A stretch of DNA of 64,000 nt from Alkalispirochaeta sp. (GTDB lineage: Bacteria > Spirochaetota > Spirochaetia > DSM-27196 > Alkalispirochaetaceae): positions 2,688,001 through 2,752,000 of the forward strand of contig OZ271854.1 of NCBI GenBank assembly GCA_965601925.1. The letters are read 5' to 3'. Shown here one piece after another: positions 1 through 64,000 of the stretch. The notes beneath the pieces are model-generated. The model was not told the origin of the DNA, ran no database searches, and saw only the letters and a program-made list of their open reading frames with translations. Positions within the stretch are counted from its first letter, which is position 1. Each line of letters begins with the position of its first letter. Position numbers and translations under genes: made by a program.

Positions 1-51
1 GGCGACATGCTGACGATTTTCGACGCTCTGGTGAGCGAGATCGAAGACTGA
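1..51 (+). CDS. 3' end of a CDS entering from the left edge (GDMLTIFDALVSEIED*), product unknown
   Basis: Open frame with genome-typical codons ending in TGA at 49-51, convergent with the next gene. Confidence 0.4.
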   Translation, partial: GDMLTIFDALVSEIED

Positions 52-64
52 TCGCGGCACGGTC

Positions 65-820
65 TCAACGGCGTATGCGGGCGTATACGTCACCCGACGG
101 GCCGTCGTCCGGGATCTCCGCCAGATAGTCGCGAAGCTCGCCCGCATCCCACCAACGATCCCGCATTACCAAGCGCAAATCCTCGCCCAACGAAAAGTTG
201 TACTCGTAGCGTACTCGGTGAGTCGACGCAAGGCGCTCGAGACGCACCGCAGCGCGCAATGCCACGTCCCGGTCGGCCGGTAAGAATTCAAAGCTTAGAG
301 ACGGCAACGCGTGCGATAGGCCGGCCAACACTTCGTCCTCGCTTCCCTCCACGTCGATCTTGACGAAATCGGGCGTTCCGAAGCGCTCCACCAGTGCGTC
401 CAACGTCGTCTGCGGCACCGTCGCCGTGTCGGTAAACGCAATGTGCTCCCACCCGGCCTTATCCGGGGCCGCGGCGGCCCACTCCGAAGAGGTGGTCGCC
501 ACCGTCGGGTTACCCTCGCAGAGAAAAAGGCGTGTGGTTCCGACCTCGGCGCCGACGGCCGACGCGATCACCTCAACGTTTGGATTTCGCGAAAAAACGC
601 GTGTGAGAAAGGCCGCGAGCGGGGGTTGCGGTTCCAGCGCTACGACTCGTGCGCCGAGTGCGGCAAAGGCGCGGGTGCGATTGCCGACATGGGCGCCGAT
701 GTCGACGGCCAATCCACCGGCGGGTACGAACGAGCGATAGTGGTCGCGAAGTGCTCTGAACTTTCCGGGTTGCCCGTGGTAGATGACGAGGGAGCGCAAA
801 AGGCCCAGAAACGCTCTCAT
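65..820 (-). CDS. FkbM family SAM-dependent methyltransferase
   Basis: VDIGAHVG motif I, 'VVALEP', 'TTLDAL', 'FVKIDVEGSE' FkbM signature. Confidence 0.9.
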   Translation of the reverse strand: MRAFLGLLRSLVIYHGQPGKFRALRDHYRSFVPAGGLAVDIGAHVGNRTRAFAALGARVVALEPQPPLAAFLTRVFSRNPNVEVIASAVGAEVGTTRLFLCEGNPTVATTSSEWAAAAPDKAGWEHIAFTDTATVPQTTLDALVERFGTPDFVKIDVEGSEDEVLAGLSHALPSLSFEFLPADRDVALRAAVRLERLASTHRVRYEYNFSLGEDLRLVMRDRWWDAGELRDYLAEIPDDGPSGDVYARIRR

Positions 821-844
821 GGGAGGCTCGATGCAGCGATACGG

Positions 845-1372
845 CTACTGCGATGGGGCACCGCGCGCCTCGAGTGCCGGAGCGTGGAACACATAGTCTC
901 TGAAACGCTCCATCGCATTGCCGGCGCCGTACGGATGCGTCTCATTGGCATTGGCGTGACAGGTGACGCAGAACTCTTCCTGAAGAATGGTTTCGGCACC
1001 CGTGGAGGGATTGCGGGAGATCCAAATCCACCCTCCACGGCTGCGCGGATCGTCGGGCGCCTTGACCATGCCGGCCATCGATACCGGCTCGGCATCCTGT
1101 GGCGGGTCCGGTTCGGCATATATCTCTTTGATGAATGTCGTACCGGTCGGATAGGTTATCGAGCCGTCCTCGGCCATATTCGTCTCAAAGCCTTCGTCGT
1201 CGACAAAGATGCGACGGAGGCCGGCGCCGTGCCCCGGTACCGGAAAGTTAAGCGTCACGTTGGTGCTCTGTCGCCAGCCGCGGTAGTCGACGTCGAGGAG
1301 CCTCTCCTCCTCGGTCGGCGTGCATCCGGCGGCCACGGCGGCCAGCGCCAACACCGCTACGGTTCGTTTCAT
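845..1372 (-). CDS. Cytochrome P460 / c'-beta family lipoprotein
   Basis: Lipobox (AAGC), 'GTTFIKE' and 'MVK...GGWIW' motifs, C-terminal CVTCH heme-c motif (956-970). Its start overlaps the upstream stop (ATGA). Confidence 0.75.
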   Translation of the reverse strand: MKRTVAVLALAAVAAGCTPTEEERLLDVDYRGWRQSTNVTLNFPVPGHGAGLRRIFVDDEGFETNMAEDGSITYPTGTTFIKEIYAEPDPPQDAEPVSMAGMVKAPDDPRSRGGWIWISRNPSTGAETILQEEFCVTCHANANETHPYGAGNAMERFRDYVFHAPALEARGAPSQ

Positions 1373-2823
1373 GGTGTATCCTCCGAGTCGCCGTCGTCGT
1401 CGGGCATGGCGGTTAACTTAAAGACCCGCAGCGCCTCGGCCTTTCCCTTTACCTTCATACGGAACGGTCCTTCGAGCGAAGCGCCGCGTTCCGTGAGGCT
1501 GCTGCGCACGATATCACTGACGAGAATCTCGCCGCGCGCCGCGCCGCTGCACAGCCGGGCCGTCACGTTGACGTTGTCTCCGACCGCCGTAAAATCGGCG
1601 CGGCGGCGGCCACCGATCGCGCCCACGACGACCGAGCCCGAGTTAATGCCGATACCCACGTGGAGGCCCCGGTAGCGCTCCTCGTCGGCACCTTCGAGCA
1701 TCGTCTGGATCGCGGTCGCCGCTCGGGCGGCCCGTACGACACCGTCTTCTCCGCTGAAGACCGCGACGATCTCGTCGCCGACGTACTTATCGATATCGCC
1801 GCCGAACCGTGCGATAACCTCACTTTGGTCGCCCAGAACGGAGTTGAGCGTATCGACGACCGTTTTGGGATCGTTCCGTTCGGTAAAGGCGGTGAAGCCG
1901 CGAATATCGCTGAACAGGAACGTAAGCTCCTCGCTGCGACTCTCCTGCGCTCCGCCGAGGGAGGCGATGGTCGAACCGGAGACGAACCGCGAAAGGACGA
2001 ATCGCTCGTAGAGCCCCTCCACCATACGATTGACCGTGGCACTCAGCGCACCGAGCTCGTCGTTGTTGCGCACCGTGCTGCGGCGATCGAAGTTCCCCAT
2101 GGTGACCTGCTCGCACGTTGCGCCGATCTCCCGAAGGGGAAGAATGACCTGCCGACGCAGGTAGCGTGACATCAGAAAGCCGACGACCGTCACGAGCAGC
2201 AGAAAGGTACCGGAAGCCGAGACGATCGCCGTGCGTTGTCGGGCGATACTTTCACTGATATCGGATCGAAGCTCGATAACGCCGCGAATCGTGTGGTCGG
2301 AGCCGTGACACACCGTGCACTTGGGAAGATTGAGCAACGGCTGGAGATATTGAATGGTGGTGGTGCCGTCGACTTCATCCTGGAATATCGCCGTTCTCAC
2401 CGGCCTCGAGGTCGCTTGGGCAAATCGTTCCGTGTCGGCGAACGGTGGAGCCATGGTCTCACTCGTCCCTTCGGCCCGTCGGGCAAAGAGGGGAAAATCG
2501 AGCTCACCATTGACGATATCGATCGTTTCGCTGTCGGAGAACGCCGGCGTGCCGTCGGTCCTATACAGATAGATCCGTAGACGCGGATCCAAGTCGCCGA
2601 TGCCCTGAAAGTAGCTCACGACCAACGGCGCCTCGCCGGGCATCATGAGTTGCTCGATCGCCTCGTAGACGATACCCGACTCCTGCTCGAGGGCCGAGCG
2701 AGTACTCTCGTCAATGGTCTCCGCGAGGGACCATCCAAGATAGACGGTAATCGAACCGATACCGATCGTGAGAGAGACGAGAATCAACAAGTTGACCTTG
2801 AACGTGATGGGGACCGACCGCAT
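1369..2823 (-). CDS. Membrane class III adenylate cyclase with periplasmic CxxCH sensor domain and HAMP
   Basis: TM - periplasmic domain with CTVCH (2305-2319) - TM - HAMP - cyclase. Catalytic motifs FSDIRGFT, DKYVGDE and DFTAVGDNVNVTARL, with Lys/Asp ATP-specifying residues. Start set at MRSVPITF (ORF extends to 2862). Confidence 0.9.
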   Translation of the reverse strand: MRSVPITFKVNLLILVSLTIGIGSITVYLGWSLAETIDESTRSALEQESGIVYEAIEQLMMPGEAPLVVSYFQGIGDLDPRLRIYLYRTDGTPAFSDSETIDIVNGELDFPLFARRAEGTSETMAPPFADTERFAQATSRPVRTAIFQDEVDGTTTIQYLQPLLNLPKCTVCHGSDHTIRGVIELRSDISESIARQRTAIVSASGTFLLLVTVVGFLMSRYLRRQVILPLREIGATCEQVTMGNFDRRSTVRNNDELGALSATVNRMVEGLYERFVLSRFVSGSTIASLGGAQESRSEELTFLFSDIRGFTAFTERNDPKTVVDTLNSVLGDQSEVIARFGGDIDKYVGDEIVAVFSGEDGVVRAARAATAIQTMLEGADEERYRGLHVGIGINSGSVVVGAIGGRRRADFTAVGDNVNVTARLCSGAARGEILVSDIVRSSLTERGASLEGPFRMKVKGKAEALRVFKLTAMPDDDGDSEDTP

Positions 2824-2913
2824 ATGTGTGTGCCTTTGTATAAAGGGTACGGCCACATACACGGTTGGTCAAGCGGCCCGAAGAACTACTCCCAGAGCTC
2901 GCTTCGCCGTCGC

Positions 2914-4137
2914 TCAGCGTAGCGTATCGACGATTCGCCGTATCGCCCGCTCCACGTTGTCGCGGTCGTTAAAGGCGCTGATGCGAATGAATCCCTCGCC
3001 GGCCGGTCCGAACCCCGCGCCCGGCGTTGTGACGACGCCCGCGGTATTCAGTAACTCGTCGAAGAAGTCCCACGACGGGCGTCCCGCCTCAACCCAGACG
3101 TACGGCGCATTTCGTCCGCCGTAGCACGCGAGTCCCGTTTTCGCGATGCCCTCGCGTATGATGGACGCGTTTTCCAGGTAGTAGTCCGACAGTTCCGCGA
3201 TCTCTCGACGTCCCTCATCGGTGTAGATCGCCGCCGCCGCGCGTTGAATGGGGTACGAGGCGCCGTTGAATTTGGTGGTGTGTCGCCGCATCCACAAATC
3301 ACGTACGCTGTGCTCCCCCCCGTCGGCGCCCGCCGCCTTTAACGCGCGCGGCACCACCGTAAAGGCGCACCGCATGCCGGTAAATCCGGCGGTCTTCGAG
3401 AAGCTGCGAAACTCGACGGCACACGTCTCGGCTCCCGGTATCTCGAAGATCGTACGCGGAATCGACGGGTCGCGAATAAATTCGACGTACGCGGCGTCGA
3501 AGAGGAGCAGTGCCCTATGCTCCCGCGCATAGTCGACGTAGCGTTGGAGCTCTTCGCGCGTCGCCGTGGCGCCGGTGGGATTATTGGGAAAACACAGGTA
3601 CACCAAGTCGGTCGGTCGCGACGGTGGGGGCGGCACGAAGCCGTTTTCGGTAGTCCCTACCATGTACGTCATGCCCTCGTATCGACCGTCGCGAAACGCA
3701 CCGGTTCGGCCGGCCATGACGTTGGTATCCACATAGACCGGGTAGACCGGATCGGGGACCGCAACGGTGAGCGACTGTGAGAAGAGCTCCTGAAAGTTGC
3801 CGGTATCGCATTTGGAACCGTCGCTCACGAAGATCTCATCCGGCGTTACTTCGACGCCCCGTGAACGATAGTCGTTCTCGGCGATCGCATTGCGGAGAAA
3901 CTCATACCCCTGCTCGGGACCGTATCCGCGAAAGGTCCTCTCGTTCGCCATCTCGTCCGTCGCGGCGTGAAGCGCTCGGACCACCGCCGGGGTGAGCGGT
4001 CGGGTCACGTCGCCGATGCCGAGTTTGATCACCTCGTTATCGGGGTTCGCCTCCTGATACGCGCGAACCCGCTTTGCGATGTCGGTGAACAGGTACGAGG
4101 AGGCCAGTTTTGTGTAATGCTCATTGATTCGTATCAT
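2914..4137 (-). CDS. dapL: LL-diaminopimelate aminotransferase
   Basis: SYLF, LGIGDVT, GYGPEQG, FVSDGSKCD, PNNPTG, SFSKTAGFTG.R PLP motifs; GGAG RBS before ATG 4137. Confidence 0.95.
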   Translation of the reverse strand: MIRINEHYTKLASSYLFTDIAKRVRAYQEANPDNEVIKLGIGDVTRPLTPAVVRALHAATDEMANERTFRGYGPEQGYEFLRNAIAENDYRSRGVEVTPDEIFVSDGSKCDTGNFQELFSQSLTVAVPDPVYPVYVDTNVMAGRTGAFRDGRYEGMTYMVGTTENGFVPPPPSRPTDLVYLCFPNNPTGATATREELQRYVDYAREHRALLLFDAAYVEFIRDPSIPRTIFEIPGAETCAVEFRSFSKTAGFTGMRCAFTVVPRALKAAGADGGEHSVRDLWMRRHTTKFNGASYPIQRAAAAIYTDEGRREIAELSDYYLENASIIREGIAKTGLACYGGRNAPYVWVEAGRPSWDFFDELLNTAGVVTTPGAGFGPAGEGFIRISAFNDRDNVERAIRRIVDTLR

Positions 4138-4177
4138 CCCTTGTCTCCGCCGGACAAAATACGCAATAGTAGCCGCC

Positions 4178-4672
4178 ATGGAAAGAGTCGAGGCCGGACG
4201 GTACGATTTCGATACGCTCCTGGAGCGCTGTCGGGGCGAGCTCAAACGGGGTGACGAGCGCGGAGTCGGCCTCCAGTTGGTGTGCGACTTTCTACAGCGC
4301 GAGGTCGCACACTACGATTGGTTCGGTTTTTACATCGCGGTGCCCGCGGAGCGTATGCTCGTCCTGGGGCCCTATCAGGGCGAGGCGACCGACCACGTGC
4401 GCATTCCCTACGGTCGCGGCATTTGCGGTCAGGCGGCGGAGCGCGAACAGACGGTCCTCGTCGACGACGTACGCGCCGAGAGCAACTATCTGGCGTGTAG
4501 CCTGCGGGTACGAAGTGAGATCGTCGTGCCGGTCTTTCGGTCCGGGGAGGTTGTGGCCGAAATCGACATCGACTCGCATAGACCCGCGGCCTTCGGTGCC
4601 GACGACCGCACCTTTCTGGAGTCCCTCGCGGTAGACGTCGAACCGTTCATTCCCGATCTCTCCGGCGAGTAG
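4178..4672 (+). CDS. GAF-domain protein, free methionine-(R)-sulfoxide reductase-like
   Basis: WFGFY, LGPYQG, GRGICG, NYLAC, SEIVVP, EIDIDS motifs of the MsrC/YebR family. Confidence 0.8.
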   Translation: MERVEAGRYDFDTLLERCRGELKRGDERGVGLQLVCDFLQREVAHYDWFGFYIAVPAERMLVLGPYQGEATDHVRIPYGRGICGQAAEREQTVLVDDVRAESNYLACSLRVRSEIVVPVFRSGEVVAEIDIDSHRPAAFGADDRTFLESLAVDVEPFIPDLSGE

Positions 4673-4747
4673 GGTGCTCCGGCCCGCGTAGTTTCGGCGG
4701 TGGGAGACGATCGGCCGGTACGCCTCACCGTATCGAGACGCGATCGC

Positions 4748-5767
4748 TCATCGAGCGCCGATCCACATCAAAAAAAGCGTCATATAAATCGGAAAGAGGA
4801 CGATGTAGGCGCCGTAGGCGGTGATCATCGTAATCCCGACCTCGTCGTGATTGCGCCCCGCCCGTCCCGCCATCACACTGAGATTACTCGCGGTAGGAGT
4901 ATGAAACTCGAGGAACAACACCCACAGAATGGGAATCGGTGCGCGGGCCAGACCGTCGGTCGACAGCATAACGGCCCAGAAGGCGGCCGGGAGTGCGAGA
5001 AGTCTCACGACGGCGGCCGTCGTACCGACCGCAGCCAGGGCCCGGCGACTGTCGGAGGAGGGTGTGATTCCGGCTATAAGCCCGCCGAGTGTGACCAGCA
5101 CCAACGGAACGGTGACCTCCGACAGACGTTCCAGAGCTAATGCCGCGTAGTACCACAGAGTCCCTTGAGTCTCCATGAGCGTACCGAGACCGGTGGCCGA
5201 AGCGATGAGCCCCCCGAAAATTCCGATGACCGGAGTCGATATGAGGTGACCCGCTTTGAGGCGCCCCGTGCCGCCCTGCACAAGCCAATTCCCGACCGAC
5301 CACAAAAGAGGGCTGAGAAAAAAGACGTACGCCCCGATGTACAGCGGCGGAAGGGGGCCACCGAGAACCTCGCCGAACACCGGAAGGGCGGCCGGGAGCA
5401 GCTCGTGAATCGAGAGTGGAAGGTAGCCCGCATTACCGAATCCGCCCGAGGCGACGCGTACCCGTTGGACGCCGACGTCCAGGTCGCTCCATGTTGTACG
5501 CGTCATGATCCAGCTGAACGCGATGCCCAACGCGACGTGAAGGACCGCCGCGACGGGGAAGAGACCCGCTCCCGGCAGCGCCGACAAGTCTACGCGCGAA
5601 ACGCGTACAAAAAAATAGAGCGGCAGCGTAACCGAGGCGACGAACCGACTGATCGAACGTACGAACGCTCCTTCGGAGCCTTCACGGCGGCCGTAGAAAA
5701 AGCCGATGCCGGCGGGAATGACGAGTTGAATCATCGTGAACAGGACGGCCCGAATAGTTGTGATCAT
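4748..5767 (-). CDS. AEC (auxin efflux carrier) family transporter
   Basis: About 10 TM segments, FGNAGYLPL and TPTA motifs, internal repeat. Confidence 0.8.
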   Translation of the reverse strand: MITTIRAVLFTMIQLVIPAGIGFFYGRREGSEGAFVRSISRFVASVTLPLYFFVRVSRVDLSALPGAGLFPVAAVLHVALGIAFSWIMTRTTWSDLDVGVQRVRVASGGFGNAGYLPLSIHELLPAALPVFGEVLGGPLPPLYIGAYVFFLSPLLWSVGNWLVQGGTGRLKAGHLISTPVIGIFGGLIASATGLGTLMETQGTLWYYAALALERLSEVTVPLVLVTLGGLIAGITPSSDSRRALAAVGTTAAVVRLLALPAAFWAVMLSTDGLARAPIPILWVLFLEFHTPTASNLSVMAGRAGRNHDEVGITMITAYGAYIVLFPIYMTLFLMWIGAR

Positions 5768-5816
5768 CGTCGGTAAGACTACCCGGCAATCGGGATATAG
5801 ACCATACGACCGTCGC

Positions 5817-7001
5817 CTACGACTCCGGATCTCGGCGACGCCGACCGGTCAGGCTGGCACGTCCTATCGACGCGGCACCGAAGCGCTTTCGTAACTCGAC
5901 GATCGTCGGATCGAGAGATTCTTCCTGTCCATCGTCGAATAGTTCCCTTTGTCCGTCGGGTTCATCTCCTATATCACCGGAGAGTCCGACTCCCAGGAGT
6001 CGGAGCGGCCGCCCGTCGCGGCGGGATTCCAAAAGATCCATCGCGATGCCGGCCAACTCCGCGCTCGTGCGGAGACTCCGCTGAAGGGTGCGCGATACCG
6101 TATGCGTCTCGAACGGTGGAAAGCGATACTTCACTTGAATCGTGCGTCCCCGCCACGATTCGCGGATCGAACGGTGAAATACCTCCTCCGCCAGGGCCAG
6201 CATCTGTCTGCGGAGGAGCTCGATATCGGCGATGTCGTCCTCGAACGTCTCCTCGGAGGAGATGCTGTGCCGCTCGCGGCCGCTCCGATAGATTCCCGGG
6301 TCCTCGCCGCGAGCCACGCGGTACATGTAGTCGCCGGCCGCCTCGCCGAAGTGACCGCGCAGATACTCCAGGCGTTGCGTCCGCAGTTGTGCCACGGTCG
6401 TAATCCCCAGTCCTTCGAGGCGCCGTCTGCTGCTCTTGCCAAGACCCCACAGATCGCGCAGCTCCAGTCGCAGTACGAAATCGGCCTCCCCGCCCGGAGG
6501 TACGTAGTGTAGACCGTCGGGCTTATCTACCTCGCTGGCGAGTTTAGCGATGAAGCGGCTCGCGCCGATACCGACCGATATGGTCAGACCCGTCGCCGAG
6601 CGCACCTCGTCCTTGAGCCGTCGCGCAACCTCTACCGGGGATCCCAGAAGCCGTTCGGTGCCCGTCATGTCGAGAAACGCCTCATCGATCGATATGGCGC
6701 GAACCGACGGCGAGTACTCCGAGAAGAGCGTCATGATACGCCGGGAGACTTCCTGATAGCGCCGCATACGGATCGGGACGATCACCGCATCGGGACACAA
6801 ACGCAACGCTTTGACCATCGGCATGGCGCTGTGGACGCCGAAGGGGCGCGACTCATAACTGCACGCCGCGACGACGCTCCGCTTTCCCTTGCCGCCCACC
6901 ACCACCGGGCGTCCCCTCAGATCCGGGTTGTCGAGTTGCTCGATCGAGGCGTAAAACGCATCCATGTCGACGTGAAATATCACCCGATCGATCCGTGTCA
7001 T
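5817..7001 (-). CDS. dinB: DNA polymerase IV
   Basis: HVDMDAFYAS, SYESR.FGV.SAMP, SIDEAFLD, AKLASE..KPDG; ATGA overlap with the upstream stop. Confidence 0.95.
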   Translation of the reverse strand: MTRIDRVIFHVDMDAFYASIEQLDNPDLRGRPVVVGGKGKRSVVAACSYESRPFGVHSAMPMVKALRLCPDAVIVPIRMRRYQEVSRRIMTLFSEYSPSVRAISIDEAFLDMTGTERLLGSPVEVARRLKDEVRSATGLTISVGIGASRFIAKLASEVDKPDGLHYVPPGGEADFVLRLELRDLWGLGKSSRRRLEGLGITTVAQLRTQRLEYLRGHFGEAAGDYMYRVARGEDPGIYRSGRERHSISSEETFEDDIADIELLRRQMLALAEEVFHRSIRESWRGRTIQVKYRFPPFETHTVSRTLQRSLRTSAELAGIAMDLLESRRDGRPLRLLGVGLSGDIGDEPDGQRELFDDGQEESLDPTIVELRKRFGAASIGRASLTGRRRRDPES

Positions 7002-9004
7002 TGGAGTGAGAGCCTCTCTTGGATCGTCCACTCGACGCGGTAGTCCTCGGCGGCGGGCACGACGATCGTTTGGTCTTGCCTCCCGGCCCCGGACCGCGAG
7101 AGATCCGCTTGGCCCGAAAATGCGGCGCGGGCCGCGATTCTCACCACCGGCGGCGAATCGTCGGGAACGCGCAATACGATCGTGCCGCCGATCTCGGAGG
7201 GTGGAAGCGTGCCGGGCAACAGAACGAAGCGGGTGCCGGTACTCCCGACCTCTTCTCGGGAGACGATATCGCTTGCATAGAGCTGAATCGGACCGTTGGC
7301 CTCCAACACGATGTCCACGCTATCGGCGGGACGGTCGAATTGAATCGTCCACGATAATCGGTGGCGTCCCAACGCCTCGGTCCGTTCCACTCGGAACGTC
7401 ATCGGGGAGTCGGGTGGGGTCAATGACCGCCGGCACGGTAGCCGTGCGCATTCGATGACGGCGCCCGTCTCACGAACCACGACGATGCCGCCGTCCGGCA
7501 CCGATCCCGACCCCTCAATGAGGATCTCTCCCGCATCGGGTACCGTAGTACTCGATAAGAGGTAGCGCTCCGCCACGGCGATCCGAAGGGGTTCGGGCTC
7601 GCGGAGGCGAATAATGATCGTGGCGACGATGATTGCGAGCCCGGTAGCGGCGATCGAGACGGTAATTGTGAGGAGCGGGAGCCGCGGCGTGAGAGCCTCT
7701 ATGCGGAAAAACATTAAGAGCAACGGTAAAAAGAGCACCGCCGTCACGATCTCGCGCCATAGGGGAGGACGCAGGAGAGCCTCCGCCATGGCGGCGTCCG
7801 CCACCGCCGCGAGGGCGATCAGGAGATACACGCTCGGTAGAAGTGCGGCAAGGAGCGCGATCGACTTGAGCCATGCGTTATGCGCCAAACTGAAGAAGAA
7901 GCCGAACAAGAAGGCGAGAAAGAGAAAGGCGCTGGTGATGATACTGACCGCTCCCGAAATGACCGATCCCAAGAAGAGAAAGAGCAGACTCGCGCCGCTG
8001 TACACCGTACTCGCCCGACGAAGGCGGATATGAAGAAGGGGGAAAAGAAGCCCGAGGGTGAGGAACGAGGCCGTGATTTTCGCCCCGGCTTGAAGAAGCG
8101 GTGAGGCGACATCACCGTCGATCCTCGCAAGGAGCCGCAATCCCGCGTTCCCGGCGATCAAACTTAGCACCAGGACGACGTAGATGCCGATAATCGGCGT
8201 GATGTTGTGAGCGATGGCGCGCAGGTAGCGTCTTACGCGACGCGGTCGGACGACTGCGTACGACAACAAAAGCGTTGCCGTGATCACGATACTCCATATC
8301 AAGACGCGCTCCGATACAACCACCGGTGGTCTCCCCGGTATGATGAGGTGGTTGCTGTCCCCGCGACGGGGAACGCCCGCGGCGCGCGATTCTTCGAGAT
8401 GTGCGGCGAGTGGAGCTATCGCCGAGGCGAGGTCGGCCAGGTCGACAAGCTCTAAGCGCGCCGCCGGCATCCCGGCGGTCAAGGCGGTACGCAATACCGC
8501 ATCTTCCAGACCGAATCCGAGGCGCGCGGCATTGAGTTGCGCAAGGTCGATCGGTACCTCGCGTGACGTCGCGATCGCGCGGGCGAACCACGCAGGTGTC
8601 ACCTCTCCGGGAACCGAGACGCGCCACTCGCGGCTGTCGCCGATTTCGAGAAACACACGCGGCGTCGACAGAGGAAGGGGAGACAGCTCTCCGGCGAGAC
8701 GTGCGGTCGCTTCAATTTCTCTTCGGGGCGGGACGATCAGGAGGGCCACCGAGTCGGGTAACGGCCCGAGCGCCTCTATACCGGCCTCGGCGACCGACGC
8801 GAGGTCGACGACCACCATCATGGTGGGATCGTCCGACGGCGATCCGTATAAGTCGGGATAGAAGGAATGACCAAGTCGGTCGGCCCCGGTATTTGTCGAT
8901 TCTACGGGATACATTGTCACTATAGAGCCCGATCGAAGCTCCTCAACCGCCTCGCCGAGTGCGGGGAAAGCGTGGAGGGGCTGTAAAAATGTGACCAAAA
9001 TCAT
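6998..9004 (-). CDS. Hypothetical polytopic membrane protein with large N- and C-terminal extramembrane domains
   Basis: Long ORF with about 9 central hydrophobic helices, translationally coupled to dinB; start uncertain (9004-9040). Confidence 0.7.
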   Translation of the reverse strand: MILVTFLQPLHAFPALGEAVEELRSGSIVTMYPVESTNTGADRLGHSFYPDLYGSPSDDPTMMVVVDLASVAEAGIEALGPLPDSVALLIVPPRREIEATARLAGELSPLPLSTPRVFLEIGDSREWRVSVPGEVTPAWFARAIATSREVPIDLAQLNAARLGFGLEDAVLRTALTAGMPAARLELVDLADLASAIAPLAAHLEESRAAGVPRRGDSNHLIIPGRPPVVVSERVLIWSIVITATLLLSYAVVRPRRVRRYLRAIAHNITPIIGIYVVLVLSLIAGNAGLRLLARIDGDVASPLLQAGAKITASFLTLGLLFPLLHIRLRRASTVYSGASLLFLFLGSVISGAVSIITSAFLFLAFLFGFFFSLAHNAWLKSIALLAALLPSVYLLIALAAVADAAMAEALLRPPLWREIVTAVLFLPLLLMFFRIEALTPRLPLLTITVSIAATGLAIIVATIIIRLREPEPLRIAVAERYLLSSTTVPDAGEILIEGSGSVPDGGIVVVRETGAVIECARLPCRRSLTPPDSPMTFRVERTEALGRHRLSWTIQFDRPADSVDIVLEANGPIQLYASDIVSREEVGSTGTRFVLLPGTLPPSEIGGTIVLRVPDDSPPVVRIAARAAFSGQADLSRSGAGRQDQTIVVPAAEDYRVEWTIQERLSLQ

Positions 9005-9056
9005 TACACTACAACAGGTCAGGGCGTTTGTTGCTCGCACAAGTACACATGAGCAT

Positions 9057-9602
9057 ATGAAGCGACGATCTGCGGGTCAAGGAGAGGCGCGAGTGGAACT
9101 ACTTCCGGAAATCGCAGGAAGGCGTAGTACCCGACATTTTGTAAACGAGACCCTACCTCCGGACATCGTTTCACGAATTGTCGAAGCCGGACGGAGAGCA
9201 CCGTCGGCGAAAAATCGGCAGGCGTGGCGGTTTATCGTAGTACGCGAGATCGAGACACGGCAGAAGTTGCAGGAGGCGTGCTTCGGTCAGGATTACGTCG
9301 GCGAGGCGTCGATCGTGATCGCGCTATGCACGACGAATATCGACTACAAGATGCCCAACGGTATGATGAGCTATCCCGTCGATCTCGGGATCGCCGGCGC
9401 ATTCATGATGCTCCAGGCCGAGCATGAGGGGCTCGGTACCTGTCCTGTCACAACGTTTCGAGAAGAGGAAGTCAAATCGATTCTCAGCGTGCCGTACAAG
9501 ATGCGCGTAGTAATGCTCCTGCCCGTGGGACGTCCGGCCGGCGAGAGCGAGTTGTCGCGTAGACTTCCGTTGGAGCGACTCGTCGGATGGGAACACTGGT
9601 AG
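9057..9602 (+). CDS. Nitroreductase family protein
   Basis: RRSTRHF, APSAKNRQAWRFIVV, GLGTC motifs. Confidence 0.9.
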   Translation: MKRRSAGQGEARVELLPEIAGRRSTRHFVNETLPPDIVSRIVEAGRRAPSAKNRQAWRFIVVREIETRQKLQEACFGQDYVGEASIVIALCTTNIDYKMPNGMMSYPVDLGIAGAFMMLQAEHEGLGTCPVTTFREEEVKSILSVPYKMRVVMLLPVGRPAGESELSRRLPLERLVGWEHW

Positions 9603-9624
9603 GCGCGGCGTGTCCGCGGCCCCT

Positions 9625-10728
9625 CTACCGTACCGTATCCAGCGCGCCTCTCAGACGATAACGCTCCCGGGCGAGGCGTATAAGCTCCGCTAAGAGTTCC
9701 TGGTAGGACATACCGCCCGCCTCGACCATTTTCGGGTACATGCTGATCGGCGTGAACCCCGGAATCGTGTTGATCTCGTTGAGGTAGATCTCTTCGGCGC
9801 CCCGTTCGGTCGTCACGACGAAACAGTCGACGCGTGCGAGACCGGCGGCGTCGACGGCGCGATACGCCTCGGCGGACATCCGCATGATCTCATCGCGAAT
9901 GTCGGGGCGGAGCGCCGCCGGTATCTCGAACCGTGCGCCGGCCGGATCTTCGTACTTAGCGTCGTAGTCGTAAAACTCATGCGTCGGAATCACCTCGCCC
10001 GGCGGAAATGAGCGCGGCGTATCGTTGCCGAGCACTGCGGTCTCGATCTCGCGTACGGTGAGGGCCTTCTCAACCAATATCGTGTCGTCTATGGCACACG
10101 CCGCCTGGAGCGCCGATGCCAGTCCCGAGGACTCGACGACGCGTGAAATTCCGACACTCGACCCGGCGGCGTTCGGTTTTACGAATACGGGGAAGCCGAA
10201 CGAATCGTCGATCATGCGTGCAACTCGCGCCGTCCCATCGGAACCCGACGTCTCGGCTCGGTCGACGTACAGATAGGGTACAACCGGCAGTCCGCGTTCG
10301 TGCCACAGTTGCTTCGACCTGAGCTTGTCCATACCGACGGCGCTTCCCACCACACCACTTCCTACGTAGGCGATGTCCGCCATTTCCAAGAGGCCCTGAA
10401 GCGTTCCGTCCTCGCCGTACGATCCGTGCAATATAGGAAAGACGCACTCAACCGATAGATCACGCCCGCTACGGACCGCGAAACCCTCGCCCGGAATGAC
10501 GACCACGCGGCGGTCGTCTGCGCGGTCGATGCTCAAGCGTTCGCCGCGTTCCGCCCGTACGAGTTGCTCGTCTCGGTCCTGGAGATACCACCGTCCGTCG
10601 CGGTCGATTGCGATCAACTCCACGTCGGTATCGGGGGTCGCTGCGAGCGCCCGCAGAACTCCCGCGGCCGATGAGCGGGAGACTTCGTGCTCCGTCGAGC
10701 GTCCGCCGTACAGTAGGGCAATCGTCAC
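9625..10728 (-). CDS. ddl: D-alanine--D-alanine ligase
   Basis: GGRSTEHEVS, LHGSYGEDG, KPN.GSSVG, FYDYDAKY, NEINTIPG. Confidence 0.95.
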   Translation of the reverse strand: MTIALLYGGRSTEHEVSRSSAAGVLRALAATPDTDVELIAIDRDGRWYLQDRDEQLVRAERGERLSIDRADDRRVVVIPGEGFAVRSGRDLSVECVFPILHGSYGEDGTLQGLLEMADIAYVGSGVVGSAVGMDKLRSKQLWHERGLPVVPYLYVDRAETSGSDGTARVARMIDDSFGFPVFVKPNAAGSSVGISRVVESSGLASALQAACAIDDTILVEKALTVREIETAVLGNDTPRSFPPGEVIPTHEFYDYDAKYEDPAGARFEIPAALRPDIRDEIMRMSAEAYRAVDAAGLARVDCFVVTTERGAEEIYLNEINTIPGFTPISMYPKMVEAGGMSYQELLAELIRLARERYRLRGALDTVR

Positions 10729-12278
10729 GCGCTGGCCCCCTTGCCCATGCGCGAATCGATCTCCTCCGCGACGATCGCCGCCTCATCCCACGCGATCGGA
10801 CCGTCGGGATAGATAATCGACGACTCGTGCCCTTTGCCGAGGAAGAGTACCGTGTCGCCCTCCTCTGCGATCTCCAGTGCGTGGCGGATCGCCGAGCGTC
10901 GATCGGGAACCAAGAACAGGCGTCCCTCGTTGCGAATCGCGGGATCGCCGGTAAGGCAGCCGGCGGCGATATCTTCAAGGATCGCCATTCGATCTTCGCC
11001 CCGCGGATCTTCGTCGGTCAGGATCACCACTTCGGCGTGGCGTGCCGCGAGCTCTCCCTGCATCGCGCGCTTTTCGACGTCCCGCTCTCCCGCCGAACCG
11101 AACACCACGATCAACCTCCCGGCGGTATATCCCTTTATGAGGGGTAACACCTTGGCGAACGCGCCCGGTGTGTGGGCGTAGTCGACGATCGGTGTGTAGG
11201 GCAGATCGTGGGAGATCACCTGCATCCGTCCGGGAAGCGCCTTGAGATGCGGTACGACGGCCAAGAGATCGAGCGGATTTCGATCCAAAAGGGTCGCCAC
11301 GGCGAGCACCGCCGCCAGCACATTTTCCACGTTGAACGGTCCCGGCATGGGTACGCGGACCTTTCGCGACTCCCGTCGCCAATAGACGAGGCACGTCGTG
11401 CCGGCCGTGTCCGGTTGAATATCGCCGGCATACAGATCGGCTTCGGAATCGGTTACCGAGTATGTCAACACCGGGCGTCGCGTCGCATGCTGAAAGTAGT
11501 ACGCGTTGGGATCGTCCCCGTTGACGACGCCGAAGATCGGAAACTCCCGGTCCTTTTTGTTCGATGCGGTTCTGTCGAGGGAGCGAAACAGATTGGCTTT
11601 GTCACTGCGGTACTGCTCGAAACTTCCGTGAAACTCCAGGTGCTCGTGGGTAATGTTGGTAAAGACCGCGACGTGAAAGTCTACATCCTTGAGCCGAGAG
11701 GTCTGCTCGCTGAGGCCGTGAGAGGTCGCCTCCACCACGGCGAAGCGCTTCCCGTTTTCGATCATCTCCCGGAGAAATCCGTGGATCTCCGGCGCCTCAG
11801 GCGTCGATTGGCGAAATGGATTTTTCTCGAGGCGTAGGTCGCGCTTTATGAGCGCGGTGGATATAAACCCCGACTCCTCTTCCAGAAGCGAAAGGAGCTG
11901 GTCGATGAGAAAGGTCGTCGTACTTTTGCCGTCGGTTCCGGTGACGCCGATGACCGGGAGTTCGCGCGACGGATAGCGCGCCAGCCGCGCAGCGAAGGCG
12001 CTCAGGGCGGTGCGACTATGGGCGACGTGGAGATACACGACCCCGTCGTGTATCGACTCCGGTAACGTCTCGCAGACCACCGCCGCGGCACCTCTCGTTA
12101 CCGCATCGTCGATATACGTGTGTCCGTCGACGTGGTAGCCGGGGAGGGCGACGAAGAGGTCTCCCGACGTTACGTTACGCGAGTCGTACCATATGTGTTC
12201 TATCGCCGGATCGTCGTCCCCGACGCGGGCGATGAGCGGATACTTATCGATCAGTCGAGACAGGTGTAGGGCGGCCAT
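10725..12278 (-). CDS. murE: UDP-MurNAc-dipeptide--diamino acid ligase MurE
   Basis: GVTGTDGKSTT, EATSHGL, VDYAHTP, DEDPR, GKGHE motifs. Confidence 0.93.
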   Translation of the reverse strand: MAALHLSRLIDKYPLIARVGDDDPAIEHIWYDSRNVTSGDLFVALPGYHVDGHTYIDDAVTRGAAAVVCETLPESIHDGVVYLHVAHSRTALSAFAARLARYPSRELPVIGVTGTDGKSTTTFLIDQLLSLLEEESGFISTALIKRDLRLEKNPFRQSTPEAPEIHGFLREMIENGKRFAVVEATSHGLSEQTSRLKDVDFHVAVFTNITHEHLEFHGSFEQYRSDKANLFRSLDRTASNKKDREFPIFGVVNGDDPNAYYFQHATRRPVLTYSVTDSEADLYAGDIQPDTAGTTCLVYWRRESRKVRVPMPGPFNVENVLAAVLAVATLLDRNPLDLLAVVPHLKALPGRMQVISHDLPYTPIVDYAHTPGAFAKVLPLIKGYTAGRLIVVFGSAGERDVEKRAMQGELAARHAEVVILTDEDPRGEDRMAILEDIAAGCLTGDPAIRNEGRLFLVPDRRSAIRHALEIAEEGDTVLFLGKGHESSIIYPDGPIAWDEAAIVAEEIDSRMGKGASA

Positions 12279-12357
12279 AGGCGGCATGGTAACAAGGGCG
12301 AGCCGTGGAAGGCAACGGCGCATTCGATGGGGCGCCGAGGTGAGGGTGCGACGAAAC

Positions 12358-12382
12358 AAGCCCGGCGGGAACCGCCGGGCTT
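12358..12382 (-). terminator. Intrinsic terminator of hflKC
   Basis: Perfect 11-bp arms AAGCCCGGCGG / CCGCCGGGCTT with 3-nt loop, followed by GTTTC on the minus strand, 26 nt after the hflC stop. Confidence 0.75.
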
Positions 12383-12408
12383 GCGTTGTCTACGGGTCGA
12401 CGCGCGGT

Positions 12409-13398
12409 CTATCCGTCCTCGGAGTACAGGAAGTCGAAGTACTGCATATCGGTACTCAACGTCGCGCGGAACTCCGGAAGGGTGCGCCGATACGACTCGA
12501 TAGCGCGCCAGAATGCAAAGAAGTCGGCGTCCTGACGGTAGACCTCCGAGTAGATGCGTGCCGCCTCGGCGTCCGCCTCACCGCGAATGATTTCCGCCTC
12601 CTCATACGCTCCCGATAGGATTGTCCGGCGCTCGTTTTCCATCTGACCGATGAGATCGAGGCGGAGACCCTCGCCGAGTGAGCGAGACGCCTCGGCGATC
12701 TGGCGTCGTTCGGAGATCATGCGCTCGTACACGCTCTCGGTGAGGTCGTCGGAGTAACGGATTTGCCGAATAACGATGTCGCGCAGATCGATACCGAGCG
12801 CGGCGGTCGCCACGTTTGCCCGCTGCAACATCTCCACAGAAAGCTGTTGTCGCCCACGCTCGATCTCGCCCCGCTCGTCCACGACCGTAAGGGCCGCGGT
12901 CGCCAGGAGGCGGGTGTCGGTCTGGGTCATCTCGTCGTTTGCGGCGATCGGCTGGTCGCGCTCGATCTCGTTGATGACGTTGGTATCGCGTACCGCTTCT
13001 TCCAGGGCGTTACCCGATACAACGGTGCGTACCGCGCTTTCGATGATATCGTCCAGACCGGAGTAAGCACGCTCCATCGTGGTGACGGAACGGTAAAAGA
13101 GCTCCGGGTCGACGATGTTCCATCGCGCCGTCGTATCGACCCAGATGAACTGGTTTTCCGCCGTCGGCATCTCGCGCGCGTCGCCGTCCCACGAGAGCAG
13201 TCGCGCCGAGTACCGGACGACCTGATCGACCACCGGCGTCTTGAAATGCAGACCCGCCTCCTGCGTGGAGTCGATAATCTGGCCGAAGCGAATCACGACC
13301 GCCTGTTCACCCTCTTGGATTATGTAAAAAGGGCCGAGGATCGCCACGAAGACGATCAGCACGACCAATACGATTAGAACTGCCGCCAAGCGTCTCAT
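12409..13398 (-). CDS. hflC: FtsH protease modulator HflC
   Basis: N-terminal TM, SPFH domain, 'VYERMISER', 'IRGEADAEAARIY', FFAFWR; follows hflK. Confidence 0.92.
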   Translation of the reverse strand: MRRLAAVLIVLVVLIVFVAILGPFYIIQEGEQAVVIRFGQIIDSTQEAGLHFKTPVVDQVVRYSARLLSWDGDAREMPTAENQFIWVDTTARWNIVDPELFYRSVTTMERAYSGLDDIIESAVRTVVSGNALEEAVRDTNVINEIERDQPIAANDEMTQTDTRLLATAALTVVDERGEIERGRQQLSVEMLQRANVATAALGIDLRDIVIRQIRYSDDLTESVYERMISERRQIAEASRSLGEGLRLDLIGQMENERRTILSGAYEEAEIIRGEADAEAARIYSEVYRQDADFFAFWRAIESYRRTLPEFRATLSTDMQYFDFLYSEDG

Positions 13399-14405
13399 TG
13401 TAGACCTCCCGGAGTGCCGTCGCGCTCCAAATTGAGCAAAGGTATGAAGTTGGAAAGATTGCGGTCGATGAGCTCCGGTGTGTCCCGCATATCCCGCGTC
13501 GCCTGATCGTCGGGGGCGAAGACATCTTCTACCATCTCGAAATACAGTCGCGTGCGCGTTGTTTGCGGATCGTTGCGGTACTCCTGAAGAACCGTCTCGA
13601 AACGCTCCGCGTCACCCCGCGCGCGGTTGACGCGCTCGGCGGCGTACCCTTGCGCGACCTGGACGACCTGCAACGCCTCACCGCGTGCCCGAGGAATCTC
13701 ACGATTGTACTCCTCGCGCCCCTCGTTGATGAGCCGGTTCATATCCTGCTCGGCGCGGTTAACGTCCTGGAAGGCGTCCTGCACGCGACCCGCCGGCGGT
13801 ACGATGTTCTGGAGGCGAACTTCGGTGATGTTCACGCCGATCTCGTAGCTGCCGAAGATCTGATTCATCTGTTCCTGGGCGATGACCTCGATGTTGGGTC
13901 GCTCGTCTCCGAGTACGTCGGTAATGGCCCTATCCCCGACCAGGCGGTTGACCACCGACTGCGAGATATCGCGGATCGTCTTGTTCGGATCCTCGACGTT
14001 GAACAGCCAGTGCCTTGGCTCATTGATGCGATAGCGGATAATCCACTCCACATCGACGATGTTGAGGTCGCCGGTAAGCATCAACGATTCCTCCGGAAAG
14101 TCGGCGGTGGAGAACAGGGTGCTGATTCCCGCCTGTTCGACCCGAAATCCGAATTGCATGTTTTGTACAATTTGGGTTGGTACGTTGAAGTTCTGCTCGA
14201 TTCCAAACGGTAGTTTAAAGTGGAGTCCCGGTGAAGCGGTTCTGTTATAGCGGCCGAGCCGTACAACGACCGCCTCTTCGGTCTGATCCACTACGAAAAA
14301 ACTGGTTGTCGCAATACCGATAAGAATGAGCACGATCAGTACAATCGACAAAGCACGGCCGTTTAAGTTGAACGAGAACCGTGGTGTCGCGTCGCGTTCC
14401 GACAT
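13395..14405 (-). CDS. hflK: FtsH protease modulator HflK
   Basis: N-terminal TM, 'PGLHFKLPFGI', 'MLTGDLNIVDVEW', 'VQDAFQDV..A.QD', 'TRTRLY.E'. Confidence 0.92.
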   Translation of the reverse strand: MSERDATPRFSFNLNGRALSIVLIVLILIGIATTSFFVVDQTEEAVVVRLGRYNRTASPGLHFKLPFGIEQNFNVPTQIVQNMQFGFRVEQAGISTLFSTADFPEESLMLTGDLNIVDVEWIIRYRINEPRHWLFNVEDPNKTIRDISQSVVNRLVGDRAITDVLGDERPNIEVIAQEQMNQIFGSYEIGVNITEVRLQNIVPPAGRVQDAFQDVNRAEQDMNRLINEGREEYNREIPRARGEALQVVQVAQGYAAERVNRARGDAERFETVLQEYRNDPQTTRTRLYFEMVEDVFAPDDQATRDMRDTPELIDRNLSNFIPLLNLERDGTPGGLQ

Positions 14406-14587
14406 AGTGCGCTCCTTTTCATTGACTAGTTGGGATCAAGGTATCCCGACCACTGTGCTGCGTCAAGAAAGGTCGAAGTATGGGCGGCCGGTCCACCGCT
14501 GGACGGGATTCACCGGGAGGCTCGTCCTTTACACGTCGCGGCCATCCGTGATGCACTGTGATTCCGCATCCACAAGGAGGAAATAGC

Positions 14588-15646
14588 GTGAGATTACGAA
14601 TACCCATCGCCCTCGTCTTTATACTCGCGAGTTTTTCGGTCGCATTCGCCGGTGGAAATCGCGAATCCGAGGAGTCTGCCCCCGGAGAGGCTCCCGACGA
14701 TGTCGCGGTAGAGCAGGATCTTTCGACGGACGCGGTGGCACGCGTTAACGGCATGCTGGTCGGCCGCGAGGAGTTCGACGCAGTGGTGGAGAGTAATATC
14801 TATCGCTATGAGTATCAAAGCGGTCAAACATTCGACGAGGCGCAGCGCGGACTCTTGGAGCGGCAGGTCCTCGACGGGCTGATTACCCGTACTATTCTCG
14901 AGCAAGAGGGTGAAGCGCTCGCTATCGTCATCTCCGACGAACGACTCGCCGAGACGTTGGAGCAGTTCAAAGCGCAGTTTCCCAGCGAATCGGCGTATCA
15001 AATCGCGTTGGAGGAGCAGGGATTCACCGAGGCGGATTTCGAGGTCGAGCTCCGGCGGCAACTGATGATCGAGGAGCTGATCCGTGTCGAGGTGTACGAA
15101 ACGATCGAGCTCGACGAGGCGGAGACTCGGGCCTTTTACGACGGAAACCCGCAGTTCTTCGAGCGACCGGAGCAGGTTGCGGCGCGACACATCATCTTCA
15201 CCACCCGGGAGGGTCAGGACGAGACGGAGCGCACCGCGAGGCAAGCCGAGTTGGAGTCGATCCGTCAACGCATCATCGACGGTGCGGATTTCTCGGAGAT
15301 GGCGCGGGAACACAGCGAAGGGCCGAGCGCCGCCGCCGGCGGCGATCTGGGAGTCTTCGGCCGCGGCCAAATGGTCGGCCCGTTCGAGGATGCCGCGTTC
15401 GGCCTCCAGGTCGGCGAGATTTCGGAGATCGTCGAGACGCAGTTCGGCTATCACCTCATCCAAGTTACCGAGCGCATTCCCGCTCAGACGCAACGTTTCG
15501 AGGATGTGTCGGCGGAGATCGAGCAGTTTCTCACTGAGGAGGCGCGGAATCGCGGCGCCCAGGAGTACGTGCGAGACTTGCGCGCGGCCGCCCAGGTCGA
15601 GGAGTTTATAGAGATCGCCGGAGGCGTCGGAGAGAGTGCGGAGTAA
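14588..15646 (+). CDS. Exported parvulin-type peptidyl-prolyl isomerase (SurA/PrsA-like)
   Basis: Signal peptide, SurA_N-like helical region, [40 protein letters not shown] before GTG. Confidence 0.9.
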
Positions 15647-15728
15647 CATACGCACCACGAGCCGCAGGCGGTTCTTCGAAGATGCGACGGGTCCGGTGCC
15701 GTCCACGGCATCCGTCTCGTAAAGCGGT

Positions 15729-16975
15729 ATGCGAACACGAGTCTGGAATCGCGACTTCGTTCTCCTCTGGCAGGGGCAGCTCGTCTCCTCCATCGGGGAC
15801 GTCGCCTTCCAAATCGGTCTCGGCTTTTGGATACTGCGCGAGACCGGCTCGTCGACCGTCATGGGAACGGTCCTCGCCCTATCGACGGCGGCGCGGGTTC
15901 TGTTCGGCCCGGCCGGCGGCGTCTTTGCCGATCGGTGGAATCGAAAGCGCATCATCGTCTTTGCCGATCTCCTGTGCGGTCTTGTCGTCATCGTCGGCGC
16001 CGTCCTCGCCTACTTGGCCGTTCTCGATGTGTGGATGGTGATGGTGGGATCGGCCCTTATCGGACTCTCGGCGGCTTTTTTGAGCCGGCCGTCGCGGCGA
16101 GCATTCCCGATTTGGTACCGAACGCCGCCCTCACGAAGGGAAATAGCGCCTTCGCCCTCATCCAAACCGTCTCGGGCATTCTGGGTAACACCGTCGGAGG
16201 CGTGCTCTACGGTCTCCTCGGCGCCCCACTCCTCTTTTTAATAAATGGAATCACCTACTGCGTGTCGAGCCTGTCGGAGTCGTTCATAACGATTCCGTCG
16301 CGGCGCAGGGAGGGCTCCTCGACAAACGAGGGGCGGATACGCGTCGGTTTTCGGGAGGAACTTCGGCGCGGCATGACCTTCGTGTGGAAACAACCGGTTT
16401 TACGTCTTCTCTTCATTAACGTCGGTATGCTCAATCTTCTTCTCACGATCGGGAGCGTGCTGCTCGTACCCTATTTCGAGCGATCGGATGTTTTTGCGGC
16501 TACCGACTATGGACTTACGATGGCGGTGTTGACCGGCGGTTCCCTGGTGGCCCTGGTATTCCTGCAAGCTGCGAGACTGCAGCACCGGTCGCGCTTTGCC
16601 GTATTTGCGATACTGGCGATCGCCTTCGGTATCGCGCGCTCATTTCTCGTAAGTGTTCCGTCGCTTCCCGTCATTCTCACCTTCGCTGCGATCGCCGGTT
16701 TTGCCGTTGCGGTCATCAACTCCTTCATCATAAGCACGATTCAGGAGATCGCCCCCGCCGAACTTCGCGGAAACGTCATGGGCCTGCTCGGGACCTTTTC
16801 GAGCGGTCTTATGCCGTTGGGACTCGCCGCCGGTGGTCTCCTCGGCGCCCTCTTTCCGATCACGACGGTCATTCCGATCACGGGGCTCCTGGCAACGATC
16901 GGTTTCGTTCCCCTCATTGTCAGTCGCCCCGTGGCCGAAGCCTTGAGCGGCGCGCCTGCGGAGACTCTCGACTAA
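15729..16975 (+). pseudogene. MFS transporter (DHA3/macrolide-efflux-like) split by a frameshift at a T6 run (16076-16081)
   Basis: The N-half (NRDFVLLWQGQLVS, GVFADRWNRK) and C-half (FEPAVAASIPDLVP...) lie in different frames; one extra T joins them. Confidence 0.8.
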
Positions 16976-17348
16976 CGGGAGCGAGGCCTGTGAGTCGAGG
17001 AAGGGCGCACCCAAGCACGATTCGTAAGACCGAGGCGGCGTGCAAGCTGTCGGCGAGCACCGGAACATCGACATCCATCCAGGCCGAATCCGACCATCCC
17101 GCACGATACGCTACCACCTCCCGTGACGGTCGACGGTGCTTGTCCTCCGTGTGACTTCATCACGCTCGTCAGTCCGCCGTTGACCGTCAATCGTCGCCGT
17201 TTTCGCGTATCCCGCTACTATGATTATCGTATTGAAGATCGTGTTGTGAAATGAGAAACACTATTTATAGAGTAATACTGAAAATAAAATTTGATAAATT
17301 AATTAATAGCGAGTTAACGGTGCGTTCATGGTTGGTGGAGAGAAAGTG

Positions 17349-17377
17349 ATTTCATTTTTGTTTGTAAGAAATGAAAT
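17349..17377. promoter_or_regulatory. Candidate operator ATTTCAT-N15-ATGAAAT upstream of the SIS gene
   Basis: Inverted repeat in an AT-rich intergenic region; the same motif and spacing recur at 23850-23878. Confidence 0.7.
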
Positions 17378-17381
17378 TCAG

Positions 17382-17390
17382 TGCTATCGT
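17382..17390 (+). promoter_or_regulatory. Extended -10 (TGcTATCGT) 6 nt before ATG 17397, probably a leaderless promoter
   Basis: TGnTAnnnT directly upstream of a start codon that has no SD sequence. Confidence 0.5.
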
Positions 17391-17396
17391 TCTACC

Positions 17397-18017
17397 ATGG
17401 ATGCAACGGAAACGCGGCGTATGGAGCGCGCAAGTGCGGTGTGGGCGAGCGAGGCGCAGTCAATCGCGAAACTCGGACGAACGATCGATGGACGGGCTCT
17501 GTCGGCCGCCGCCACTCTCATCGGTTCCGCGCGACGGACCGTGCTGACCGGTGCCGGAACGTCGGGACAGGCGGCGAAGAAGATCGCTCATACGCTCTCC
17601 TGCATCGAGGTACCCTCGCTCTACGTGAATCCGGCGGACGCGATGCACGGCGGAATGGGAGTCGTCCAGGAGGGCGACGTAGCCGTGCTGATTTCCAAGG
17701 GCGGCGATACGCGTGAGATCGTGGACCTGATTCCGGCCCTGCGGCACAAGCGTATACCGATCGTCGGGGTAACCGAGCGCGCCGATTCCGGGGTTGGGCG
17801 CGCAGCCCGAGTTCTCTTGTGCGTCTCGGTTGAGCGCGAGCCGGATCGACTGAATATGCTCGCAACGGCGAGCACCATGGCCGTCATCGCGGTATTCGAT
17901 GCACTTGCGGTCGTGCTCATGGAGGAGCGCGGCTTTTCGCCCGAACAGTTTCTCGCGATACACCCCGGTGGAGCCGTGGGCGATCGTCTCAGAGAGAGAA
18001 AGGAATCGACGATATGA
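17397..18017 (+). CDS. SIS-domain sugar-phosphate isomerase (KdsD/GutQ-like, no CBS domains)
   Basis: TGAGTSG..A.KIA, A.HGGMG, ISKGG.T.E, TAST, F...HPGG..G; ends before any CBS pair. Confidence 0.85.
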   Translation: MDATETRRMERASAVWASEAQSIAKLGRTIDGRALSAAATLIGSARRTVLTGAGTSGQAAKKIAHTLSCIEVPSLYVNPADAMHGGMGVVQEGDVAVLISKGGDTREIVDLIPALRHKRIPIVGVTERADSGVGRAARVLLCVSVEREPDRLNMLATASTMAVIAVFDALAVVLMEERGFSPEQFLAIHPGGAVGDRLRERKESTI

Positions 18018-19306
18018 ATGATTGGCAGACCCGCCTGGAGGAGCGCGCAGCATCGGGACGTACCATCGGTGTCGGGTTGATCGGAATCGGACAGATGGGT
18101 GCGGAAATCGTCGCCACCATCGGCGCGATGCGCGGTATCGATGTCGTCGTGGCCGTCGATCTCTCGCCGGACCGCGCACGAGCCGGATTCAACGCCCTGG
18201 GGCATCCGGTCGATGTCGTCGAGACCGATGATCTCGACGAGGCGGAGCGCGCCGTTCAAAGGGGGCGGTTCGTCGCGACGACCGATTATCGCATCGCCAC
18301 GCGGCTCTCACGCGTCGAGGCGGTAATCGACGCGACGGGAATCATCGATATGGCCGCGCGAGTATCATTGGATGCAATCGACCACGGTAAGCATATCGTT
18401 ATGATGAGCGTTGAATGCGACGTGACGATCGGGCCCATCTTGAGACGTATGGCCGAGAATGCCGGTGTGATCTACTCCCTCGCGGCGGGGGACGAGCCGG
18501 CGGCGATTATCGAGCTCTATCGCTTTGCCGTGACGGTCGGCTTTACCGTCGTTTCGGCGGGTAAGGGAAAGAACAACCCGCTTAATATCTATGCCAATCC
18601 GGAAACCGAACGCGCCAAGGCTGAACAGCGCAATATGAATCCGCGCATGCTCGCCGAGTTCGTGGACGGCTCAAAGACCGCTATCGAGATGACGGCGGTC
18701 TCCAACGCCACCGGCCTGGTTCCCGACGTCCGGGGCATGCACGGCGCCACCTCGAACGTTGCCGGTCTCAACTCGACGTTCGTCCCCAAATCGGACGGCG
18801 GTGTGCTCGATCGTACCGGGGTAGTGGACTTTGCCATCGGCGTTCATCCCGGGGTCTTCGTCGTCGTCACGACCGACAATCGGCTTCTGCGCGAGGGGCT
18901 CGTGCAGCGCGATATGGGGCCGGGACCATACTACACGCTCTACCGACCGTACCATCTCACCAGCATCGAGGTCCCCATTACCGTGTGTCAGGCGGTGCTG
19001 TTCGGTCAGTCGAGCGGCCACCCCAAACGGGAGCTCGTCTCGGAGTGTATCGCAGTGACCAAGCGCGACATCGTCGCCGGCGAGATTCTCGACGGTATCG
19101 GCGAGTACTGTTATCGCGGCAGTATCGAGCGTGCCCCGGTCGCACACTCCGAACGGCTCGTACCGTTGGGTATGGCGCGTGGAATGCGTGCGATCGTCGA
19201 TGTTCCGGTCGATACGGCGATCACCTACGATATGGTCGAGGTGGTCGACGAGACGGTTTTGTTACAGCTGCGGCGCCTGCAGGATTTGACCGCTGCAGCG
19301 GTGTGA
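18014..19306 (+). CDS. NAD(P)-dependent oxidoreductase, homoserine-dehydrogenase-like with C-terminal SAF domain
   Basis: GLIGIGQMG Rossmann motif, GDEPA, AGKGKN, FVDGSK..IEM, YRPYHL, KRDI..GE.LDGIG (SAF). Confidence 0.85.
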   Translation: MNDWQTRLEERAASGRTIGVGLIGIGQMGAEIVATIGAMRGIDVVVAVDLSPDRARAGFNALGHPVDVVETDDLDEAERAVQRGRFVATTDYRIATRLSRVEAVIDATGIIDMAARVSLDAIDHGKHIVMMSVECDVTIGPILRRMAENAGVIYSLAAGDEPAAIIELYRFAVTVGFTVVSAGKGKNNPLNIYANPETERAKAEQRNMNPRMLAEFVDGSKTAIEMTAVSNATGLVPDVRGMHGATSNVAGLNSTFVPKSDGGVLDRTGVVDFAIGVHPGVFVVVTTDNRLLREGLVQRDMGPGPYYTLYRPYHLTSIEVPITVCQAVLFGQSSGHPKRELVSECIAVTKRDIVAGEILDGIGEYCYRGSIERAPVAHSERLVPLGMARGMRAIVDVPVDTAITYDMVEVVDETVLLQLRRLQDLTAAAV

Positions 19307-19371
19307 GCTGCGGCGACGACACCGTGCTTGCGTGATGATCTTTTTCGGGGGAGACTGGTCGCGGAGACGTT

Positions 19372-20229
19372 ATGGGAATTCCTCGTTCGTGCCAGCTACG
19401 CATACTGTCGATATATCACGACCTCAAAAGCGCCGAGCGCCGCGCCGTCGATTTATTGCTCGACAAGCCGGCCGAGGTTCCGTCGCTCACTATCGGCGAG
19501 TATGCGCGTCGCGCCGGATGTAGCGAGGCGACCGTCGTTAGACTGTCGAAGCGGTTGGGATACGCCGGGTTTCCGGAGCTCAAGCTCGCTTTCGACGGCG
19601 AGCCCGGCGAGGGGACGGTGGGAGACTTTCAAAGTGTCAACCCTACCGACGATCCGATCACCGTCGCGGCTAAGGTGACCGACTCGGCGATTGCGGGTCT
19701 CACGGATACGCTCTCGGTACTCGATCGAGAGGCGTACTTGGCCGCGGTCGACGCCATTGTGGAGGCCCGGAAGCTCGTCTTCTGCGGCCTCGGAGACGGT
19801 TATCCCGTCGCGGTCGAGGCGTGCCAACGGTTCGATCGCGTCGGTCAGCCGTGTTGGGCGCCGGTCGACGCCGATCAGCAGTTGGTGCTGGCGACCAATC
19901 TCGGGCGAAGAAGCGCCCTCATCGCCATCTCCCATTCGGGACGCAGCACCACTATTCTGGACGCGATGGAGGCGGCGAAGGGGGGCGGCGCCACGGTGAT
20001 CGCCATTACCAACTTTCCCGGCTCTCCGGTCGCCAGGCGCGCCGATATCGTGTTGCAGACCGCCGTTTTCACCACCGACTGGAGCGGAGAGACCGTCTCG
20101 AAGCGTATCGCACAGTTGGGCATCGTCGAATCGTTGTTCGCCAACTTCATGATTCGCCGTGGACCCGAGACGGTACACACGTTGCGACACATCAATAAGG
20201 TGGTGAGAGTCCACAAACGAAACGGGTAA
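19372..20229 (+). CDS. MurR/RpiR family transcriptional regulator
   Basis: N-terminal HTH (SEATVVRLSKRLGYAGF.ELK) plus SIS domain (ISHSGRS). Confidence 0.92.
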   Translation: MGIPRSCQLRILSIYHDLKSAERRAVDLLLDKPAEVPSLTIGEYARRAGCSEATVVRLSKRLGYAGFPELKLAFDGEPGEGTVGDFQSVNPTDDPITVAAKVTDSAIAGLTDTLSVLDREAYLAAVDAIVEARKLVFCGLGDGYPVAVEACQRFDRVGQPCWAPVDADQQLVLATNLGRRSALIAISHSGRSTTILDAMEAAKGGGATVIAITNFPGSPVARRADIVLQTAVFTTDWSGETVSKRIAQLGIVESLFANFMIRRGPETVHTLRHINKVVRVHKRNG

Positions 20230-20240
20230 CGGAGGGAGCG

Positions 20241-21866
20241 ATGTCCGACCGGTGCACGGTTGCGATCGTTGATGACGAAGAGATCATTCGCGACGGTCTC
20301 AAGCGGGTCGTCGAATGGGATCGATACGGCTTTTCGGTCGTCGCAACATTTGCCTCGGCCGCCGAGGTCGTCGCGTATCCGACCGAAGCGTCCCTCGATC
20401 TGTTGATCGTCGATGTGCGCATGCCTCTTACCGACGGGCTGGAGCTTATCCGTGAGTTGAAGCGTTTGCGACCCGCGCTTTGTACCATCATTCTCAGCGG
20501 TCACGACAGCTTTGAGTACGCTCGTGAGGCGATCGATCTGGGAGTCCTCGGATACCTCCTGAAGCCGGTACGTATCGAACAACTCGAGGTTGCGTTGGCC
20601 AGAGCACGGGAGGCGATCGTCGTCGGTCGTCGGCATTCGCGGGCAAGAGATCGCGTCCGCTCGGTCCCCGATGCGTTAGGATACGTCTTGGAACGGGGCG
20701 AGGCGGTGCGTTGGGACGACCGCCGACTGCGGGAACTGGCCCCGTGGCTCTCTCGTCCACCCGTGGCGCTCGTGTTGGTCGATCTCCTTCCCTCCGTTGT
20801 CGCCGGGGACCACTCTTTTCCGATGAGCACCCACGAAGCTTCCCGCGCCGTAATTCGGCGTATCGTCTCGGGGCGGGACGGGCTGTACGTCGCAGTTCCG
20901 CTGTACGGTCTGGGCGGCGTGCTTCTCTTGTTGCGGTCCGACGCCGCGGTAACGCGTGTGGAGACGGCGGTGAGCCGCGCGTGCGACGAGGTCGATGGAA
21001 CGACGTGTCGACCGGCGTGGGCGGGTGCCTACACGACACACCTCGGCGAGTATCTCGATCGATCGACCGTCGAGCTCCTCACGCACATTTTGGAGTCGCG
21101 CTGGTGGGAGGGCGTCGAGGCGATATACGACGAGTCGACTCGCCGGCGCTATCCCGAGTCGCACCCACGGGGCGCGCAGATCGTGGCGCTCAACGCACCG
21201 GAGTACGCCCGGCGCCTGGCGCGCGCAATCGACGAGGGTGACGCGACATCCGCCGCGGAGGCGGTTCGACGCGTCGTGGCAGACATGGAGCGCGAAGGCG
21301 TCGTCGATCCCGGAGCGCTCTCCGGTCTGGTCGTCGCGCTTTCGGGGCTCATCGGTCACGCTTTAGCCGAGCGAGGCATCGACCAGCGGTCGCTCGATTT
21401 GGGCGACGCTTTGGATGTGGGGCGCCGGATCGCCGGATACAGCTTTCGAACGCTTCGCGACCATTTGAGCCGTGTCGTCGAGGCGGCGGCGGCGCAGCGC
21501 GCCGGAACGACGAGGCGCCCGCATAACCATACGATCAATACGGCTCTGGACGAGATTGCGCGCCGATACGCGGAAAACATCGGTCTGGGAGAGGTTGCCG
21601 ACGCGGTCGGCGTAACGCCGTCCCACTTAAGCCGGCTCTTCCGCAACGTAATGAATCAGTCGTTTAAAGAGTATCTGACCCTCGTGCGAATCGACGAGGC
21701 GAAGCGACTCCTTATCTCCTCCACCGATCGTATCTACCAAATCGCCGGTGCGGTGGGATTTCGTGAGCAGCGCTACTTCAGCGAGGTGTTTCGCCGGTAT
21801 ACCGGTAAGACCCCGGGACAGTACCGTAACGAGGGAGTCGGCGCGCGTCTCGGATCGGTCCGGTGA
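20241..21866 (+). CDS. Two-component response regulator, REC plus AraC HTH (YesN-like)
   Basis: VDDE, DVRMP..DG, GYLLKP; C-terminal HLSRLF...RIDEAKRLL...YFSEVFRR..G.TP..YR. Confidence 0.92.
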   Translation: MSDRCTVAIVDDEEIIRDGLKRVVEWDRYGFSVVATFASAAEVVAYPTEASLDLLIVDVRMPLTDGLELIRELKRLRPALCTIILSGHDSFEYAREAIDLGVLGYLLKPVRIEQLEVALARAREAIVVGRRHSRARDRVRSVPDALGYVLERGEAVRWDDRRLRELAPWLSRPPVALVLVDLLPSVVAGDHSFPMSTHEASRAVIRRIVSGRDGLYVAVPLYGLGGVLLLLRSDAAVTRVETAVSRACDEVDGTTCRPAWAGAYTTHLGEYLDRSTVELLTHILESRWWEGVEAIYDESTRRRYPESHPRGAQIVALNAPEYARRLARAIDEGDATSAAEAVRRVVADMEREGVVDPGALSGLVVALSGLIGHALAERGIDQRSLDLGDALDVGRRIAGYSFRTLRDHLSRVVEAAAAQRAGTTRRPHNHTINTALDEIARRYAENIGLGEVADAVGVTPSHLSRLFRNVMNQSFKEYLTLVRIDEAKRLLISSTDRIYQIAGAVGFREQRYFSEVFRRYTGKTPGQYRNEGVGARLGSVR

Positions 21867-23686
21867 AGCTCTCCCTCCGCCTCGGACTCGCATACGGATT
21901 TCTCTTTGCCGCCTTCTTGACCGTAACCGGTATTACGTTGTTGGTGACCGTGCGCCGTACCGTGTCGCATACCATCGTCGAGGGGCTGATCGATGTGGCG
22001 ACGATCGCCGCCCACCACGTGAACCGGAGTACGTGGTCGCGGTGGGAGCTGTTGGAACGTAACCGCAGAATCGTTGAACAGTGGGTGGCGAACGCCGGGC
22101 CCGACTACGGTACCGCGTACACTCTCGGCGTCCATTCCGACTACTCCGAGCAACCGCGGGAGGTGGTAATGCCGGCGCTCTTGAGTCTGGAGCCGGACAC
22201 GCCGCTCGAGGTGACCGTCGACCGTCTCTCCCGCGCTACCGAAGGCGAGGTCGCCCTTGTGCAGGCGACTCCCTTCGGCTTGGTGATCGTAGAGTCCACC
22301 GGGGGCGAGGAGAGCGAGCGTGGGCGAGGATATCTTTGGCCCTCTTCGTCGGCGCTCGGACGGCTCATCGACGCCCACGACGAGTGGATCGGGCGCGAGT
22401 ATGTCGACGGCGCATGGTACCTCTGTGCGTATCTCCCCCTACCGAGGTCGGTTGGACCGAAGCTCTATGTGCGTATCGCCGTCGCCCAGGTGGAGATGCA
22501 GCTGTTGACCCGCGACCTGGCCGATATCGAGGTCGGAGAGGGTGGATTCGTCTATATTCTCGACACCTCCGCCAACGTCGTATTCGATCCCGACCCGCGA
22601 CGAGAGGGAGAGAATCTCAGCGTCGAGCCGTATGCGCGCGAGATATCGTTCGGACGCTCCGGGACGATCGCATACACGACCGATCGGCACTACCTGGCGG
22701 CGTACCAATTCGTCGCCTCGATGAACTGGATCGTCGTGGTGGCGACGACCGCCGAGGGTGCCTTACGCGATATCGACACCCTCACTCGGCTGTTCGCGGC
22801 GATGTTCTCAAGCGCGGTACTCTTAGCCATGGGAGTCAGCCTTCTGCTCGGGCGCCAGATCAGCCGTCCCATCACCGAGATCGCGCGCCGCTTTCAGGAG
22901 ATCGCCGACGGCGAAGGGGATAGCGTCGCGGTCGACATGCCGCCGAACGCCAGTCGCGAGGTGTACGCGCTGGCGCGCGATTTTAACCGTTTCGTCCATC
23001 GAAGCATGGAACTGAACGAGTTGGAGCGGCGAGAGATCGCTCTCGAGTTGCGTCAGGAGCAGATGAAGGCGCTCCAAGCGCAGATTAACCCCCACTTTCT
23101 GTACAACACGCTCGAGACGATCAGATTTCTGATCGAGATGGGCGATGGACGCGCCGTCTCCACCGTCCAAACTTTGAGTGATCTCTTTCGGGTGAGTCTC
23201 GCGAAGGGAGAACGCTTTACGACCCTCGCCGACGAGGTGCGCCACGCAGCCCTCTACTTCGAGATCCAGCGGATTCGATACGCCTCCGCATTGCGTCTCG
23301 AGTGTAGTGTCCCCGACGAGTTGGCGGATTCTCACGTCTTGAGTTTCTTTTTGCAGCCGATCGTCGAAAATGCGGTGGTACACGGAATTGTACCGACGAG
23401 TAGACCCGGCACGGTAACGGTCTCGGCGCGGCGCGAGGAGGAAGACCTCTATGTGGAGGTCGCCGACGATGGTGTCGGTATGCCGTCGGACCATTTGCAA
23501 CGCCTTCGACAAGGGTTGGAACGGCGCGAAGAGGGACGGGAAGGGATCGGTCTCGGAAATGTCCATGAGCGGCTGCGGTTGAGCTTCGGGCCGCGCTACG
23601 GGCTCTCAATCGAGGCCCGCCCTTCGGAGGGTACCACCGTTCGGCTGGTCATGCCTGCGGACCCTCACCGGCGTTCTTTTTTCTAA
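21863..23686 (+). CDS. Sensor histidine kinase (YesM-like, Cache/HAMP)
   Basis: Two TMs, Cache-like region, LQAQINPHFLYNTL, LQPIVENAVVHG, DDGVG, GIGL.NV. Confidence 0.92.
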   Translation: MKLSLRLGLAYGFLFAAFLTVTGITLLVTVRRTVSHTIVEGLIDVATIAAHHVNRSTWSRWELLERNRRIVEQWVANAGPDYGTAYTLGVHSDYSEQPREVVMPALLSLEPDTPLEVTVDRLSRATEGEVALVQATPFGLVIVESTGGEESERGRGYLWPSSSALGRLIDAHDEWIGREYVDGAWYLCAYLPLPRSVGPKLYVRIAVAQVEMQLLTRDLADIEVGEGGFVYILDTSANVVFDPDPRREGENLSVEPYAREISFGRSGTIAYTTDRHYLAAYQFVASMNWIVVVATTAEGALRDIDTLTRLFAAMFSSAVLLAMGVSLLLGRQISRPITEIARRFQEIADGEGDSVAVDMPPNASREVYALARDFNRFVHRSMELNELERREIALELRQEQMKALQAQINPHFLYNTLETIRFLIEMGDGRAVSTVQTLSDLFRVSLAKGERFTTLADEVRHAALYFEIQRIRYASALRLECSVPDELADSHVLSFFLQPIVENAVVHGIVPTSRPGTVTVSARREEEDLYVEVADDGVGMPSDHLQRLRQGLERREEGREGIGLGNVHERLRLSFGPRYGLSIEARPSEGTTVRLVMPADPHRRSFF

Positions 23687-23849
23687 TTGCTTCTTCAATG
23701 ATGAAAGTGTTCCGTGTCCGCACTATCTCAATATGCGATATGTCGCGCGCCGTGATCGGGAGATAGCGACAAAAGGGGCGAAGATACGCGCCGTTTCGGC
23801 AGTCTCATGTTATGGAATCTGATGAATTGTCAAAAAAACCGCAGTTGAA

Positions 23850-23878
23850 ATTTCATAATTTTCATCTCAATATGAAAT
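23850..23878. promoter_or_regulatory. Candidate operator ATTTCAT-N15-ATGAAAT upstream of the ABC transporter operon
   Basis: Same inverted repeat and spacing as 17349-17377; overlaps a TGAAATTTCA palindrome (23846-23855) just upstream of the AAGGAG RBS. Confidence 0.7.
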
Positions 23879-23894
23879 CAGAAAGGAGAATCGT

Positions 23895-24902
23895 ATGCGA
23901 AGACTGATGCTAATCGTAGTAGTGCTCTTCATTGGAATCGGTGCGCTATCGTTTGCCGGGGGCGCTCAAGAAGGCGACGGAGAGGTGACGATCGCCTTTC
24001 TTTTCCAGGATCTCGAGACGGAGTTTTGGGTCGCCGGTCACAAGGCTATCACCGACACGTTGCGGGAGGCGGGCATCACCGTGATTGAGCGCAACGCGAG
24101 CGAAGACGCCAACCGTCAGCTCGAACAGACGCGCGACGTGATCGCCCAGGACGTCGACGGCATTATCATCATCCCTCAAGACGGTGAGAGCGCCCTGACG
24201 ATTATCGGTGAAGCGAACGACGCGGAGATTCCCATCGGAGTCTTCAATCGGCCGCCTTCAACCGACGACGGCGAGGCGATCGTGGTCGTGGCGAACAACG
24301 AGATTATCGCCGAGGCGGCGGTCGAGCACATGGCCCAAAAGGCGAGAGAACTCGGTCGGCGCGTTACACCTGCGATCATGGTCGGTGATCTCGGCGATCC
24401 CAACGCCGTCGGACGGCGCCAGGGTTTCATGAACGTCATCGACCGTTATCCCGAGCTGTGGACCGGTCCTCCCATCGAGATTCCGACGCGCTGGGATTCC
24501 AATACCGCCCTCGCAAATCTGCAGAGTGCGATGCAGGCGAACCCGGATATCGATTTTCTCTTCACCTCGAGCGATTTCCTCTTCCCGGTGATTCGGTCCG
24601 TGCTGGCGCCGCTCGGTAAATGGCAGACGATCGGACACCCCGATCACGTGATCCTCGGTGGTCTCGACGGAGACATGACCGCGTGCGAGTTGATCGACCA
24701 GGGATTTCTGGACTCGACGGGCGTACAAAACCTCTTTGCCGAGGCGGAGATGATCCTCGACGCGATGCTGGCGGCGATCGATGCCGGCCAGACGCGCCCC
24801 GACGAGTGGCTGCTCGACGAGGGATTCGCTCTTACCGGGGACAACTTCCAGGACCGATCCATGGAGATGTGGGGCTGCGTGTTGCTCGCCGAGCAACAGT
24901 AG
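23895..24902 (+). CDS. Sugar ABC transporter substrate-binding protein (RbsB-like)
   Basis: Signal 'SFAGGAQE', periplasmic-binding fold patterns (DGIII.P, R..GF, GGLDG), strong RBS. Confidence 0.9.
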   Translation: MRRLMLIVVVLFIGIGALSFAGGAQEGDGEVTIAFLFQDLETEFWVAGHKAITDTLREAGITVIERNASEDANRQLEQTRDVIAQDVDGIIIIPQDGESALTIIGEANDAEIPIGVFNRPPSTDDGEAIVVVANNEIIAEAAVEHMAQKARELGRRVTPAIMVGDLGDPNAVGRRQGFMNVIDRYPELWTGPPIEIPTRWDSNTALANLQSAMQANPDIDFLFTSSDFLFPVIRSVLAPLGKWQTIGHPDHVILGGLDGDMTACELIDQGFLDSTGVQNLFAEAEMILDAMLAAIDAGQTRPDEWLLDEGFALTGDNFQDRSMEMWGCVLLAEQQ

Positions 24903-24934
24903 CAACGAGCCGCTTTCACGTACTACAGCGCGTG

Positions 24935-24983
24935 CGCGGCGCGGCTCTCGACGACACGCGTGTCGGAGAGCGCGCCCGCCGCG
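24935..24983 (+). other. GC-rich intercistronic stem-loop after the binding-protein gene (likely mRNA stabiliser)
   Basis: GCTCTC/GAGAGC and CGACAC/GTGTCG pairings, no U-tract. Confidence 0.45.
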
Positions 24984-25000
24984 GTAAGGCGAGAGATTCA

Positions 25001-26092
25001 ATGGCAGAACAGCTACCCGGTCCGCGCCCGGATGAGATGATACCGCGACACGGCGCCGTCACGACGCTCTTCAGGAGGGTCATACTCTCTGAATACTTCG
25101 TTTTGATACTCACCATCGTCTATTTTCTGGCGGTGTGGGCCTTCGTGCCGTGGCTCGGTCGCCCGCGCAACCTCTTGAATATCACCTCCAACGTGTGGCC
25201 CCTTCTCGCCGTCGCGGTAGGGCAAACGTTTGTGTTGATCGTTGCCGGTATCGACCTCTCTCAGGTGGCGGTCATGTCCCTTACCAGCGTCGTCGGCGCC
25301 GGGATCATGACCCAGGCATTGGACCCGGTCCTCTTTACCAAGAGCCCCCTATGGGGGTGGTTTTTGACCGAGTCGGGCGGCCCGCTTTCGGGCTCGCCGC
25401 TGGCCATTCCCGTCGCCGTCGTCGCGATGATCGCCGTGGCTGCGTTGATCGGCGCTATAAACGGCTTTTCGGTGGGAACCCTTCGCATGCCGGCGTTCAT
25501 GGTAACCCTCGTGATGTTCATGTTGGGTTCGGCGGTGGCGGTCTTTCTCCCGCGTTCGGAAAACATTCGAAGCCTTCCCGCTGCGTTCAACGCCATCGAG
25601 GACGGGTGGGGCATCTTCTCGCCGGCGATGGGGATTGCGATCCTTTGGACGATCATCGCCCACATCATCCTCAGTCGTACGCTGTTGGGTCGCTGGATGT
25701 ACGCGGTCGGCCTCAACGAGCGCACGGCGCGCGTATCGGGCGTTCCGACGCGCCGAGTTATCGTCTTTGCGTATTCGTTCTCGGCGGCGTCCGCCGCGGT
25801 CGGGGCCATGCTTTACACGGCACGCATGGAGGCGGGACGGCCGACGCTCGGCGGGTTGTCGCTCATCCTGGATATCGTCGGGGCCAACATCATCGGCGGC
25901 ATGAGCCTTACCGGCGGGCGCGGCAAGATCCCGTGGACCGTGTTTGGGGTCGTCTTTTTCGTCGTCCTCGCCAATACCCTGAGTCAGATGAACCTCGACT
26001 CGTTCTCAATCGACATCGTTCGCGGCTGCGTTATCCTTCTCGCCGCGCTCTTGGACGTGTCGCGCAATCGGATGAAGGAGGCGCGCTCGTGA
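25001..26092 (+). CDS. Sugar ABC transporter permease
   Basis: GQTFVLI.AGIDLS, GR..YAVG.N...A..SGV, IGG.S..GG.G motifs. Confidence 0.9.
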   Translation: MAEQLPGPRPDEMIPRHGAVTTLFRRVILSEYFVLILTIVYFLAVWAFVPWLGRPRNLLNITSNVWPLLAVAVGQTFVLIVAGIDLSQVAVMSLTSVVGAGIMTQALDPVLFTKSPLWGWFLTESGGPLSGSPLAIPVAVVAMIAVAALIGAINGFSVGTLRMPAFMVTLVMFMLGSAVAVFLPRSENIRSLPAAFNAIEDGWGIFSPAMGIAILWTIIAHIILSRTLLGRWMYAVGLNERTARVSGVPTRRVIVFAYSFSAASAAVGAMLYTARMEAGRPTLGGLSLILDIVGANIIGGMSLTGGRGKIPWTVFGVVFFVVLANTLSQMNLDSFSIDIVRGCVILLAALLDVSRNRMKEARS

Positions 26093-27714
26093 TGTACGAC
26101 GCTCCGCTGTCCCCATCCGGTGCGACCCCATCGCCACCCGTCGAGGAGGCGAGTATCGCGATCCGATTCGTCGACGTCACCAGAAGCTTTGCCGGTATCC
26201 GAGCGCTCAAGGGCGTATCCTTCGCCATGGCACGCGGATCGGTAACGGGAATCGTCGGCGAGAACGGCGCCGGGAAGACGACGCTGATGAACGTACTCGG
26301 CGGTGTGTTGCAGCCCGACTCCGGCGCGATGGTTCTCGACGGTCGGCCGTATCGGCCCGAGAATCCCTCCGCGGCGATTGAACACGGTGTCGGGTTCATT
26401 CACCAGGAGCTCAACCTTTTCGCCAACCTTTCGATCGCCGAGAACATATTCATCGACCGCTTCCCGACGTTCGCACCCGTGCCTCTCGTACGCAAGAAGC
26501 GACTGCTCGACGATACGAGGCCGTTATTGGAGGCCGTCGGTCTGGAGGTCGACCCGGCGACGCTCGTGGAGACGCTCTCTCCGGGGGAAAGGCAGTTGGT
26601 CGAGATCGCAAAGGCGCTCGCCGCCGATGCGCGTATTATCATCTTCGATGAACCGACGACTTCGCTTACCGCCAAGGAGACCGAGCGCCTCTTCGGGCTG
26701 ATTGAGCGGTTGAAGGGGCAGGGGACGGCGATCGCCTACATTTCGCACATCCTCAAAGACGTGATGCGCCTTGCCGATACGGTCGTCGTCCTCAGAGACG
26801 GTGAACTCGTCGAGACCGGCCCCGTGGGGCGCTTCTCCATCGCCTCGATGATCGCCTCCATGGTGGGACGGACGATCGAGAATCTCTTCCCTGCTCACGT
26901 GAGTCACGCCTCGACGCACACGGCGCTCTCGGTGCACGGGCTCGGACGGGCCGGTATCGCACGAGACATCTCCTTCGACGTATATCGCGGAGAGATTTTC
27001 GGGCTTTTCGGTTTGATGGGATCGGGCAGAACCGAGGTCGCGCGTATGATCTTCGGTGTGGACCACCACGACACGGGAACGGTCACCGTTCATGGTACGT
27101 CGCTCCGGTCCGGAAGCATCTCCGCGCGCATTCATGAGCGCGTCGCATTCGTTACCGAAGATCGTCGCGAGGAGGGGTTGCTCATGGACGTATCGGTGGC
27201 CGAGAACATCGCCTTGGTCAATCTTCCCAGCATGTGCCGCACGGTATTGCGGGCGGTGGACGCCGACCGCGTCTTGACGTTGGCCCGCGATACCCAAGCG
27301 CGTTTGCGTATCAAGTCGGGCGCGGTCGAGTCGGCGAGCGCCAAGAGTTTGAGCGGTGGTAATCAACAAAAGGTCGTCATCGGAAAGTGGCTGGCCGGCG
27401 ATCCGCAAGTGCTGATTCTGGACGAGCCGACCCGTGGCATCGATGTGGGAGCGAAGTACGAGGTATACACCATTCTTCACGACCTCGCGGCGGCCGGGAC
27501 GGCGATTCTCGTCATCTCGTCCGAGCTCGAAGAGCTCGTTGGAATCTGTGATCGCATCGCCGTTATGAGTCGAGGGGAGATGACCGGCCTCTTCGATCGA
27601 TCGGACTTCGACAGCCGGCGTATTCTCTCGGCCGCCTTCGACGAGGCAGGCGTGCACGGTACGGACACCGACGGGGGGCATGAAGCCGGAGCCGGAGGGG
27701 AGAACGAGCGATGA
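26092..27714 (+). CDS. Sugar ABC transporter ATP-binding protein (RbsA-like, two NBDs)
   Basis: GENGAGKTT, FDEPT, LSGGNQQK, LDEPTRGIDVGAK; TGATG coupling to the permease stop. Confidence 0.93.
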   Translation: MYDAPLSPSGATPSPPVEEASIAIRFVDVTRSFAGIRALKGVSFAMARGSVTGIVGENGAGKTTLMNVLGGVLQPDSGAMVLDGRPYRPENPSAAIEHGVGFIHQELNLFANLSIAENIFIDRFPTFAPVPLVRKKRLLDDTRPLLEAVGLEVDPATLVETLSPGERQLVEIAKALAADARIIIFDEPTTSLTAKETERLFGLIERLKGQGTAIAYISHILKDVMRLADTVVVLRDGELVETGPVGRFSIASMIASMVGRTIENLFPAHVSHASTHTALSVHGLGRAGIARDISFDVYRGEIFGLFGLMGSGRTEVARMIFGVDHHDTGTVTVHGTSLRSGSISARIHERVAFVTEDRREEGLLMDVSVAENIALVNLPSMCRTVLRAVDADRVLTLARDTQARLRIKSGAVESASAKSLSGGNQQKVVIGKWLAGDPQVLILDEPTRGIDVGAKYEVYTILHDLAAAGTAILVISSELEELVGICDRIAVMSRGEMTGLFDRSDFDSRRILSAAFDEAGVHGTDTDGGHEAGAGGENER

Positions 27715-28697
27715 ACCGTGAAAGACTCCTGAAGTTCATCCTGTCCAACACGTCGGTGGTGATGTTCGCATTGCTTTTCGTGATTTTCGGTATCGCCGCA
27801 CCGCGCTTTTTCACGGTACGAAACGCCGAAAACATCGTGTACGCCGCAAGCTACATAGGAATCATGGCGATCGGTATGACCTTCGTCCTGCTCACCGGAG
27901 GAATCGACCTCTCGATCGGCTCCAACATGTATCTATCGAGTATCGTCGCCGGTATCGCCATTAACGTCTGGGGCGTACCCGTGTGGATCGCCGTGGCGAT
28001 CGCGCTCGGCGTGGGCGTAACGTTCGGTACGGTGAACGCGTTGTTGATTACTCGCGCCGGGCTCCTCCCGTTCGTGGCGACCCTGTGTACGCTCATCGCC
28101 GGTCGCGGCTTGGGCCTGTTCATTACTCGTTCCACCTCGGTCAACTTTCCCGAGGGCGTGACGATGATGGGTTCAATACGCGTCGGTGGAGTGGTGCTCC
28201 TACCGATCGTCATCTTTCTCGCCGTGCTTCTCGTCTCGCACATCTTCCTAACGCGTACGCAGATCGGACGACAGATATACGCCGTCGGATTCGATCGAGA
28301 TGCCGCCGCCAAGGCCGGTATCGATACGGTGAAAACGTTGGCCGCGGTCTACGTCTTGTGCGGCCTCTTCGCCGCTCTGGGCGGATTCGTGTCCGTCGCG
28401 CAACTCGGGCGGATCCAGCCCAACTTCGGCGAGGCCGACGAGTTGGACGCGATCGCCGCGGCGGTGCTCGGCGGCACGAGCCTCTTCGGCGGTATCGGTA
28501 CGGTACTGCCGGGAACGCTCTTGGGGACGATCATGATCCAGATGATTCAGGCGGGACTCGTCTTCGTGAACATGGACCTTTACATCCAACCGATTGTGAC
28601 CGCGGCGATCATTTTTCTGGCGGTCATGGTCGACAGCTTCCGCAGCCGACAGATTCAGCGGCTCCAGCGGCGGCGCATCTTGAGGCGTGAGGAGTGA
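27711..28697 (+). CDS. Sugar ABC transporter permease
   Basis: GMTFVLLTGGIDLSIG, ELDAIAAAVLGGTSL.GG.G. Confidence 0.92.
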   Translation: MNRERLLKFILSNTSVVMFALLFVIFGIAAPRFFTVRNAENIVYAASYIGIMAIGMTFVLLTGGIDLSIGSNMYLSSIVAGIAINVWGVPVWIAVAIALGVGVTFGTVNALLITRAGLLPFVATLCTLIAGRGLGLFITRSTSVNFPEGVTMMGSIRVGGVVLLPIVIFLAVLLVSHIFLTRTQIGRQIYAVGFDRDAAAKAGIDTVKTLAAVYVLCGLFAALGGFVSVAQLGRIQPNFGEADELDAIAAAVLGGTSLFGGIGTVLPGTLLGTIMIQMIQAGLVFVNMDLYIQPIVTAAIIFLAVMVDSFRSRQIQRLQRRRILRREE

Positions 28698-28701
28698 CGG
28701 C

Positions 28702-30258
28702 ATGGCGCGATATTTAGTCGGCATCGACTTCGGAACCGGAGGAGCGAAAGCGGCGGTCATCGACGAGGAGGGACATGACCTCGGATTTGCCTACGAAGAG
28801 TACGAAATCATTCGCGAGCGCCCCCTATGGTCGGAACACGAAGCACGGGAGTATTGGCCGATCGCCGGTCGTCTGATTCGCGCTGCGCTCGCGCGCGCCG
28901 GTGTTCCGGCGACGGCGGTAGCGGGGATCGCAGCGTCCTCGGCGCTCCCCTCGATGGTCATGGTGGATCGCGAAGGGCAGCCGATCAATCGGGGCTACAC
29001 GTTGATGGACCGCCGCGCCCGTGACGAGGTGGCGTGGCTTAAGGAGACGGTGGGCGAGGAGCGTTGTTACGAGTTGTCGGCCTATCGTGTCGAGGACCAC
29101 CCCCTGTTGGTCAATCTCCTTTGGGAAAAGCGGCGGCGACCGACGGACTACGCACGGATCGCCTCGGTCCTCACGATCGACGGATACATTACCTACAAGC
29201 TCACCGGCCGCGCCGTCGCCAACGTCGGGGCCGCCGCCTTCTACGGTCTGGCGTACGACATCCGCACGCGACGTTTCGACGTTTCGATGCTCGATGAGAT
29301 CGGTATCGACGGCGCCCTCCTGCCTGAGGTGCTGCCGAGTGAGGCGATCGTCGGCGAGGTCACCACAAGCGCCGCCGAGGTGACCGGGCTCGCTCCGGGA
29401 ACGCCGGTCGCGGCCGGGCAGGTCGACTGTAACGCCAGTTGGGTCGGCGCCGGCGCCACCGCGGTGGGCGACATCCAGAGCAACCTCGGCACGGTCGGTA
29501 ACTTCGGCATTATCCATCGCGATCTCGATTTTCTGTTCTCCGATATCGGAAAGAAGCTCATGAGTTTCCCGTATACCGTCGAGAGCGAGACGACGTACAT
29601 CACCGTGCCGACCACGATCACCGGCGGTCAAACGCTCCGCTATCTCCGCGACACCGTGGGACAGGCCGAACGGGAGGCAGAGCGTCTGACCGGGATATCG
29701 GCCTACGACAGCTTCACGGCGCTTGCCGCCACCGCCCCGGTCGGGTGCGACGGGTTGGTCGTATTGCCGTATCTCGCCGGAGAGCGCACGCCGATCTGGG
29801 ACGCCGACGCGCGCGCAGTCGTCTACGGCCTCTCGTTGCACCACGGTAAGGGACACCTTATACGCGGCTTCATGGAGGGGGTGGCCTACGCGATGTACGA
29901 CTCGTTTCGCTTGGTTCGCGAGGCCGGGATGACGGTCAACGTTCCGATGGTGCTCAATGAGGGGGGCGCCGTGAGTCCCTTGTGGCGGCGCATCATCACC
30001 GACGTGTTCGATGTCGAGACGGCGATGGTAAAGCGGCGGACCGGCGCGCCCTTCGGCGACGCGGTACTGGCCGGTGTCGCAACCGGCGTCTTTTCCTCCT
30101 TCGACGTCACGCGGAAATGGGTGGAGCTGGTGGACGCGATGGAGCCGGATCGCCGGAATCACGAGCGCTATATGGAGCTCTTTGAGGTCTACAAGACGGT
30201 ATACGAACGGACCAAGGATCAGTTCAAGGTCCTATCAGCGATAAGGAGCGGCGAATGA
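28702..30258 (+). CDS. FGGY-family carbohydrate kinase (xylulokinase-like)
   Basis: GIDFGT, LPYLAGERTP.WD..AR, GGA.S..W..I..DV. Confidence 0.9.
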   Translation: MARYLVGIDFGTGGAKAAVIDEEGHDLGFAYEEYEIIRERPLWSEHEAREYWPIAGRLIRAALARAGVPATAVAGIAASSALPSMVMVDREGQPINRGYTLMDRRARDEVAWLKETVGEERCYELSAYRVEDHPLLVNLLWEKRRRPTDYARIASVLTIDGYITYKLTGRAVANVGAAAFYGLAYDIRTRRFDVSMLDEIGIDGALLPEVLPSEAIVGEVTTSAAEVTGLAPGTPVAAGQVDCNASWVGAGATAVGDIQSNLGTVGNFGIIHRDLDFLFSDIGKKLMSFPYTVESETTYITVPTTITGGQTLRYLRDTVGQAEREAERLTGISAYDSFTALAATAPVGCDGLVVLPYLAGERTPIWDADARAVVYGLSLHHGKGHLIRGFMEGVAYAMYDSFRLVREAGMTVNVPMVLNEGGAVSPLWRRIITDVFDVETAMVKRRTGAPFGDAVLAGVATGVFSSFDVTRKWVELVDAMEPDRRNHERYMELFEVYKTVYERTKDQFKVLSAIRSGE

Positions 30259-31307
30259 GCGATACGATGAGGGCGGTCGTAATGACCGCTCCGATGCAAC
30301 TGGAGGTTCGCGACGTTCCGCGCCCTCGAGTCGAGGACGGCGGCATGCTCGTAAAGGTCGAGGCGTGCGGATTGTGCGGGAGCGACCTGAGAACGATAAG
30401 GAGCGGGCATAGCAAGGTGACGCTGCCGTGGATCCTGGGCCACGAAATTTGCGGCACCGTCGTTGCGACCGGCAACGACTATCGCGGATCGTGGGCTCCC
30501 GGGGACCGCCTCTCGATCGGGCCCAATACCTACGATCCGACCGATCCCTATTGCATCGACGGCCGGCACGAGTTGAGCTCGGGAGTCCGTGAAATCGCCC
30601 AGGCGTGGCCCGGGGGATTCGCCGAGTACGTCGCGATACCTCCGGAGTCGGTACGGTTGGGAAACCTCCTTCCGGCTCCCGACGGTATGCCGTCGTCGAT
30701 CGCCGCGATCGTCGAGCCGGGGTCCTCGGTCATTCACGCTCACGAGAAGGCGGGAACGCACCTGGGCGATACGGTCCTGGTGATGGGAACCGGGCCGATC
30801 GGGTGCCTCCACCTGGCCGTAGCGCGCGCCTCGGGCGCCTCCAAGGTGTTTGTGTGCGATATCAACGAGGATCGTCTCGCGGCGGCCGAGACCTTCGGTC
30901 CCGACGCACTCATTCATAACGCTACCGAGAATGTGGTGGAGCGCGTTCGTGAGTTGACCGACGGGGTTGGACCGTCGATCGTGATTACCGCCAACCCGTC
31001 GCCGGCCTCCCAGGTCACCGCAGTCGAGGCCGCGGCGGTGGGCGGACGGGTGGTGCTCTTCGGCGGGTTGCCCCACGGCGACAGCACCCCGGGGGTCGAC
31101 ATGAACCTCGTCCACTACAAGAACCTCACTATGATCGGAATCTCCAAGTTCGCGCCGCGTCACTTCGCCATGAGCTTGGCGCTGTTGCGATCCGGACAGA
31201 TTCCCGGAGAGAAGGTGGTGACCGACGTTATGGCGCTCGACGACTTTCACGCCGGCCTCGACCTCGCCATGCGAGGGCGTGCGATCAAGGTGGTGTTCAC
31301 GCCGTGA
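30255..31307 (+). CDS. Zinc-dependent (MDR) polyol dehydrogenase
   Basis: CGSD, GHE, VEP, GTGPIG; the structural 4-Cys Zn site is degenerate. Confidence 0.88.
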   Translation: MSDTMRAVVMTAPMQLEVRDVPRPRVEDGGMLVKVEACGLCGSDLRTIRSGHSKVTLPWILGHEICGTVVATGNDYRGSWAPGDRLSIGPNTYDPTDPYCIDGRHELSSGVREIAQAWPGGFAEYVAIPPESVRLGNLLPAPDGMPSSIAAIVEPGSSVIHAHEKAGTHLGDTVLVMGTGPIGCLHLAVARASGASKVFVCDINEDRLAAAETFGPDALIHNATENVVERVRELTDGVGPSIVITANPSPASQVTAVEAAAVGGRVVLFGGLPHGDSTPGVDMNLVHYKNLTMIGISKFAPRHFAMSLALLRSGQIPGEKVVTDVMALDDFHAGLDLAMRGRAIKVVFTP

Positions 31308-31816
31308 CCGACTCGATGAGGCTTCCGTTCTTGTCCGGCGGCGTCGCCCAGATCGCATGGGTCGTCGACGACGTAGAGGCGGCGGTGCGGCGGTATCACG
31401 AACGGTTCGGCGTCGGACCGTGGCACTTCTATACCTACGGTCCGCCTCTGGTGAAGCGCGCGAGCTATCGCGGTCGACCGAGCCGCGCCCGCATGCGCGT
31501 CGCGCTCTCCTACTTCGGACCGATGCGCGTCGAGTTGATCGAGCCCGTGGAGGGGCCGTCGATCTATCACGAGTTTGTCGAGCGGTGCGGGTACGGGGTG
31601 CATCACCTCGGAGTCGTGGTGGAGGACATGGATGAAGCGCTCCGTGCCGCGGCGGAGGCGGGCTACACGATGATTCAGGACGGCAGCGGATTCGGACTCG
31701 ATGGAGACGGGCACTACGCCTACCTCGACACCGAGGCCGATCTGGGTGTGATCTACGAGTTAATCCGGCGGCCGGCGCGGAGAGTGCCGCCGGAGAGAAT
31801 CTATCCTGAGGAGTGA
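31304..31816 (+). CDS. VOC family protein (methylmalonyl-CoA-epimerase-like)
   Basis: QIAWVV.D, ELIEP..G.SIY.EF...G.GVHHLG, YLDT....G..YEL. Confidence 0.85.
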   Translation: MTDSMRLPFLSGGVAQIAWVVDDVEAAVRRYHERFGVGPWHFYTYGPPLVKRASYRGRPSRARMRVALSYFGPMRVELIEPVEGPSIYHEFVERCGYGVHHLGVVVEDMDEALRAAAEAGYTMIQDGSGFGLDGDGHYAYLDTEADLGVIYELIRRPARRVPPERIYPEE

Positions 31817-31867
31817 CGCGGTGCGAGGGCGCCGCAACGCATTCCCGGTGAGAAAGGAGCAGGAGTG

Positions 31868-32854
31868 ATGAAGTGGGACTATGCCGCAATTGCAGTCGTG
31901 TTCGGATCGTGTGCCGATCGGTACGTCATTCAGGGATATACCGAGAAGCGCACCTTCGACCAGATGTTGGCCGATGCGCGGACGGTGCCGGGTATCAAGG
32001 GAATCGAGGTGATCGGCGGATGGCACATCACCGACGAGAACGCCTCACAGGTCGTCGCGCAGATTAAGGACGCCGGATTCGAGTTGGCGTGCGTCATCCC
32101 GGAGATTTGGGCCAATCCCAAGTGGGGCTGGGGATCGTTCGCCTCTACCGATCCCGGTATTCGTCGCGACGCGGTGGAACGGGTCAAGGCCGCCATGGAC
32201 GCTGCAGCGGCGGCAGGCTGCTCGATGATCAGTCCGTGGTTCGGCCACGACGGGTGGGACTACATCTTTACCATGGATTACCTCAAGGCGTACGACTGGA
32301 TCATAGAAGGGTTGTCGGAGTGCGCGGATCACAACCCCGCGGTCAACATCGCCGTCGAGTTCAAGCTCAAGGAGCCGAGGACACACATTCTCGTCAGCAA
32401 CACCGCCAAGACGCTCATGATGGTCAACGAGGTCGACAAGCCGAACGTGGGGATCAATTTGGATACCGGTCACGCCCAGTACGGGTACGAGAACCTCGCC
32501 GAGAGCGTCGCTCTCATGCGCCGGTTCGGCGACAAGCTCATGCACATCCACCTCAACGACAACTACCGCTATTGGGACGACGACATGATTCCCGGTTCGG
32601 TACACACCTTGGAGTGGGTCGAGTTCTTCTACTGGCTGGACAAGGTGGGATACGGCGGATACCTGAGCCTGGACGTCTTCGCCTTTCACGAACGGGACAA
32701 GGCGGCGGTGGCGCGAGAGTCCCTCAAATGGCTCGATCTCTTTCAGGAGGCCGCCTCACGTCTCGACCCCGAGGAGGTAGAGGGCGTACTCGAGTCGGGA
32801 GACGCAATGGCCGCGCAAGCGATGGTCCGCAGCGCGCTTTGGCCCGGCAAGTAG
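31868..32854 (+). CDS. Xylose-isomerase-like TIM-barrel sugar isomerase/epimerase
   Basis: W.GHDG.DY, EFK.KEPR.H, LDTGHA, HIHLNDN...WDDD; AAGGAG RBS. Confidence 0.85.
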   Translation: MKWDYAAIAVVFGSCADRYVIQGYTEKRTFDQMLADARTVPGIKGIEVIGGWHITDENASQVVAQIKDAGFELACVIPEIWANPKWGWGSFASTDPGIRRDAVERVKAAMDAAAAAGCSMISPWFGHDGWDYIFTMDYLKAYDWIIEGLSECADHNPAVNIAVEFKLKEPRTHILVSNTAKTLMMVNEVDKPNVGINLDTGHAQYGYENLAESVALMRRFGDKLMHIHLNDNYRYWDDDMIPGSVHTLEWVEFFYWLDKVGYGGYLSLDVFAFHERDKAAVARESLKWLDLFQEAASRLDPEEVEGVLESGDAMAAQAMVRSALWPGK

Positions 32855-32871
32855 CGGAGCTGCGCGGAGAT

Positions 32872-32907
32872 CGGTGAGCGCACCGGCGCTTCGGGGTGCG
32901 CTCACCG
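32872..32907. terminator. Hairpin between convergent operons, probably a bidirectional terminator
   Basis: Perfect 13-bp arms CGGTGAGCGCACC / GGTGCGCTCACCG. Confidence 0.6.
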
Positions 32908-32965
32908 TAGGGACGATGCGTCACCAACAGGCTCAGCGACGGTCGCGTGAGAGACTACCGCGCCG

Positions 32966-35242
32966 TTACTCCTTCGCCGTCGATGCGTCGGTCGGCTCGT
33001 CGAATACGATCGTCGCACCCGGAAGCTCGATCACGTCCCCAGCCTCCAAGGTACGTTTTGTGTAGCGCCGGTTGTTGACCGTTACCGGCTGGGCGCTTAC
33101 GACGGTGTAGGTGCCGCGCTTCTCGTCGTGGACGATCGTGGCGTGGCGCTCCAACATGTCGGGGGAGCCTGCAATCGTCACGTCCGCCTCGGCACTCGCG
33201 CCGATGACCGTCTGCGGTCCCGACAGATCGAGCACCTTGGTCGAACCTCCCTGCGCGCCTAAGATTTCGAGGTTTGCCGCACTCCGCCCGCGGCGCGCCC
33301 GCAGAAGCGTCAACAACCACGCCAGGAGCGGAGCGGCGAGGATCGGAACGAGATAGATGAAGCCGAAGTCGTCGCGCGGAAGGCCGAAGATAGTACCGGC
33401 AAAGTAGCGCCGTTCGGCATCGACCGTCCGACCCGGCACCGCGACTTCGATGCGCACGGTCCGGAAATCGGCCGGCGAGATACCGGCGCGGTACCGGATG
33501 CGGTATTCGGTGAGGATCCGCTCGCGAATCAGGGTGTATACCGACTGGAGTTCCGCCGCATCGGCGGCGTCGAAGACCAACCCTCCCGCCGAGGCGGCGA
33601 TCTCTCCCAATAGAGGTTCGCCGCCGCCGGCGAAGTCTATCGCAAACACGCTTATCCCGGCGCGCTCGACAGCGGCCAACGTCTCCTCAATCGAGACCGA
33701 CCGGTCGCCGAACTCCGGATGGGGGCGACCGCTGTTGGCTGCAAAGGGGAAGTTCTCGCCGTCGGAGAGAATGATGAGCGCGCGACGTCCTCCTGCGTCC
33801 TCCAGATCGGCGGCGGCGGTCATAACGGCGCGAAAGAGTTCGGTGTATGCCTCGTCCGGTTCGGGGCGTTCGATCTCCTCAAAGATGAGATCGATCGTCC
33901 GCGGCGATTCCGTCGGCCCCGTGAGGAGGCGATAGCGCGTGTTGAAGGTCGCCAAAGCAAAGCGGTCGTTCGGCGTATCGATCTGATTCAGGAATTGCCT
34001 CATCGCCGATCCGACGGCGGCCATGCGGGTCGCTCCGCGCTCCTCGGTCGGTCTCCCGCCTATGGTGTCGTACATGCTGCCGGAGTTGTCGACCAGAAAG
34101 AAGAAGGTCACGCCGTCCTCTTCGTTGGCGCGTTCGTCCACCGAAATGAGCTCAACGGCGCCGAGCTCACCGCCGTCGGGTGCCTCGTACACCCGCATGT
34201 CGTCGGCGGTCAGCCCCGGTACGGGCCGCCCCGCGGAATCGGTAATCGATGCGTATAGGTCGATCTGTTGGTGGGTGACCAGGCGATCGATGTCGATCTG
34301 AGCGGGGCGGACGCTCTGTGCCGACAGGACGTCGACGCCGACGCCGCCCACCAACAGCGCTGCGGCCAGTATGAGCGGACGGAAGAGCAGCTTGGCGGAC
34401 CCGATCTGAAGCACATCGCCGAACTTGAGAAATCCCGAACCGTCTTCCGGTATCGCCTCGTCGTTGCGCTTGATCTCGTTCCCGTCGGCGGAGGGATAGA
34501 TTGCCAGTTCGCCTCCCTGCTCGCGAATCTCCGCGTGGCGTTCGGCGACTCGGCGATATCCCGGGATGCATACGTCGCTTCCCGCCCACTCGCCGATAAG
34601 TACGCGACGCTGGTTCAGAACAAACTCGGACCCCTTGCGCGGACCGTTGAGGAGACGGAGCATTCCCGTGGTCTGTCGATCCTCCACGAGGCTGTACATC
34701 GCGCTGACCAGAAGGCCGTAGACGACGACACCGATGGGACGCGCGTACTCTCGGGCGATGATGCGCGGCGCGATCTCGATCGCGAAGCCGCCGGCAAGCC
34801 CGCCGAGGAGTCCGCCTGCCAGCCCCCCGAAGGTGCGGCGCACGGAGCGGCGCCGCACACCCTCCGATCCGCCGACCGCCATCCCGAGTATCGCCCAACC
34901 GGCCGCGCGCGAGGCGGCGACTCCGACGGCGCCGAGCTGTGCGAAAAACAGGAGTGCTACCTGCCCCAGGACGAAACCGGCGGCACCCCCGACGGCACCG
35001 GTTGCCGCGCCGATGAGCGCGCCGCCGGCTACTCTGCGACGCACCCCGGCGACCATTCCGTCGATCGCACCGAAAAACGCGCCGAAGATGAGACCGAATG
35101 TGGCGCCCGAGGCGAGGCTGAAGGCGAGATACGATGGGAATCGCGACTGGAGCACGAGCATCGTCTCGAGGACGGGCCACGCCGCCGCACCGCCCAAGAG
35201 ACCCATTGCAAGGTAGACGAGTCGTCGCATTGCGTGTGACAT
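32966..35242 (-). CDS. Membrane protein: Gly-rich multi-TM region - FHA - TM/signal - vWA - TM - FHA
   Basis: vWA MIDAS LVDNSGSM...T...LSDGE; two FHA-fold segments (IG...D..I......HA.I....GDV..IG/P). Confidence 0.82.
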   Translation of the reverse strand: MSHAMRRLVYLAMGLLGGAAAWPVLETMLVLQSRFPSYLAFSLASGATFGLIFGAFFGAIDGMVAGVRRRVAGGALIGAATGAVGGAAGFVLGQVALLFFAQLGAVGVAASRAAGWAILGMAVGGSEGVRRRSVRRTFGGLAGGLLGGLAGGFAIEIAPRIIAREYARPIGVVVYGLLVSAMYSLVEDRQTTGMLRLLNGPRKGSEFVLNQRRVLIGEWAGSDVCIPGYRRVAERHAEIREQGGELAIYPSADGNEIKRNDEAIPEDGSGFLKFGDVLQIGSAKLLFRPLILAAALLVGGVGVDVLSAQSVRPAQIDIDRLVTHQQIDLYASITDSAGRPVPGLTADDMRVYEAPDGGELGAVELISVDERANEEDGVTFFFLVDNSGSMYDTIGGRPTEERGATRMAAVGSAMRQFLNQIDTPNDRFALATFNTRYRLLTGPTESPRTIDLIFEEIERPEPDEAYTELFRAVMTAAADLEDAGGRRALIILSDGENFPFAANSGRPHPEFGDRSVSIEETLAAVERAGISVFAIDFAGGGEPLLGEIAASAGGLVFDAADAAELQSVYTLIRERILTEYRIRYRAGISPADFRTVRIEVAVPGRTVDAERRYFAGTIFGLPRDDFGFIYLVPILAAPLLAWLLTLLRARRGRSAANLEILGAQGGSTKVLDLSGPQTVIGASAEADVTIAGSPDMLERHATIVHDEKRGTYTVVSAQPVTVNNRRYTKRTLEAGDVIELPGATIVFDEPTDASTAKE

Positions 35243-35243
35243 G

Positions 35244-36869
35244 TTACTCCTCCTGTGGGTCGAGCCCGACCTCGATGACGAGGCGGCTTTCCTCGGCCTG
35301 TATCATAAGGCTGAATACTTGCGTGGCGTACCCTTCGTGGCTGAACCGGAAACGGTGCACTTCGCCGCTACGCAGTTGAAATGAAAGCGCCGGCGTGAAG
35401 GCGAGCCAGCGGTCGCCGATCAGTATCGAAACGCGCGTACCGTCACCGATAAGGCGTCCGGTTTCGCGATCGACAACGGTGAAATCGACCTCCAACGGCA
35501 ACCTCGGGCGCTCGACGAACTCTGCCGTGACGTGGTACGCATCCACTCGGCGACCGGGAATCACCAGGCGGGTCGCGCTTCGCTCCCTCAACGAAGGGAG
35601 TGCGAACGACTCCCACCATACGATACTCCCGTTGGAAACCTTTACGCGGTAGGCGCCGGGGGTAAACTGGGCTCGGCGAGCGCGAAACACGTAGAACCGT
35701 TCGGTCTCTTCCTCCGGCACGATACGAAACGTCAACTCGCCCCCCGGTGCCTCGGGAATCTCCTCACCGTCGTCGACGAATACGGCGCCGGTTAGACGGA
35801 TCGCATCACGGTCGCGATCGGCCTTGAGCACGCGTGCGGTTACCTCGAGCGCTCCGTAGCGCGCGGGCCGGAAGAGTTCGCGATGGTACCCTCGGACAAA
35901 GAGGAGCCCGACGCCCAACGATAGGAGGAGCGCGGCCGCAACGCCCGCCGCGACGGCGAGTCTCGATCGGCGTTGCGGGAGTGCCTCCGCCTGTTCCTCG
36001 GTAAGATAACGACGGATCGTCTCGTCGCTGCGCTCGTTGGCTCCGATACGGTAGCGCCGATTGATGCGTGACGCGACTCGTTCCAGATGGGAGAATCGTC
36101 TGTCCGGTCGCGCCTTGAGCATCCGCGCCACGAGGCGCGCGACAAACGGTGAGACTTTGGGGTTGATGCGCCGCGGCGGCGTGTAGCGACCGCGTTGGAT
36201 ACGCGCAATTACCTCGGGAGTGAATGAACCGGGGTAGGGGCGCTTGCCGGTAACCATCTCGTAGAGTACGACGCCCAACGAGTAGATATCGGCGCGCTTG
36301 TCCACCGAGCGCGTACTACGAAACTGCTCGGGTGCCATATAACTCGGAGTACCGAGGGTCATTCCGTCGCGCGTCAGATCGGATTGCTCCTCGCCGCCGT
36401 GAATCGTGGCGATGCCGAAGTCGACGAGTTTTACCTCTCCCTCGTTGGAGATCAGGATGTTGGCGGGCTTTATGTCGCGGTGGACGACACCTTTATCGTG
36501 GGCGTAGGCCAGGGCGCGACACACTTCGCGCAGGATAAGAAGCGCGATTCCGTTCGGAAGATAGCGGCGCTGCCGGATCAGTGCGTCTAAGGACATCCCG
36601 TCGACGTACTCGAGCACGATGTAGTACGAAGAACCCTCGCGAAAGTGGTCGTATACGTCGACGATCGCGTCGTTACGCAGGTCCATCATGATCTGCGCTT
36701 CGCGACGAAAGCGCTCGCGAATATCGGCGTTACCCCGTAAGGTGAGCTTTTTGATGATGACCGTGCGTTCCAAGGTGGGATGACGCGCCGTATACACCGC
36801 GCCCATGCCGCCCTGGGCCAGGCGCGAGAGCACCTTGTACTTTCCGATCGATTCAACCGTCTTTGCCAT
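35244..36869 (-). CDS. Hanks-type Ser/Thr protein kinase with TM and C-terminal extracytoplasmic domain
   Basis: GGMGAVY, IIKK, HRDIKPAN, DFG, GTPSYMAPEQ, DIYSLG; TM after the kinase domain. Confidence 0.93.
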   Translation of the reverse strand: MAKTVESIGKYKVLSRLAQGGMGAVYTARHPTLERTVIIKKLTLRGNADIRERFRREAQIMMDLRNDAIVDVYDHFREGSSYYIVLEYVDGMSLDALIRQRRYLPNGIALLILREVCRALAYAHDKGVVHRDIKPANILISNEGEVKLVDFGIATIHGGEEQSDLTRDGMTLGTPSYMAPEQFRSTRSVDKRADIYSLGVVLYEMVTGKRPYPGSFTPEVIARIQRGRYTPPRRINPKVSPFVARLVARMLKARPDRRFSHLERVASRINRRYRIGANERSDETIRRYLTEEQAEALPQRRSRLAVAAGVAAALLLSLGVGLLFVRGYHRELFRPARYGALEVTARVLKADRDRDAIRLTGAVFVDDGEEIPEAPGGELTFRIVPEEETERFYVFRARRAQFTPGAYRVKVSNGSIVWWESFALPSLRERSATRLVIPGRRVDAYHVTAEFVERPRLPLEVDFTVVDRETGRLIGDGTRVSILIGDRWLAFTPALSFQLRSGEVHRFRFSHEGYATQVFSLMIQAEESRLVIEVGLDPQEE

Positions 36870-37899
36870 CGAAGATTCCCTCGTCGTAAGCAAGCTCCAC
36901 TACGTCACGCTCCGGGTCAAATCGGCGATTCGCCGGCGGGAGCGCGACGATCAAGCGCGAAGGATTATGAAACTGCACGTACCGGCCGCCGGCCCGCAAC
37001 GCGTAGCGTCCCGTCACCGGCCGGTGCCCTCCCAGATGGATCGCCTCGCCGTCGGCGCAGTGGGGAAGGAAATGGGCGAGCGTCGCCGCCACGCTCCCAT
37101 CCTCTGCGGCGTCGTTGTCCGTCCAGGTGAGTCCCTCGACGACCTCCGGCCGATCGCGATACTCGACGATCTCCTCGCTCAAAAAGGGGCGCATCGGTTC
37201 GGCGTGCGTCACCACGTAGCGCGTACCGACGGCCATGAGCGGTAACGACTTCTCGAACCGGTACACCGCCTCGGTCGCCTCGCCGCGGTAAAACCGTTGC
37301 ATATACGCGGCAACCATCGCACCCTCATACACAAACTTGCCGAAACGGTGGTTCCCGTCTCCCTCTTCGTTCGTAATATTCTCGTGATTTCCTTTGAGAC
37401 CGTGGACGCGGTCGGGATATGCCCTCTTGAGGAGCGCCACGGTCCTGAGGACCGCGAGACTCTCATACATCTCCTCATCCATCGCATCGTGAACGCGATA
37501 CCCATCGGTAAACTCCTCGAAGGCGCGTATCCATCGACGACGCGCACGCGCCTCACCGTGGACGTAATCGCCTACCATGACCAACTGTGCCCGGTCGGCG
37601 TCGATCGCGGACAGGAGCGGTGTGTCGATTCCGTGTTCGGGAAACGAGGTGGATAGCACCGTCGTGACGAGATCGATCCGCGCGTGGATATCGGGAAGAA
37701 CCACCGCCGGAAGCTCCGGCCGCAGGTGAACGAGTCCTCCGGGGCGGCCGTTCGTATCGCGGGGACGGAGCGAGGCGTCTTCCTCGGCAAGAGCAGTGCA
37801 CGCGCCTTCCATATCCGAGGTAAGTTCTTCGGCCGACGGAGGCGTCGTGTCGGCCGCGATGCGTTGTAACCGGTCGATGACGGCGTTCAGATCGCCCAT
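36853..37899 (-). CDS. Calcineurin-like metallophosphoesterase (PPP-like phosphatase candidate)
   Basis: PDIHAR, GDYVHGE, KGNHEN, THAEP, GGHRP metal-ligand motifs; overlaps the kinase start. Confidence 0.85.
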   Translation of the reverse strand: MGDLNAVIDRLQRIAADTTPPSAEELTSDMEGACTALAEEDASLRPRDTNGRPGGLVHLRPELPAVVLPDIHARIDLVTTVLSTSFPEHGIDTPLLSAIDADRAQLVMVGDYVHGEARARRRWIRAFEEFTDGYRVHDAMDEEMYESLAVLRTVALLKRAYPDRVHGLKGNHENITNEEGDGNHRFGKFVYEGAMVAAYMQRFYRGEATEAVYRFEKSLPLMAVGTRYVVTHAEPMRPFLSEEIVEYRDRPEVVEGLTWTDNDAAEDGSVAATLAHFLPHCADGEAIHLGGHRPVTGRYALRAGGRYVQFHNPSRLIVALPPANRRFDPERDVVELAYDEGIFDGKDG

Positions 37900-38430
37900 C
37901 TACGATTGTACGATCGTCTTGTTGACCTCGATGAAATCGTCGGCGAGCACCTTGGTGACGTCGGTCAACAGCTCTTCTTCTACCTCGGGTTCGAGCTCGT
38001 CGATCGTTACGGCGATCATGTACACCGCCGAGCTGGATTTGATCGGTCCGTTCGTGAACGTCGCGACGGAGTCCACTGCAACGTCCTCTTTTAAGGCCGT
38101 CGCATCGGCGCTCGAATGGTCGGGCACGTCCCGTCGAATCCCGATCGAGGTGTAGTCTACCGTCCTCTTGTCGTCGACCAGCGGTCCGACCGTCAATAGC
38201 GAGCCCGAGTAGGTCAGAAAGAGCGCTCCGCGCTCCTCCGTGGCGCCGAACTCCTCGATCTCCTCCATCCCCTTCTCCGCGACACGCTGCTCGAAGATCT
38301 CCTTCTTCTCGAGCCACGCCGAAGCGAGACGCTCCATCGACTCCTCATTTTCGGGGAGTCCCGATGTCTTTGTTATATTCCGAATGTGATCCCGTACGGC
38401 GTCGGGAACCTTGTCCATGTGTTCGCCCAT
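37900..38430 (-). CDS. Acidic hypothetical protein, paralog of the N-terminal domain of 38508-39398
   Basis: AAAGGAG RBS; stop abuts the phosphoesterase ATG; shared WLEK / RGA..LTYSGSL...GP / Y.SI..R.DVP motifs. Confidence 0.85.
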   Translation of the reverse strand: MGEHMDKVPDAVRDHIRNITKTSGLPENEESMERLASAWLEKKEIFEQRVAEKGMEEIEEFGATEERGALFLTYSGSLLTVGPLVDDKRTVDYTSIGIRRDVPDHSSADATALKEDVAVDSVATFTNGPIKSSSAVYMIAVTIDELEPEVEEELLTDVTKVLADDFIEVNKTIVQS

Positions 38431-38507
38431 AGAAACTCCTTTCTTGTGTGATACATTTTTCAACATGGCGCAGAATAGTCCCGAATTCCACAATCGAGAG
38501 GACGAGT

Positions 38508-39398
38508 ATGGCGAAGTTTGACGAATTGCCCGAATCGATACGGAGACACCTCGTTTCCTTGGCCGAAGAGACCGATATCACGCCCGCCGAGACGGCGCTG
38601 GAGCGCGTAACCGACAACTGGCTCGAGAAGCGTCGCCTGTACACCGAGCAAACCGAAGCCTTGGCGATGGTCGCCCAGACGCGCTTTGCCGCCGACGACC
38701 GGCGCGGAGCGATGCTCCTCACATACTCGGGATCACTCATTTCGATCGGACCCGTCGGCGATTCGGGGCGGCGGCTGGAGTACGCGAGCATCAAGCTGCG
38801 CACCGACGTACCGGGCCTTCTCAAGGGCGACGATGTCGGGATCGCGCAGGAGATCGTCGTCGATCGCCCGGCCGTGTTCGAGAGTGCGCCTCTCGCACGC
38901 AGCTCCGAAGTATTGTCGATCGTGTCCTTCGGACCGAAGGTGTCGGCCGGCGAACAGTCCGAGCGGCTCCGGCAGGCGATGCTCTTTCTTACCAACGGGT
39001 TCGTTCAGGCGAACCAGACGCTCTCGGTCGCCGGCGGCGCGTATCCCGACCAGTTTACGATGCGGGCGATGATCAAGAGCGTCGCGGCGCATAACGATAC
39101 GACGCAGACGGCGGCCAAAGCGATCATAGACGACTTTTTGGGTACCGTAGAGGCGGGCGTGCTCCTCGGCAAGCGCGTATCGATCGGCGGCCTCGGCCGC
39201 GTGGAGCTATCCGTCAAACCGGCCCGCAAGGCGCGCATGGGGCGCAACCCCGCCACCGGTGAGGAGATTCTTATCTCCTCGAAACCCGCCGTCTCCGCGC
39301 CTAAGATGAGTTTCGGGAGTGCGTTCAAAGAGCGGTCGTCCCACGTGCCGCCGGGGCGTATACGACCCGATCTCGCCGAGGATGAAAGCGGCTCGTAG
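38508..39398 (+). CDS. Unknown N-terminal domain fused to an HU/IHF-family DNA-binding domain
   Basis: C-terminal 'V.IGGLG...ARKARMGRNPATGEEI.I' HU signature (about 39054-39335); GAGAGG RBS. Confidence 0.88.
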   Translation: MAKFDELPESIRRHLVSLAEETDITPAETALERVTDNWLEKRRLYTEQTEALAMVAQTRFAADDRRGAMLLTYSGSLISIGPVGDSGRRLEYASIKLRTDVPGLLKGDDVGIAQEIVVDRPAVFESAPLARSSEVLSIVSFGPKVSAGEQSERLRQAMLFLTNGFVQANQTLSVAGGAYPDQFTMRAMIKSVAAHNDTTQTAAKAIIDDFLGTVEAGVLLGKRVSIGGLGRVELSVKPARKARMGRNPATGEEILISSKPAVSAPKMSFGSAFKERSSHVPPGRIRPDLAEDESGS

Positions 39399-39829
39399 GG
39401 GACGTGGCGGCGCCAGTGCACCCATAGTCCTATCGCACGAAAACGGAACATACGCCGTACGGGCGCCTTGTCACCATACATCCCTCGCCTGACCACACTG
39501 GTTACGGTTTGGCGCCCGTCGACGAGAAACACTTTACGAGCGACTCGCCGGCGTCGAGTACGATATCAATCACGTCGGTATCCACCATTGCCACGCCGTG
39601 CCTCGATCGAACGGCGGATAATACCGGCGTTCTTCGAGGTCGGGGAGCGGTGGGCCGAGCTCGCCCCGACGGTCGGCCTACCTCCTACACCGCACTATGC
39701 GTACCTCGCGCCCCATGTGCGTGCCAATAGCGTGCGCGAACCTTACCGCGCCGTCGATATGCGACATTGGAAAGACGCGTTTTCCCGGATCTCACATCCA
39801 TCGCGGCCCGTGGTATGGTACAGTGATAC

Positions 39830-41041
39830 ATGCAGGACCTTATGGGTAGTGAAGATCACGCCACCGTCTGTTACGGAACGTCTGCTCCCCACGCGTGGAA
39901 CGCGCACGTGGGATCCTATCGCGTCGAGCTCAATCACCATCCCGGCGACCCGCCGAATGTCCGTCGAATAACCGCGCGCTCGGGTGACGGCGGGTGTGTC
40001 GTCGAGATTGCGCCGTCGAAAGGGTTGTCGTTCCGTTCCGCGCGCTTCGGCGATCAGGAGCTGTTTTGGGAGCCTCCGCTTCCCAATTTGCCCGATCCCG
40101 AGGAGATCGATTTGGCCGGTACGGTCTGGATCGACGGCACGGAACACCGCGGCGCGGCGTGGGTGCGGTACTTCGCCGCCAGCGTCGAACTCTTGGGGCT
40201 GGACCATTGGGGTATGCACGACCGCCGCGGTGCGACGCTCCACGGCAACGCCTCGATGATTCCCGTTGAGCATGTGACATTTCGAGAGAGAGGCGACGAG
40301 ATTGAGATTTCGGGAGCGTTTCATATCGCCGACCCGGTGGATGTGCTCCCCGGACCGAATCGTCGACCGTACTACCGCGTCGCGCGGACGATACGTATCC
40401 ACGGGGCGAGGAGATCGCTGTATCAGCGCGACCGCATTACCAACCTCTCCGACGACCCCAAAACGCCCGATTGGGGGTATCACGTGCAACTTCGCCCCGA
40501 GCCGGGAAGTCGGTATCTGGTGCCGGCGCGCAGCACGCATCCGCGCCGCAGTCCCGGTGAGCCGCCGCCGGCGGACGCCGATACGTGGCGTCCCGTCGTC
40601 GATGCGACCACGCGCCGCGAACGCGGGTATGTACACCGCGATGTGTTGCGTGCGGCGGCGTTTCCCGACGGTTCGCCGGGGGTCGAGACGTTGCTCCTCC
40701 ACCCTCACGGCACCGGTGTGGCCTGTACTATCCCGCCGGCGTCCTACACGCTCTCGTGGTTTTCGTCGGGAGGTGCGAACGATCCGACCTTCTCGCTCCC
40801 GACGGGACCGAACGGAGAGCTTCTCCCCATCTTTGATCGTAACTGGGACGGAGTAGGACCCGAGATCGGTGCCAGCGCCCTCGACGGCGACGGCGATATC
40901 GACCCCTCCGTCGCACCGCACCGTCTGGAGCCCGGTGACTCCTTCGATCTGCAGCTTCTCCTGCGATTAGTCGATAAGGATGAAGCGGCGCGTATCGGCG
41001 ATCGGATTCTCCGTTATCGCGGGGGGACGACGGACCGATAG
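39830..41041 (+). CDS. DUF4432 / galactose-mutarotase-like superfamily protein
   Basis: 'EI.PSKGL', 'GL..WG....TLHG..S.IP', 'D.ITN', 'YH', 'G.GPE', 'LEPG' beta-sandwich pattern. Confidence 0.65.
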   Translation: MQDLMGSEDHATVCYGTSAPHAWNAHVGSYRVELNHHPGDPPNVRRITARSGDGGCVVEIAPSKGLSFRSARFGDQELFWEPPLPNLPDPEEIDLAGTVWIDGTEHRGAAWVRYFAASVELLGLDHWGMHDRRGATLHGNASMIPVEHVTFRERGDEIEISGAFHIADPVDVLPGPNRRPYYRVARTIRIHGARRSLYQRDRITNLSDDPKTPDWGYHVQLRPEPGSRYLVPARSTHPRRSPGEPPPADADTWRPVVDATTRRERGYVHRDVLRAAAFPDGSPGVETLLLHPHGTGVACTIPPASYTLSWFSSGGANDPTFSLPTGPNGELLPIFDRNWDGVGPEIGASALDGDGDIDPSVAPHRLEPGDSFDLQLLLRLVDKDEAARIGDRILRYRGGTTDR

Positions 41042-41111
41042 GGCGCCGTCGATACTCGATGTAACGGCATCCCACCCGCGGAGCAAGAGACTACGATTGT
41101 TCGCTTTGTGC

Positions 41112-41140
41112 TTGACCCGTGGAGTATTCCCCTGTACTGT
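41112..41140 (+). promoter_or_regulatory. Sigma70 promoter TTGACC-N17-TACTGT for the ROK operon
   Basis: Near-consensus -35 and -10 with 17-nt spacing. Confidence 0.7.
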
Positions 41141-41175
41141 TAGTTTATTCGTTGAATGAACTAACAGTACAGGGG
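41129..41175. promoter_or_regulatory. Palindromic ROK (XylR-type) operator with 22-bp arms
   Basis: CCCCTGTACTGTTAGTTTATTC-GTT-GAATGAACTAACAGTACAGGGG (1 mismatch); the core TTAGTTT-N11-GAACTAA resembles Bacillus xylO. Confidence 0.8.
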
Positions 41176-41176
41176 G

Positions 41177-42211
41177 GTGCCCATCGATATGGCGGTGCAG
41201 GATCGTATCCGACGCACGAATCTATCTCGCATTCTCCACCTACTGCGGCGCTTCGGATCCGCGTCACAGGCGGAACTCGCCCTACGTACCGGACTACAAC
41301 CTTCGACCGTCTCGAATCTGGTACGCGAGTTGCGTCTCGGAGAGTACGTGGTCAGCCTGGGGCGCGGCGCATCGAGCGACCAAGGCGGTAAGCGTCCGAC
41401 GCTACTCGCCCTGAACGGGAAGCGCGGCGTCTATATCGGTCTGCTATGGGAGGCGGGCGTCGTCGCGTGGACGATAGTGGATCTTTCGGGCGGCATTGGT
41501 GCTTTGACGAGAGGGGCGGTGCGACACGAGACGCTCGACCCTTCACAGTCACGGACGCCCGAGGAGGTTCTCGCCGAGCTTGCCGGTAGCGCCGCGAATG
41601 ATCTCGGCGGCAGTGTACCGATTCTGGGAGTCGGGCTCGCCGTCGGGAGTGTCGTCGACCGCCACGGCGCGATTCGGCCTTCGGCGGACTTTTCGTGGGC
41701 TCTTCGGGAACCGGCCGCCGAGCTGAAGCGCCTCTTTGCCGTGGACGACTCGGTGCCGATAACCGTCGAGAATGATGCGAATTGTGTCGCCCTCTCGGCG
41801 GTCCGACGTCGAATTGGGTACGAAGACGGCTCGACGCCCGAGTCGCTGTTGGCGGTGCTCATTACCGATGCCCCGTTGTCGGCCGGGGTCGGGTTACTCA
41901 TCGATGATGAGCTCATTCGCGGGCGTACCGGGAGCTCGGGCGAACTCTTACCGGCGGGCCACGACCATGCGACGGACGATGTCGACCGGGCGCTCGCGGC
42001 GGCGCTGCGCCTCATCGATCCCGACGAGGTCGTTCTGGCGCGACCGGCGACGATATCCCTTTCTCAGCTGTCGCGCTCGCGCGTTGCGCTCGGCGATACG
42101 CCGTTGTACGAGGTCGATCCGGTGGACTCCATTCTCGACGGCGCCGTTGAGCTCGCCTTTCGAGCAAGCGTTCGTCATATCGTACAGGGAGATTTCACGC
42201 ATGCACGGTAA
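41177..42211 (+). CDS. ROK family transcriptional repressor
   Basis: N-terminal HTH (S.AELA..TGL..STVSNLV.EL), GGKRP..L, ENDANC.AL, G.SGE. Confidence 0.88.
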   Translation: MPIDMAVQDRIRRTNLSRILHLLRRFGSASQAELALRTGLQPSTVSNLVRELRLGEYVVSLGRGASSDQGGKRPTLLALNGKRGVYIGLLWEAGVVAWTIVDLSGGIGALTRGAVRHETLDPSQSRTPEEVLAELAGSAANDLGGSVPILGVGLAVGSVVDRHGAIRPSADFSWALREPAAELKRLFAVDDSVPITVENDANCVALSAVRRRIGYEDGSTPESLLAVLITDAPLSAGVGLLIDDELIRGRTGSSGELLPAGHDHATDDVDRALAAALRLIDPDEVVLARPATISLSQLSRSRVALGDTPLYEVDPVDSILDGAVELAFRASVRHIVQGDFTHAR

Positions 42212-43439
42212 TATCTTGGTCGGTCAATCCGGTGGACCCACGGCGGTGATCAACGCCAGTTTGGCGGGCGTGCTGCGGGCGGCGCGGACGGCGGGGTTCG
42301 GTGATGGTGACGGTTCGATCTACGGTATGCGCTTTGCGATCGAGGGGTTTTTGGAGGATCGCCTCCTCGATCTGGGAACGCTCTCACCCAACGACATCGA
42401 GCGGTTGCGCACAACTCCGGGTTCGGCCCTCGGCTCGTGCCGCTACAAGCTTGCCGATAAGGACCTTCCCCGGATTAAGGAGCGCTTGGAGCGTTGGAAC
42501 GTTCGCTATCTATTTTACATCGGCGGCAACGACACGATGGATACGATTCATAGGATCGTTGCGTACTGCGATCGGACCGGCTACACGCTGCAGGGTATCG
42601 GGATTCCCAAAACGGTGGACAACGACCTGTTTGCGACCGATCACACGCCCGGCTATCCGTCGGCGGCGCGATACGTCGTGCTGTCCGTGCAACAGGCCGG
42701 TCGGCTTGCGGCGGACATGCAACGCGTCGATCGCTTTGTAATCCATCAAACGGTCGGGCGCGACGCGGGGTGGCTCGCGGCCGCATCCGCAGTCGCGCGG
42801 CGAGCCCCCGACGAGGCGCCGCATCTCATCTACGTCCCCGAACGGCCCCTTACTCGCGAGGGGGTGCTTGCCGACGTGGAGCGGACGATCTCGGAGTACG
42901 GGTGGGCGTCAATCGTGGTCGGCGAGGGGATCGTCTGGGAGGACGGGACGCCCGTCTCCGCCGCCGCGTCAAGGGATCGATTCGACAACGTCGAGTTCGG
43001 CGCCATGAGCGGTTCGAGCGCGGCGGTCGGCCTCCACCGCCTGATATCCGAGAAGACCGGATATCGCGGTGAGTTTCAGATCCCCGAATCCATGGCAATG
43101 GCCGCCGCCGACCGCGTCGTGGAACTCGACCGAATGGAGGCGTACGGTTGCGGCGTCGAGGCCGTGTCTCGTGCCATGCGCGGAGAAAACAACGTGATGG
43201 TTACCATAGAGCGCGCGGAGTCCCGGCCGTATCGCGTGCGCTACGGCGCGGCCCCGCTCTCCGACGTCGCGGCCCGCGCCAAACCGATGCCCTCGGACAT
43301 GCTCGCCCCGGCGTGGGTGAGCGATCGATTTCTCGCCTATGTGCGACCCCTTATCGGACCACTCGATCGATACATCGATCTCGGCGCCCTTGCGCCGGCG
43401 GCGGTCGAGCGAGCGGCGGGACGAAGCGACGGAATATAA
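42201..43439 (+). CDS. PfkA-family phosphofructokinase, probably PPi-dependent
   Basis: GQSGGPTAVIN, LGSCR, GGNDTMDT (Asp at the donor-determining site), PKTVDND; MGR motif altered to VGR. Confidence 0.88.
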   Translation: MHGNILVGQSGGPTAVINASLAGVLRAARTAGFGDGDGSIYGMRFAIEGFLEDRLLDLGTLSPNDIERLRTTPGSALGSCRYKLADKDLPRIKERLERWNVRYLFYIGGNDTMDTIHRIVAYCDRTGYTLQGIGIPKTVDNDLFATDHTPGYPSAARYVVLSVQQAGRLAADMQRVDRFVIHQTVGRDAGWLAAASAVARRAPDEAPHLIYVPERPLTREGVLADVERTISEYGWASIVVGEGIVWEDGTPVSAAASRDRFDNVEFGAMSGSSAAVGLHRLISEKTGYRGEFQIPESMAMAAADRVVELDRMEAYGCGVEAVSRAMRGENNVMVTIERAESRPYRVRYGAAPLSDVAARAKPMPSDMLAPAWVSDRFLAYVRPLIGPLDRYIDLGALAPAAVERAAGRSDGI

Positions 43440-43451
43440 AGGAGCGCGAAG

Positions 43452-44462
43452 ATGAATACGCAGGATCGATACGGACGATTTGCGCTGTGTCGCGAGATGT
43501 TGGAGACGGTCGAAGTAGTGCGGCGATTCGACGCCAAGCGGATAGGGCGGACCGAGCTCGCCTCCGATACGGTCCTTCTCACCGGCGAAGGATCAAGCCG
43601 TATTTTTCCCGCCAAGCGTGCGATCGCCCACTCCTTACGAGAAGGGTGGCCGCAACAGATCGTGACCGAAAGCGCAACCCAGGCGTTGGAGTACGATTTG
43701 TCCGGATATCACGTGTTCATAGCCTCCAACTCGGGAAAGACCGCCGAAGGAGTGCATCTCATACGCGCGCTTCGTCGCGAGGGGGCGAAACCCATCGCCG
43801 CTATGACCGGTGTGGTCGCCCACGGTGGTACGCCGATCGCGGAAGAGGCGGACGACGCACTCGTCCTGGATTGCGGCGGCGAAGACGCCGTCGCGGCGAC
43901 CAAGTCGGTGGTGGAGCAAGCGCTCGTATACGATACGCTGTTCAGAGCCGCCAACGGGAGCCCGGGCGTCGATCGCGACGAACTCGCCGACGCGCTGCAC
44001 GCGGCACTGACGATGGATTTGAATACCGACCTCGTGAGGCGGATTGCTTCGTCCCCCGTACTCTATTTTTCGGGGCGTAACGACGGGGTGGCCGAGGAGC
44101 TTACACTCAAGACGAATGAGATCACACGCAAACGGTCGGATTTCCTCGAAGGAACGTACGCCGTGCACGGGATCGAGGAGGTCATGCAGCGTGACGAGAC
44201 GGTAATCGTCATCGATCCGTTTCCGCACCAGGAGGAGAAGTTTGCGTCGGTTCTCAAAGAGGGCGTCGGGATGAATGTGGTGGCCATCGGTCCGCGGGAG
44301 ACGATATTCCCCACCATCACCGTGCCCGACGCCGGGACGCTCTTGCCGTATGTGCTGCTTGCCGCCGGATGGAATCTGTTGGTCGAGGTCGGACTTTCTC
44401 TCACCATCGACCTGGATACTCCCCAGCGGGCGCGCAAGGTAGGTAACGAGTTTGTCGGGTGA
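43452..44462 (+). CDS. Double-SIS sugar-phosphate isomerase/deaminase (GlmS C-terminal / GlmD-like)
   Basis: REMLET, TGEGSS, SNSGKT.E, E.AVAATKS, E..LK..E, P..ARKVG. Confidence 0.8.
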   Translation: MNTQDRYGRFALCREMLETVEVVRRFDAKRIGRTELASDTVLLTGEGSSRIFPAKRAIAHSLREGWPQQIVTESATQALEYDLSGYHVFIASNSGKTAEGVHLIRALRREGAKPIAAMTGVVAHGGTPIAEEADDALVLDCGGEDAVAATKSVVEQALVYDTLFRAANGSPGVDRDELADALHAALTMDLNTDLVRRIASSPVLYFSGRNDGVAEELTLKTNEITRKRSDFLEGTYAVHGIEEVMQRDETVIVIDPFPHQEEKFASVLKEGVGMNVVAIGPRETIFPTITVPDAGTLLPYVLLAAGWNLLVEVGLSLTIDLDTPQRARKVGNEFVG

Positions 44463-44478
44463 CCGAAAGGAGCGATGA

Positions 44479-45327
44479 GTGACGACCTACCAGCTTTCCC
44501 GACGGCTCACAACCGGAGAGATACGTCGCGGTTTGTTTCCCGATGTGCTGCCGGAGTACAGCCCCGGCGAGCGATGGCTCCTATTGAGTCCCCACGACGA
44601 CGATCTTGCGATCGCCGGCGGACTATCCATCGCCGTGGCCGACGTCGAGGGTGTCGAGATGCGCGCCAGAATCGTTACCGACGGCGCAATGGGGTACACA
44701 TCGGTCGTCGGCGCCGATCGGATATGCGTCGTGCGACGAGAGGAGACCGCAGCGTGCTTTTCGATCCTCGGTATCGACGACTACGACTGGTACGACTATC
44801 CCGACGCGGGACTCGCTCCGTGGCAGGGGCGTAAAAAGGTATCGGACGGGGCGGCCTCGCCGCATACCGTCGCCGGATATACGGGGCTTCAGAACAGCAT
44901 TGTCGCCGAGCTGCGCGCGTGGCGTCCCCACCGCATGATCCTGTTGTCGCCCCAAGATTATCACCCGGATCACAAGATGGTGCATCAGGAGGCGCTGATC
45001 TCCATGTTTCACGCGCGCGGCGACATCTGGCCCGAGCTGGGTCCCCCGCTGGAGGCCGATCCGATCGTTCACGAGATAGCCGCGTACAGTCCCTTCGTCG
45101 CACCTCCGGACTTGGAGCTCCGGTGCCGAGAAGATCTGTTCCGTCGCAAGCTCGACGCCATCGCGGCGTACGCCTCGCAACGGCAAATAGCGCGGTTGGT
45201 CGAGTCCGTTCGCGCCGCCGGTCCGGTAGAGTACCTACGCACCATGCCGTTCGAGTTTTACCACGCCGCGGCCTACGCCGGATACTTTCGCCCCGGACCC
45301 TCCGGCGACGGCGCAATCGATGTTTAA
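44479..45327 (+). CDS. PIG-L/LmbE family N-deacetylase
   Basis: SPHDDD, TDG..G, RREE, HPDH, K..AI..YASQ; AAGGAG RBS 6 nt before GTG. Confidence 0.85.
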   Translation: MTTYQLSRRLTTGEIRRGLFPDVLPEYSPGERWLLLSPHDDDLAIAGGLSIAVADVEGVEMRARIVTDGAMGYTSVVGADRICVVRREETAACFSILGIDDYDWYDYPDAGLAPWQGRKKVSDGAASPHTVAGYTGLQNSIVAELRAWRPHRMILLSPQDYHPDHKMVHQEALISMFHARGDIWPELGPPLEADPIVHEIAAYSPFVAPPDLELRCREDLFRRKLDAIAAYASQRQIARLVESVRAAGPVEYLRTMPFEFYHAAAYAGYFRPGPSGDGAIDV

Positions 45328-46333
45328 CGAGCGTCTCTTTACGCTCCGCCACCCTGCGGGCTCGACGGCTCTCATCGACGCTCGCTGCGGCGGTACGGTG
45401 CATCGCGTATCCCTCATTCCGGCTCCGGAGAGCGTTTCACAGACCGATCGGGCCGAGGATCGAGAGAACCCTTCGGCGGAGGCTATCCTCAAAGGCGACG
45501 ATCCGATCGTCGCGGACGGTCAAACGGAGTGCGATCCCGGCCTCTTTCGCGGCAGGATACTGGCGCCCTTCAACGATCGCGTCGCCGACGGAGTCTACCG
45601 ATGGCGAGGCAGACAGTTCAAGCTTCCGACCAATGATCTCGATACGGCCGACGCCATTCACGGATTTCTGTATCGTACCGAGCTCCACCGATCGGCCATA
45701 CCGGCGCCGGGCGGCGGGAGGCGGGCGAACGGGGCGACACTGGAGTTGTGCGGCGCATTGCCGGCCGACGGGCCGGATGGCGGCGGCTATCCCTTCCTCC
45801 TCGCCGTATCGATCATATACGTTCTTCGGGCGAGCGAGTTTGAGATCACCGTGCGGCTTACCAACCTCGGAGAAGACGAGGCCCCGGTCTCCATGGGGTG
45901 GCACCCGTACATCCTCCTCGCCGCGGTGGATTATGCGCCCGACGAGTATCGCTTAACGGTGCCTGCGGAGCGTTTCATCGAGGTCGACGAGCGTCTTCTT
46001 CCCACCGGCCGGACACCGACGGTCGCCGGTACGACGTTCGATTTCCGGTCACCGACTACGATAGGCGGTCGTGCCCTCGACGTGGGGTTTCCTCTCGTCG
46101 GCGACCGTCCTACCGTCTCGCTGGCGGCGGGAGACAGGATCGTACACGTGACGATGGAAGACGCCTTTCGTATGGCTCAGATTTTCGTGCCCGACGACCG
46201 CGACTCGGTCGCGATAGAGCCCGTCTCCGCTCCGGCCGACGTCTTCAATCGTCCGGAACTCGGCGTTATCGCACTGGCCGCCGGAGAGAGCGTTCGTGGG
46301 AACGCACTGGTGCGCTACGTGCGGCGCCGTTGA
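45320..46333 (+). CDS. Aldose 1-epimerase family protein
   Basis: LAPFNDRV..G.Y, AIHG, GYPF, GWHPY, LLPTG, AIEP. Confidence 0.88.
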   Translation: MFNERLFTLRHPAGSTALIDARCGGTVHRVSLIPAPESVSQTDRAEDRENPSAEAILKGDDPIVADGQTECDPGLFRGRILAPFNDRVADGVYRWRGRQFKLPTNDLDTADAIHGFLYRTELHRSAIPAPGGGRRANGATLELCGALPADGPDGGGYPFLLAVSIIYVLRASEFEITVRLTNLGEDEAPVSMGWHPYILLAAVDYAPDEYRLTVPAERFIEVDERLLPTGRTPTVAGTTFDFRSPTTIGGRALDVGFPLVGDRPTVSLAAGDRIVHVTMEDAFRMAQIFVPDDRDSVAIEPVSAPADVFNRPELGVIALAAGESVRGNALVRYVRRR

Positions 46334-46403
46334 TTCCTATCGTTCGGTATCGTCCGCGCTGCGGGAGCCGATTGCCGCAGCGGTGAGTTGCAGGGCGTGC
46401 GCG

Positions 46404-47069
46404 TTACAGCTCCTTGTGGATGATCTCCCACTCCCACATGGTGCGATCTTGGCGATGGAGCGTTAGATAGTGTTCGGCAATTGCCGCCCCGTCGTAGTCT
46501 GAGTCCGGCGTGACCGGGCGGGTGATCGTTACCGTCCCGGCGTGGATGCCCTCATCGCGGAGCTCCATGTAAAGATTCTGTACCCAGTTGCGAAGTGCCG
46601 CCTTGCCGACCGAATGCGAAGCCGCGAATTGTGCGGGAAGGATTCCAAATCCGCCGCCGGTATACAGGAGCGTACCGCTCCCGCGTCGACGCATCCCCGC
46701 CAGTACCGCCTCGGTCGCGTAGAGCGCGCCGAAGAACATCGCCGGTAACGTCCGCTCCATCTCCTCCGAACCCAGTTCGCTCGGCGGCGTCTTTACCATA
46801 GTCGCGATGTTGTAGATAAGCACGTCCGGCGTTCCCATCGTCCGTTCGAGAGTCGCAAATCGATCCAACACGTCCTCACGGATCGTCGCGTCGACGCGTA
46901 GCGTCTCGACACGAGCCGATCCGAGGCGTCGCGCCTCGTCGGCGACCGCGTCCACCGTCTGGGTGGAGCGCGAGAAGAGGGCGAGGTCGAATCCCGCGCC
47001 GGCGAAGGTCCGCGCGATGTGACTGCCCATAGTGGGGCCGCATCCGACGATTGCGCATAATTGAGCCAT
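46404..47069 (-). CDS. SDR family oxidoreductase
   Basis: IVGCGPTMG, LIYN, LYTGG, GKAALR. Confidence 0.85.
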   Translation of the reverse strand: MAQLCAIVGCGPTMGSHIARTFAGAGFDLALFSRSTQTVDAVADEARRLGSARVETLRVDATIREDVLDRFATLERTMGTPDVLIYNIATMVKTPPSELGSEEMERTLPAMFFGALYATEAVLAGMRRRGSGTLLYTGGGFGILPAQFAASHSVGKAALRNWVQNLYMELRDEGIHAGTVTITRPVTPDSDYDGAAIAEHYLTLHRQDRTMWEWEIIHKEL

Positions 47070-47129
47070 GACGGAATTGTACCAAGGAGGCGGCACCTTG
47101 TCCTCCTGCCGGTGCGACGATAGACTTAT

Positions 47130-47900
47130 GTGATCGTGGCAACGTTGGAACTCGAACCCCTCCAGATAGTCATTCTCTTGGGCGCGGGCGCGGCGGCGGG
47201 ATTCATCAATACTCTGGCCGGCGGCGGCTCGCTTCTTACCATTCCCGCATTACTCTTTGCCGGCATTCCTTCGACGGTCGCCAACGCCACAAACCGTGTA
47301 GCGGTAGTGATGCAAAGCGCCGTCGCCGCCGCTCAGTTTCGACGGCAAAACGTATTTGAGCTTCGCGAATCGCTCCCGATGCTTCTTCCCGCATTCGCCG
47401 GCTCGATCATCGGAGCCTTTATCGCCGCCGAGATCGACCCCGCCGTGTTCGATGTCGTCCTGGCGGTCGTGCTGGTGCTCATGCTCGCGACACTCTTTTT
47501 TCGGCCCGCCGATATCGCCGCCTCCGCGGCCCGCCGTTCACCTCCCCGGTGGCTCGTGATTCCGGCGTTTTTCGTCATCGGATTGTACGGCGGGTTCGTC
47601 CAAGCTGGGGTCGGCTTTCTGCTCATTCTGGGAATCAACCTCCTGTTCGGGTTCGATTTAGTCAAAACCAACGCCCTCAAGGTGCTCATCGTGGCGCTGT
47701 ACTCGCTCTTCGCCCTGGCGATCTTCGCGATATACGGACAGATTTTGTGGCTCCACGGCGTTGTCCTCGGTGTGGGAAACGTCGTCGGGGCGCTCGTGGG
47801 AGTGCGGTTGGCCGTCAAACGGGGTGCCGCCGCGGTCCGGTGGGTCATCGTCGCTGCGGTCGCCCTCACGGTGCTAAAGCTCTTCGGCGTCATCGGATAG
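47130..47900 (+). CDS. Sulfite exporter TauE/SafE family membrane protein
   Basis: GFINTLAGGG..L..PAL, ANATNR, G.YGGF.QAG.G. Confidence 0.88.
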   Translation: MIVATLELEPLQIVILLGAGAAAGFINTLAGGGSLLTIPALLFAGIPSTVANATNRVAVVMQSAVAAAQFRRQNVFELRESLPMLLPAFAGSIIGAFIAAEIDPAVFDVVLAVVLVLMLATLFFRPADIAASAARRSPPRWLVIPAFFVIGLYGGFVQAGVGFLLILGINLLFGFDLVKTNALKVLIVALYSLFALAIFAIYGQILWLHGVVLGVGNVVGALVGVRLAVKRGAAAVRWVIVAAVALTVLKLFGVIG

Positions 47901-47906
47901 TGCTTT

Positions 47907-47945
47907 TGAAATACAGTTGCAGTTCGCTGAAAATGGGTTGCAATT
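47907..47945. promoter_or_regulatory. Direct repeat TGAAA-N4-GTTGCA-N-TT at 21-bp period upstream of the PTS promoter (candidate operator)
   Basis: TGAAATACAGTTGCAGTT (47907-47924) and TGAAAATGGGTTGCAATT (47928-47945). Confidence 0.5.
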
Positions 47946-47950
47946 TTTTG

Positions 47951-47978
47951 TTGACAACCGGCTGATATAGCATACCAT
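47951..47978 (+). promoter_or_regulatory. Sigma70 promoter TTGACA-N16-TACCAT for the PTS operon
   Basis: Perfect -35, TAnnnT -10, followed by AGGAGG RBS and ATG 47997. Confidence 0.7.
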
Positions 47979-47996
47979 TGTGTGCAGGAGGCACAC

Positions 47997-49382
47997 ATGG
48001 CTGCAATACAAGGTATCGTCCAGTTTTTTCTGGACCTCGGCGCTAGCGTGTTTTTGCCGGTGGTCATCTTCATCCTGGCGGTCGCATTCGGCGCCAAACC
48101 GGGAAAGGCCACTCGCAGCGCGCTCATGGTCGGCGTCGGCTTTATCGGTATCGGGTTGGTGCTGGGGGTACTCTTTGACAACCTCGGACCCGCCGCTCAG
48201 GCGATGGTCGAACGGTTCGGCATTGAGTTGAGCATCATCGACGTAGGGTGGCCCGCCTCCGCGGCGATCGCCTTCGGGTCGGACATCGCGGCGTTGATCA
48301 TACCGACGGGGATTCTTCTGAACGTCGTGCTGCTTCTCGCCAAGATCACCAAGACGATCAATATCGATATCTGGAACTTTTGGCACTTTGCCTTTGTCGG
48401 CGCCATGGTGCAGGCGATAACCGGCAACATCTGGCTGGGACTCATCTCGGCGATGATCTTTGCCTCGGTCATGCTCTTTTTTGCCGACTGGACCGCGCCG
48501 GCGGTACAGAAGCTCATGGGGATGCCGGGCATCTCGCTGCCTCACGGGTTTTCCACGGTCTTCGTCGTTCCGGCGATGATCGTCAACAAGATCATCGATG
48601 TGATTCCGGGTCTCAACTCGGTAGAGGCCGATCCCGACGCCATTAAGAAACGTTTCGGTGTCTTCGGCGAGCCGGTTCTGCAGGGCGTGGTAATCGGTGG
48701 GGTCATCGCCCTCATCGCCTATGCCGGCAACGGACCGTTCACGAGTTGGATTACGCAAGTTCTGCAGGTCGCCGTCGCGCTCGCCGCAGTCATGGTGCTC
48801 ATGCCGCGTATGGTGGCGCTCCTTATGGAGGGTCTGATACCTCTCTCCGAGGCGGCGCGGGAGTTTCTGCAAAAGCGCGCCGGAGATCGTGAAATCTACA
48901 TCGGTCTCGACTCGGCGATCGCGATCGGGCACCCGACCTCCATCGCGACGTCGCTCGTCATGGTTCCGATTACGCTGCTCTTGGCCGTGATCCTACCGGG
49001 TAATCGTGTCCTGCCGTTCGGCGACTTGGCAACAATTCCCTTTATGGTGGCCATGATGGTGCCTATCGTGCGCGGCAACGTCGTCCGTGCGACCATTACC
49101 AGCACCGTCGTAATGATTCCCACTCTCTACATTATGAACGGGATCGCCGGCGTACATAGTCAAGTGGCGCGTATGGCGAACTTTGAGTTTCCCGAGGGAG
49201 CGACGCTGATTACCAGTATGGTCGACGGCGGGAATTGGCTTGCCGGACTCTTCACGTGGGCCGCCAATAGCTTCTGGCTCGGTAACGGGCTCATTCTCGC
49301 GGCGCTGATCGTCTTTTGGGTGATGTTCAAGAAGAACACCGCCGCCTGGCACAAAATCGCCGGACTCAACGAAGACGAGTAG
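47997..49382 (+). CDS. gatC: PTS galactitol-family EIIC
   Basis: LG.SVFLP, GVGFIG, IDVGWP, NIDIWNFWHFAF.GA, IGLDSA, LPFGDLA. Confidence 0.9.
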   Translation: MAAIQGIVQFFLDLGASVFLPVVIFILAVAFGAKPGKATRSALMVGVGFIGIGLVLGVLFDNLGPAAQAMVERFGIELSIIDVGWPASAAIAFGSDIAALIIPTGILLNVVLLLAKITKTINIDIWNFWHFAFVGAMVQAITGNIWLGLISAMIFASVMLFFADWTAPAVQKLMGMPGISLPHGFSTVFVVPAMIVNKIIDVIPGLNSVEADPDAIKKRFGVFGEPVLQGVVIGGVIALIAYAGNGPFTSWITQVLQVAVALAAVMVLMPRMVALLMEGLIPLSEAAREFLQKRAGDREIYIGLDSAIAIGHPTSIATSLVMVPITLLLAVILPGNRVLPFGDLATIPFMVAMMVPIVRGNVVRATITSTVVMIPTLYIMNGIAGVHSQVARMANFEFPEGATLITSMVDGGNWLAGLFTWAANSFWLGNGLILAALIVFWVMFKKNTAAWHKIAGLNEDE

Positions 49383-49413
49383 GTCGGTCGCATCGGATTC
49401 GGAATCGAATGCC

Positions 49414-49446
49414 ATGGAGCGCCTCTCGTTTGCCGAGGCGCTCCGT
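49414..49446 (+). other. Intercistronic stem-loop between EIIC and EIIA
   Basis: GGAGCGCCTC / GAGGCGCTCC 10-bp arms; weak U-tract. Confidence 0.5.
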
Positions 49447-49485
49447 ATTCGATCTCACGGAATGAGACTATCGTAAGGAGTATGC

Positions 49486-49977
49486 ATGAGCGCTACAGCC
49501 CTGCAGTTTAGCGACTTGGTACAGCCCGGATTTGTCCTCGATAATCTGCAGGCCGATTCCCGAGACGACGCGTTGACTAAAATGGCGCGTCTGCTCGTCG
49601 AGCGTAACCATTGCGAAAAGAGTTTCCCGGACGCGATTCTCGAGCGGGAGCGTATCCATCCATCGGGACTGCCCATGCCGGGACACAAAATCGCCATTCC
49701 TCATACCGACTCGCACCACGTCAGGCGGTCGATCATTCTGTTTGCGCGGCTCGCCCGGCCGGTCGAGTTTCGCTCCATGGGCAACCCCGACGAGACGATA
49801 TCGGTTCAGATGATCTCCATGTTCGCCCTGAAGGAGAAAAAACTTATCGGCGACATGCTGGAGACGCTGATTACGGTGTACCAGCACGACGAGATTCTCG
49901 ACGCGATCCTCAAAGCGGCCGACGCGGAGCGCATTTTCTCGATCTTACGTAAGGCGGTAGAGACCTTTGGGAAGTGA
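49486..49977 (+). CDS. PTS EIIA (Gat/Fru/Mtl type)
   Basis: RE...PSGL, IAIPHT phospho-His motif, PVEF..M. Confidence 0.88.
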   Translation: MSATALQFSDLVQPGFVLDNLQADSRDDALTKMARLLVERNHCEKSFPDAILERERIHPSGLPMPGHKIAIPHTDSHHVRRSIILFARLARPVEFRSMGNPDETISVQMISMFALKEKKLIGDMLETLITVYQHDEILDAILKAADAERIFSILRKAVETFGK

Positions 49978-49981
49978 CACG

Positions 49982-51712
49982 ATGCACTTGAAGGGTATTG
50001 CGGCGTCTCCCGGGATCGCCACCGGCAAGGCGGTGGTTTTCGTACAACCGACATTGCCCGTGGTCGAGGGGACCGCGGGCGACGTCGAGGCCGAAATCGC
50101 TCGGTTGGATGACGCGGTGCGTGCGACGATCGATCAGCTGGTCCTGCTCAAGGAGAAGATGCGCGGTAATCTCGGGGACGAGTTCGCCCACATTTTTCGC
50201 TCCCAACAGACGATCGCGGAAGACGAAAGTATCCGCGGCGAGGTAGAAGCGGCGATTCGCGAGACGTCGATCTGTGCCGAGGTGGCGCTGCGAAGCGTCT
50301 TCGACTCGTATCGCGCACTCTTTGACGAACTCGACGATAGCGACTACAACAAGAGTCGCGCGGCGGACATCGACGACGTCTATAAGCGTATCCTCAGAAA
50401 TCTGCTCGGCGTTCCCGAGGTCAGTCTCGCTCATCTCGACCCCGACAGCATCATCATCGCCGAGGAGTTGTACCCGAGCGATACCGCCATGATGGATGCC
50501 GAGGCGGTGGGCGGTATGGTGACCGAACGCGGCGGTGCGACCTCCCATGTAGCGATCCTCGCGAAGAATCTGGGCATTCCCGCCGCGGTTCGCGTCGAGG
50601 GGGCGCTCACCAAAATTCGCGACCGCGATGCGATCGTGATCGAGAGCGTCGAAAACGAGGACGCGCGCGTGTTCGTCAACCCCGACCGTCGGACGGTCGA
50701 GGAGCTTCACGAGAAAGAGCGCACGTTGCGCCGCCATCACGAGCGTGTAGAGCGGTTTCGCGGCAAGGACGCGGTGACCACCGACGGGGAACGAATCGTG
50801 CTGTCGGCCAATGTCGGTTCCACCGCCGATCTTGAGCCCGCTCATGAGGCCGGCGCGACGAGTATCGGGTTGTATCGTAGCGAGTTCCTCTTCATGAACT
50901 CGCCGGCTCCTCCCGACGAGGAGCAGCAGTATTTGGCCTACCGTCGCGCCGCCGAGCGCTTCGACGGAGGGTTTGTCATCGTCCGCACCTTGGACATCGG
51001 CGGTGACAAACACGTTCCTTCGATTCCTCTGCGCGAAGAGGACAATCCGTTTCTCGGTAACCGCGCATTGCGATTGTGTCTTTCGCGGCCCGAGCTCTTT
51101 CGTAAGCAGTTGCGCGCCATTTTGCGCGCCGGAGCGCACGGTACCATAAAGATCATGTTTCCCATGGTGGGAGGCGTTCCCGAACTGGACCGGGCCCTCT
51201 CGGCGCTCGAGGAGGCCAAGAGAGAGCTCGAATCCGAAGGTCTCTCGTATGATCGCGAGATGGAGGTCGGTATCATGGTGGAGGTGCCGTCGGCGGTGTG
51301 GGTCGCCGACGCGCTGGCGGAGCGCGTTTCGTTTTTCAGCATCGGCACCAACGATCTCACACAGTACTTAATGGCTGCCGATCGGCTCAATGGGGATATC
51401 GAGGAGTACTATCGCACGTTCGATCCGTCGGTGTTTCGCTCGATCCACGAGGTGGCGCGCGCCGCCGACGTTCACGGACGGTGGGTCGGCGTATGCGGCG
51501 AGCTCGCCGGCAATCCCCTGGCGATCCCCGTGCTCGCGGGGCTGGGTGTGACGGAGCTGAGTATGAGTCCGCGCATGCTCGCCGAAGCGACGTGGCTCCT
51601 CCGTCGAACGTCGATGGACGAGGCCCGCTCACTCGCCGGCGAGGTGCTTGCTCTGGACTCCCACATTGAAATAAAAGCATTATTGCGGCGACATTATTCG
51701 TCGAAGGAGTAG
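49982..51712 (+). CDS. ptsI: PTS enzyme I (PEP-protein phosphotransferase)
   Basis: GIAASPGIA.G, TSHVAILA (phospho-His), GLYRSEFL, RTLDIGGDK, NPFLG.R, SIGTNDL.QY, VCGE. Confidence 0.95.
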   Translation: MHLKGIAASPGIATGKAVVFVQPTLPVVEGTAGDVEAEIARLDDAVRATIDQLVLLKEKMRGNLGDEFAHIFRSQQTIAEDESIRGEVEAAIRETSICAEVALRSVFDSYRALFDELDDSDYNKSRAADIDDVYKRILRNLLGVPEVSLAHLDPDSIIIAEELYPSDTAMMDAEAVGGMVTERGGATSHVAILAKNLGIPAAVRVEGALTKIRDRDAIVIESVENEDARVFVNPDRRTVEELHEKERTLRRHHERVERFRGKDAVTTDGERIVLSANVGSTADLEPAHEAGATSIGLYRSEFLFMNSPAPPDEEQQYLAYRRAAERFDGGFVIVRTLDIGGDKHVPSIPLREEDNPFLGNRALRLCLSRPELFRKQLRAILRAGAHGTIKIMFPMVGGVPELDRALSALEEAKRELESEGLSYDREMEVGIMVEVPSAVWVADALAERVSFFSIGTNDLTQYLMAADRLNGDIEEYYRTFDPSVFRSIHEVARAADVHGRWVGVCGELAGNPLAIPVLAGLGVTELSMSPRMLAEATWLLRRTSMDEARSLAGEVLALDSHIEIKALLRRHYSSKE

Positions 51713-51719
51713 GACATAG

Positions 51720-52001
51720 ATGAAAAAGAGGATCCTAGTTGCCTGTGGTACCGCCATCGCCACCTCCACGGTCGTCGCGAGAAAGATCGAGGAAGAGCTC
51801 TCCAAGCGCAATATCGACGTCGAGACGACGCAATGCAAAGCGTCGGAAGTACCATCCAAGGTAGACGGCCACGATTTGGTCGTGACCACGACGTTTGTAT
51901 CCGGAACCGGAGACGTCCCGGTGATCCACTCCGTCTCCTTCCTCACCGGCGTCGGCATCGAGAAGGATATCGAAAAGATCGTCGAGTACCTCGACGAGTA
52001 G
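51720..52001 (+). CDS. PTS EIIB (galactitol family)
   Basis: ILVACGTAIATST phospho-Cys loop, FLTGVG. Confidence 0.9.
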   Translation: MKKRILVACGTAIATSTVVARKIEEELSKRNIDVETTQCKASEVPSKVDGHDLVVTTTFVSGTGDVPVIHSVSFLTGVGIEKDIEKIVEYLDE

Positions 52002-52011
52002 GGAGGGTCGC

Positions 52012-52356
52012 GTGCCCCGCGTGGAAGAGTTGACGTTTGCCAAGCTTTTGGCCGACGGCAAAGTATATCGAGCACCGTGCCTCGTCTTTCGCACGTCGGT
52101 GGACGGAAAGTGGTGGCGCGCGGACGGCATGTCGTTTTCGCCGGAGGATTTCGACTCGGTCATCGCTGCGGAGCCCGACACGGTGATCCTGGGCGTCGGC
52201 ATCATGAACAAGGTCACCGTACGTGATGGGTCGCTCGAGCGCTTTGCCGAGGCCGGCATTGCGTGCGAAGTGATGGACAGTCAAGCCGCCGTCGAGCGCT
52301 TCAACGCACTGTTCGACGCGGGGGCGAACGTCGTCGGTGCGTTTCACCTCATGTGA
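52012..52356 (+). CDS. Mth938-like (DUF498) protein
   Basis: F..L..DG..Y, P..VILG.G, GI..EVM.S..A...FN.L, GAFHL. Confidence 0.75.
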   Translation: MPRVEELTFAKLLADGKVYRAPCLVFRTSVDGKWWRADGMSFSPEDFDSVIAAEPDTVILGVGIMNKVTVRDGSLERFAEAGIACEVMDSQAAVERFNALFDAGANVVGAFHLM

Positions 52357-53129
52357 TGTTCAATAATAGGCAGCGGCGAATCGATTTGTTGCTCAACAAG
52401 GTCAAGGTCGAGCAGCAGACGTCGATCGAGGATCTATCGAACTATTTCAACGTCTCGACCGCCACCATCCGCCGTGATATCAAGGAGCTCGAGAAGCGCG
52501 ATTCGGTGGTACAGACCGTCGGCGGCGGTGTCATTTATCAGACCGAGTATACCGGTGCGGTCGATCCCCGCAACAACGGCCACGCCATCGCCGAGAAGAT
52601 TCGTATCGCCGAGTACTGTACCGAGTTGGTACGCGACCACGACGATATTCTGATCGGTCCGGGAACGACGACCTTTCTGGCCGGGAAGATCATGAGCGGC
52701 ATCACCGACCGCAGCTTTCGTATCGTCACCAACTCCCTCGAGTTGGCCGTCGAAACGAGTGTGGCTTCCAATATTCGGACCGTTATCGTGGGCGGGGAGG
52801 TGTGGAACAAGCACACCGTCGTCCCCACCTCGGGCCACGAGTACTTCGCGACCTGTCACCGCCGTCACACTCTCGTAATGTCGGCCGACGGGGTGGATCG
52901 CCACCAGGACATCACCGTCTTCGAGACGCGCCTGGTGCCGGTGATCGAACAGATGATCGCCGTCTCCGATCGCATCATTCTCGCAGTCGACTCCAGCAAG
53001 TTCGACCAGGCGCGCTTTAATCACGTGTGCGGGTGGGATCGCATATCGCTGGTCGTCACCGATACCGGCATGCCGGAGGAGTACGCGACGTTCTTCCGAG
53101 AGCGCGGGGTCGAGGTGGCGCTGGTATGA
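52356..53129 (+). CDS. DeoR/GlpR family transcriptional regulator
   Basis: F.VS.ATIRRD..EL HTH, K..IA, GPGTTT, VTNSL, DSSKF. Confidence 0.92.
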   Translation: MFNNRQRRIDLLLNKVKVEQQTSIEDLSNYFNVSTATIRRDIKELEKRDSVVQTVGGGVIYQTEYTGAVDPRNNGHAIAEKIRIAEYCTELVRDHDDILIGPGTTTFLAGKIMSGITDRSFRIVTNSLELAVETSVASNIRTVIVGGEVWNKHTVVPTSGHEYFATCHRRHTLVMSADGVDRHQDITVFETRLVPVIEQMIAVSDRIILAVDSSKFDQARFNHVCGWDRISLVVTDTGMPEEYATFFRERGVEVALV

Positions 53130-53488
53130 CCGGGCTCTACTTTGCCTTTCTCGGCGACTACGCGATGCGAATCGTAGATTTCTACCGCGCCAATCAGGCG
53201 ATCCTGAACGGCGTAATAGTCGCCTACGGGCTTCTTCTCGCCGCCGCTCACCGCAACGTCGTACGTATCGAACGAATGCTGCGGGAGCGATTGGACGAAT
53301 CGGATATGCATCGTCTATGGCGTCGATTGGAGGCCGAACCGCTGGACGACGAGGAGTTACACACCCTGCGCAAGCGTTTGCGCATCCCGGTGCTCGCCTC
53401 ACCGCTGCATTTTTTCTTTTATCCCGTTTCCCGAGAGACGATACTGCGCATTCTACGCAAGAAATACCCAAGGAGTAACGCATCATGA
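53126..53488 (+). CDS. Small hypothetical membrane protein
   Basis: ATGA-coupled at both ends within the PTS operon; one hydrophobic segment. Confidence 0.7.
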   Translation: MTGLYFAFLGDYAMRIVDFYRANQAILNGVIVAYGLLLAAAHRNVVRIERMLRERLDESDMHRLWRRLEAEPLDDEELHTLRKRLRIPVLASPLHFFFYPVSRETILRILRKKYPRSNAS

Positions 53489-53769
53489 CCGATATTACCC
53501 TCACCGTACAGAACGAAACGGGACTGCACAGTCGCCCCGCCGACCTGTTCGTACGTACCGCCAAACTCTATGAGAGCAGCATCACCGTCCACAAGAATGA
53601 GAAATCGGCCGATGCCAAGAACATCATTAAGGTGATCCTTCTCAACGTCTCTCAGGGCCATGAGATCAAGATCGAAGCCGAAGGTGCGGACGAGGCGGAG
53701 GCGCTCGAAGACCTCGCAACCCTCATCGGGTCGAACTTCGAGACGGTGAACCCCAAGGTTAAGATCTGA
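53485..53769 (+). CDS. ptsH: HPr family phosphocarrier
   Basis: GLHSRPA (His15), I.AEGADE.EA; the Ser46 position reads Asn (DAKNI). Confidence 0.9.
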   Translation: MTDITLTVQNETGLHSRPADLFVRTAKLYESSITVHKNEKSADAKNIIKVILLNVSQGHEIKIEAEGADEAEALEDLATLIGSNFETVNPKVKI

Positions 53770-53860
53770 CTTTTCGAATCCGACACTACGATCGCGCGGC
53801 ACGCCCTCTCGGCCCCGCGTGGTCGATCCTTACACTTTGTTTGTATAATTATTCGCGAGT

Positions 53861-55690
53861 ATGAAACGATTTTCCTTCGGCGGAGTTGGTCTACCACTGT
53901 TAGTCGTCTTCACCCTTACCTCCTGCGGCGGCGCGGAGGAGGTGACCGTAGAAGAGGCCGCAGCACAGCGCGAGGCGGGCCGCAGCGAGCTTTTGGAGCG
54001 TACCGTATCGCGTCCCGGGCCCGGCGAGTGGGAGCCGGGAGAGGTCGGTGGTACCTGGACGACCAGTATCACCAACGATCCGCGAACATTTAACCTCGTC
54101 AATGCGTCCGACGTCGAGACTTCGAACATTATCGAAGCGCAGTACGATATGCTTGCGGACTACGATCCGTACGAGCGCGTCTGGATACCGAATCTAACCT
54201 CGTGGGAGATCGAGGTTGACGAGGCGAACGATACCCTGCGGGTGGTGTTTACGCTACGCGACGATCTGTACTGGACCTTGCCGGGGCAGTCGCTGGAGGA
54301 GGGCATCAAGGCGACGAGCGACGATGTGGTCTTCTGGTACAACGAGATCGCCGGCGATCCGGCGTTTCAAATGACCTCCAATGCGCAGCAGTTCGTCCGA
54401 ATGCCCGACGGGAGCGAGGCTCGCATTACCGCGGAGCGAATCGATGAGCGACGCTTTGCGCTGAACTATCCGCGTATCGTCGCCAATCCGATTCTTTCGT
54501 CCAACATGGTCTTCGGCCCGCGCCACATTTTCGAGCCGGCCAAACGGGAAGGCGGCGTCGAGGCGGTGCTCAACCTCCTCAGCGTAGAGACCGACGTGAC
54601 CCAAATGCCCTCGATCGGCGAGTACCATATCGTCGAGTACACTCCGGGGGTGCGTCTGGTCATGCAGCGAAATCCCAACCACTGGAAGCGCGACGAGGCC
54701 GGAACGTCTCTCCCCTATATCGAACGCGTCGTCTATCGTATCGTGCCCGACGTCAACACCAACTTTCTGCTCTTTCGCGAGGGAACGCGCGACTCCTACG
54801 GTGCGCGTCCCGAGGATTTGGAGGAGCTTCTCGGAGTCGAGAATCCCGACTATACCGTGTACGACGGTGGTGAGAGCCTTAACGCCTCATTTATTTCGTT
54901 CAATCAAAACCCGGCCAACATAGATCCGGTGCGATACTCCTGGTTCATTCAAAAGGAGTTTCGTCAGGCGATGAGCTCATTACTCAACCGCGAGCGAATC
55001 ATCCGACAGGTATATCGCGGCCTCGCCTCCCCGGTACGGTACTTCTTCATCGCCGCCAACCCGATGTTCAACCCCGAAATAACGCTCGAGTACACCTACG
55101 ACCCAGAACGGGCCGTGGCGTTGTTGGAAAGCATCGGCTTTTCGCAGGGCGAGGACGGATTGATGTACGACGAGGACGGGAATCATATCGAGTTTTCGAT
55201 CAATATGGGCGTCGAGGGCACCATCGGCGTCGATATCGCCACCATCTTCGCCGATGAGTTGGAGCAAGTTGGAATCACGCTCAACGTTCGCCCCATCGAT
55301 TGGCAGGCGTTGGGGGAGCGTCTCACGAGCACCTACGATTGGGAAGCGGTTATTATGGCGTTCGGCGGTGCGAACTACTGGCCCTCGGGAGGTTCCAACG
55401 TGTGGCCCTCGTGGGGCAACCTCCATATTTGGCACCCACTCCAGGAGGAACCGGCGACCGAGTGGGAGGCGCGCGTAGACTTTCTCTACAACGAAGGACG
55501 GTTCACCTTCGACGAGGCGCGACGACGGGAGCTGTACGACGAGTACCAGCGGATCATTTTGGAGCAACTGCCGCTCATATACACCGTGCACCCCTTTTCC
55601 TTTCTTGCGGTGCGCGATCGGTGGCGGAACGTCTACTTCGATACTTTAGGCTCAATAGAGACGCAGCGCCTCTTTTTAGGGAGCGAGTAG
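53861..55690 (+). CDS. Peptide/nickel ABC transporter substrate-binding lipoprotein (family 5)
   Basis: Lipobox LTSC, DP.TFN, TLR.DL.W, DDVVF, RNP..W, FRQA.S....R; TATAAT at 53844. Confidence 0.9.
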   Translation: MKRFSFGGVGLPLLVVFTLTSCGGAEEVTVEEAAAQREAGRSELLERTVSRPGPGEWEPGEVGGTWTTSITNDPRTFNLVNASDVETSNIIEAQYDMLADYDPYERVWIPNLTSWEIEVDEANDTLRVVFTLRDDLYWTLPGQSLEEGIKATSDDVVFWYNEIAGDPAFQMTSNAQQFVRMPDGSEARITAERIDERRFALNYPRIVANPILSSNMVFGPRHIFEPAKREGGVEAVLNLLSVETDVTQMPSIGEYHIVEYTPGVRLVMQRNPNHWKRDEAGTSLPYIERVVYRIVPDVNTNFLLFREGTRDSYGARPEDLEELLGVENPDYTVYDGGESLNASFISFNQNPANIDPVRYSWFIQKEFRQAMSSLLNRERIIRQVYRGLASPVRYFFIAANPMFNPEITLEYTYDPERAVALLESIGFSQGEDGLMYDEDGNHIEFSINMGVEGTIGVDIATIFADELEQVGITLNVRPIDWQALGERLTSTYDWEAVIMAFGGANYWPSGGSNVWPSWGNLHIWHPLQEEPATEWEARVDFLYNEGRFTFDEARRRELYDEYQRIILEQLPLIYTVHPFSFLAVRDRWRNVYFDTLGSIETQRLFLGSE

Positions 55691-55699
55691 TTTCCGGCG

Positions 55700-56815
55700 A
55701 TGAATGATCGCGTAAAAGAGACCATCGCGATATCGCGATCGTTAGCGCTCGCGGTATCCTCCGTCATGCGTACGTACCGCTCGCTCAAGCGGAGGTTCCC
55801 GTTGGGGACGTTCATCGCCGCGCGCGTCGTCTCCATGGTGGCGACGCTCTTCGTGCTCGGATTCGCCGTCTTCGGTCTTATGGCGCTCTCTCCCGGCGAC
55901 ATTGTAGAGAATTACGTGCGCAGTCAGATGTTGACCCAGGACGAGTTCCGCCAAGCCGACAACGTCTACACGGAGGAGGCGATCGCCGAGGCACGGGCGC
56001 GATTGGGGTTGGATAGACCGTTTTATGAGCAGTACATGCGCTGGTTGCGACAGGTTTTTGTCGAACGTGATTTGGGGCGCACGCTTATCAGCCGGGCGCC
56101 GATCCTCTTTTTGATCCGCGATCGGATGGTTAACTCACTCGTACTCAACCTCATCTCGCTCTTTTTTCTTACTATCATAAGTTTTGCGTTGGGTATCTAC
56201 TTCAGCTCCAAGGTCGGAACGAAGATCGACCTTGCCGCAACGCTCTTTGCGCTCTTTTTGCACGCCTTTCCCGGTGTGCTGCTTCTGATTCTGTTGCAGC
56301 TCTTTGCCGCCATATCGGGGTTGTTCCCCGTGACTGCGTATCCCGACTTTCCGCCGGCCGAAGCGCCGGTGCGTTTTGCGTTCAGTTATCTCTATCATGT
56401 TCTGGTGCCGCTGATCGGCGCCTTTCTCGGCGGCATCGGCGGCACGATGCGGATGATCCGCGCGACGATGCTCGACCAACTGGGCCAGCCATACATCACG
56501 AGTCTCCGGAGTCGCGGCGTAGACGAGCGCCGCGTATACTTCGCCCACGCCTTTCGCAACACCTTGAACCCGTACATCACCTCGAGTGCCAATCTCTTCG
56601 CCGGCCTTTTCTCCGGTTCGCTGATTCTCGAGATCATCTTCTCGTACCCCGGCATCGGGCGACTGATGTACGAAGCGGTGCGTCAGGAGGATATCAATCT
56701 CGTTCTGGCGAATATGATGTTCATCAGCTTTCTGGTGCTCTTCGGTATGATCGTGAGTGACATTCTTCTGGCGGTCGTGGATCCCCGGATTCGATTTGGG
56801 GCTGAGCAGCGATGA
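55700..56815 (+). CDS. Peptide ABC transporter permease (DppB/OppB)
   Basis: PGD, LGLD.P...QY..W, R..R..MLD.L...YI...R.RG, HA.RN.L.P, DPRI. Confidence 0.9.
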   Translation: MNDRVKETIAISRSLALAVSSVMRTYRSLKRRFPLGTFIAARVVSMVATLFVLGFAVFGLMALSPGDIVENYVRSQMLTQDEFRQADNVYTEEAIAEARARLGLDRPFYEQYMRWLRQVFVERDLGRTLISRAPILFLIRDRMVNSLVLNLISLFFLTIISFALGIYFSSKVGTKIDLAATLFALFLHAFPGVLLLILLQLFAAISGLFPVTAYPDFPPAEAPVRFAFSYLYHVLVPLIGAFLGGIGGTMRMIRATMLDQLGQPYITSLRSRGVDERRVYFAHAFRNTLNPYITSSANLFAGLFSGSLILEIIFSYPGIGRLMYEAVRQEDINLVLANMMFISFLVLFGMIVSDILLAVVDPRIRFGAEQR

Positions 56816-56852
56816 GTAGTCCGAACACCGACAGAGCGCAGGCGGGTACGCT

Positions 56853-57959
56853 ATGAGAAGATTCCGGCGCGCCATCTTTCGACGCCCCGTTGCCGGTATC
56901 TCGTTCGTCGTGTTGGTGGCGCTGTACGGTGCGATGGTGTTCGCCGAGTTCCTCGCCCCCTATACGCCGACGACCGTCTTTCGCGAGAGCGCATACCATC
57001 CGCCCAATCTCAGGCTATGGTCGGATGAGCTGGGACTTCGTCTACAGGTGCAGGAGTACGCCCTCGTTGACGACATCAACTGGCGCTACGCTCCGGTCCG
57101 GGGCGCCTACATTCCCGTGCGCCTCTTCGCGCGCGGCCCCGAGTACCGCATGTGGGGCCTCTTTTCCGGCCGTGCACACCTCTTGGGTACCGAGGCACCG
57201 TACGACGGCGAGCTACGAGGATGGGATGCCGGCGGACGCACGCACCCGGTCTTCTTGATGGGGGCGGACAGTCTGGGACGCGACCTCTTCTCGCGCATCC
57301 TCTACGGAAGTCGTATCTCGCTCACGATAGGTTTCATTGGGATTACGATCTCCCTGGTGCTCGCGATCACCCTCGGAGGATTGGCCGGATACTTCGGCGG
57401 CGGGATCGATTGGGTCATCATGCGTTTCGCCGAGTTCGTGATTCTCATTCCGGGGCTCTATCTTATTCTCTTTCTCAGGAGCTTACTCTCCCGCGAGATG
57501 GATTCCGGGCAGGCCTTTATTCTGATTACGGTTGTGCTTTCGTTCGTCGGATGGCCGGGGAGCGCGCGGATGATTCGCGGTCTGGTGCACAGCATTAAGC
57601 GCGAGGACTTCATCGTCAACGCGCGGTTGGAGGGTATACCGGCGTTGGTGATCGTCTTTCGCCACATCATTCCCCAGATGTCTTCAATTCTCATCGTGAG
57701 CGTAACGCTCGGTATTCCCGGCTTCATTCTCGGCGAGACGGTGTTGAGCTATCTCGGCCTCGGCATCATCGATCCGGCGGTGAGCTGGGGGAGTCTCCTC
57801 AATCGCGAAGTGACGACGCTGTCCAACTTGCGCAACTTCCCGTGGTTTCTCTATCCCGGTCTCTTCCTACTTCTTACGACACTGTCGTTCAACTTTCTCG
57901 GCGATCTGTTGCGCGACGTCCTCGATCCCTACCATAGAGAAAGGAAGCTCGGATCATGA
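56853..57959 (+). CDS. Peptide ABC transporter permease (DppC/OppC); the true start may be 56812 across a 1-nt frameshift
   Basis: GAD.LGRDLFSRILYG.RISL.IG, W...AR..R, RHI.P, E..LSYLGLG, GD.LRD.LDP. Confidence 0.9.
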   Translation: MRRFRRAIFRRPVAGISFVVLVALYGAMVFAEFLAPYTPTTVFRESAYHPPNLRLWSDELGLRLQVQEYALVDDINWRYAPVRGAYIPVRLFARGPEYRMWGLFSGRAHLLGTEAPYDGELRGWDAGGRTHPVFLMGADSLGRDLFSRILYGSRISLTIGFIGITISLVLAITLGGLAGYFGGGIDWVIMRFAEFVILIPGLYLILFLRSLLSREMDSGQAFILITVVLSFVGWPGSARMIRGLVHSIKREDFIVNARLEGIPALVIVFRHIIPQMSSILIVSVTLGIPGFILGETVLSYLGLGIIDPAVSWGSLLNREVTTLSNLRNFPWFLYPGLFLLLTTLSFNFLGDLLRDVLDPYHRERKLGS

Positions 57960-58972
57960 TCCTCTCCGTCGATCGTCTTTCGGTCAACTTCACGACCTCC
58001 GGGGGTATACTCCAGGCGGTGCGCGACGTCGGTTTCTCACTCGACGAGGGCGAGATCCTCGGTATCGTCGGTGAGTCCGGTAGCGGAAAGAGCGTTACCG
58101 CCCATTCGATCCTGCGTCTGCTTCCGGCAAACGGTGAGGTCGCCGCAGGGTCGATTCTATTTCGCGACGCATCGGTTCTCGACATGGATAAGGAGACGTT
58201 GCGCGCCTTTCGCGGCCGTCGCGTCGCGATGATCTTTCAGGAGCCGGGGCGCTCCTTCGATCCGATCTACTCGATCGGGAAGTCGCTGGCGGAGACCCTT
58301 CGCGCCCACCGTCCCGAGCTCGACGAGGAGGCGGTGCGCAAGCGGTCTATCGAGCTGTTGGAGGAGGTGCACGTCACGCATCCCGCCGACCGGTTGGGTA
58401 ACTTTCCGCACCAGTTCTCCGGCGGATTACTCCAACGCATCATGATTGCTCACGCCCTCGCAAGCGATCCCGAGGTACTCATCGCGGACGAACCGACGAC
58501 AGCCCTCGACGTCACGATTCAGGCCGGTATCATAAACCTCCTTCTGGAGTTGCGATCACGCCGCAACCTCGCGATCGTCTTCATTACCCACAATCTGGCG
58601 CTCATCTCTTCGTTTGCCGACCGGCTCCTGGTAATGTACGGCGGGCTGGTGATGGAGGAGGGGCCGACCTCTGAGGTCTTGTCGCGACCGCGTCACCCGT
58701 ATACCGCGAGTCTCATGGCGAGTCTGGTGCCCTTTGGAGCGCACAACAGTGAGCAGCCTCTGTATATCCTGGCCGGCGCGCCTCCCAACCCCTTAGCACC
58801 GGAACCGGGATGTCCCTTTGCGCCGCGCTGCCCCCTCGCGACGCCTGAGTGTAGGGCGGCCGTACCGGCTCTGCGAACGGAGGAGTCGAGCACATTTCGC
58901 TGTATTGAGGACGGTGTTAAGCGCTCGTCGGTCGCGGTGCGCGATGCCGGCGGGTCGGGAGAGCGCCCATGA
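57956..58972 (+). CDS. Peptide ABC transporter ATP-binding protein (DppD/OppD)
   Basis: GESGSGKS, PHQFSGG, ADEPTTALDVTIQA, GCPFAPRC. Confidence 0.92.
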   Translation: MILSVDRLSVNFTTSGGILQAVRDVGFSLDEGEILGIVGESGSGKSVTAHSILRLLPANGEVAAGSILFRDASVLDMDKETLRAFRGRRVAMIFQEPGRSFDPIYSIGKSLAETLRAHRPELDEEAVRKRSIELLEEVHVTHPADRLGNFPHQFSGGLLQRIMIAHALASDPEVLIADEPTTALDVTIQAGIINLLLELRSRRNLAIVFITHNLALISSFADRLLVMYGGLVMEEGPTSEVLSRPRHPYTASLMASLVPFGAHNSEQPLYILAGAPPNPLAPEPGCPFAPRCPLATPECRAAVPALRTEESSTFRCIEDGVKRSSVAVRDAGGSGERP

Positions 58973-59934
58973 TCGAGCTTGACGCCGTCTATAAGCGGTA
59001 TCCGCTCCACGCCGGGTTTTTCGCCCGCGAGGATGAGTGGGTGTATGCGGTGAACGGTATAACGCTTCGGATCGAGCCGGGCGAAATCTACGGCCTGGTC
59101 GGAGAGTCGGGGTGCGGCAAGACGACCACGGCGCGACTCATGGTGCGCATGGAGCGCCTCACCGACGGTAATATCCGCTATCGGAGCCGCGACGGGCAGG
59201 AGTTCTCCCTCGCCGGCATAGACAAGCGCAGCCTCAAACGGCTCCGGGGCAAGATTCGTTACATCTTTCAGGATCCGGCGCGCTCACTCAACCCGCGCTT
59301 GAGTATTCGCGAGGTTTTGCTCTCGGGGTATCGCTACTCGCCGGCGTGGCCCGGGAGGGTCAGAGCCGAAGAGGAGGCGCGCGAGCTCCTCGTCGACGTC
59401 GGACTCCAACCCGGCGACCTCGACCGGAGGCCCGCCGACTTTTCCGGAGGCCAACGACAACGGATTTCGATCGCCCGCTCCCTCATCACCAAACCGGAAG
59501 TGCTTATTTGCGACGAGGTGGTGAGTGCCTTGGACGTCTCGATTCAGGGCCAGATACTTAACCTGCTGCTGAGGCTGCGGGAGGAGCGCGACCTTACCAT
59601 GATCTTTATCGCTCACGATTTGGCCGTGGTGGGATACGTGAGTGATCGTATCGGCGTCATGTATCGCGGAGTCTTGGTCGAGGAGGCGTCGTCTCGTGAC
59701 TTGGTTAGAGGGCGACGGCATCCTTATACGCGCTATCTTTTCGACGCCATACCGTCCCTTCCCTTCGAGGGAGCGGATGGACACGCGAGAGCCGAAACGC
59801 GCGCCGATATCGCCGTCTCCTATGCCGCGCAGGCAAACGCCACGGTGAACCCGGTGCCCGACGCCGGCCTCCTGCACATGGACGAACCGCAACCGGGACA
59901 CCGCGTCAGCCGGCTGTTCGCCGGCGACGAGTAG
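58969..59934 (+). CDS. Peptide ABC transporter ATP-binding protein (DppF/OppF)
   Basis: GESGCGKTT, FSGGQRQR, CDE.VSALDVSIQ, HPYT. Confidence 0.92.
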   Translation: MIELDAVYKRYPLHAGFFAREDEWVYAVNGITLRIEPGEIYGLVGESGCGKTTTARLMVRMERLTDGNIRYRSRDGQEFSLAGIDKRSLKRLRGKIRYIFQDPARSLNPRLSIREVLLSGYRYSPAWPGRVRAEEEARELLVDVGLQPGDLDRRPADFSGGQRQRISIARSLITKPEVLICDEVVSALDVSIQGQILNLLLRLREERDLTMIFIAHDLAVVGYVSDRIGVMYRGVLVEEASSRDLVRGRRHPYTRYLFDAIPSLPFEGADGHARAETRADIAVSYAAQANATVNPVPDAGLLHMDEPQPGHRVSRLFAGDE

Positions 59935-59990
59935 TTACCTACGGTGTCGTCCGGGCAACCGGAGCGGATGTGCGTCGTACCGGGGCGACG

Positions 59991-60293
59991 TTACGTCTCC
60001 AACTCGGGGTACAACACCTCCAAGTCGAGCCCTTCGCGCGGTTTCTCCATCATCTCTTCAACCGTTGAGCGCCACGCTTTGTAGTGATCCGTCTCTTTGT
60101 GCGCAAGCACCGCTTCGGGATTCGCGTATACCTCATACAGCACATAGGTTCCCGGGCTCTTCTCGTCGCGGAGCACGTCAAAACGCAGTACGCCGGGTTC
60201 TTCCAAGGATCCTCGATGATTCTTGTATGTCGCGGCTTCAAAGGCTGCGTAGAACTCCGGTTTGACCATTATCGAAACGACACGAGCGATCAT
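59991..60293 (-). CDS. ABM-domain protein (LsrG / putative quinol monooxygenase-like)
   Basis: VKPE, EPGVLRFDVL, LYEVY...A..AHK.T.HY..WR. Confidence 0.85.
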   Translation of the reverse strand: MIARVVSIMVKPEFYAAFEAATYKNHRGSLEEPGVLRFDVLRDEKSPGTYVLYEVYANPEAVLAHKETDHYKAWRSTVEEMMEKPREGLDLEVLYPELET

Positions 60294-60307
60294 AGTATAA
60301 TGAGCAT

Positions 60308-62047
60308 ATGGCAAAGTGGCCGCCCGCGGCAATCGTATACTGTTTGCTGCCGGCCGTGTTTCTATTCCCCATCGATCTGGAGCCGAAACGTGTATTAGTC
60401 GTCCACTCGTACGGTACGGATTTTCAATGGACCCGGGAGCTCGACGAAGGTATACGATCGGTCCTGTACTCAGACCCGGCAAACTATCGCATCGTGTTCA
60501 CCGAGTACCTGCACGCGAAACATCACAACTCGGAAGAGTATTTCGCCGAGACCGCCGGACTCTTTGCGGAGAAATATGCGGGATGGCATTTCGACGTCAT
60601 AATCGTCTCCGACGATCTCGGTTTCGCCTTCATGCAGCGATATCGCGACGCGGTCTTCGGGCCGGTGCCGACGGTGTTCGTCGGTATCAACGACTATGAG
60701 CCGTCCCTTACCGAGGGGATGGCCAACGTCACCGGAGTCGCCGAGGCTGTGAGCGTCACCGAGACGATCGATCTCGCCTTTCGACTCTTCCCCGACGGTT
60801 CTTTGGTCGTTTTAGGCGACGGTACCCACACGTTCCGGCTGAATGCGGACCTCGTACGCCGAGACTTGGCGCTGCGTGAGACGGATCGGCCCATTCGGTT
60901 CTATCCCACGATTCGTGTATCCGAACTCGCCGCTCTGGCCGCCACTCTTCGTCCCACCGATGCGGTTCTGCTCATTTCCTCCGTGTTGGAAGACGACGGC
61001 ACGGTCGCCGACTATTGGCGCGCCGGCGGGTTGGTGAGCACCGTGATGCCCACACCGGTCTTTTCGCTCTGGGACTTTTTCATCGGGACCGGTGTGGCCG
61101 GAGGGCTCCTCGTAAGCGGTCGGGATCAGGGAACCGCCGCCGCTGAGCTCGCGACGCAGATTCTCGCCGGCGATCCCGCAGACTCGATTCCCGTGATTAC
61201 GGACAGTCCGAACCGCTGGGTCTTCGATATGGGCGCGCTTGGGCCCGCTGGAGTCAGAGCGTCCGATCTACCGCGCGGAGCGCGCCTCGTCAACCGTCGG
61301 TTGATGATTTGGCACGCCTACCGTGCGGCCGTGCTGGTCGCCTCGTTCATTCTCGTTTCGATGGCGATCTTGATATCGCTGCTCATTATGAATATTCGCA
61401 AGCGGTCACAGGTGGCCGGGAAGTTGCGGGAGTCGCTTTTGGAGAAGGAGGTCCTCCTCAAGGAGATTCACCACCGAGTGAAAAACAACCTGCAAGTGGT
61501 GTCCAGTATGCTCAACATTCAAAGCGGTCTCGTTCGAGACCGGCGCTCACTCGACTATTTCAAAGATTGCGAGTCGCGGGTCTATTCGATGGCCCTGGTC
61601 CACGATCAACTCTACCAGTCCGATACGCTCACGCGAATCGCTATGCGGGACTATATGGAGGACCTCGTGACCACGCTGTACGGAGTCCTGGCGATTCCCT
61701 CCGATAGGCTTATCGTCAACCCTCAAGTGGTCGATCTTTTTTTGGATATCGATCGAGCGATACCGGTGGGACTTGTGGTGAACGAGCTCCTGTCCAACGC
61801 TCTCCGGTACGCATATCCTGCGGGGGAAGGTGAGGTGCGGTTAACGATAGAGCGCTCCGATGATATCGTGCGCATCGTGGTGCGGGACTGGGGCGTTGGA
61901 ATGCCTGAAGGGTGGGAGCGCGGGGAGACGTTGGGACTCAATCTGGTTCGCGCTTTGGCCCAGCAGATCAGCGGCGTCGTGGATTTCTATGACGCCGGGC
62001 CCGGGCTCGAGGTGCGTGTAAGATTCCCCGCGGTTGATCCGGCGTAG
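60308..62047 (+). CDS. Orphan sensor histidine kinase (ABC-binding-like periplasmic domain plus HisKA_2/HATPase)
   Basis: VL..HSY...W, TM, LLKEIHHRVKNNLQ, NEL.SNA.RYA, D.GVG, LGL.LV..L..Q. Confidence 0.9.
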   Translation: MAKWPPAAIVYCLLPAVFLFPIDLEPKRVLVVHSYGTDFQWTRELDEGIRSVLYSDPANYRIVFTEYLHAKHHNSEEYFAETAGLFAEKYAGWHFDVIIVSDDLGFAFMQRYRDAVFGPVPTVFVGINDYEPSLTEGMANVTGVAEAVSVTETIDLAFRLFPDGSLVVLGDGTHTFRLNADLVRRDLALRETDRPIRFYPTIRVSELAALAATLRPTDAVLLISSVLEDDGTVADYWRAGGLVSTVMPTPVFSLWDFFIGTGVAGGLLVSGRDQGTAAAELATQILAGDPADSIPVITDSPNRWVFDMGALGPAGVRASDLPRGARLVNRRLMIWHAYRAAVLVASFILVSMAILISLLIMNIRKRSQVAGKLRESLLEKEVLLKEIHHRVKNNLQVVSSMLNIQSGLVRDRRSLDYFKDCESRVYSMALVHDQLYQSDTLTRIAMRDYMEDLVTTLYGVLAIPSDRLIVNPQVVDLFLDIDRAIPVGLVVNELLSNALRYAYPAGEGEVRLTIERSDDIVRIVVRDWGVGMPEGWERGETLGLNLVRALAQQISGVVDFYDAGPGLEVRVRFPAVDPA

Positions 62048-62097
62048 TGCGTCGCGTCGGCCGCATCGTGAGGCCGGCTCGCCCCTCTCCGCCGCCG

Positions 62098-62676
62098 TCA
62101 CCACCGCTCGTGGAGCCACCAGTCGAAGTTGACCGCCTCGCGGCTGTCCAGATCGTGCTCCGGCGGCATCACCCATAGGCTTTCCGCGCTGTCGCCGATC
62201 GCCTTCGCCATGCCGACGTACGGTAGTGCCGCAAGCGGTGCGGCGAGACGCGGGCGGAGCGCCGACGGCTCCTTCCATTGGTCGCGTCGCGGAATCGGAA
62301 CGACCGCCTGGTGCGTCGGCGGTGTCGAGGAGCGTCCCAGGATCCACCATAGCCAGTGGCCCTCGATTCGCGAACCCTCCTCGACGGGTAACACGATGCA
62401 GCGCGCGTCGTCTATGGCGTGCGTCGCGGGCGGCGCCGCGCCGTCTCGCGGTACATGGAACACCGTGGTCGCGTAGCCCATACGCTCTAAAAAGAGGTGG
62501 AGTCGTGTCGTCGTTGCGCGTGTGCACCCCGGCGCGACGACGATAGTCACGTCGTGTCGCGGAGCGGCGACTGATTGCCGGCGCGCCGGCACCGACGCGC
62601 CTTCCGCTCCACGCCGGTCGGCAGTACGTATGTCGGGTATCTCGCTCTGCAGATGGTGTGCGGTAACGAGTATCAT
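62098..62676 (-). CDS. Hypothetical protein, possibly a degenerate TIR-domain protein
   Basis: TIR-like pattern 'L..FL..MGY', 'AI..AR.IVL', 'W..WILG', 'VVPI', 'LPYV...LWV...F.WWL'; TGcTACTGT -10 and GGAG before ATG 62676. Confidence 0.5.
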   Translation of the reverse strand: MILVTAHHLQSEIPDIRTADRRGAEGASVPARRQSVAAPRHDVTIVVAPGCTRATTTRLHLFLERMGYATTVFHVPRDGAAPPATHAIDDARCIVLPVEEGSRIEGHWLWWILGRSSTPPTHQAVVPIPRRDQWKEPSALRPRLAAPLAALPYVGMAKAIGDSAESLWVMPPEHDLDSREAVNFDWWLHERW

Positions 62677-62716
62677 ACGCTCCACACAGTAGCACGGGTT
62701 CAATACACTATGCATC

Positions 62717-63796
62717 ATGACGCGTATCATTGTCCTTCTAATCCTCGGCGTAACGATACTTACGCTGAGTTCGTGTTACGTCACCACACAGGGGTACCAC
62801 TTGGTCGCTCAGCAACTCAACGCGCGCCCGATAACGCGCTGGAAGGTCGACGAGAGCCTCACCGAGGAGGAGGCCCATCTCTTCCACCGCGTCGAGGAGA
62901 TTCGCGAGTACGCACGCTCGACGTTGGAGTTGGAGGCCGGCCGCAACTACACGACGTTCCTGCGAGTTGAGCGCGATCATCTCGTCGATGTCGTCTCCGC
63001 CGCGGGCGAACTCTCGTTCGAGCGTAAGGAGTGGTGGTTCCCGTTTTTCGGCCGCTTTCCGTACAAAGGATTCTATCGTCCGCGGCCGGCGGAGCGCCTC
63101 GCCCGACGCCTCCGAGACGACGGTTGGGACGTCATTATTCGGCCCGTCGAGGCGTTTTCCACACTGGGCTATTTCCGCGATCCTTTGATCTCGTTCATGA
63201 CCGATTACGACGACGCTCGCTTGTCGGAGCTCATCATTCACGAAATGGCGCACACCACGCTGTGGATATCCAGCGAGGCGCAGTTCAACGAGGAGTTTGC
63301 GACCTTTGTGGGACGGACAGGGGCCGACGACTACCTGAGGGCGCGTTACGGCGCCGATTCTCCCGAGCTCGCCGATTTGGCGGCGCGCAGAGCGGACTCC
63401 GAGCAGTTTCGCCACGACGTACTGGCGTTGAAGGCGCGCCTGGATGCCTTTTATCGGTCCGTGGAGGCCGACACCGCGACGCGACGCGACGAGCTTCTCG
63501 CCGAAAAAGCGGCCATTATCGGCGAGTACCAGCGAGAGTTTGCCGCGCGCTACGACGAGGCGTACCGATCCGACCGGTACCGTTTCTTTGCCGAAGCGGC
63601 TATAAACAACGCCTACCTCGATCTGTTCGATACGTACACCGGGAACCTGCCGCTCTTTGAGTCGTTCCACCACCGCGTCGGCGGCGGTGAACTACGCATC
63701 ACCGTGGCCGAGCTCGTCCGACGTGCCCGAGAGTGGCGCGATATCCCGCGCCGCCGTCGGCCGCCGATCCTCTCCGTGCTCACCGACGGCGAGTAG
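62717..63796 (+). CDS. Putative zinc aminopeptidase lipoprotein (DUF2265-type)
   Basis: Lipobox LSSC, W.FP..G..PYKG.Y, AFSTLG.F.DP, HEMAH zinc motif, FNE.FA.F, NNAY. Confidence 0.85.
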   Translation: MTRIIVLLILGVTILTLSSCYVTTQGYHLVAQQLNARPITRWKVDESLTEEEAHLFHRVEEIREYARSTLELEAGRNYTTFLRVERDHLVDVVSAAGELSFERKEWWFPFFGRFPYKGFYRPRPAERLARRLRDDGWDVIIRPVEAFSTLGYFRDPLISFMTDYDDARLSELIIHEMAHTTLWISSEAQFNEEFATFVGRTGADDYLRARYGADSPELADLAARRADSEQFRHDVLALKARLDAFYRSVEADTATRRDELLAEKAAIIGEYQREFAARYDEAYRSDRYRFFAEAAINNAYLDLFDTYTGNLPLFESFHHRVGGGELRITVAELVRRAREWRDIPRRRRPPILSVLTDGE

Positions 63797-64000
63797 AGGT
63801 GTGACGGAGATACGCCGTTATGTGCGCGTGTACATCGGATCCGGATACGGCTGCCGCCGGTGCTCCTCGCGATCCGACGCGTGCTCGGTGAGCGTCTGAT
63901 CAACGCTTCGAAGCGCCCGGGGGAGGAGTGCCGTTTGGTATCCGTTTTGCGCTGAACGAGGATAGATCCGAGCCGACCCGCGACCCTTGACAGCACGCCG

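Follow-up and report, generated by a model that had tools for sequence, protein, structure and literature searches.

The TerY-P triad consists of a vWA protein, a PP2C phosphatase and a Ser/Thr kinase. HU proteins are dimers that are usually viewed as constitutive, stand-alone architectural proteins, and the proline of the R-N-P motif in their arms has a role in DNA kinking.

The archaellum regulatory network of Sulfolobus is reported to comprise the FHA protein ArnA, the vWA protein ArnB, the kinases ArnC and ArnD and the phosphatase PP2A (PMC6509490, PMC7472852, PMC12852372). A Deinococcus operon, DRA0331-0334, is described as encoding vWA, kinase, FHA and PP2C components (10.64898/2026.01.23.701218). 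Among HU/IHF proteins, accessory regions or regulation by phosphorylation have been reported for mycobacterial HupB (PMC5676037) and for HU of Deinococcus (PMC9900698), and the family also includes the HU-HIG and HU-CCDC81 clades (PMC5499826). A text search of the last work turned up no kinase, FHA, vWA or N-terminal domain, and its two passages matching “spirochaet” concern another clade.

The locus described here lies within a 64,000-nucleotide stretch of DNA of Alkalispirochaeta sp. (the window, to which all coordinates refer). It combines FHA and vWA domains, a Hanks-type kinase and a presumed metallophosphatase, a part list like that of the Arn network, and the co-encoded FHA, vWA and Hanks kinase place it among Arn-like or TerY-P-like modules. 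The Arn components are reported to act together, their output being the control of gene expression or of DNA-bound proteins via phosphorylation-dependent complexes. The spirochaete locus differs from Arn in that (i) FHA and vWA are joined in one membrane protein with two FHA domains, (ii) the phosphatase is only a weak match to PF00149, (iii) the system is bacterial and restricted to spirochaetes, and (iv) it carries an additional domain, here designated X, and a fusion of this domain to HU (X-HU), neither of which corresponds to any Arn component, and no homology linking X to ArnA or ArnB was detected. With TerY-P and DRA0331-0334 it shares an operon encoding a vWA protein, a Hanks kinase and a phosphatase, presumed in the spirochaete case (plus an FHA protein in Deinococcus). 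In those operons the phosphatase is PP2C rather than a calcineurin-like metallophosphoesterase, and neither domain X nor an HU fusion is known from them.

X-HU resembles the HU proteins mentioned above in possessing an HU DNA-binding domain together with an extra region, and some HU proteins are under Ser/Thr phosphorylation; the extensions of those proteins, however, consist of low-complexity tails or of other, known domains. As a kind of system the locus is familiar (Arn-like or TerY-P-like), while domain X and the HU output are new. The literature searched yielded neither a description of X or X-HU nor any HU protein with a folded 175-aa N-terminal domain whose free paralogue belongs to a kinase operon.

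The divergent gene pair

The initial annotation had reported a head-to-head pair of paralogous genes at 37900..39398, and two divergent ORFs were indeed found there. The gene of the stand-alone acidic copy, free X (P0002; 37900..38430, minus strand; 176 aa), probably starts with an ATG at 38430 preceded by a GGAG stretch. The X-HU fusion gene (P0001; 38508..39398, plus strand; 296 aa) probably starts with an ATG at 38508 preceded by GAGAGGA. Both promoters presumably lie within the 77-bp spacer (38431..38507) already pointed out in the initial annotation, in which a promoter scan detected no sigma-70 consensus site and a terminator/repeat scan no inverted repeat; a 9-nt direct repeat that takes in the ATG of X-HU was the sole repeat seen. 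The spacers of 11 divergent pairs of relatives range from about 64 to 564 bp. The stretch is present in four sequencing runs of one study, with no RNA run among those listed.

Domain X is the region of approximately 175 residues shared by P0002 and the N-terminus of P0001, where it occupies residues 1-176 (38508..39035, plus strand). BLASTP aligned residues 5-173 of P0002 with residues 4-172 of P0001 (E 2e-32), with 51 of 169 positions identical (30%), 55% positives and no gaps. This alignment bears out both the paralogy of the pair and the end-to-end correspondence first noticed by eye, and it contains all five motif pairs then quoted. The genome of this strain encodes no further copies of X. 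In a tree of 81 rows, all 31 N-domains of X-HU proteins were placed on one side of a branch with support of 99/88, in agreement with the earlier proposal that the duplication is old.

Domain X: predicted fold and conserved core

The shared domain had been noted as unrecognised, and profile searches led to the same result: P0002 matched no Pfam or NCBIfam family at E values up to 1, and no PADLOC model. When 64 members of the X family were scanned at E values up to 10, even the most frequently matched family was hit by only 7 of them (best E value 0.066). Homologues of free X comprise 68 proteins of 169-195 aa, plus fragments.

Confident AF2 models of free X (pLDDT 87.1, pTM 0.85) and of the whole X-HU protein (pLDDT 89.5, pTM 0.80) predict the same order of two helices, seven strands and a helix, with the sheet backed by the N- and C-terminal helices. 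A Foldseek search, one of the checks recommended in the initial annotation, gave no PDB match at E values up to 0.001. VIA-align comparison of the free X model with 48,161 chains gave none with a Z of 5 or more (best 4.8, with 89 residues aligned). In a second comparison, with 986 chains, the best Z was 4.0, for the N-terminal domain of EndoMS/NucS (residues 53-147), and the N-domain of the X-HU model reached 4.2 at best. All of these searches used whole models, and the lack of a fold match is not proof of a new fold.

Several candidate relatives were considered and set aside. Bet v 1/PYL, p32/gC1qR and Sm-like folds and the EndoMS/NucS N-domain (Z 3.8-4.0) gave weak, non-significant matches, and helical hairpins covered helices 2 and 3 only. 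A proteasome subunit, the best PDB profile match of the 64-row alignment (E 0.046), was taken as a chance hit. Feature scores of the Atlas language model were treated as no more than leads when below 0.9, and this applied to all those obtained for X (MJ1278, 0.82; DUF2299, 0.80; GAF, 0.85; DUF484, 0.84).

Residues W39, K42, T73, G76, S77, R89, Y93, S95, R99, D101, P103, S134 and F166 are conserved in the free, fused and divergent groups, and the T-x-x-G-S hairpin residues are kept in all subfamilies. The two forms of X differ in charge. Free X, described from the outset as strongly acidic, has a net charge of -20 and a pI of 4.39, compared with a net charge of -5 for the fused N-domain and of +4 (pI 9.69) for the HU part. 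The median net charge is -23 for 64 free X sequences vs -9 for 75 fused N-domains. The C-terminal helix is acidic in free X, while in X-HU it contains an invariant R153 and a near-invariant R155.

The HU part of the fusion protein

Residues 186-276 of P0001 (39063..39335, plus strand; the gene ends at 39398) match the HU/IHF family PF00216 (Bac_DNA_binding) over profile positions 4-88 of 90 (E 4e-14; 53.1 bits vs a cut-off of 22.4), so that the HU domain is complete, as originally claimed. HU chains of the PDB were matched by sequence with a best E value of 9.9e-07. VIA-align of the modelled domain gave Z values of 7.0 to 1ihf_A (96 residues aligned, rmsd 3.1), 6.8 to 3rhi_A (87 aligned, rmsd 2.1) and 6.5 to 2np2_B. 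These Z values are middling, yet the alignments span the entire domain and are in line with the result from sequence, and the predicted structure is that of an HU fold with a helical body and beta arms. The arm motif K-A-R-x-G-x-N-P-x-T-G-x-E is invariant or nearly so in 75 homologues: R243, T250 and G251 are invariant, and K241, A242, G245, N247, P248 and E253 are conserved in at least 90% of the sequences.

Since the genome keeps a separate canonical HU gene of approximately 90 codons (G000:C1:4543906-4544172), X-HU appears to be a specialised extra copy. A complex prediction with two X-HU chains and one free X chain, run without controls, scored 0.00 in both runs and has no bearing on binding either way.

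The operon headed by free X

Free X is the first gene of an operon in which it is followed by genes for a metallophosphoesterase (PPase), a membrane Hanks kinase and a membrane FHA-vWA-FHA protein, all of which abut or overlap. The PPase gene (36853..37899, minus strand; 348 aa) starts directly past the stop codon of free X. Its product is calcineurin-like (PF00149, 24.8 bits vs a cut-off of 21.5) and not PP2C; D-x-H, G-D and G-N-H-E motifs were seen by eye, and no NCBIfam family and no relative among PDB sequences were found. It is presumed to be a protein phosphatase.

The Ser/Thr kinase (35244..36893, minus strand; 549 aa from the first start) carries a Pkinase domain at residues 19-271 (E 2.8e-56), followed by a hydrophobic segment, recognised by eye, and a C-terminal part of approximately 210 aa; the terminal 218 aa had no Pfam match. 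It accounts for one of the two Pkinase matches in this genome. In the third protein (32966..35242, minus strand; 758 aa), inspection by eye indicated a hydrophobic N-terminal region, an FHA domain, a hydrophobic segment, a vWA domain, another hydrophobic segment and a second FHA domain. Profile matches placed the Yop-YscD_cpl/FHA-like domain at residues 196-288 (FHA-like E 9.2e-14) and VWA at 381-569 (VWA E 5.8e-09; VWA_2 E 5.8e-12). The C-terminal 104 aa matched FHA (PF00498) with 27.7 bits vs a cut-off of 20.7, and the NCBIfam OdhI model matched the FHA of this protein weakly (E 2.2e-06), far under its cut-off.

This gene order is kept in 19 of 20 fetched loci of relatives. The exception, L044, lacks the PPase only, so that a PPase homologue lies directly downstream of free X in 19 loci, and the kinase and the FHA-vWA-FHA protein are encoded in all 20. 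X-HU flanks the operon in 17 of the loci, where its gene is divergent (11 cases), convergent at the far end (4), on the same strand downstream (1) or on the same strand upstream (1).

Two alternative explanations were considered. In the first, X would be an oligomerisation or scaffold domain giving a second HU protein a higher-order assembly (bridging, compaction), and the kinase neighbourhood would reflect shared regulation instead of direct control. The dimeric state of HU proteins and the retention of a canonical HU gene beside a specialised extra copy are consistent with this idea, as are the accessory extensions reported for other HU proteins (PMC5676037). It leaves unexplained, however, why free X is translationally coupled to the phosphatase and kinase genes in 19 of the 20 loci, why the non-HU forms have the invariant polar residues too and why X is fused to unrelated outputs, and we consider it improbable.

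In the second, the cluster would serve in conflict or defence, like other systems built from vWA, kinase and phosphatase components, and X-HU would be its effector directed at DNA. Combinations of these three components figure in a survey of conflict systems (PMC7159879), and the kinase domain matches PADLOC kinase models, e.g. PD-T4-6 (E 5.6e-85). The PADLOC matches, though, reflect generic Hanks-kinase similarity, and no PADLOC model recognises X, X-HU, the PPase or the FHA-vWA protein. Moreover, the locus occurs in single copy, with synteny conserved in many genera, and the GC content (0.57-0.69 across 34000-44000) shows no sharp break. A role in defence seems very improbable.

Distribution and domain architectures of X

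Members of the X family were detected in no phylum other than Spirochaetota; 56 of the 401 genomes sampled carry them, and the operon with X is kept by many free-living spirochaetes. A PPase homologue is encoded in 51 of the 56 X-positive genomes vs 36 of the 345 X-negative ones; a PPase-kinase pair without X occurs in 36 sampled genomes. X-HU was detected in 34 genomes, with HU confirmed in each.

A phyletic comparison of fused and free forms, which the initial annotation had called for, gave a mixed result. Free X and X-HU occur together in 32 of the 51 sampled genomes with either form, and physical linkage was seen in 21 of the 24 genomes that allowed a judgement. Co-inheritance is nevertheless not strict: free X is present without X-HU in 17 sampled genomes, and a renewed search of 5 of these with an X-HU profile again found none.

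These data are relevant to the earlier suggestion that free acidic X may be a titrating inhibitor or DNA mimic. In such a case it would bind X-HU, by X-X pairing or by covering the basic HU arms, and keep it off DNA, the kinase operon being only co-regulated. The far greater acidity of free X compared with the fused N-domain (median -23 vs -9), the acidic C-terminal helix in place of R153/R155, and the presence of both forms in 32 genomes, often as divergent neighbours, all speak for such a function. On the other hand, acidity alone is common among bacterial cytoplasmic proteins, and since 17 sampled genomes keep free X and the operon without X-HU, free X must have some independent function. 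We regard titration or mimicry as doubtful, if slightly less so than the scaffold explanation.

X is the N-terminal module on at least three different C-terminal domains. Besides HU, its fusion partners are a helical “WF” domain (5 sampled genomes) and DUF2442 (one protein, P0208); in another protein (P0257), X lies behind a vWA-membrane segment. In 2 of 5 loci, a divergent X gene is located directly upstream of a stand-alone HU gene. Divergent X3 genes and X-WF genes lie away from any kinase gene, in genomes that mostly encode the PPase-kinase pair elsewhere, so that X may be able to perform its core function independently of a kinase. X-WF genes share no conserved neighbourhood; genes for an ABC transporter and a GGDEF protein lie near one of them, and genes of pyrimidine synthesis near another.

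The variety of outputs raises the possibility that X is a sensor of a small molecule, probably anionic or of nucleotide type, in which a ligand in a polar pocket would switch the output (HU, WF or DUF2442), free X reporting the ligand to the kinase operon rather than serving as its substrate. The architecture of an N-terminal sensor with a variable C-terminal output, the invariant W, K, T, S, R, Y, S, R, D and S common to all X subfamilies, the modelled sheet backed by terminal helices and the location of X3 and X-WF genes away from kinases are compatible with this, and weak language-model leads point to GAF and DUF484 clusters (0.84-0.85; 110-124 features shared with X). Yet these scores fall below the 0.9 level, no GAF, PAS or START chain is among the structure matches listed, and the gene context points to no ligand. 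Nor would ligand sensing explain why free X is so tightly coupled to the PPase, kinase and FHA-vWA genes; we view it as unlikely, though as a candidate to be taken seriously.

A further comparison is offered by GarA/OdhI proteins, small FHA proteins that are encoded with Hanks kinases and are both kinase substrates and phospho-threonine readers. In all three Treponema-like loci examined, an FHA protein of 114-123 aa (PF00498, E about 1e-22) occupies the slot of X directly upstream of the PPase-kinase genes, so that in both arrangements a small protein is encoded first, upstream of the same pair. X itself is not an FHA domain: no Pfam family matches it, and its predicted topology differs.

Proposed function: kinase-coupled regulation of HU

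The idea of a ligand-, phospho- or partner-sensing module, put forward with the initial annotation, gains indirect support because free X heads the PPase/kinase/FHA-vWA operon and X sits on several C-terminal domains; it is the phospho- or partner-sensing part of that idea that benefits. We infer, with confidence a little short of even, that X may be the regulatory module by which a membrane Ser/Thr kinase, a phosphatase and an FHA-vWA protein control HU-type DNA binding. In favour of this reading are the conserved gene order, the flanking position of X-HU, the phyletic association of X with the PPase, the FHA protein in the slot of X in Treponema-like loci, and the modular use and conserved core of X. 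Phosphorylation of HU proteins as a means of regulation also has a reported precedent (PMC9900698).

In this scheme, the kinase would respond to an envelope signal, presumably via its extracytoplasmic part and a presumably outward-facing vWA domain (topology assigned by eye). It would then phosphorylate X, the T-x-x-G-S hairpin residues being candidate acceptors, or alternatively dock it. The FHA domains would read the phospho-state of X and the metallophosphoesterase would reset it. In X-HU, the phospho-state would affect how the protein binds DNA or would tether it to the membrane. Free X, with the same conserved core, an acidic C-terminal helix and no output domain, would buffer the signal as a competing substrate or adaptor.

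Certain observations weigh against control by the kinase. The PPase-kinase pair exists without X (36 genomes) and free X without X-HU (17 genomes). The third residue after T73 is Gly, and Gly at this distance from a phospho-acceptor Thr is not a preferred context for an FHA ligand. Furthermore, a pocket for an anion or ligand would account for the invariant Lys, Arg, Tyr and Ser cluster of X no less well than a phospho-acceptor site would.

A broader form of the kinase-coupled reading would make X a new signal-receiving domain for Hanks kinases, i.e. a Ser/Thr-phosphorylated counterpart of the two-component receiver: a portable N-terminal module with HU, WF and DUF2442 as outputs, whose free copy would resemble a single-domain response regulator. 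We put this forward as a rather unlikely proposal.

Significance

The surprise offered by this locus is limited, because the parts of the signalling core are familiar. As X apparently lacks a recognisable solved fold, its structure would be informative in its own right. X-HU is an HU protein with a folded, conserved, uncatalogued domain whose free paralogue belongs to a membrane Ser/Thr kinase operon. To our knowledge, bacterial Hanks kinases generally have no output partner of their own in the way that two-component systems have the response regulator; a domain that is portable, occurs on several outputs and is genetically tied to one kinase would be a candidate for that role. The locus offers a concrete, testable path by which nucleoid or promoter architecture in free-living spirochaetes could respond to an envelope signal. 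If the receiver-like proposal is true, X-HU would represent the first nucleoid protein of the HU type with a direct connection to a dedicated kinase that senses the envelope.

The divergent gene pair and the HU domain

The interval 37900..39398 contains two divergently transcribed genes separated by a 77-bp spacer (38431–38507), in agreement with the initial annotation. Translation probably begins at ATG 38430 (minus strand) for P0002, a stand-alone 176-aa copy of domain X (free X), and at ATG 38508 (plus strand) for P0001, a 296-aa protein in which X is fused to HU (X-HU); both start codons are preceded by a purine-rich ribosome-binding stretch. BLASTP aligned residues 5–173 of P0002 with residues 4–172 of P0001 without gaps (30% identity, 55% positives, E 2e-32). 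The end-to-end paralogy proposed earlier was thereby confirmed, with every quoted motif pair falling within this alignment. Free X is indeed strongly acidic (net charge −20, pI 4.39), compared with a net charge of −5 for the N-terminal domain of P0001, whose HU part has a pI of 9.69. These two genes are the only X family copies in this genome.

The HU domain of the fused protein, described as complete, spans residues 186–276 (PF00216; E 4e-14, 53.1 bits, profile positions 4–88 of 90). Its sequence matches HU chains in the PDB, and the AlphaFold model of this part aligned with IHF, HU and Borrelia Hbb at Z 6.5–7.0 (87–99 residues). The arm motif K-A-R-x-G-x-N-P-x-T-G-x-E varies little or not at all across 75 homologues, so the DNA-binding arms look intact, judging from the sequence. 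A separate canonical HU gene is present elsewhere in the genome.

Fold and conserved residues of domain X

Domain X had no match in Pfam, NCBIfam or PADLOC. When 64 aligned free-type homologues were compared with Pfam (E up to 10), no consistent family emerged; the commonest appeared in 7 of the 64 (best E 0.066). A profile search of PDB sequences returned nothing credible, and the look-alikes proposed by a language model all scored below 0.9 (unnamed clusters, MJ1278, DUF2299, GAF and DUF484).

The AlphaFold models of P0002 (pLDDT 87.1, pTM 0.85) and P0001 (pLDDT 89.5, pTM 0.80) share one arrangement along the chain: first a short helix, then a long one (~29–52), seven consecutive beta strands (~55–142) and finally a long C-terminal helix (~148–175). 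Foldseek gave no PDB matches at E up to 0.001. VIA-align of P0002 against 48,161 representative chains never reached Z 5 (best 4.8; most rows covered the two long helices only), and the N-terminal domain of the P0001 model reached at best Z 4.2. Re-examination of 986 Foldseek candidates yielded a best Z of 4.0, for the EndoMS/NucS N-terminal domain (residues 53–147). As no convincing relative was found in these searches, which used whole-protein models, the predicted fold is termed unrecognised, short of proven new.

Comparison of 64 free, 75 fused and 5 divergent (X3) sequences in one alignment showed sixteen residues to be conserved in every group (P0002 numbering): W39, K42, F46, T73, G76, S77, R89, Y93, S95, R99, D101, V102, P103, F125, S134 and F166. 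In the P0002 model, the T-Y-S-G-S stretch is located at the turn between strands 2 and 3, strand 4 holds R89 and Y93, and the following loop holds S95, R99 and D101. The C-terminal helix differs between the paralogues. That of free X is acidic; that of X-HU has R153 and N163 as invariant residues and Q150, R155 and G164 as near-invariant ones.

Distribution

A search of 5.8 billion clustered proteins with the free form returned 68 homologues (E up to 0.001), those with names belonging to Spirochaeta africana and Spirochaetaceae MAGs. A search with the fused form gave 539 proteins, a total that may include HU-only matches; the 120 matches listed were all 283–337 aa long and all contained PF00216. 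Among 1.84 billion cluster representatives, an exhaustive HMMER search recovered only 145 (E up to 0.001). Scanning one genome per prokaryotic species gave 204 loci; among the best 80, 79 carried spirochaete names and one was an "uncultured bacterium". The X family is real, conserved and restricted to spirochaetes.

Within the phylum, 401 genomes from 153 genera were sampled, and the family was detected in 56 of these genomes and 38 of these genera. It was not detected in the large sampled families f20 (0/75) and f25 (0/38), and in family f4 was found in only 1 of 50 genomes. Free X occurs in 49 of the 401 genomes and X-HU in 34, with both in 32; the HU domain was confirmed in all 34 (the genome studied here, 17 among the fetched loci and 16 further). 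Both genomes with X-HU but without free X are fragmentary. Where the two lie on one contig, they are linked in 21 of 24 genomes. Of the 56 X-positive genomes, 51 have a homologue of the calcineurin-like metallophosphoesterase encoded beside free X, as do 36 other genomes.

The initial annotation had suggested that free X may act as a titrating inhibitor or DNA mimic. It may do so, but this cannot account for everything, because free X is maintained without X-HU in 17 sampled genomes; a repeated search of five of these with an X-HU profile found none.

The kinase–phosphatase operon

Three minus-strand genes, abutting or overlapping, lie 3′ of free X. They encode the calcineurin-like metallophosphoesterase (36853–37899), a Hanks Ser/Thr kinase (35244–36893) that has a hydrophobic segment and a C-terminal part without an assigned family, and a 758-aa FHA-vWA protein (32966–35242). 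The N-terminal region of this last protein is hydrophobic and its C-terminal domain is an FHA domain; between them lie another FHA domain and then a vWA domain, itself flanked on either side by a hydrophobic segment.

The proteins of the window were mapped onto 20 loci from relatives. The order X, phosphoesterase, kinase, FHA-vWA is kept in 19, the remaining one (L044) lacking only the phosphoesterase. X-HU flanks the operon in 17 of the 20 loci, most often divergently, head to head (11), or convergently at the far end (4), and once each on the same strand downstream and upstream; in the other three it is located elsewhere in the genome.

Read from its first TTG, the kinase ORF shares 41 bp (36853–36893) with the end of the phosphoesterase gene; an in-frame ATG eight codons later would shorten this to 17 bp. 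Under either start, the two genes are translationally coupled. Only one further Pkinase match was found in the genome (69 bits; G000:C1:2307378-2308106, outside the window); it lies within an open frame of 2262 codons.

Just past the FHA-vWA gene, a 556-aa ORF (30219–31889, minus strand) had no Pfam match at E up to 0.001. Downstream of X-HU, the plus-strand stretch 39830–43439 encodes a DUF4432 protein, a ROK-family regulator with an N-terminal winged helix and a further long ORF (41772–43439); these genes look like an unrelated sugar-metabolism unit.

Treponema-like genomes contain the phosphoesterase–kinase pair without X and without the FHA-vWA protein. In each of three such loci examined (L147 5525–9432, L148 5988–8998 and L149 6798–9832; genomes G270, G302 and G329), a 114–123-aa FHA protein is encoded in the position immediately upstream of the phosphoesterase. 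L147 also encodes a 267-aa protein without obvious family downstream of the kinase.

Other architectures of X

In ten sampled proteins (291–305 aa), and in one frame-disrupted 273-aa protein, X is followed by a ~120-aa helical domain, WF, that has no Pfam family. Its conserved stretches are D-L-F-x-K-W, W-F-R-I-G-G and Y-K-W-x-E-S-E-K-K-D-F-D-I-G-L (alignment A3). Full-length X-WF genes occur in five sampled genomes (G140:C309:10654-11556; G133:C243:8194-9096; G077:C40:9139-10035; G018:C51:20441-21313; G154:C166:5080-5952), with no conservation among their neighbourhoods, and WF alone, as a ~120–140-aa ORF, in six (G067, G140, G133, G027, G052, G012). Two unnamed metagenome proteins add further combinations: P0208 (276 aa) joins X to DUF2442 (PF10387, E 6.2e-11), and P0257 (701 aa) seems, by eye, to consist of a signal peptide, vWA, a membrane segment, X and WF, an order that would again put X in the cytoplasmic part of a vWA membrane protein.

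The X3 group, from low-GC spirochaetes, matches the free-X profile at E 1e-10 to 1e-14. In two of five loci (L055 8104–10026, genome G044; L058 5933–6787, G168), the X3 gene (176–183 aa) is immediately followed by a stand-alone HU gene (95 aa), a split form of the X-HU fusion. In L055, the next gene encodes a 372-aa protein whose N-terminal domain is HU and which also contains a hydrophobic segment. A divergent folP lies upstream of X3 in three of the five loci, preceded in two by a ~250-aa family-less protein.

A careful tree of 81 rows placed X-HU (31/31; support 99/88), X-WF (11/11; 92/100) and X3 (5/5; 100/100) each to one side of a branch and did not resolve free X as a single group.

Proposed role of X

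X is most likely a portable N-terminal regulatory module, with HU as its commonest output. Since free X is built into a membrane kinase–phosphatase–FHA-vWA operon and HU is that output, we infer that this machinery acts on X, through phosphorylation or phospho-dependent docking. Such action would control the DNA binding or location of X-HU, and free X would be a competing copy with no output. In the main alternative, X would be a sensor of a small anionic ligand, bound by its invariant Lys, Arg, Tyr and Ser cluster, a reading somewhat favoured by the position of the X3 and X-WF genes away from kinase genes.

The signalling core of the operon resembles the TerY-P triad. It also resembles the Arn network of Sulfolobus (FHA, vWA, Hanks kinases and PP2A) and a Deinococcus operon (vWA, kinase, FHA and PP2C; preprint 10.64898/2026.01.23.701218). 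Phospho-regulation of HU proteins has been reported (PMC9900698), and the main text of a 2017 survey of HU-superfamily architectures (PMC5499826) mentions no kinase, FHA or vWA contexts. Literature searches turned up no account of either X or the X-HU fusion. The domain family and its HU architecture are new, and the Ser/Thr signalling operon is of a familiar kind; in these spirochaetes, X and X-HU would place DNA binding under signalling control.
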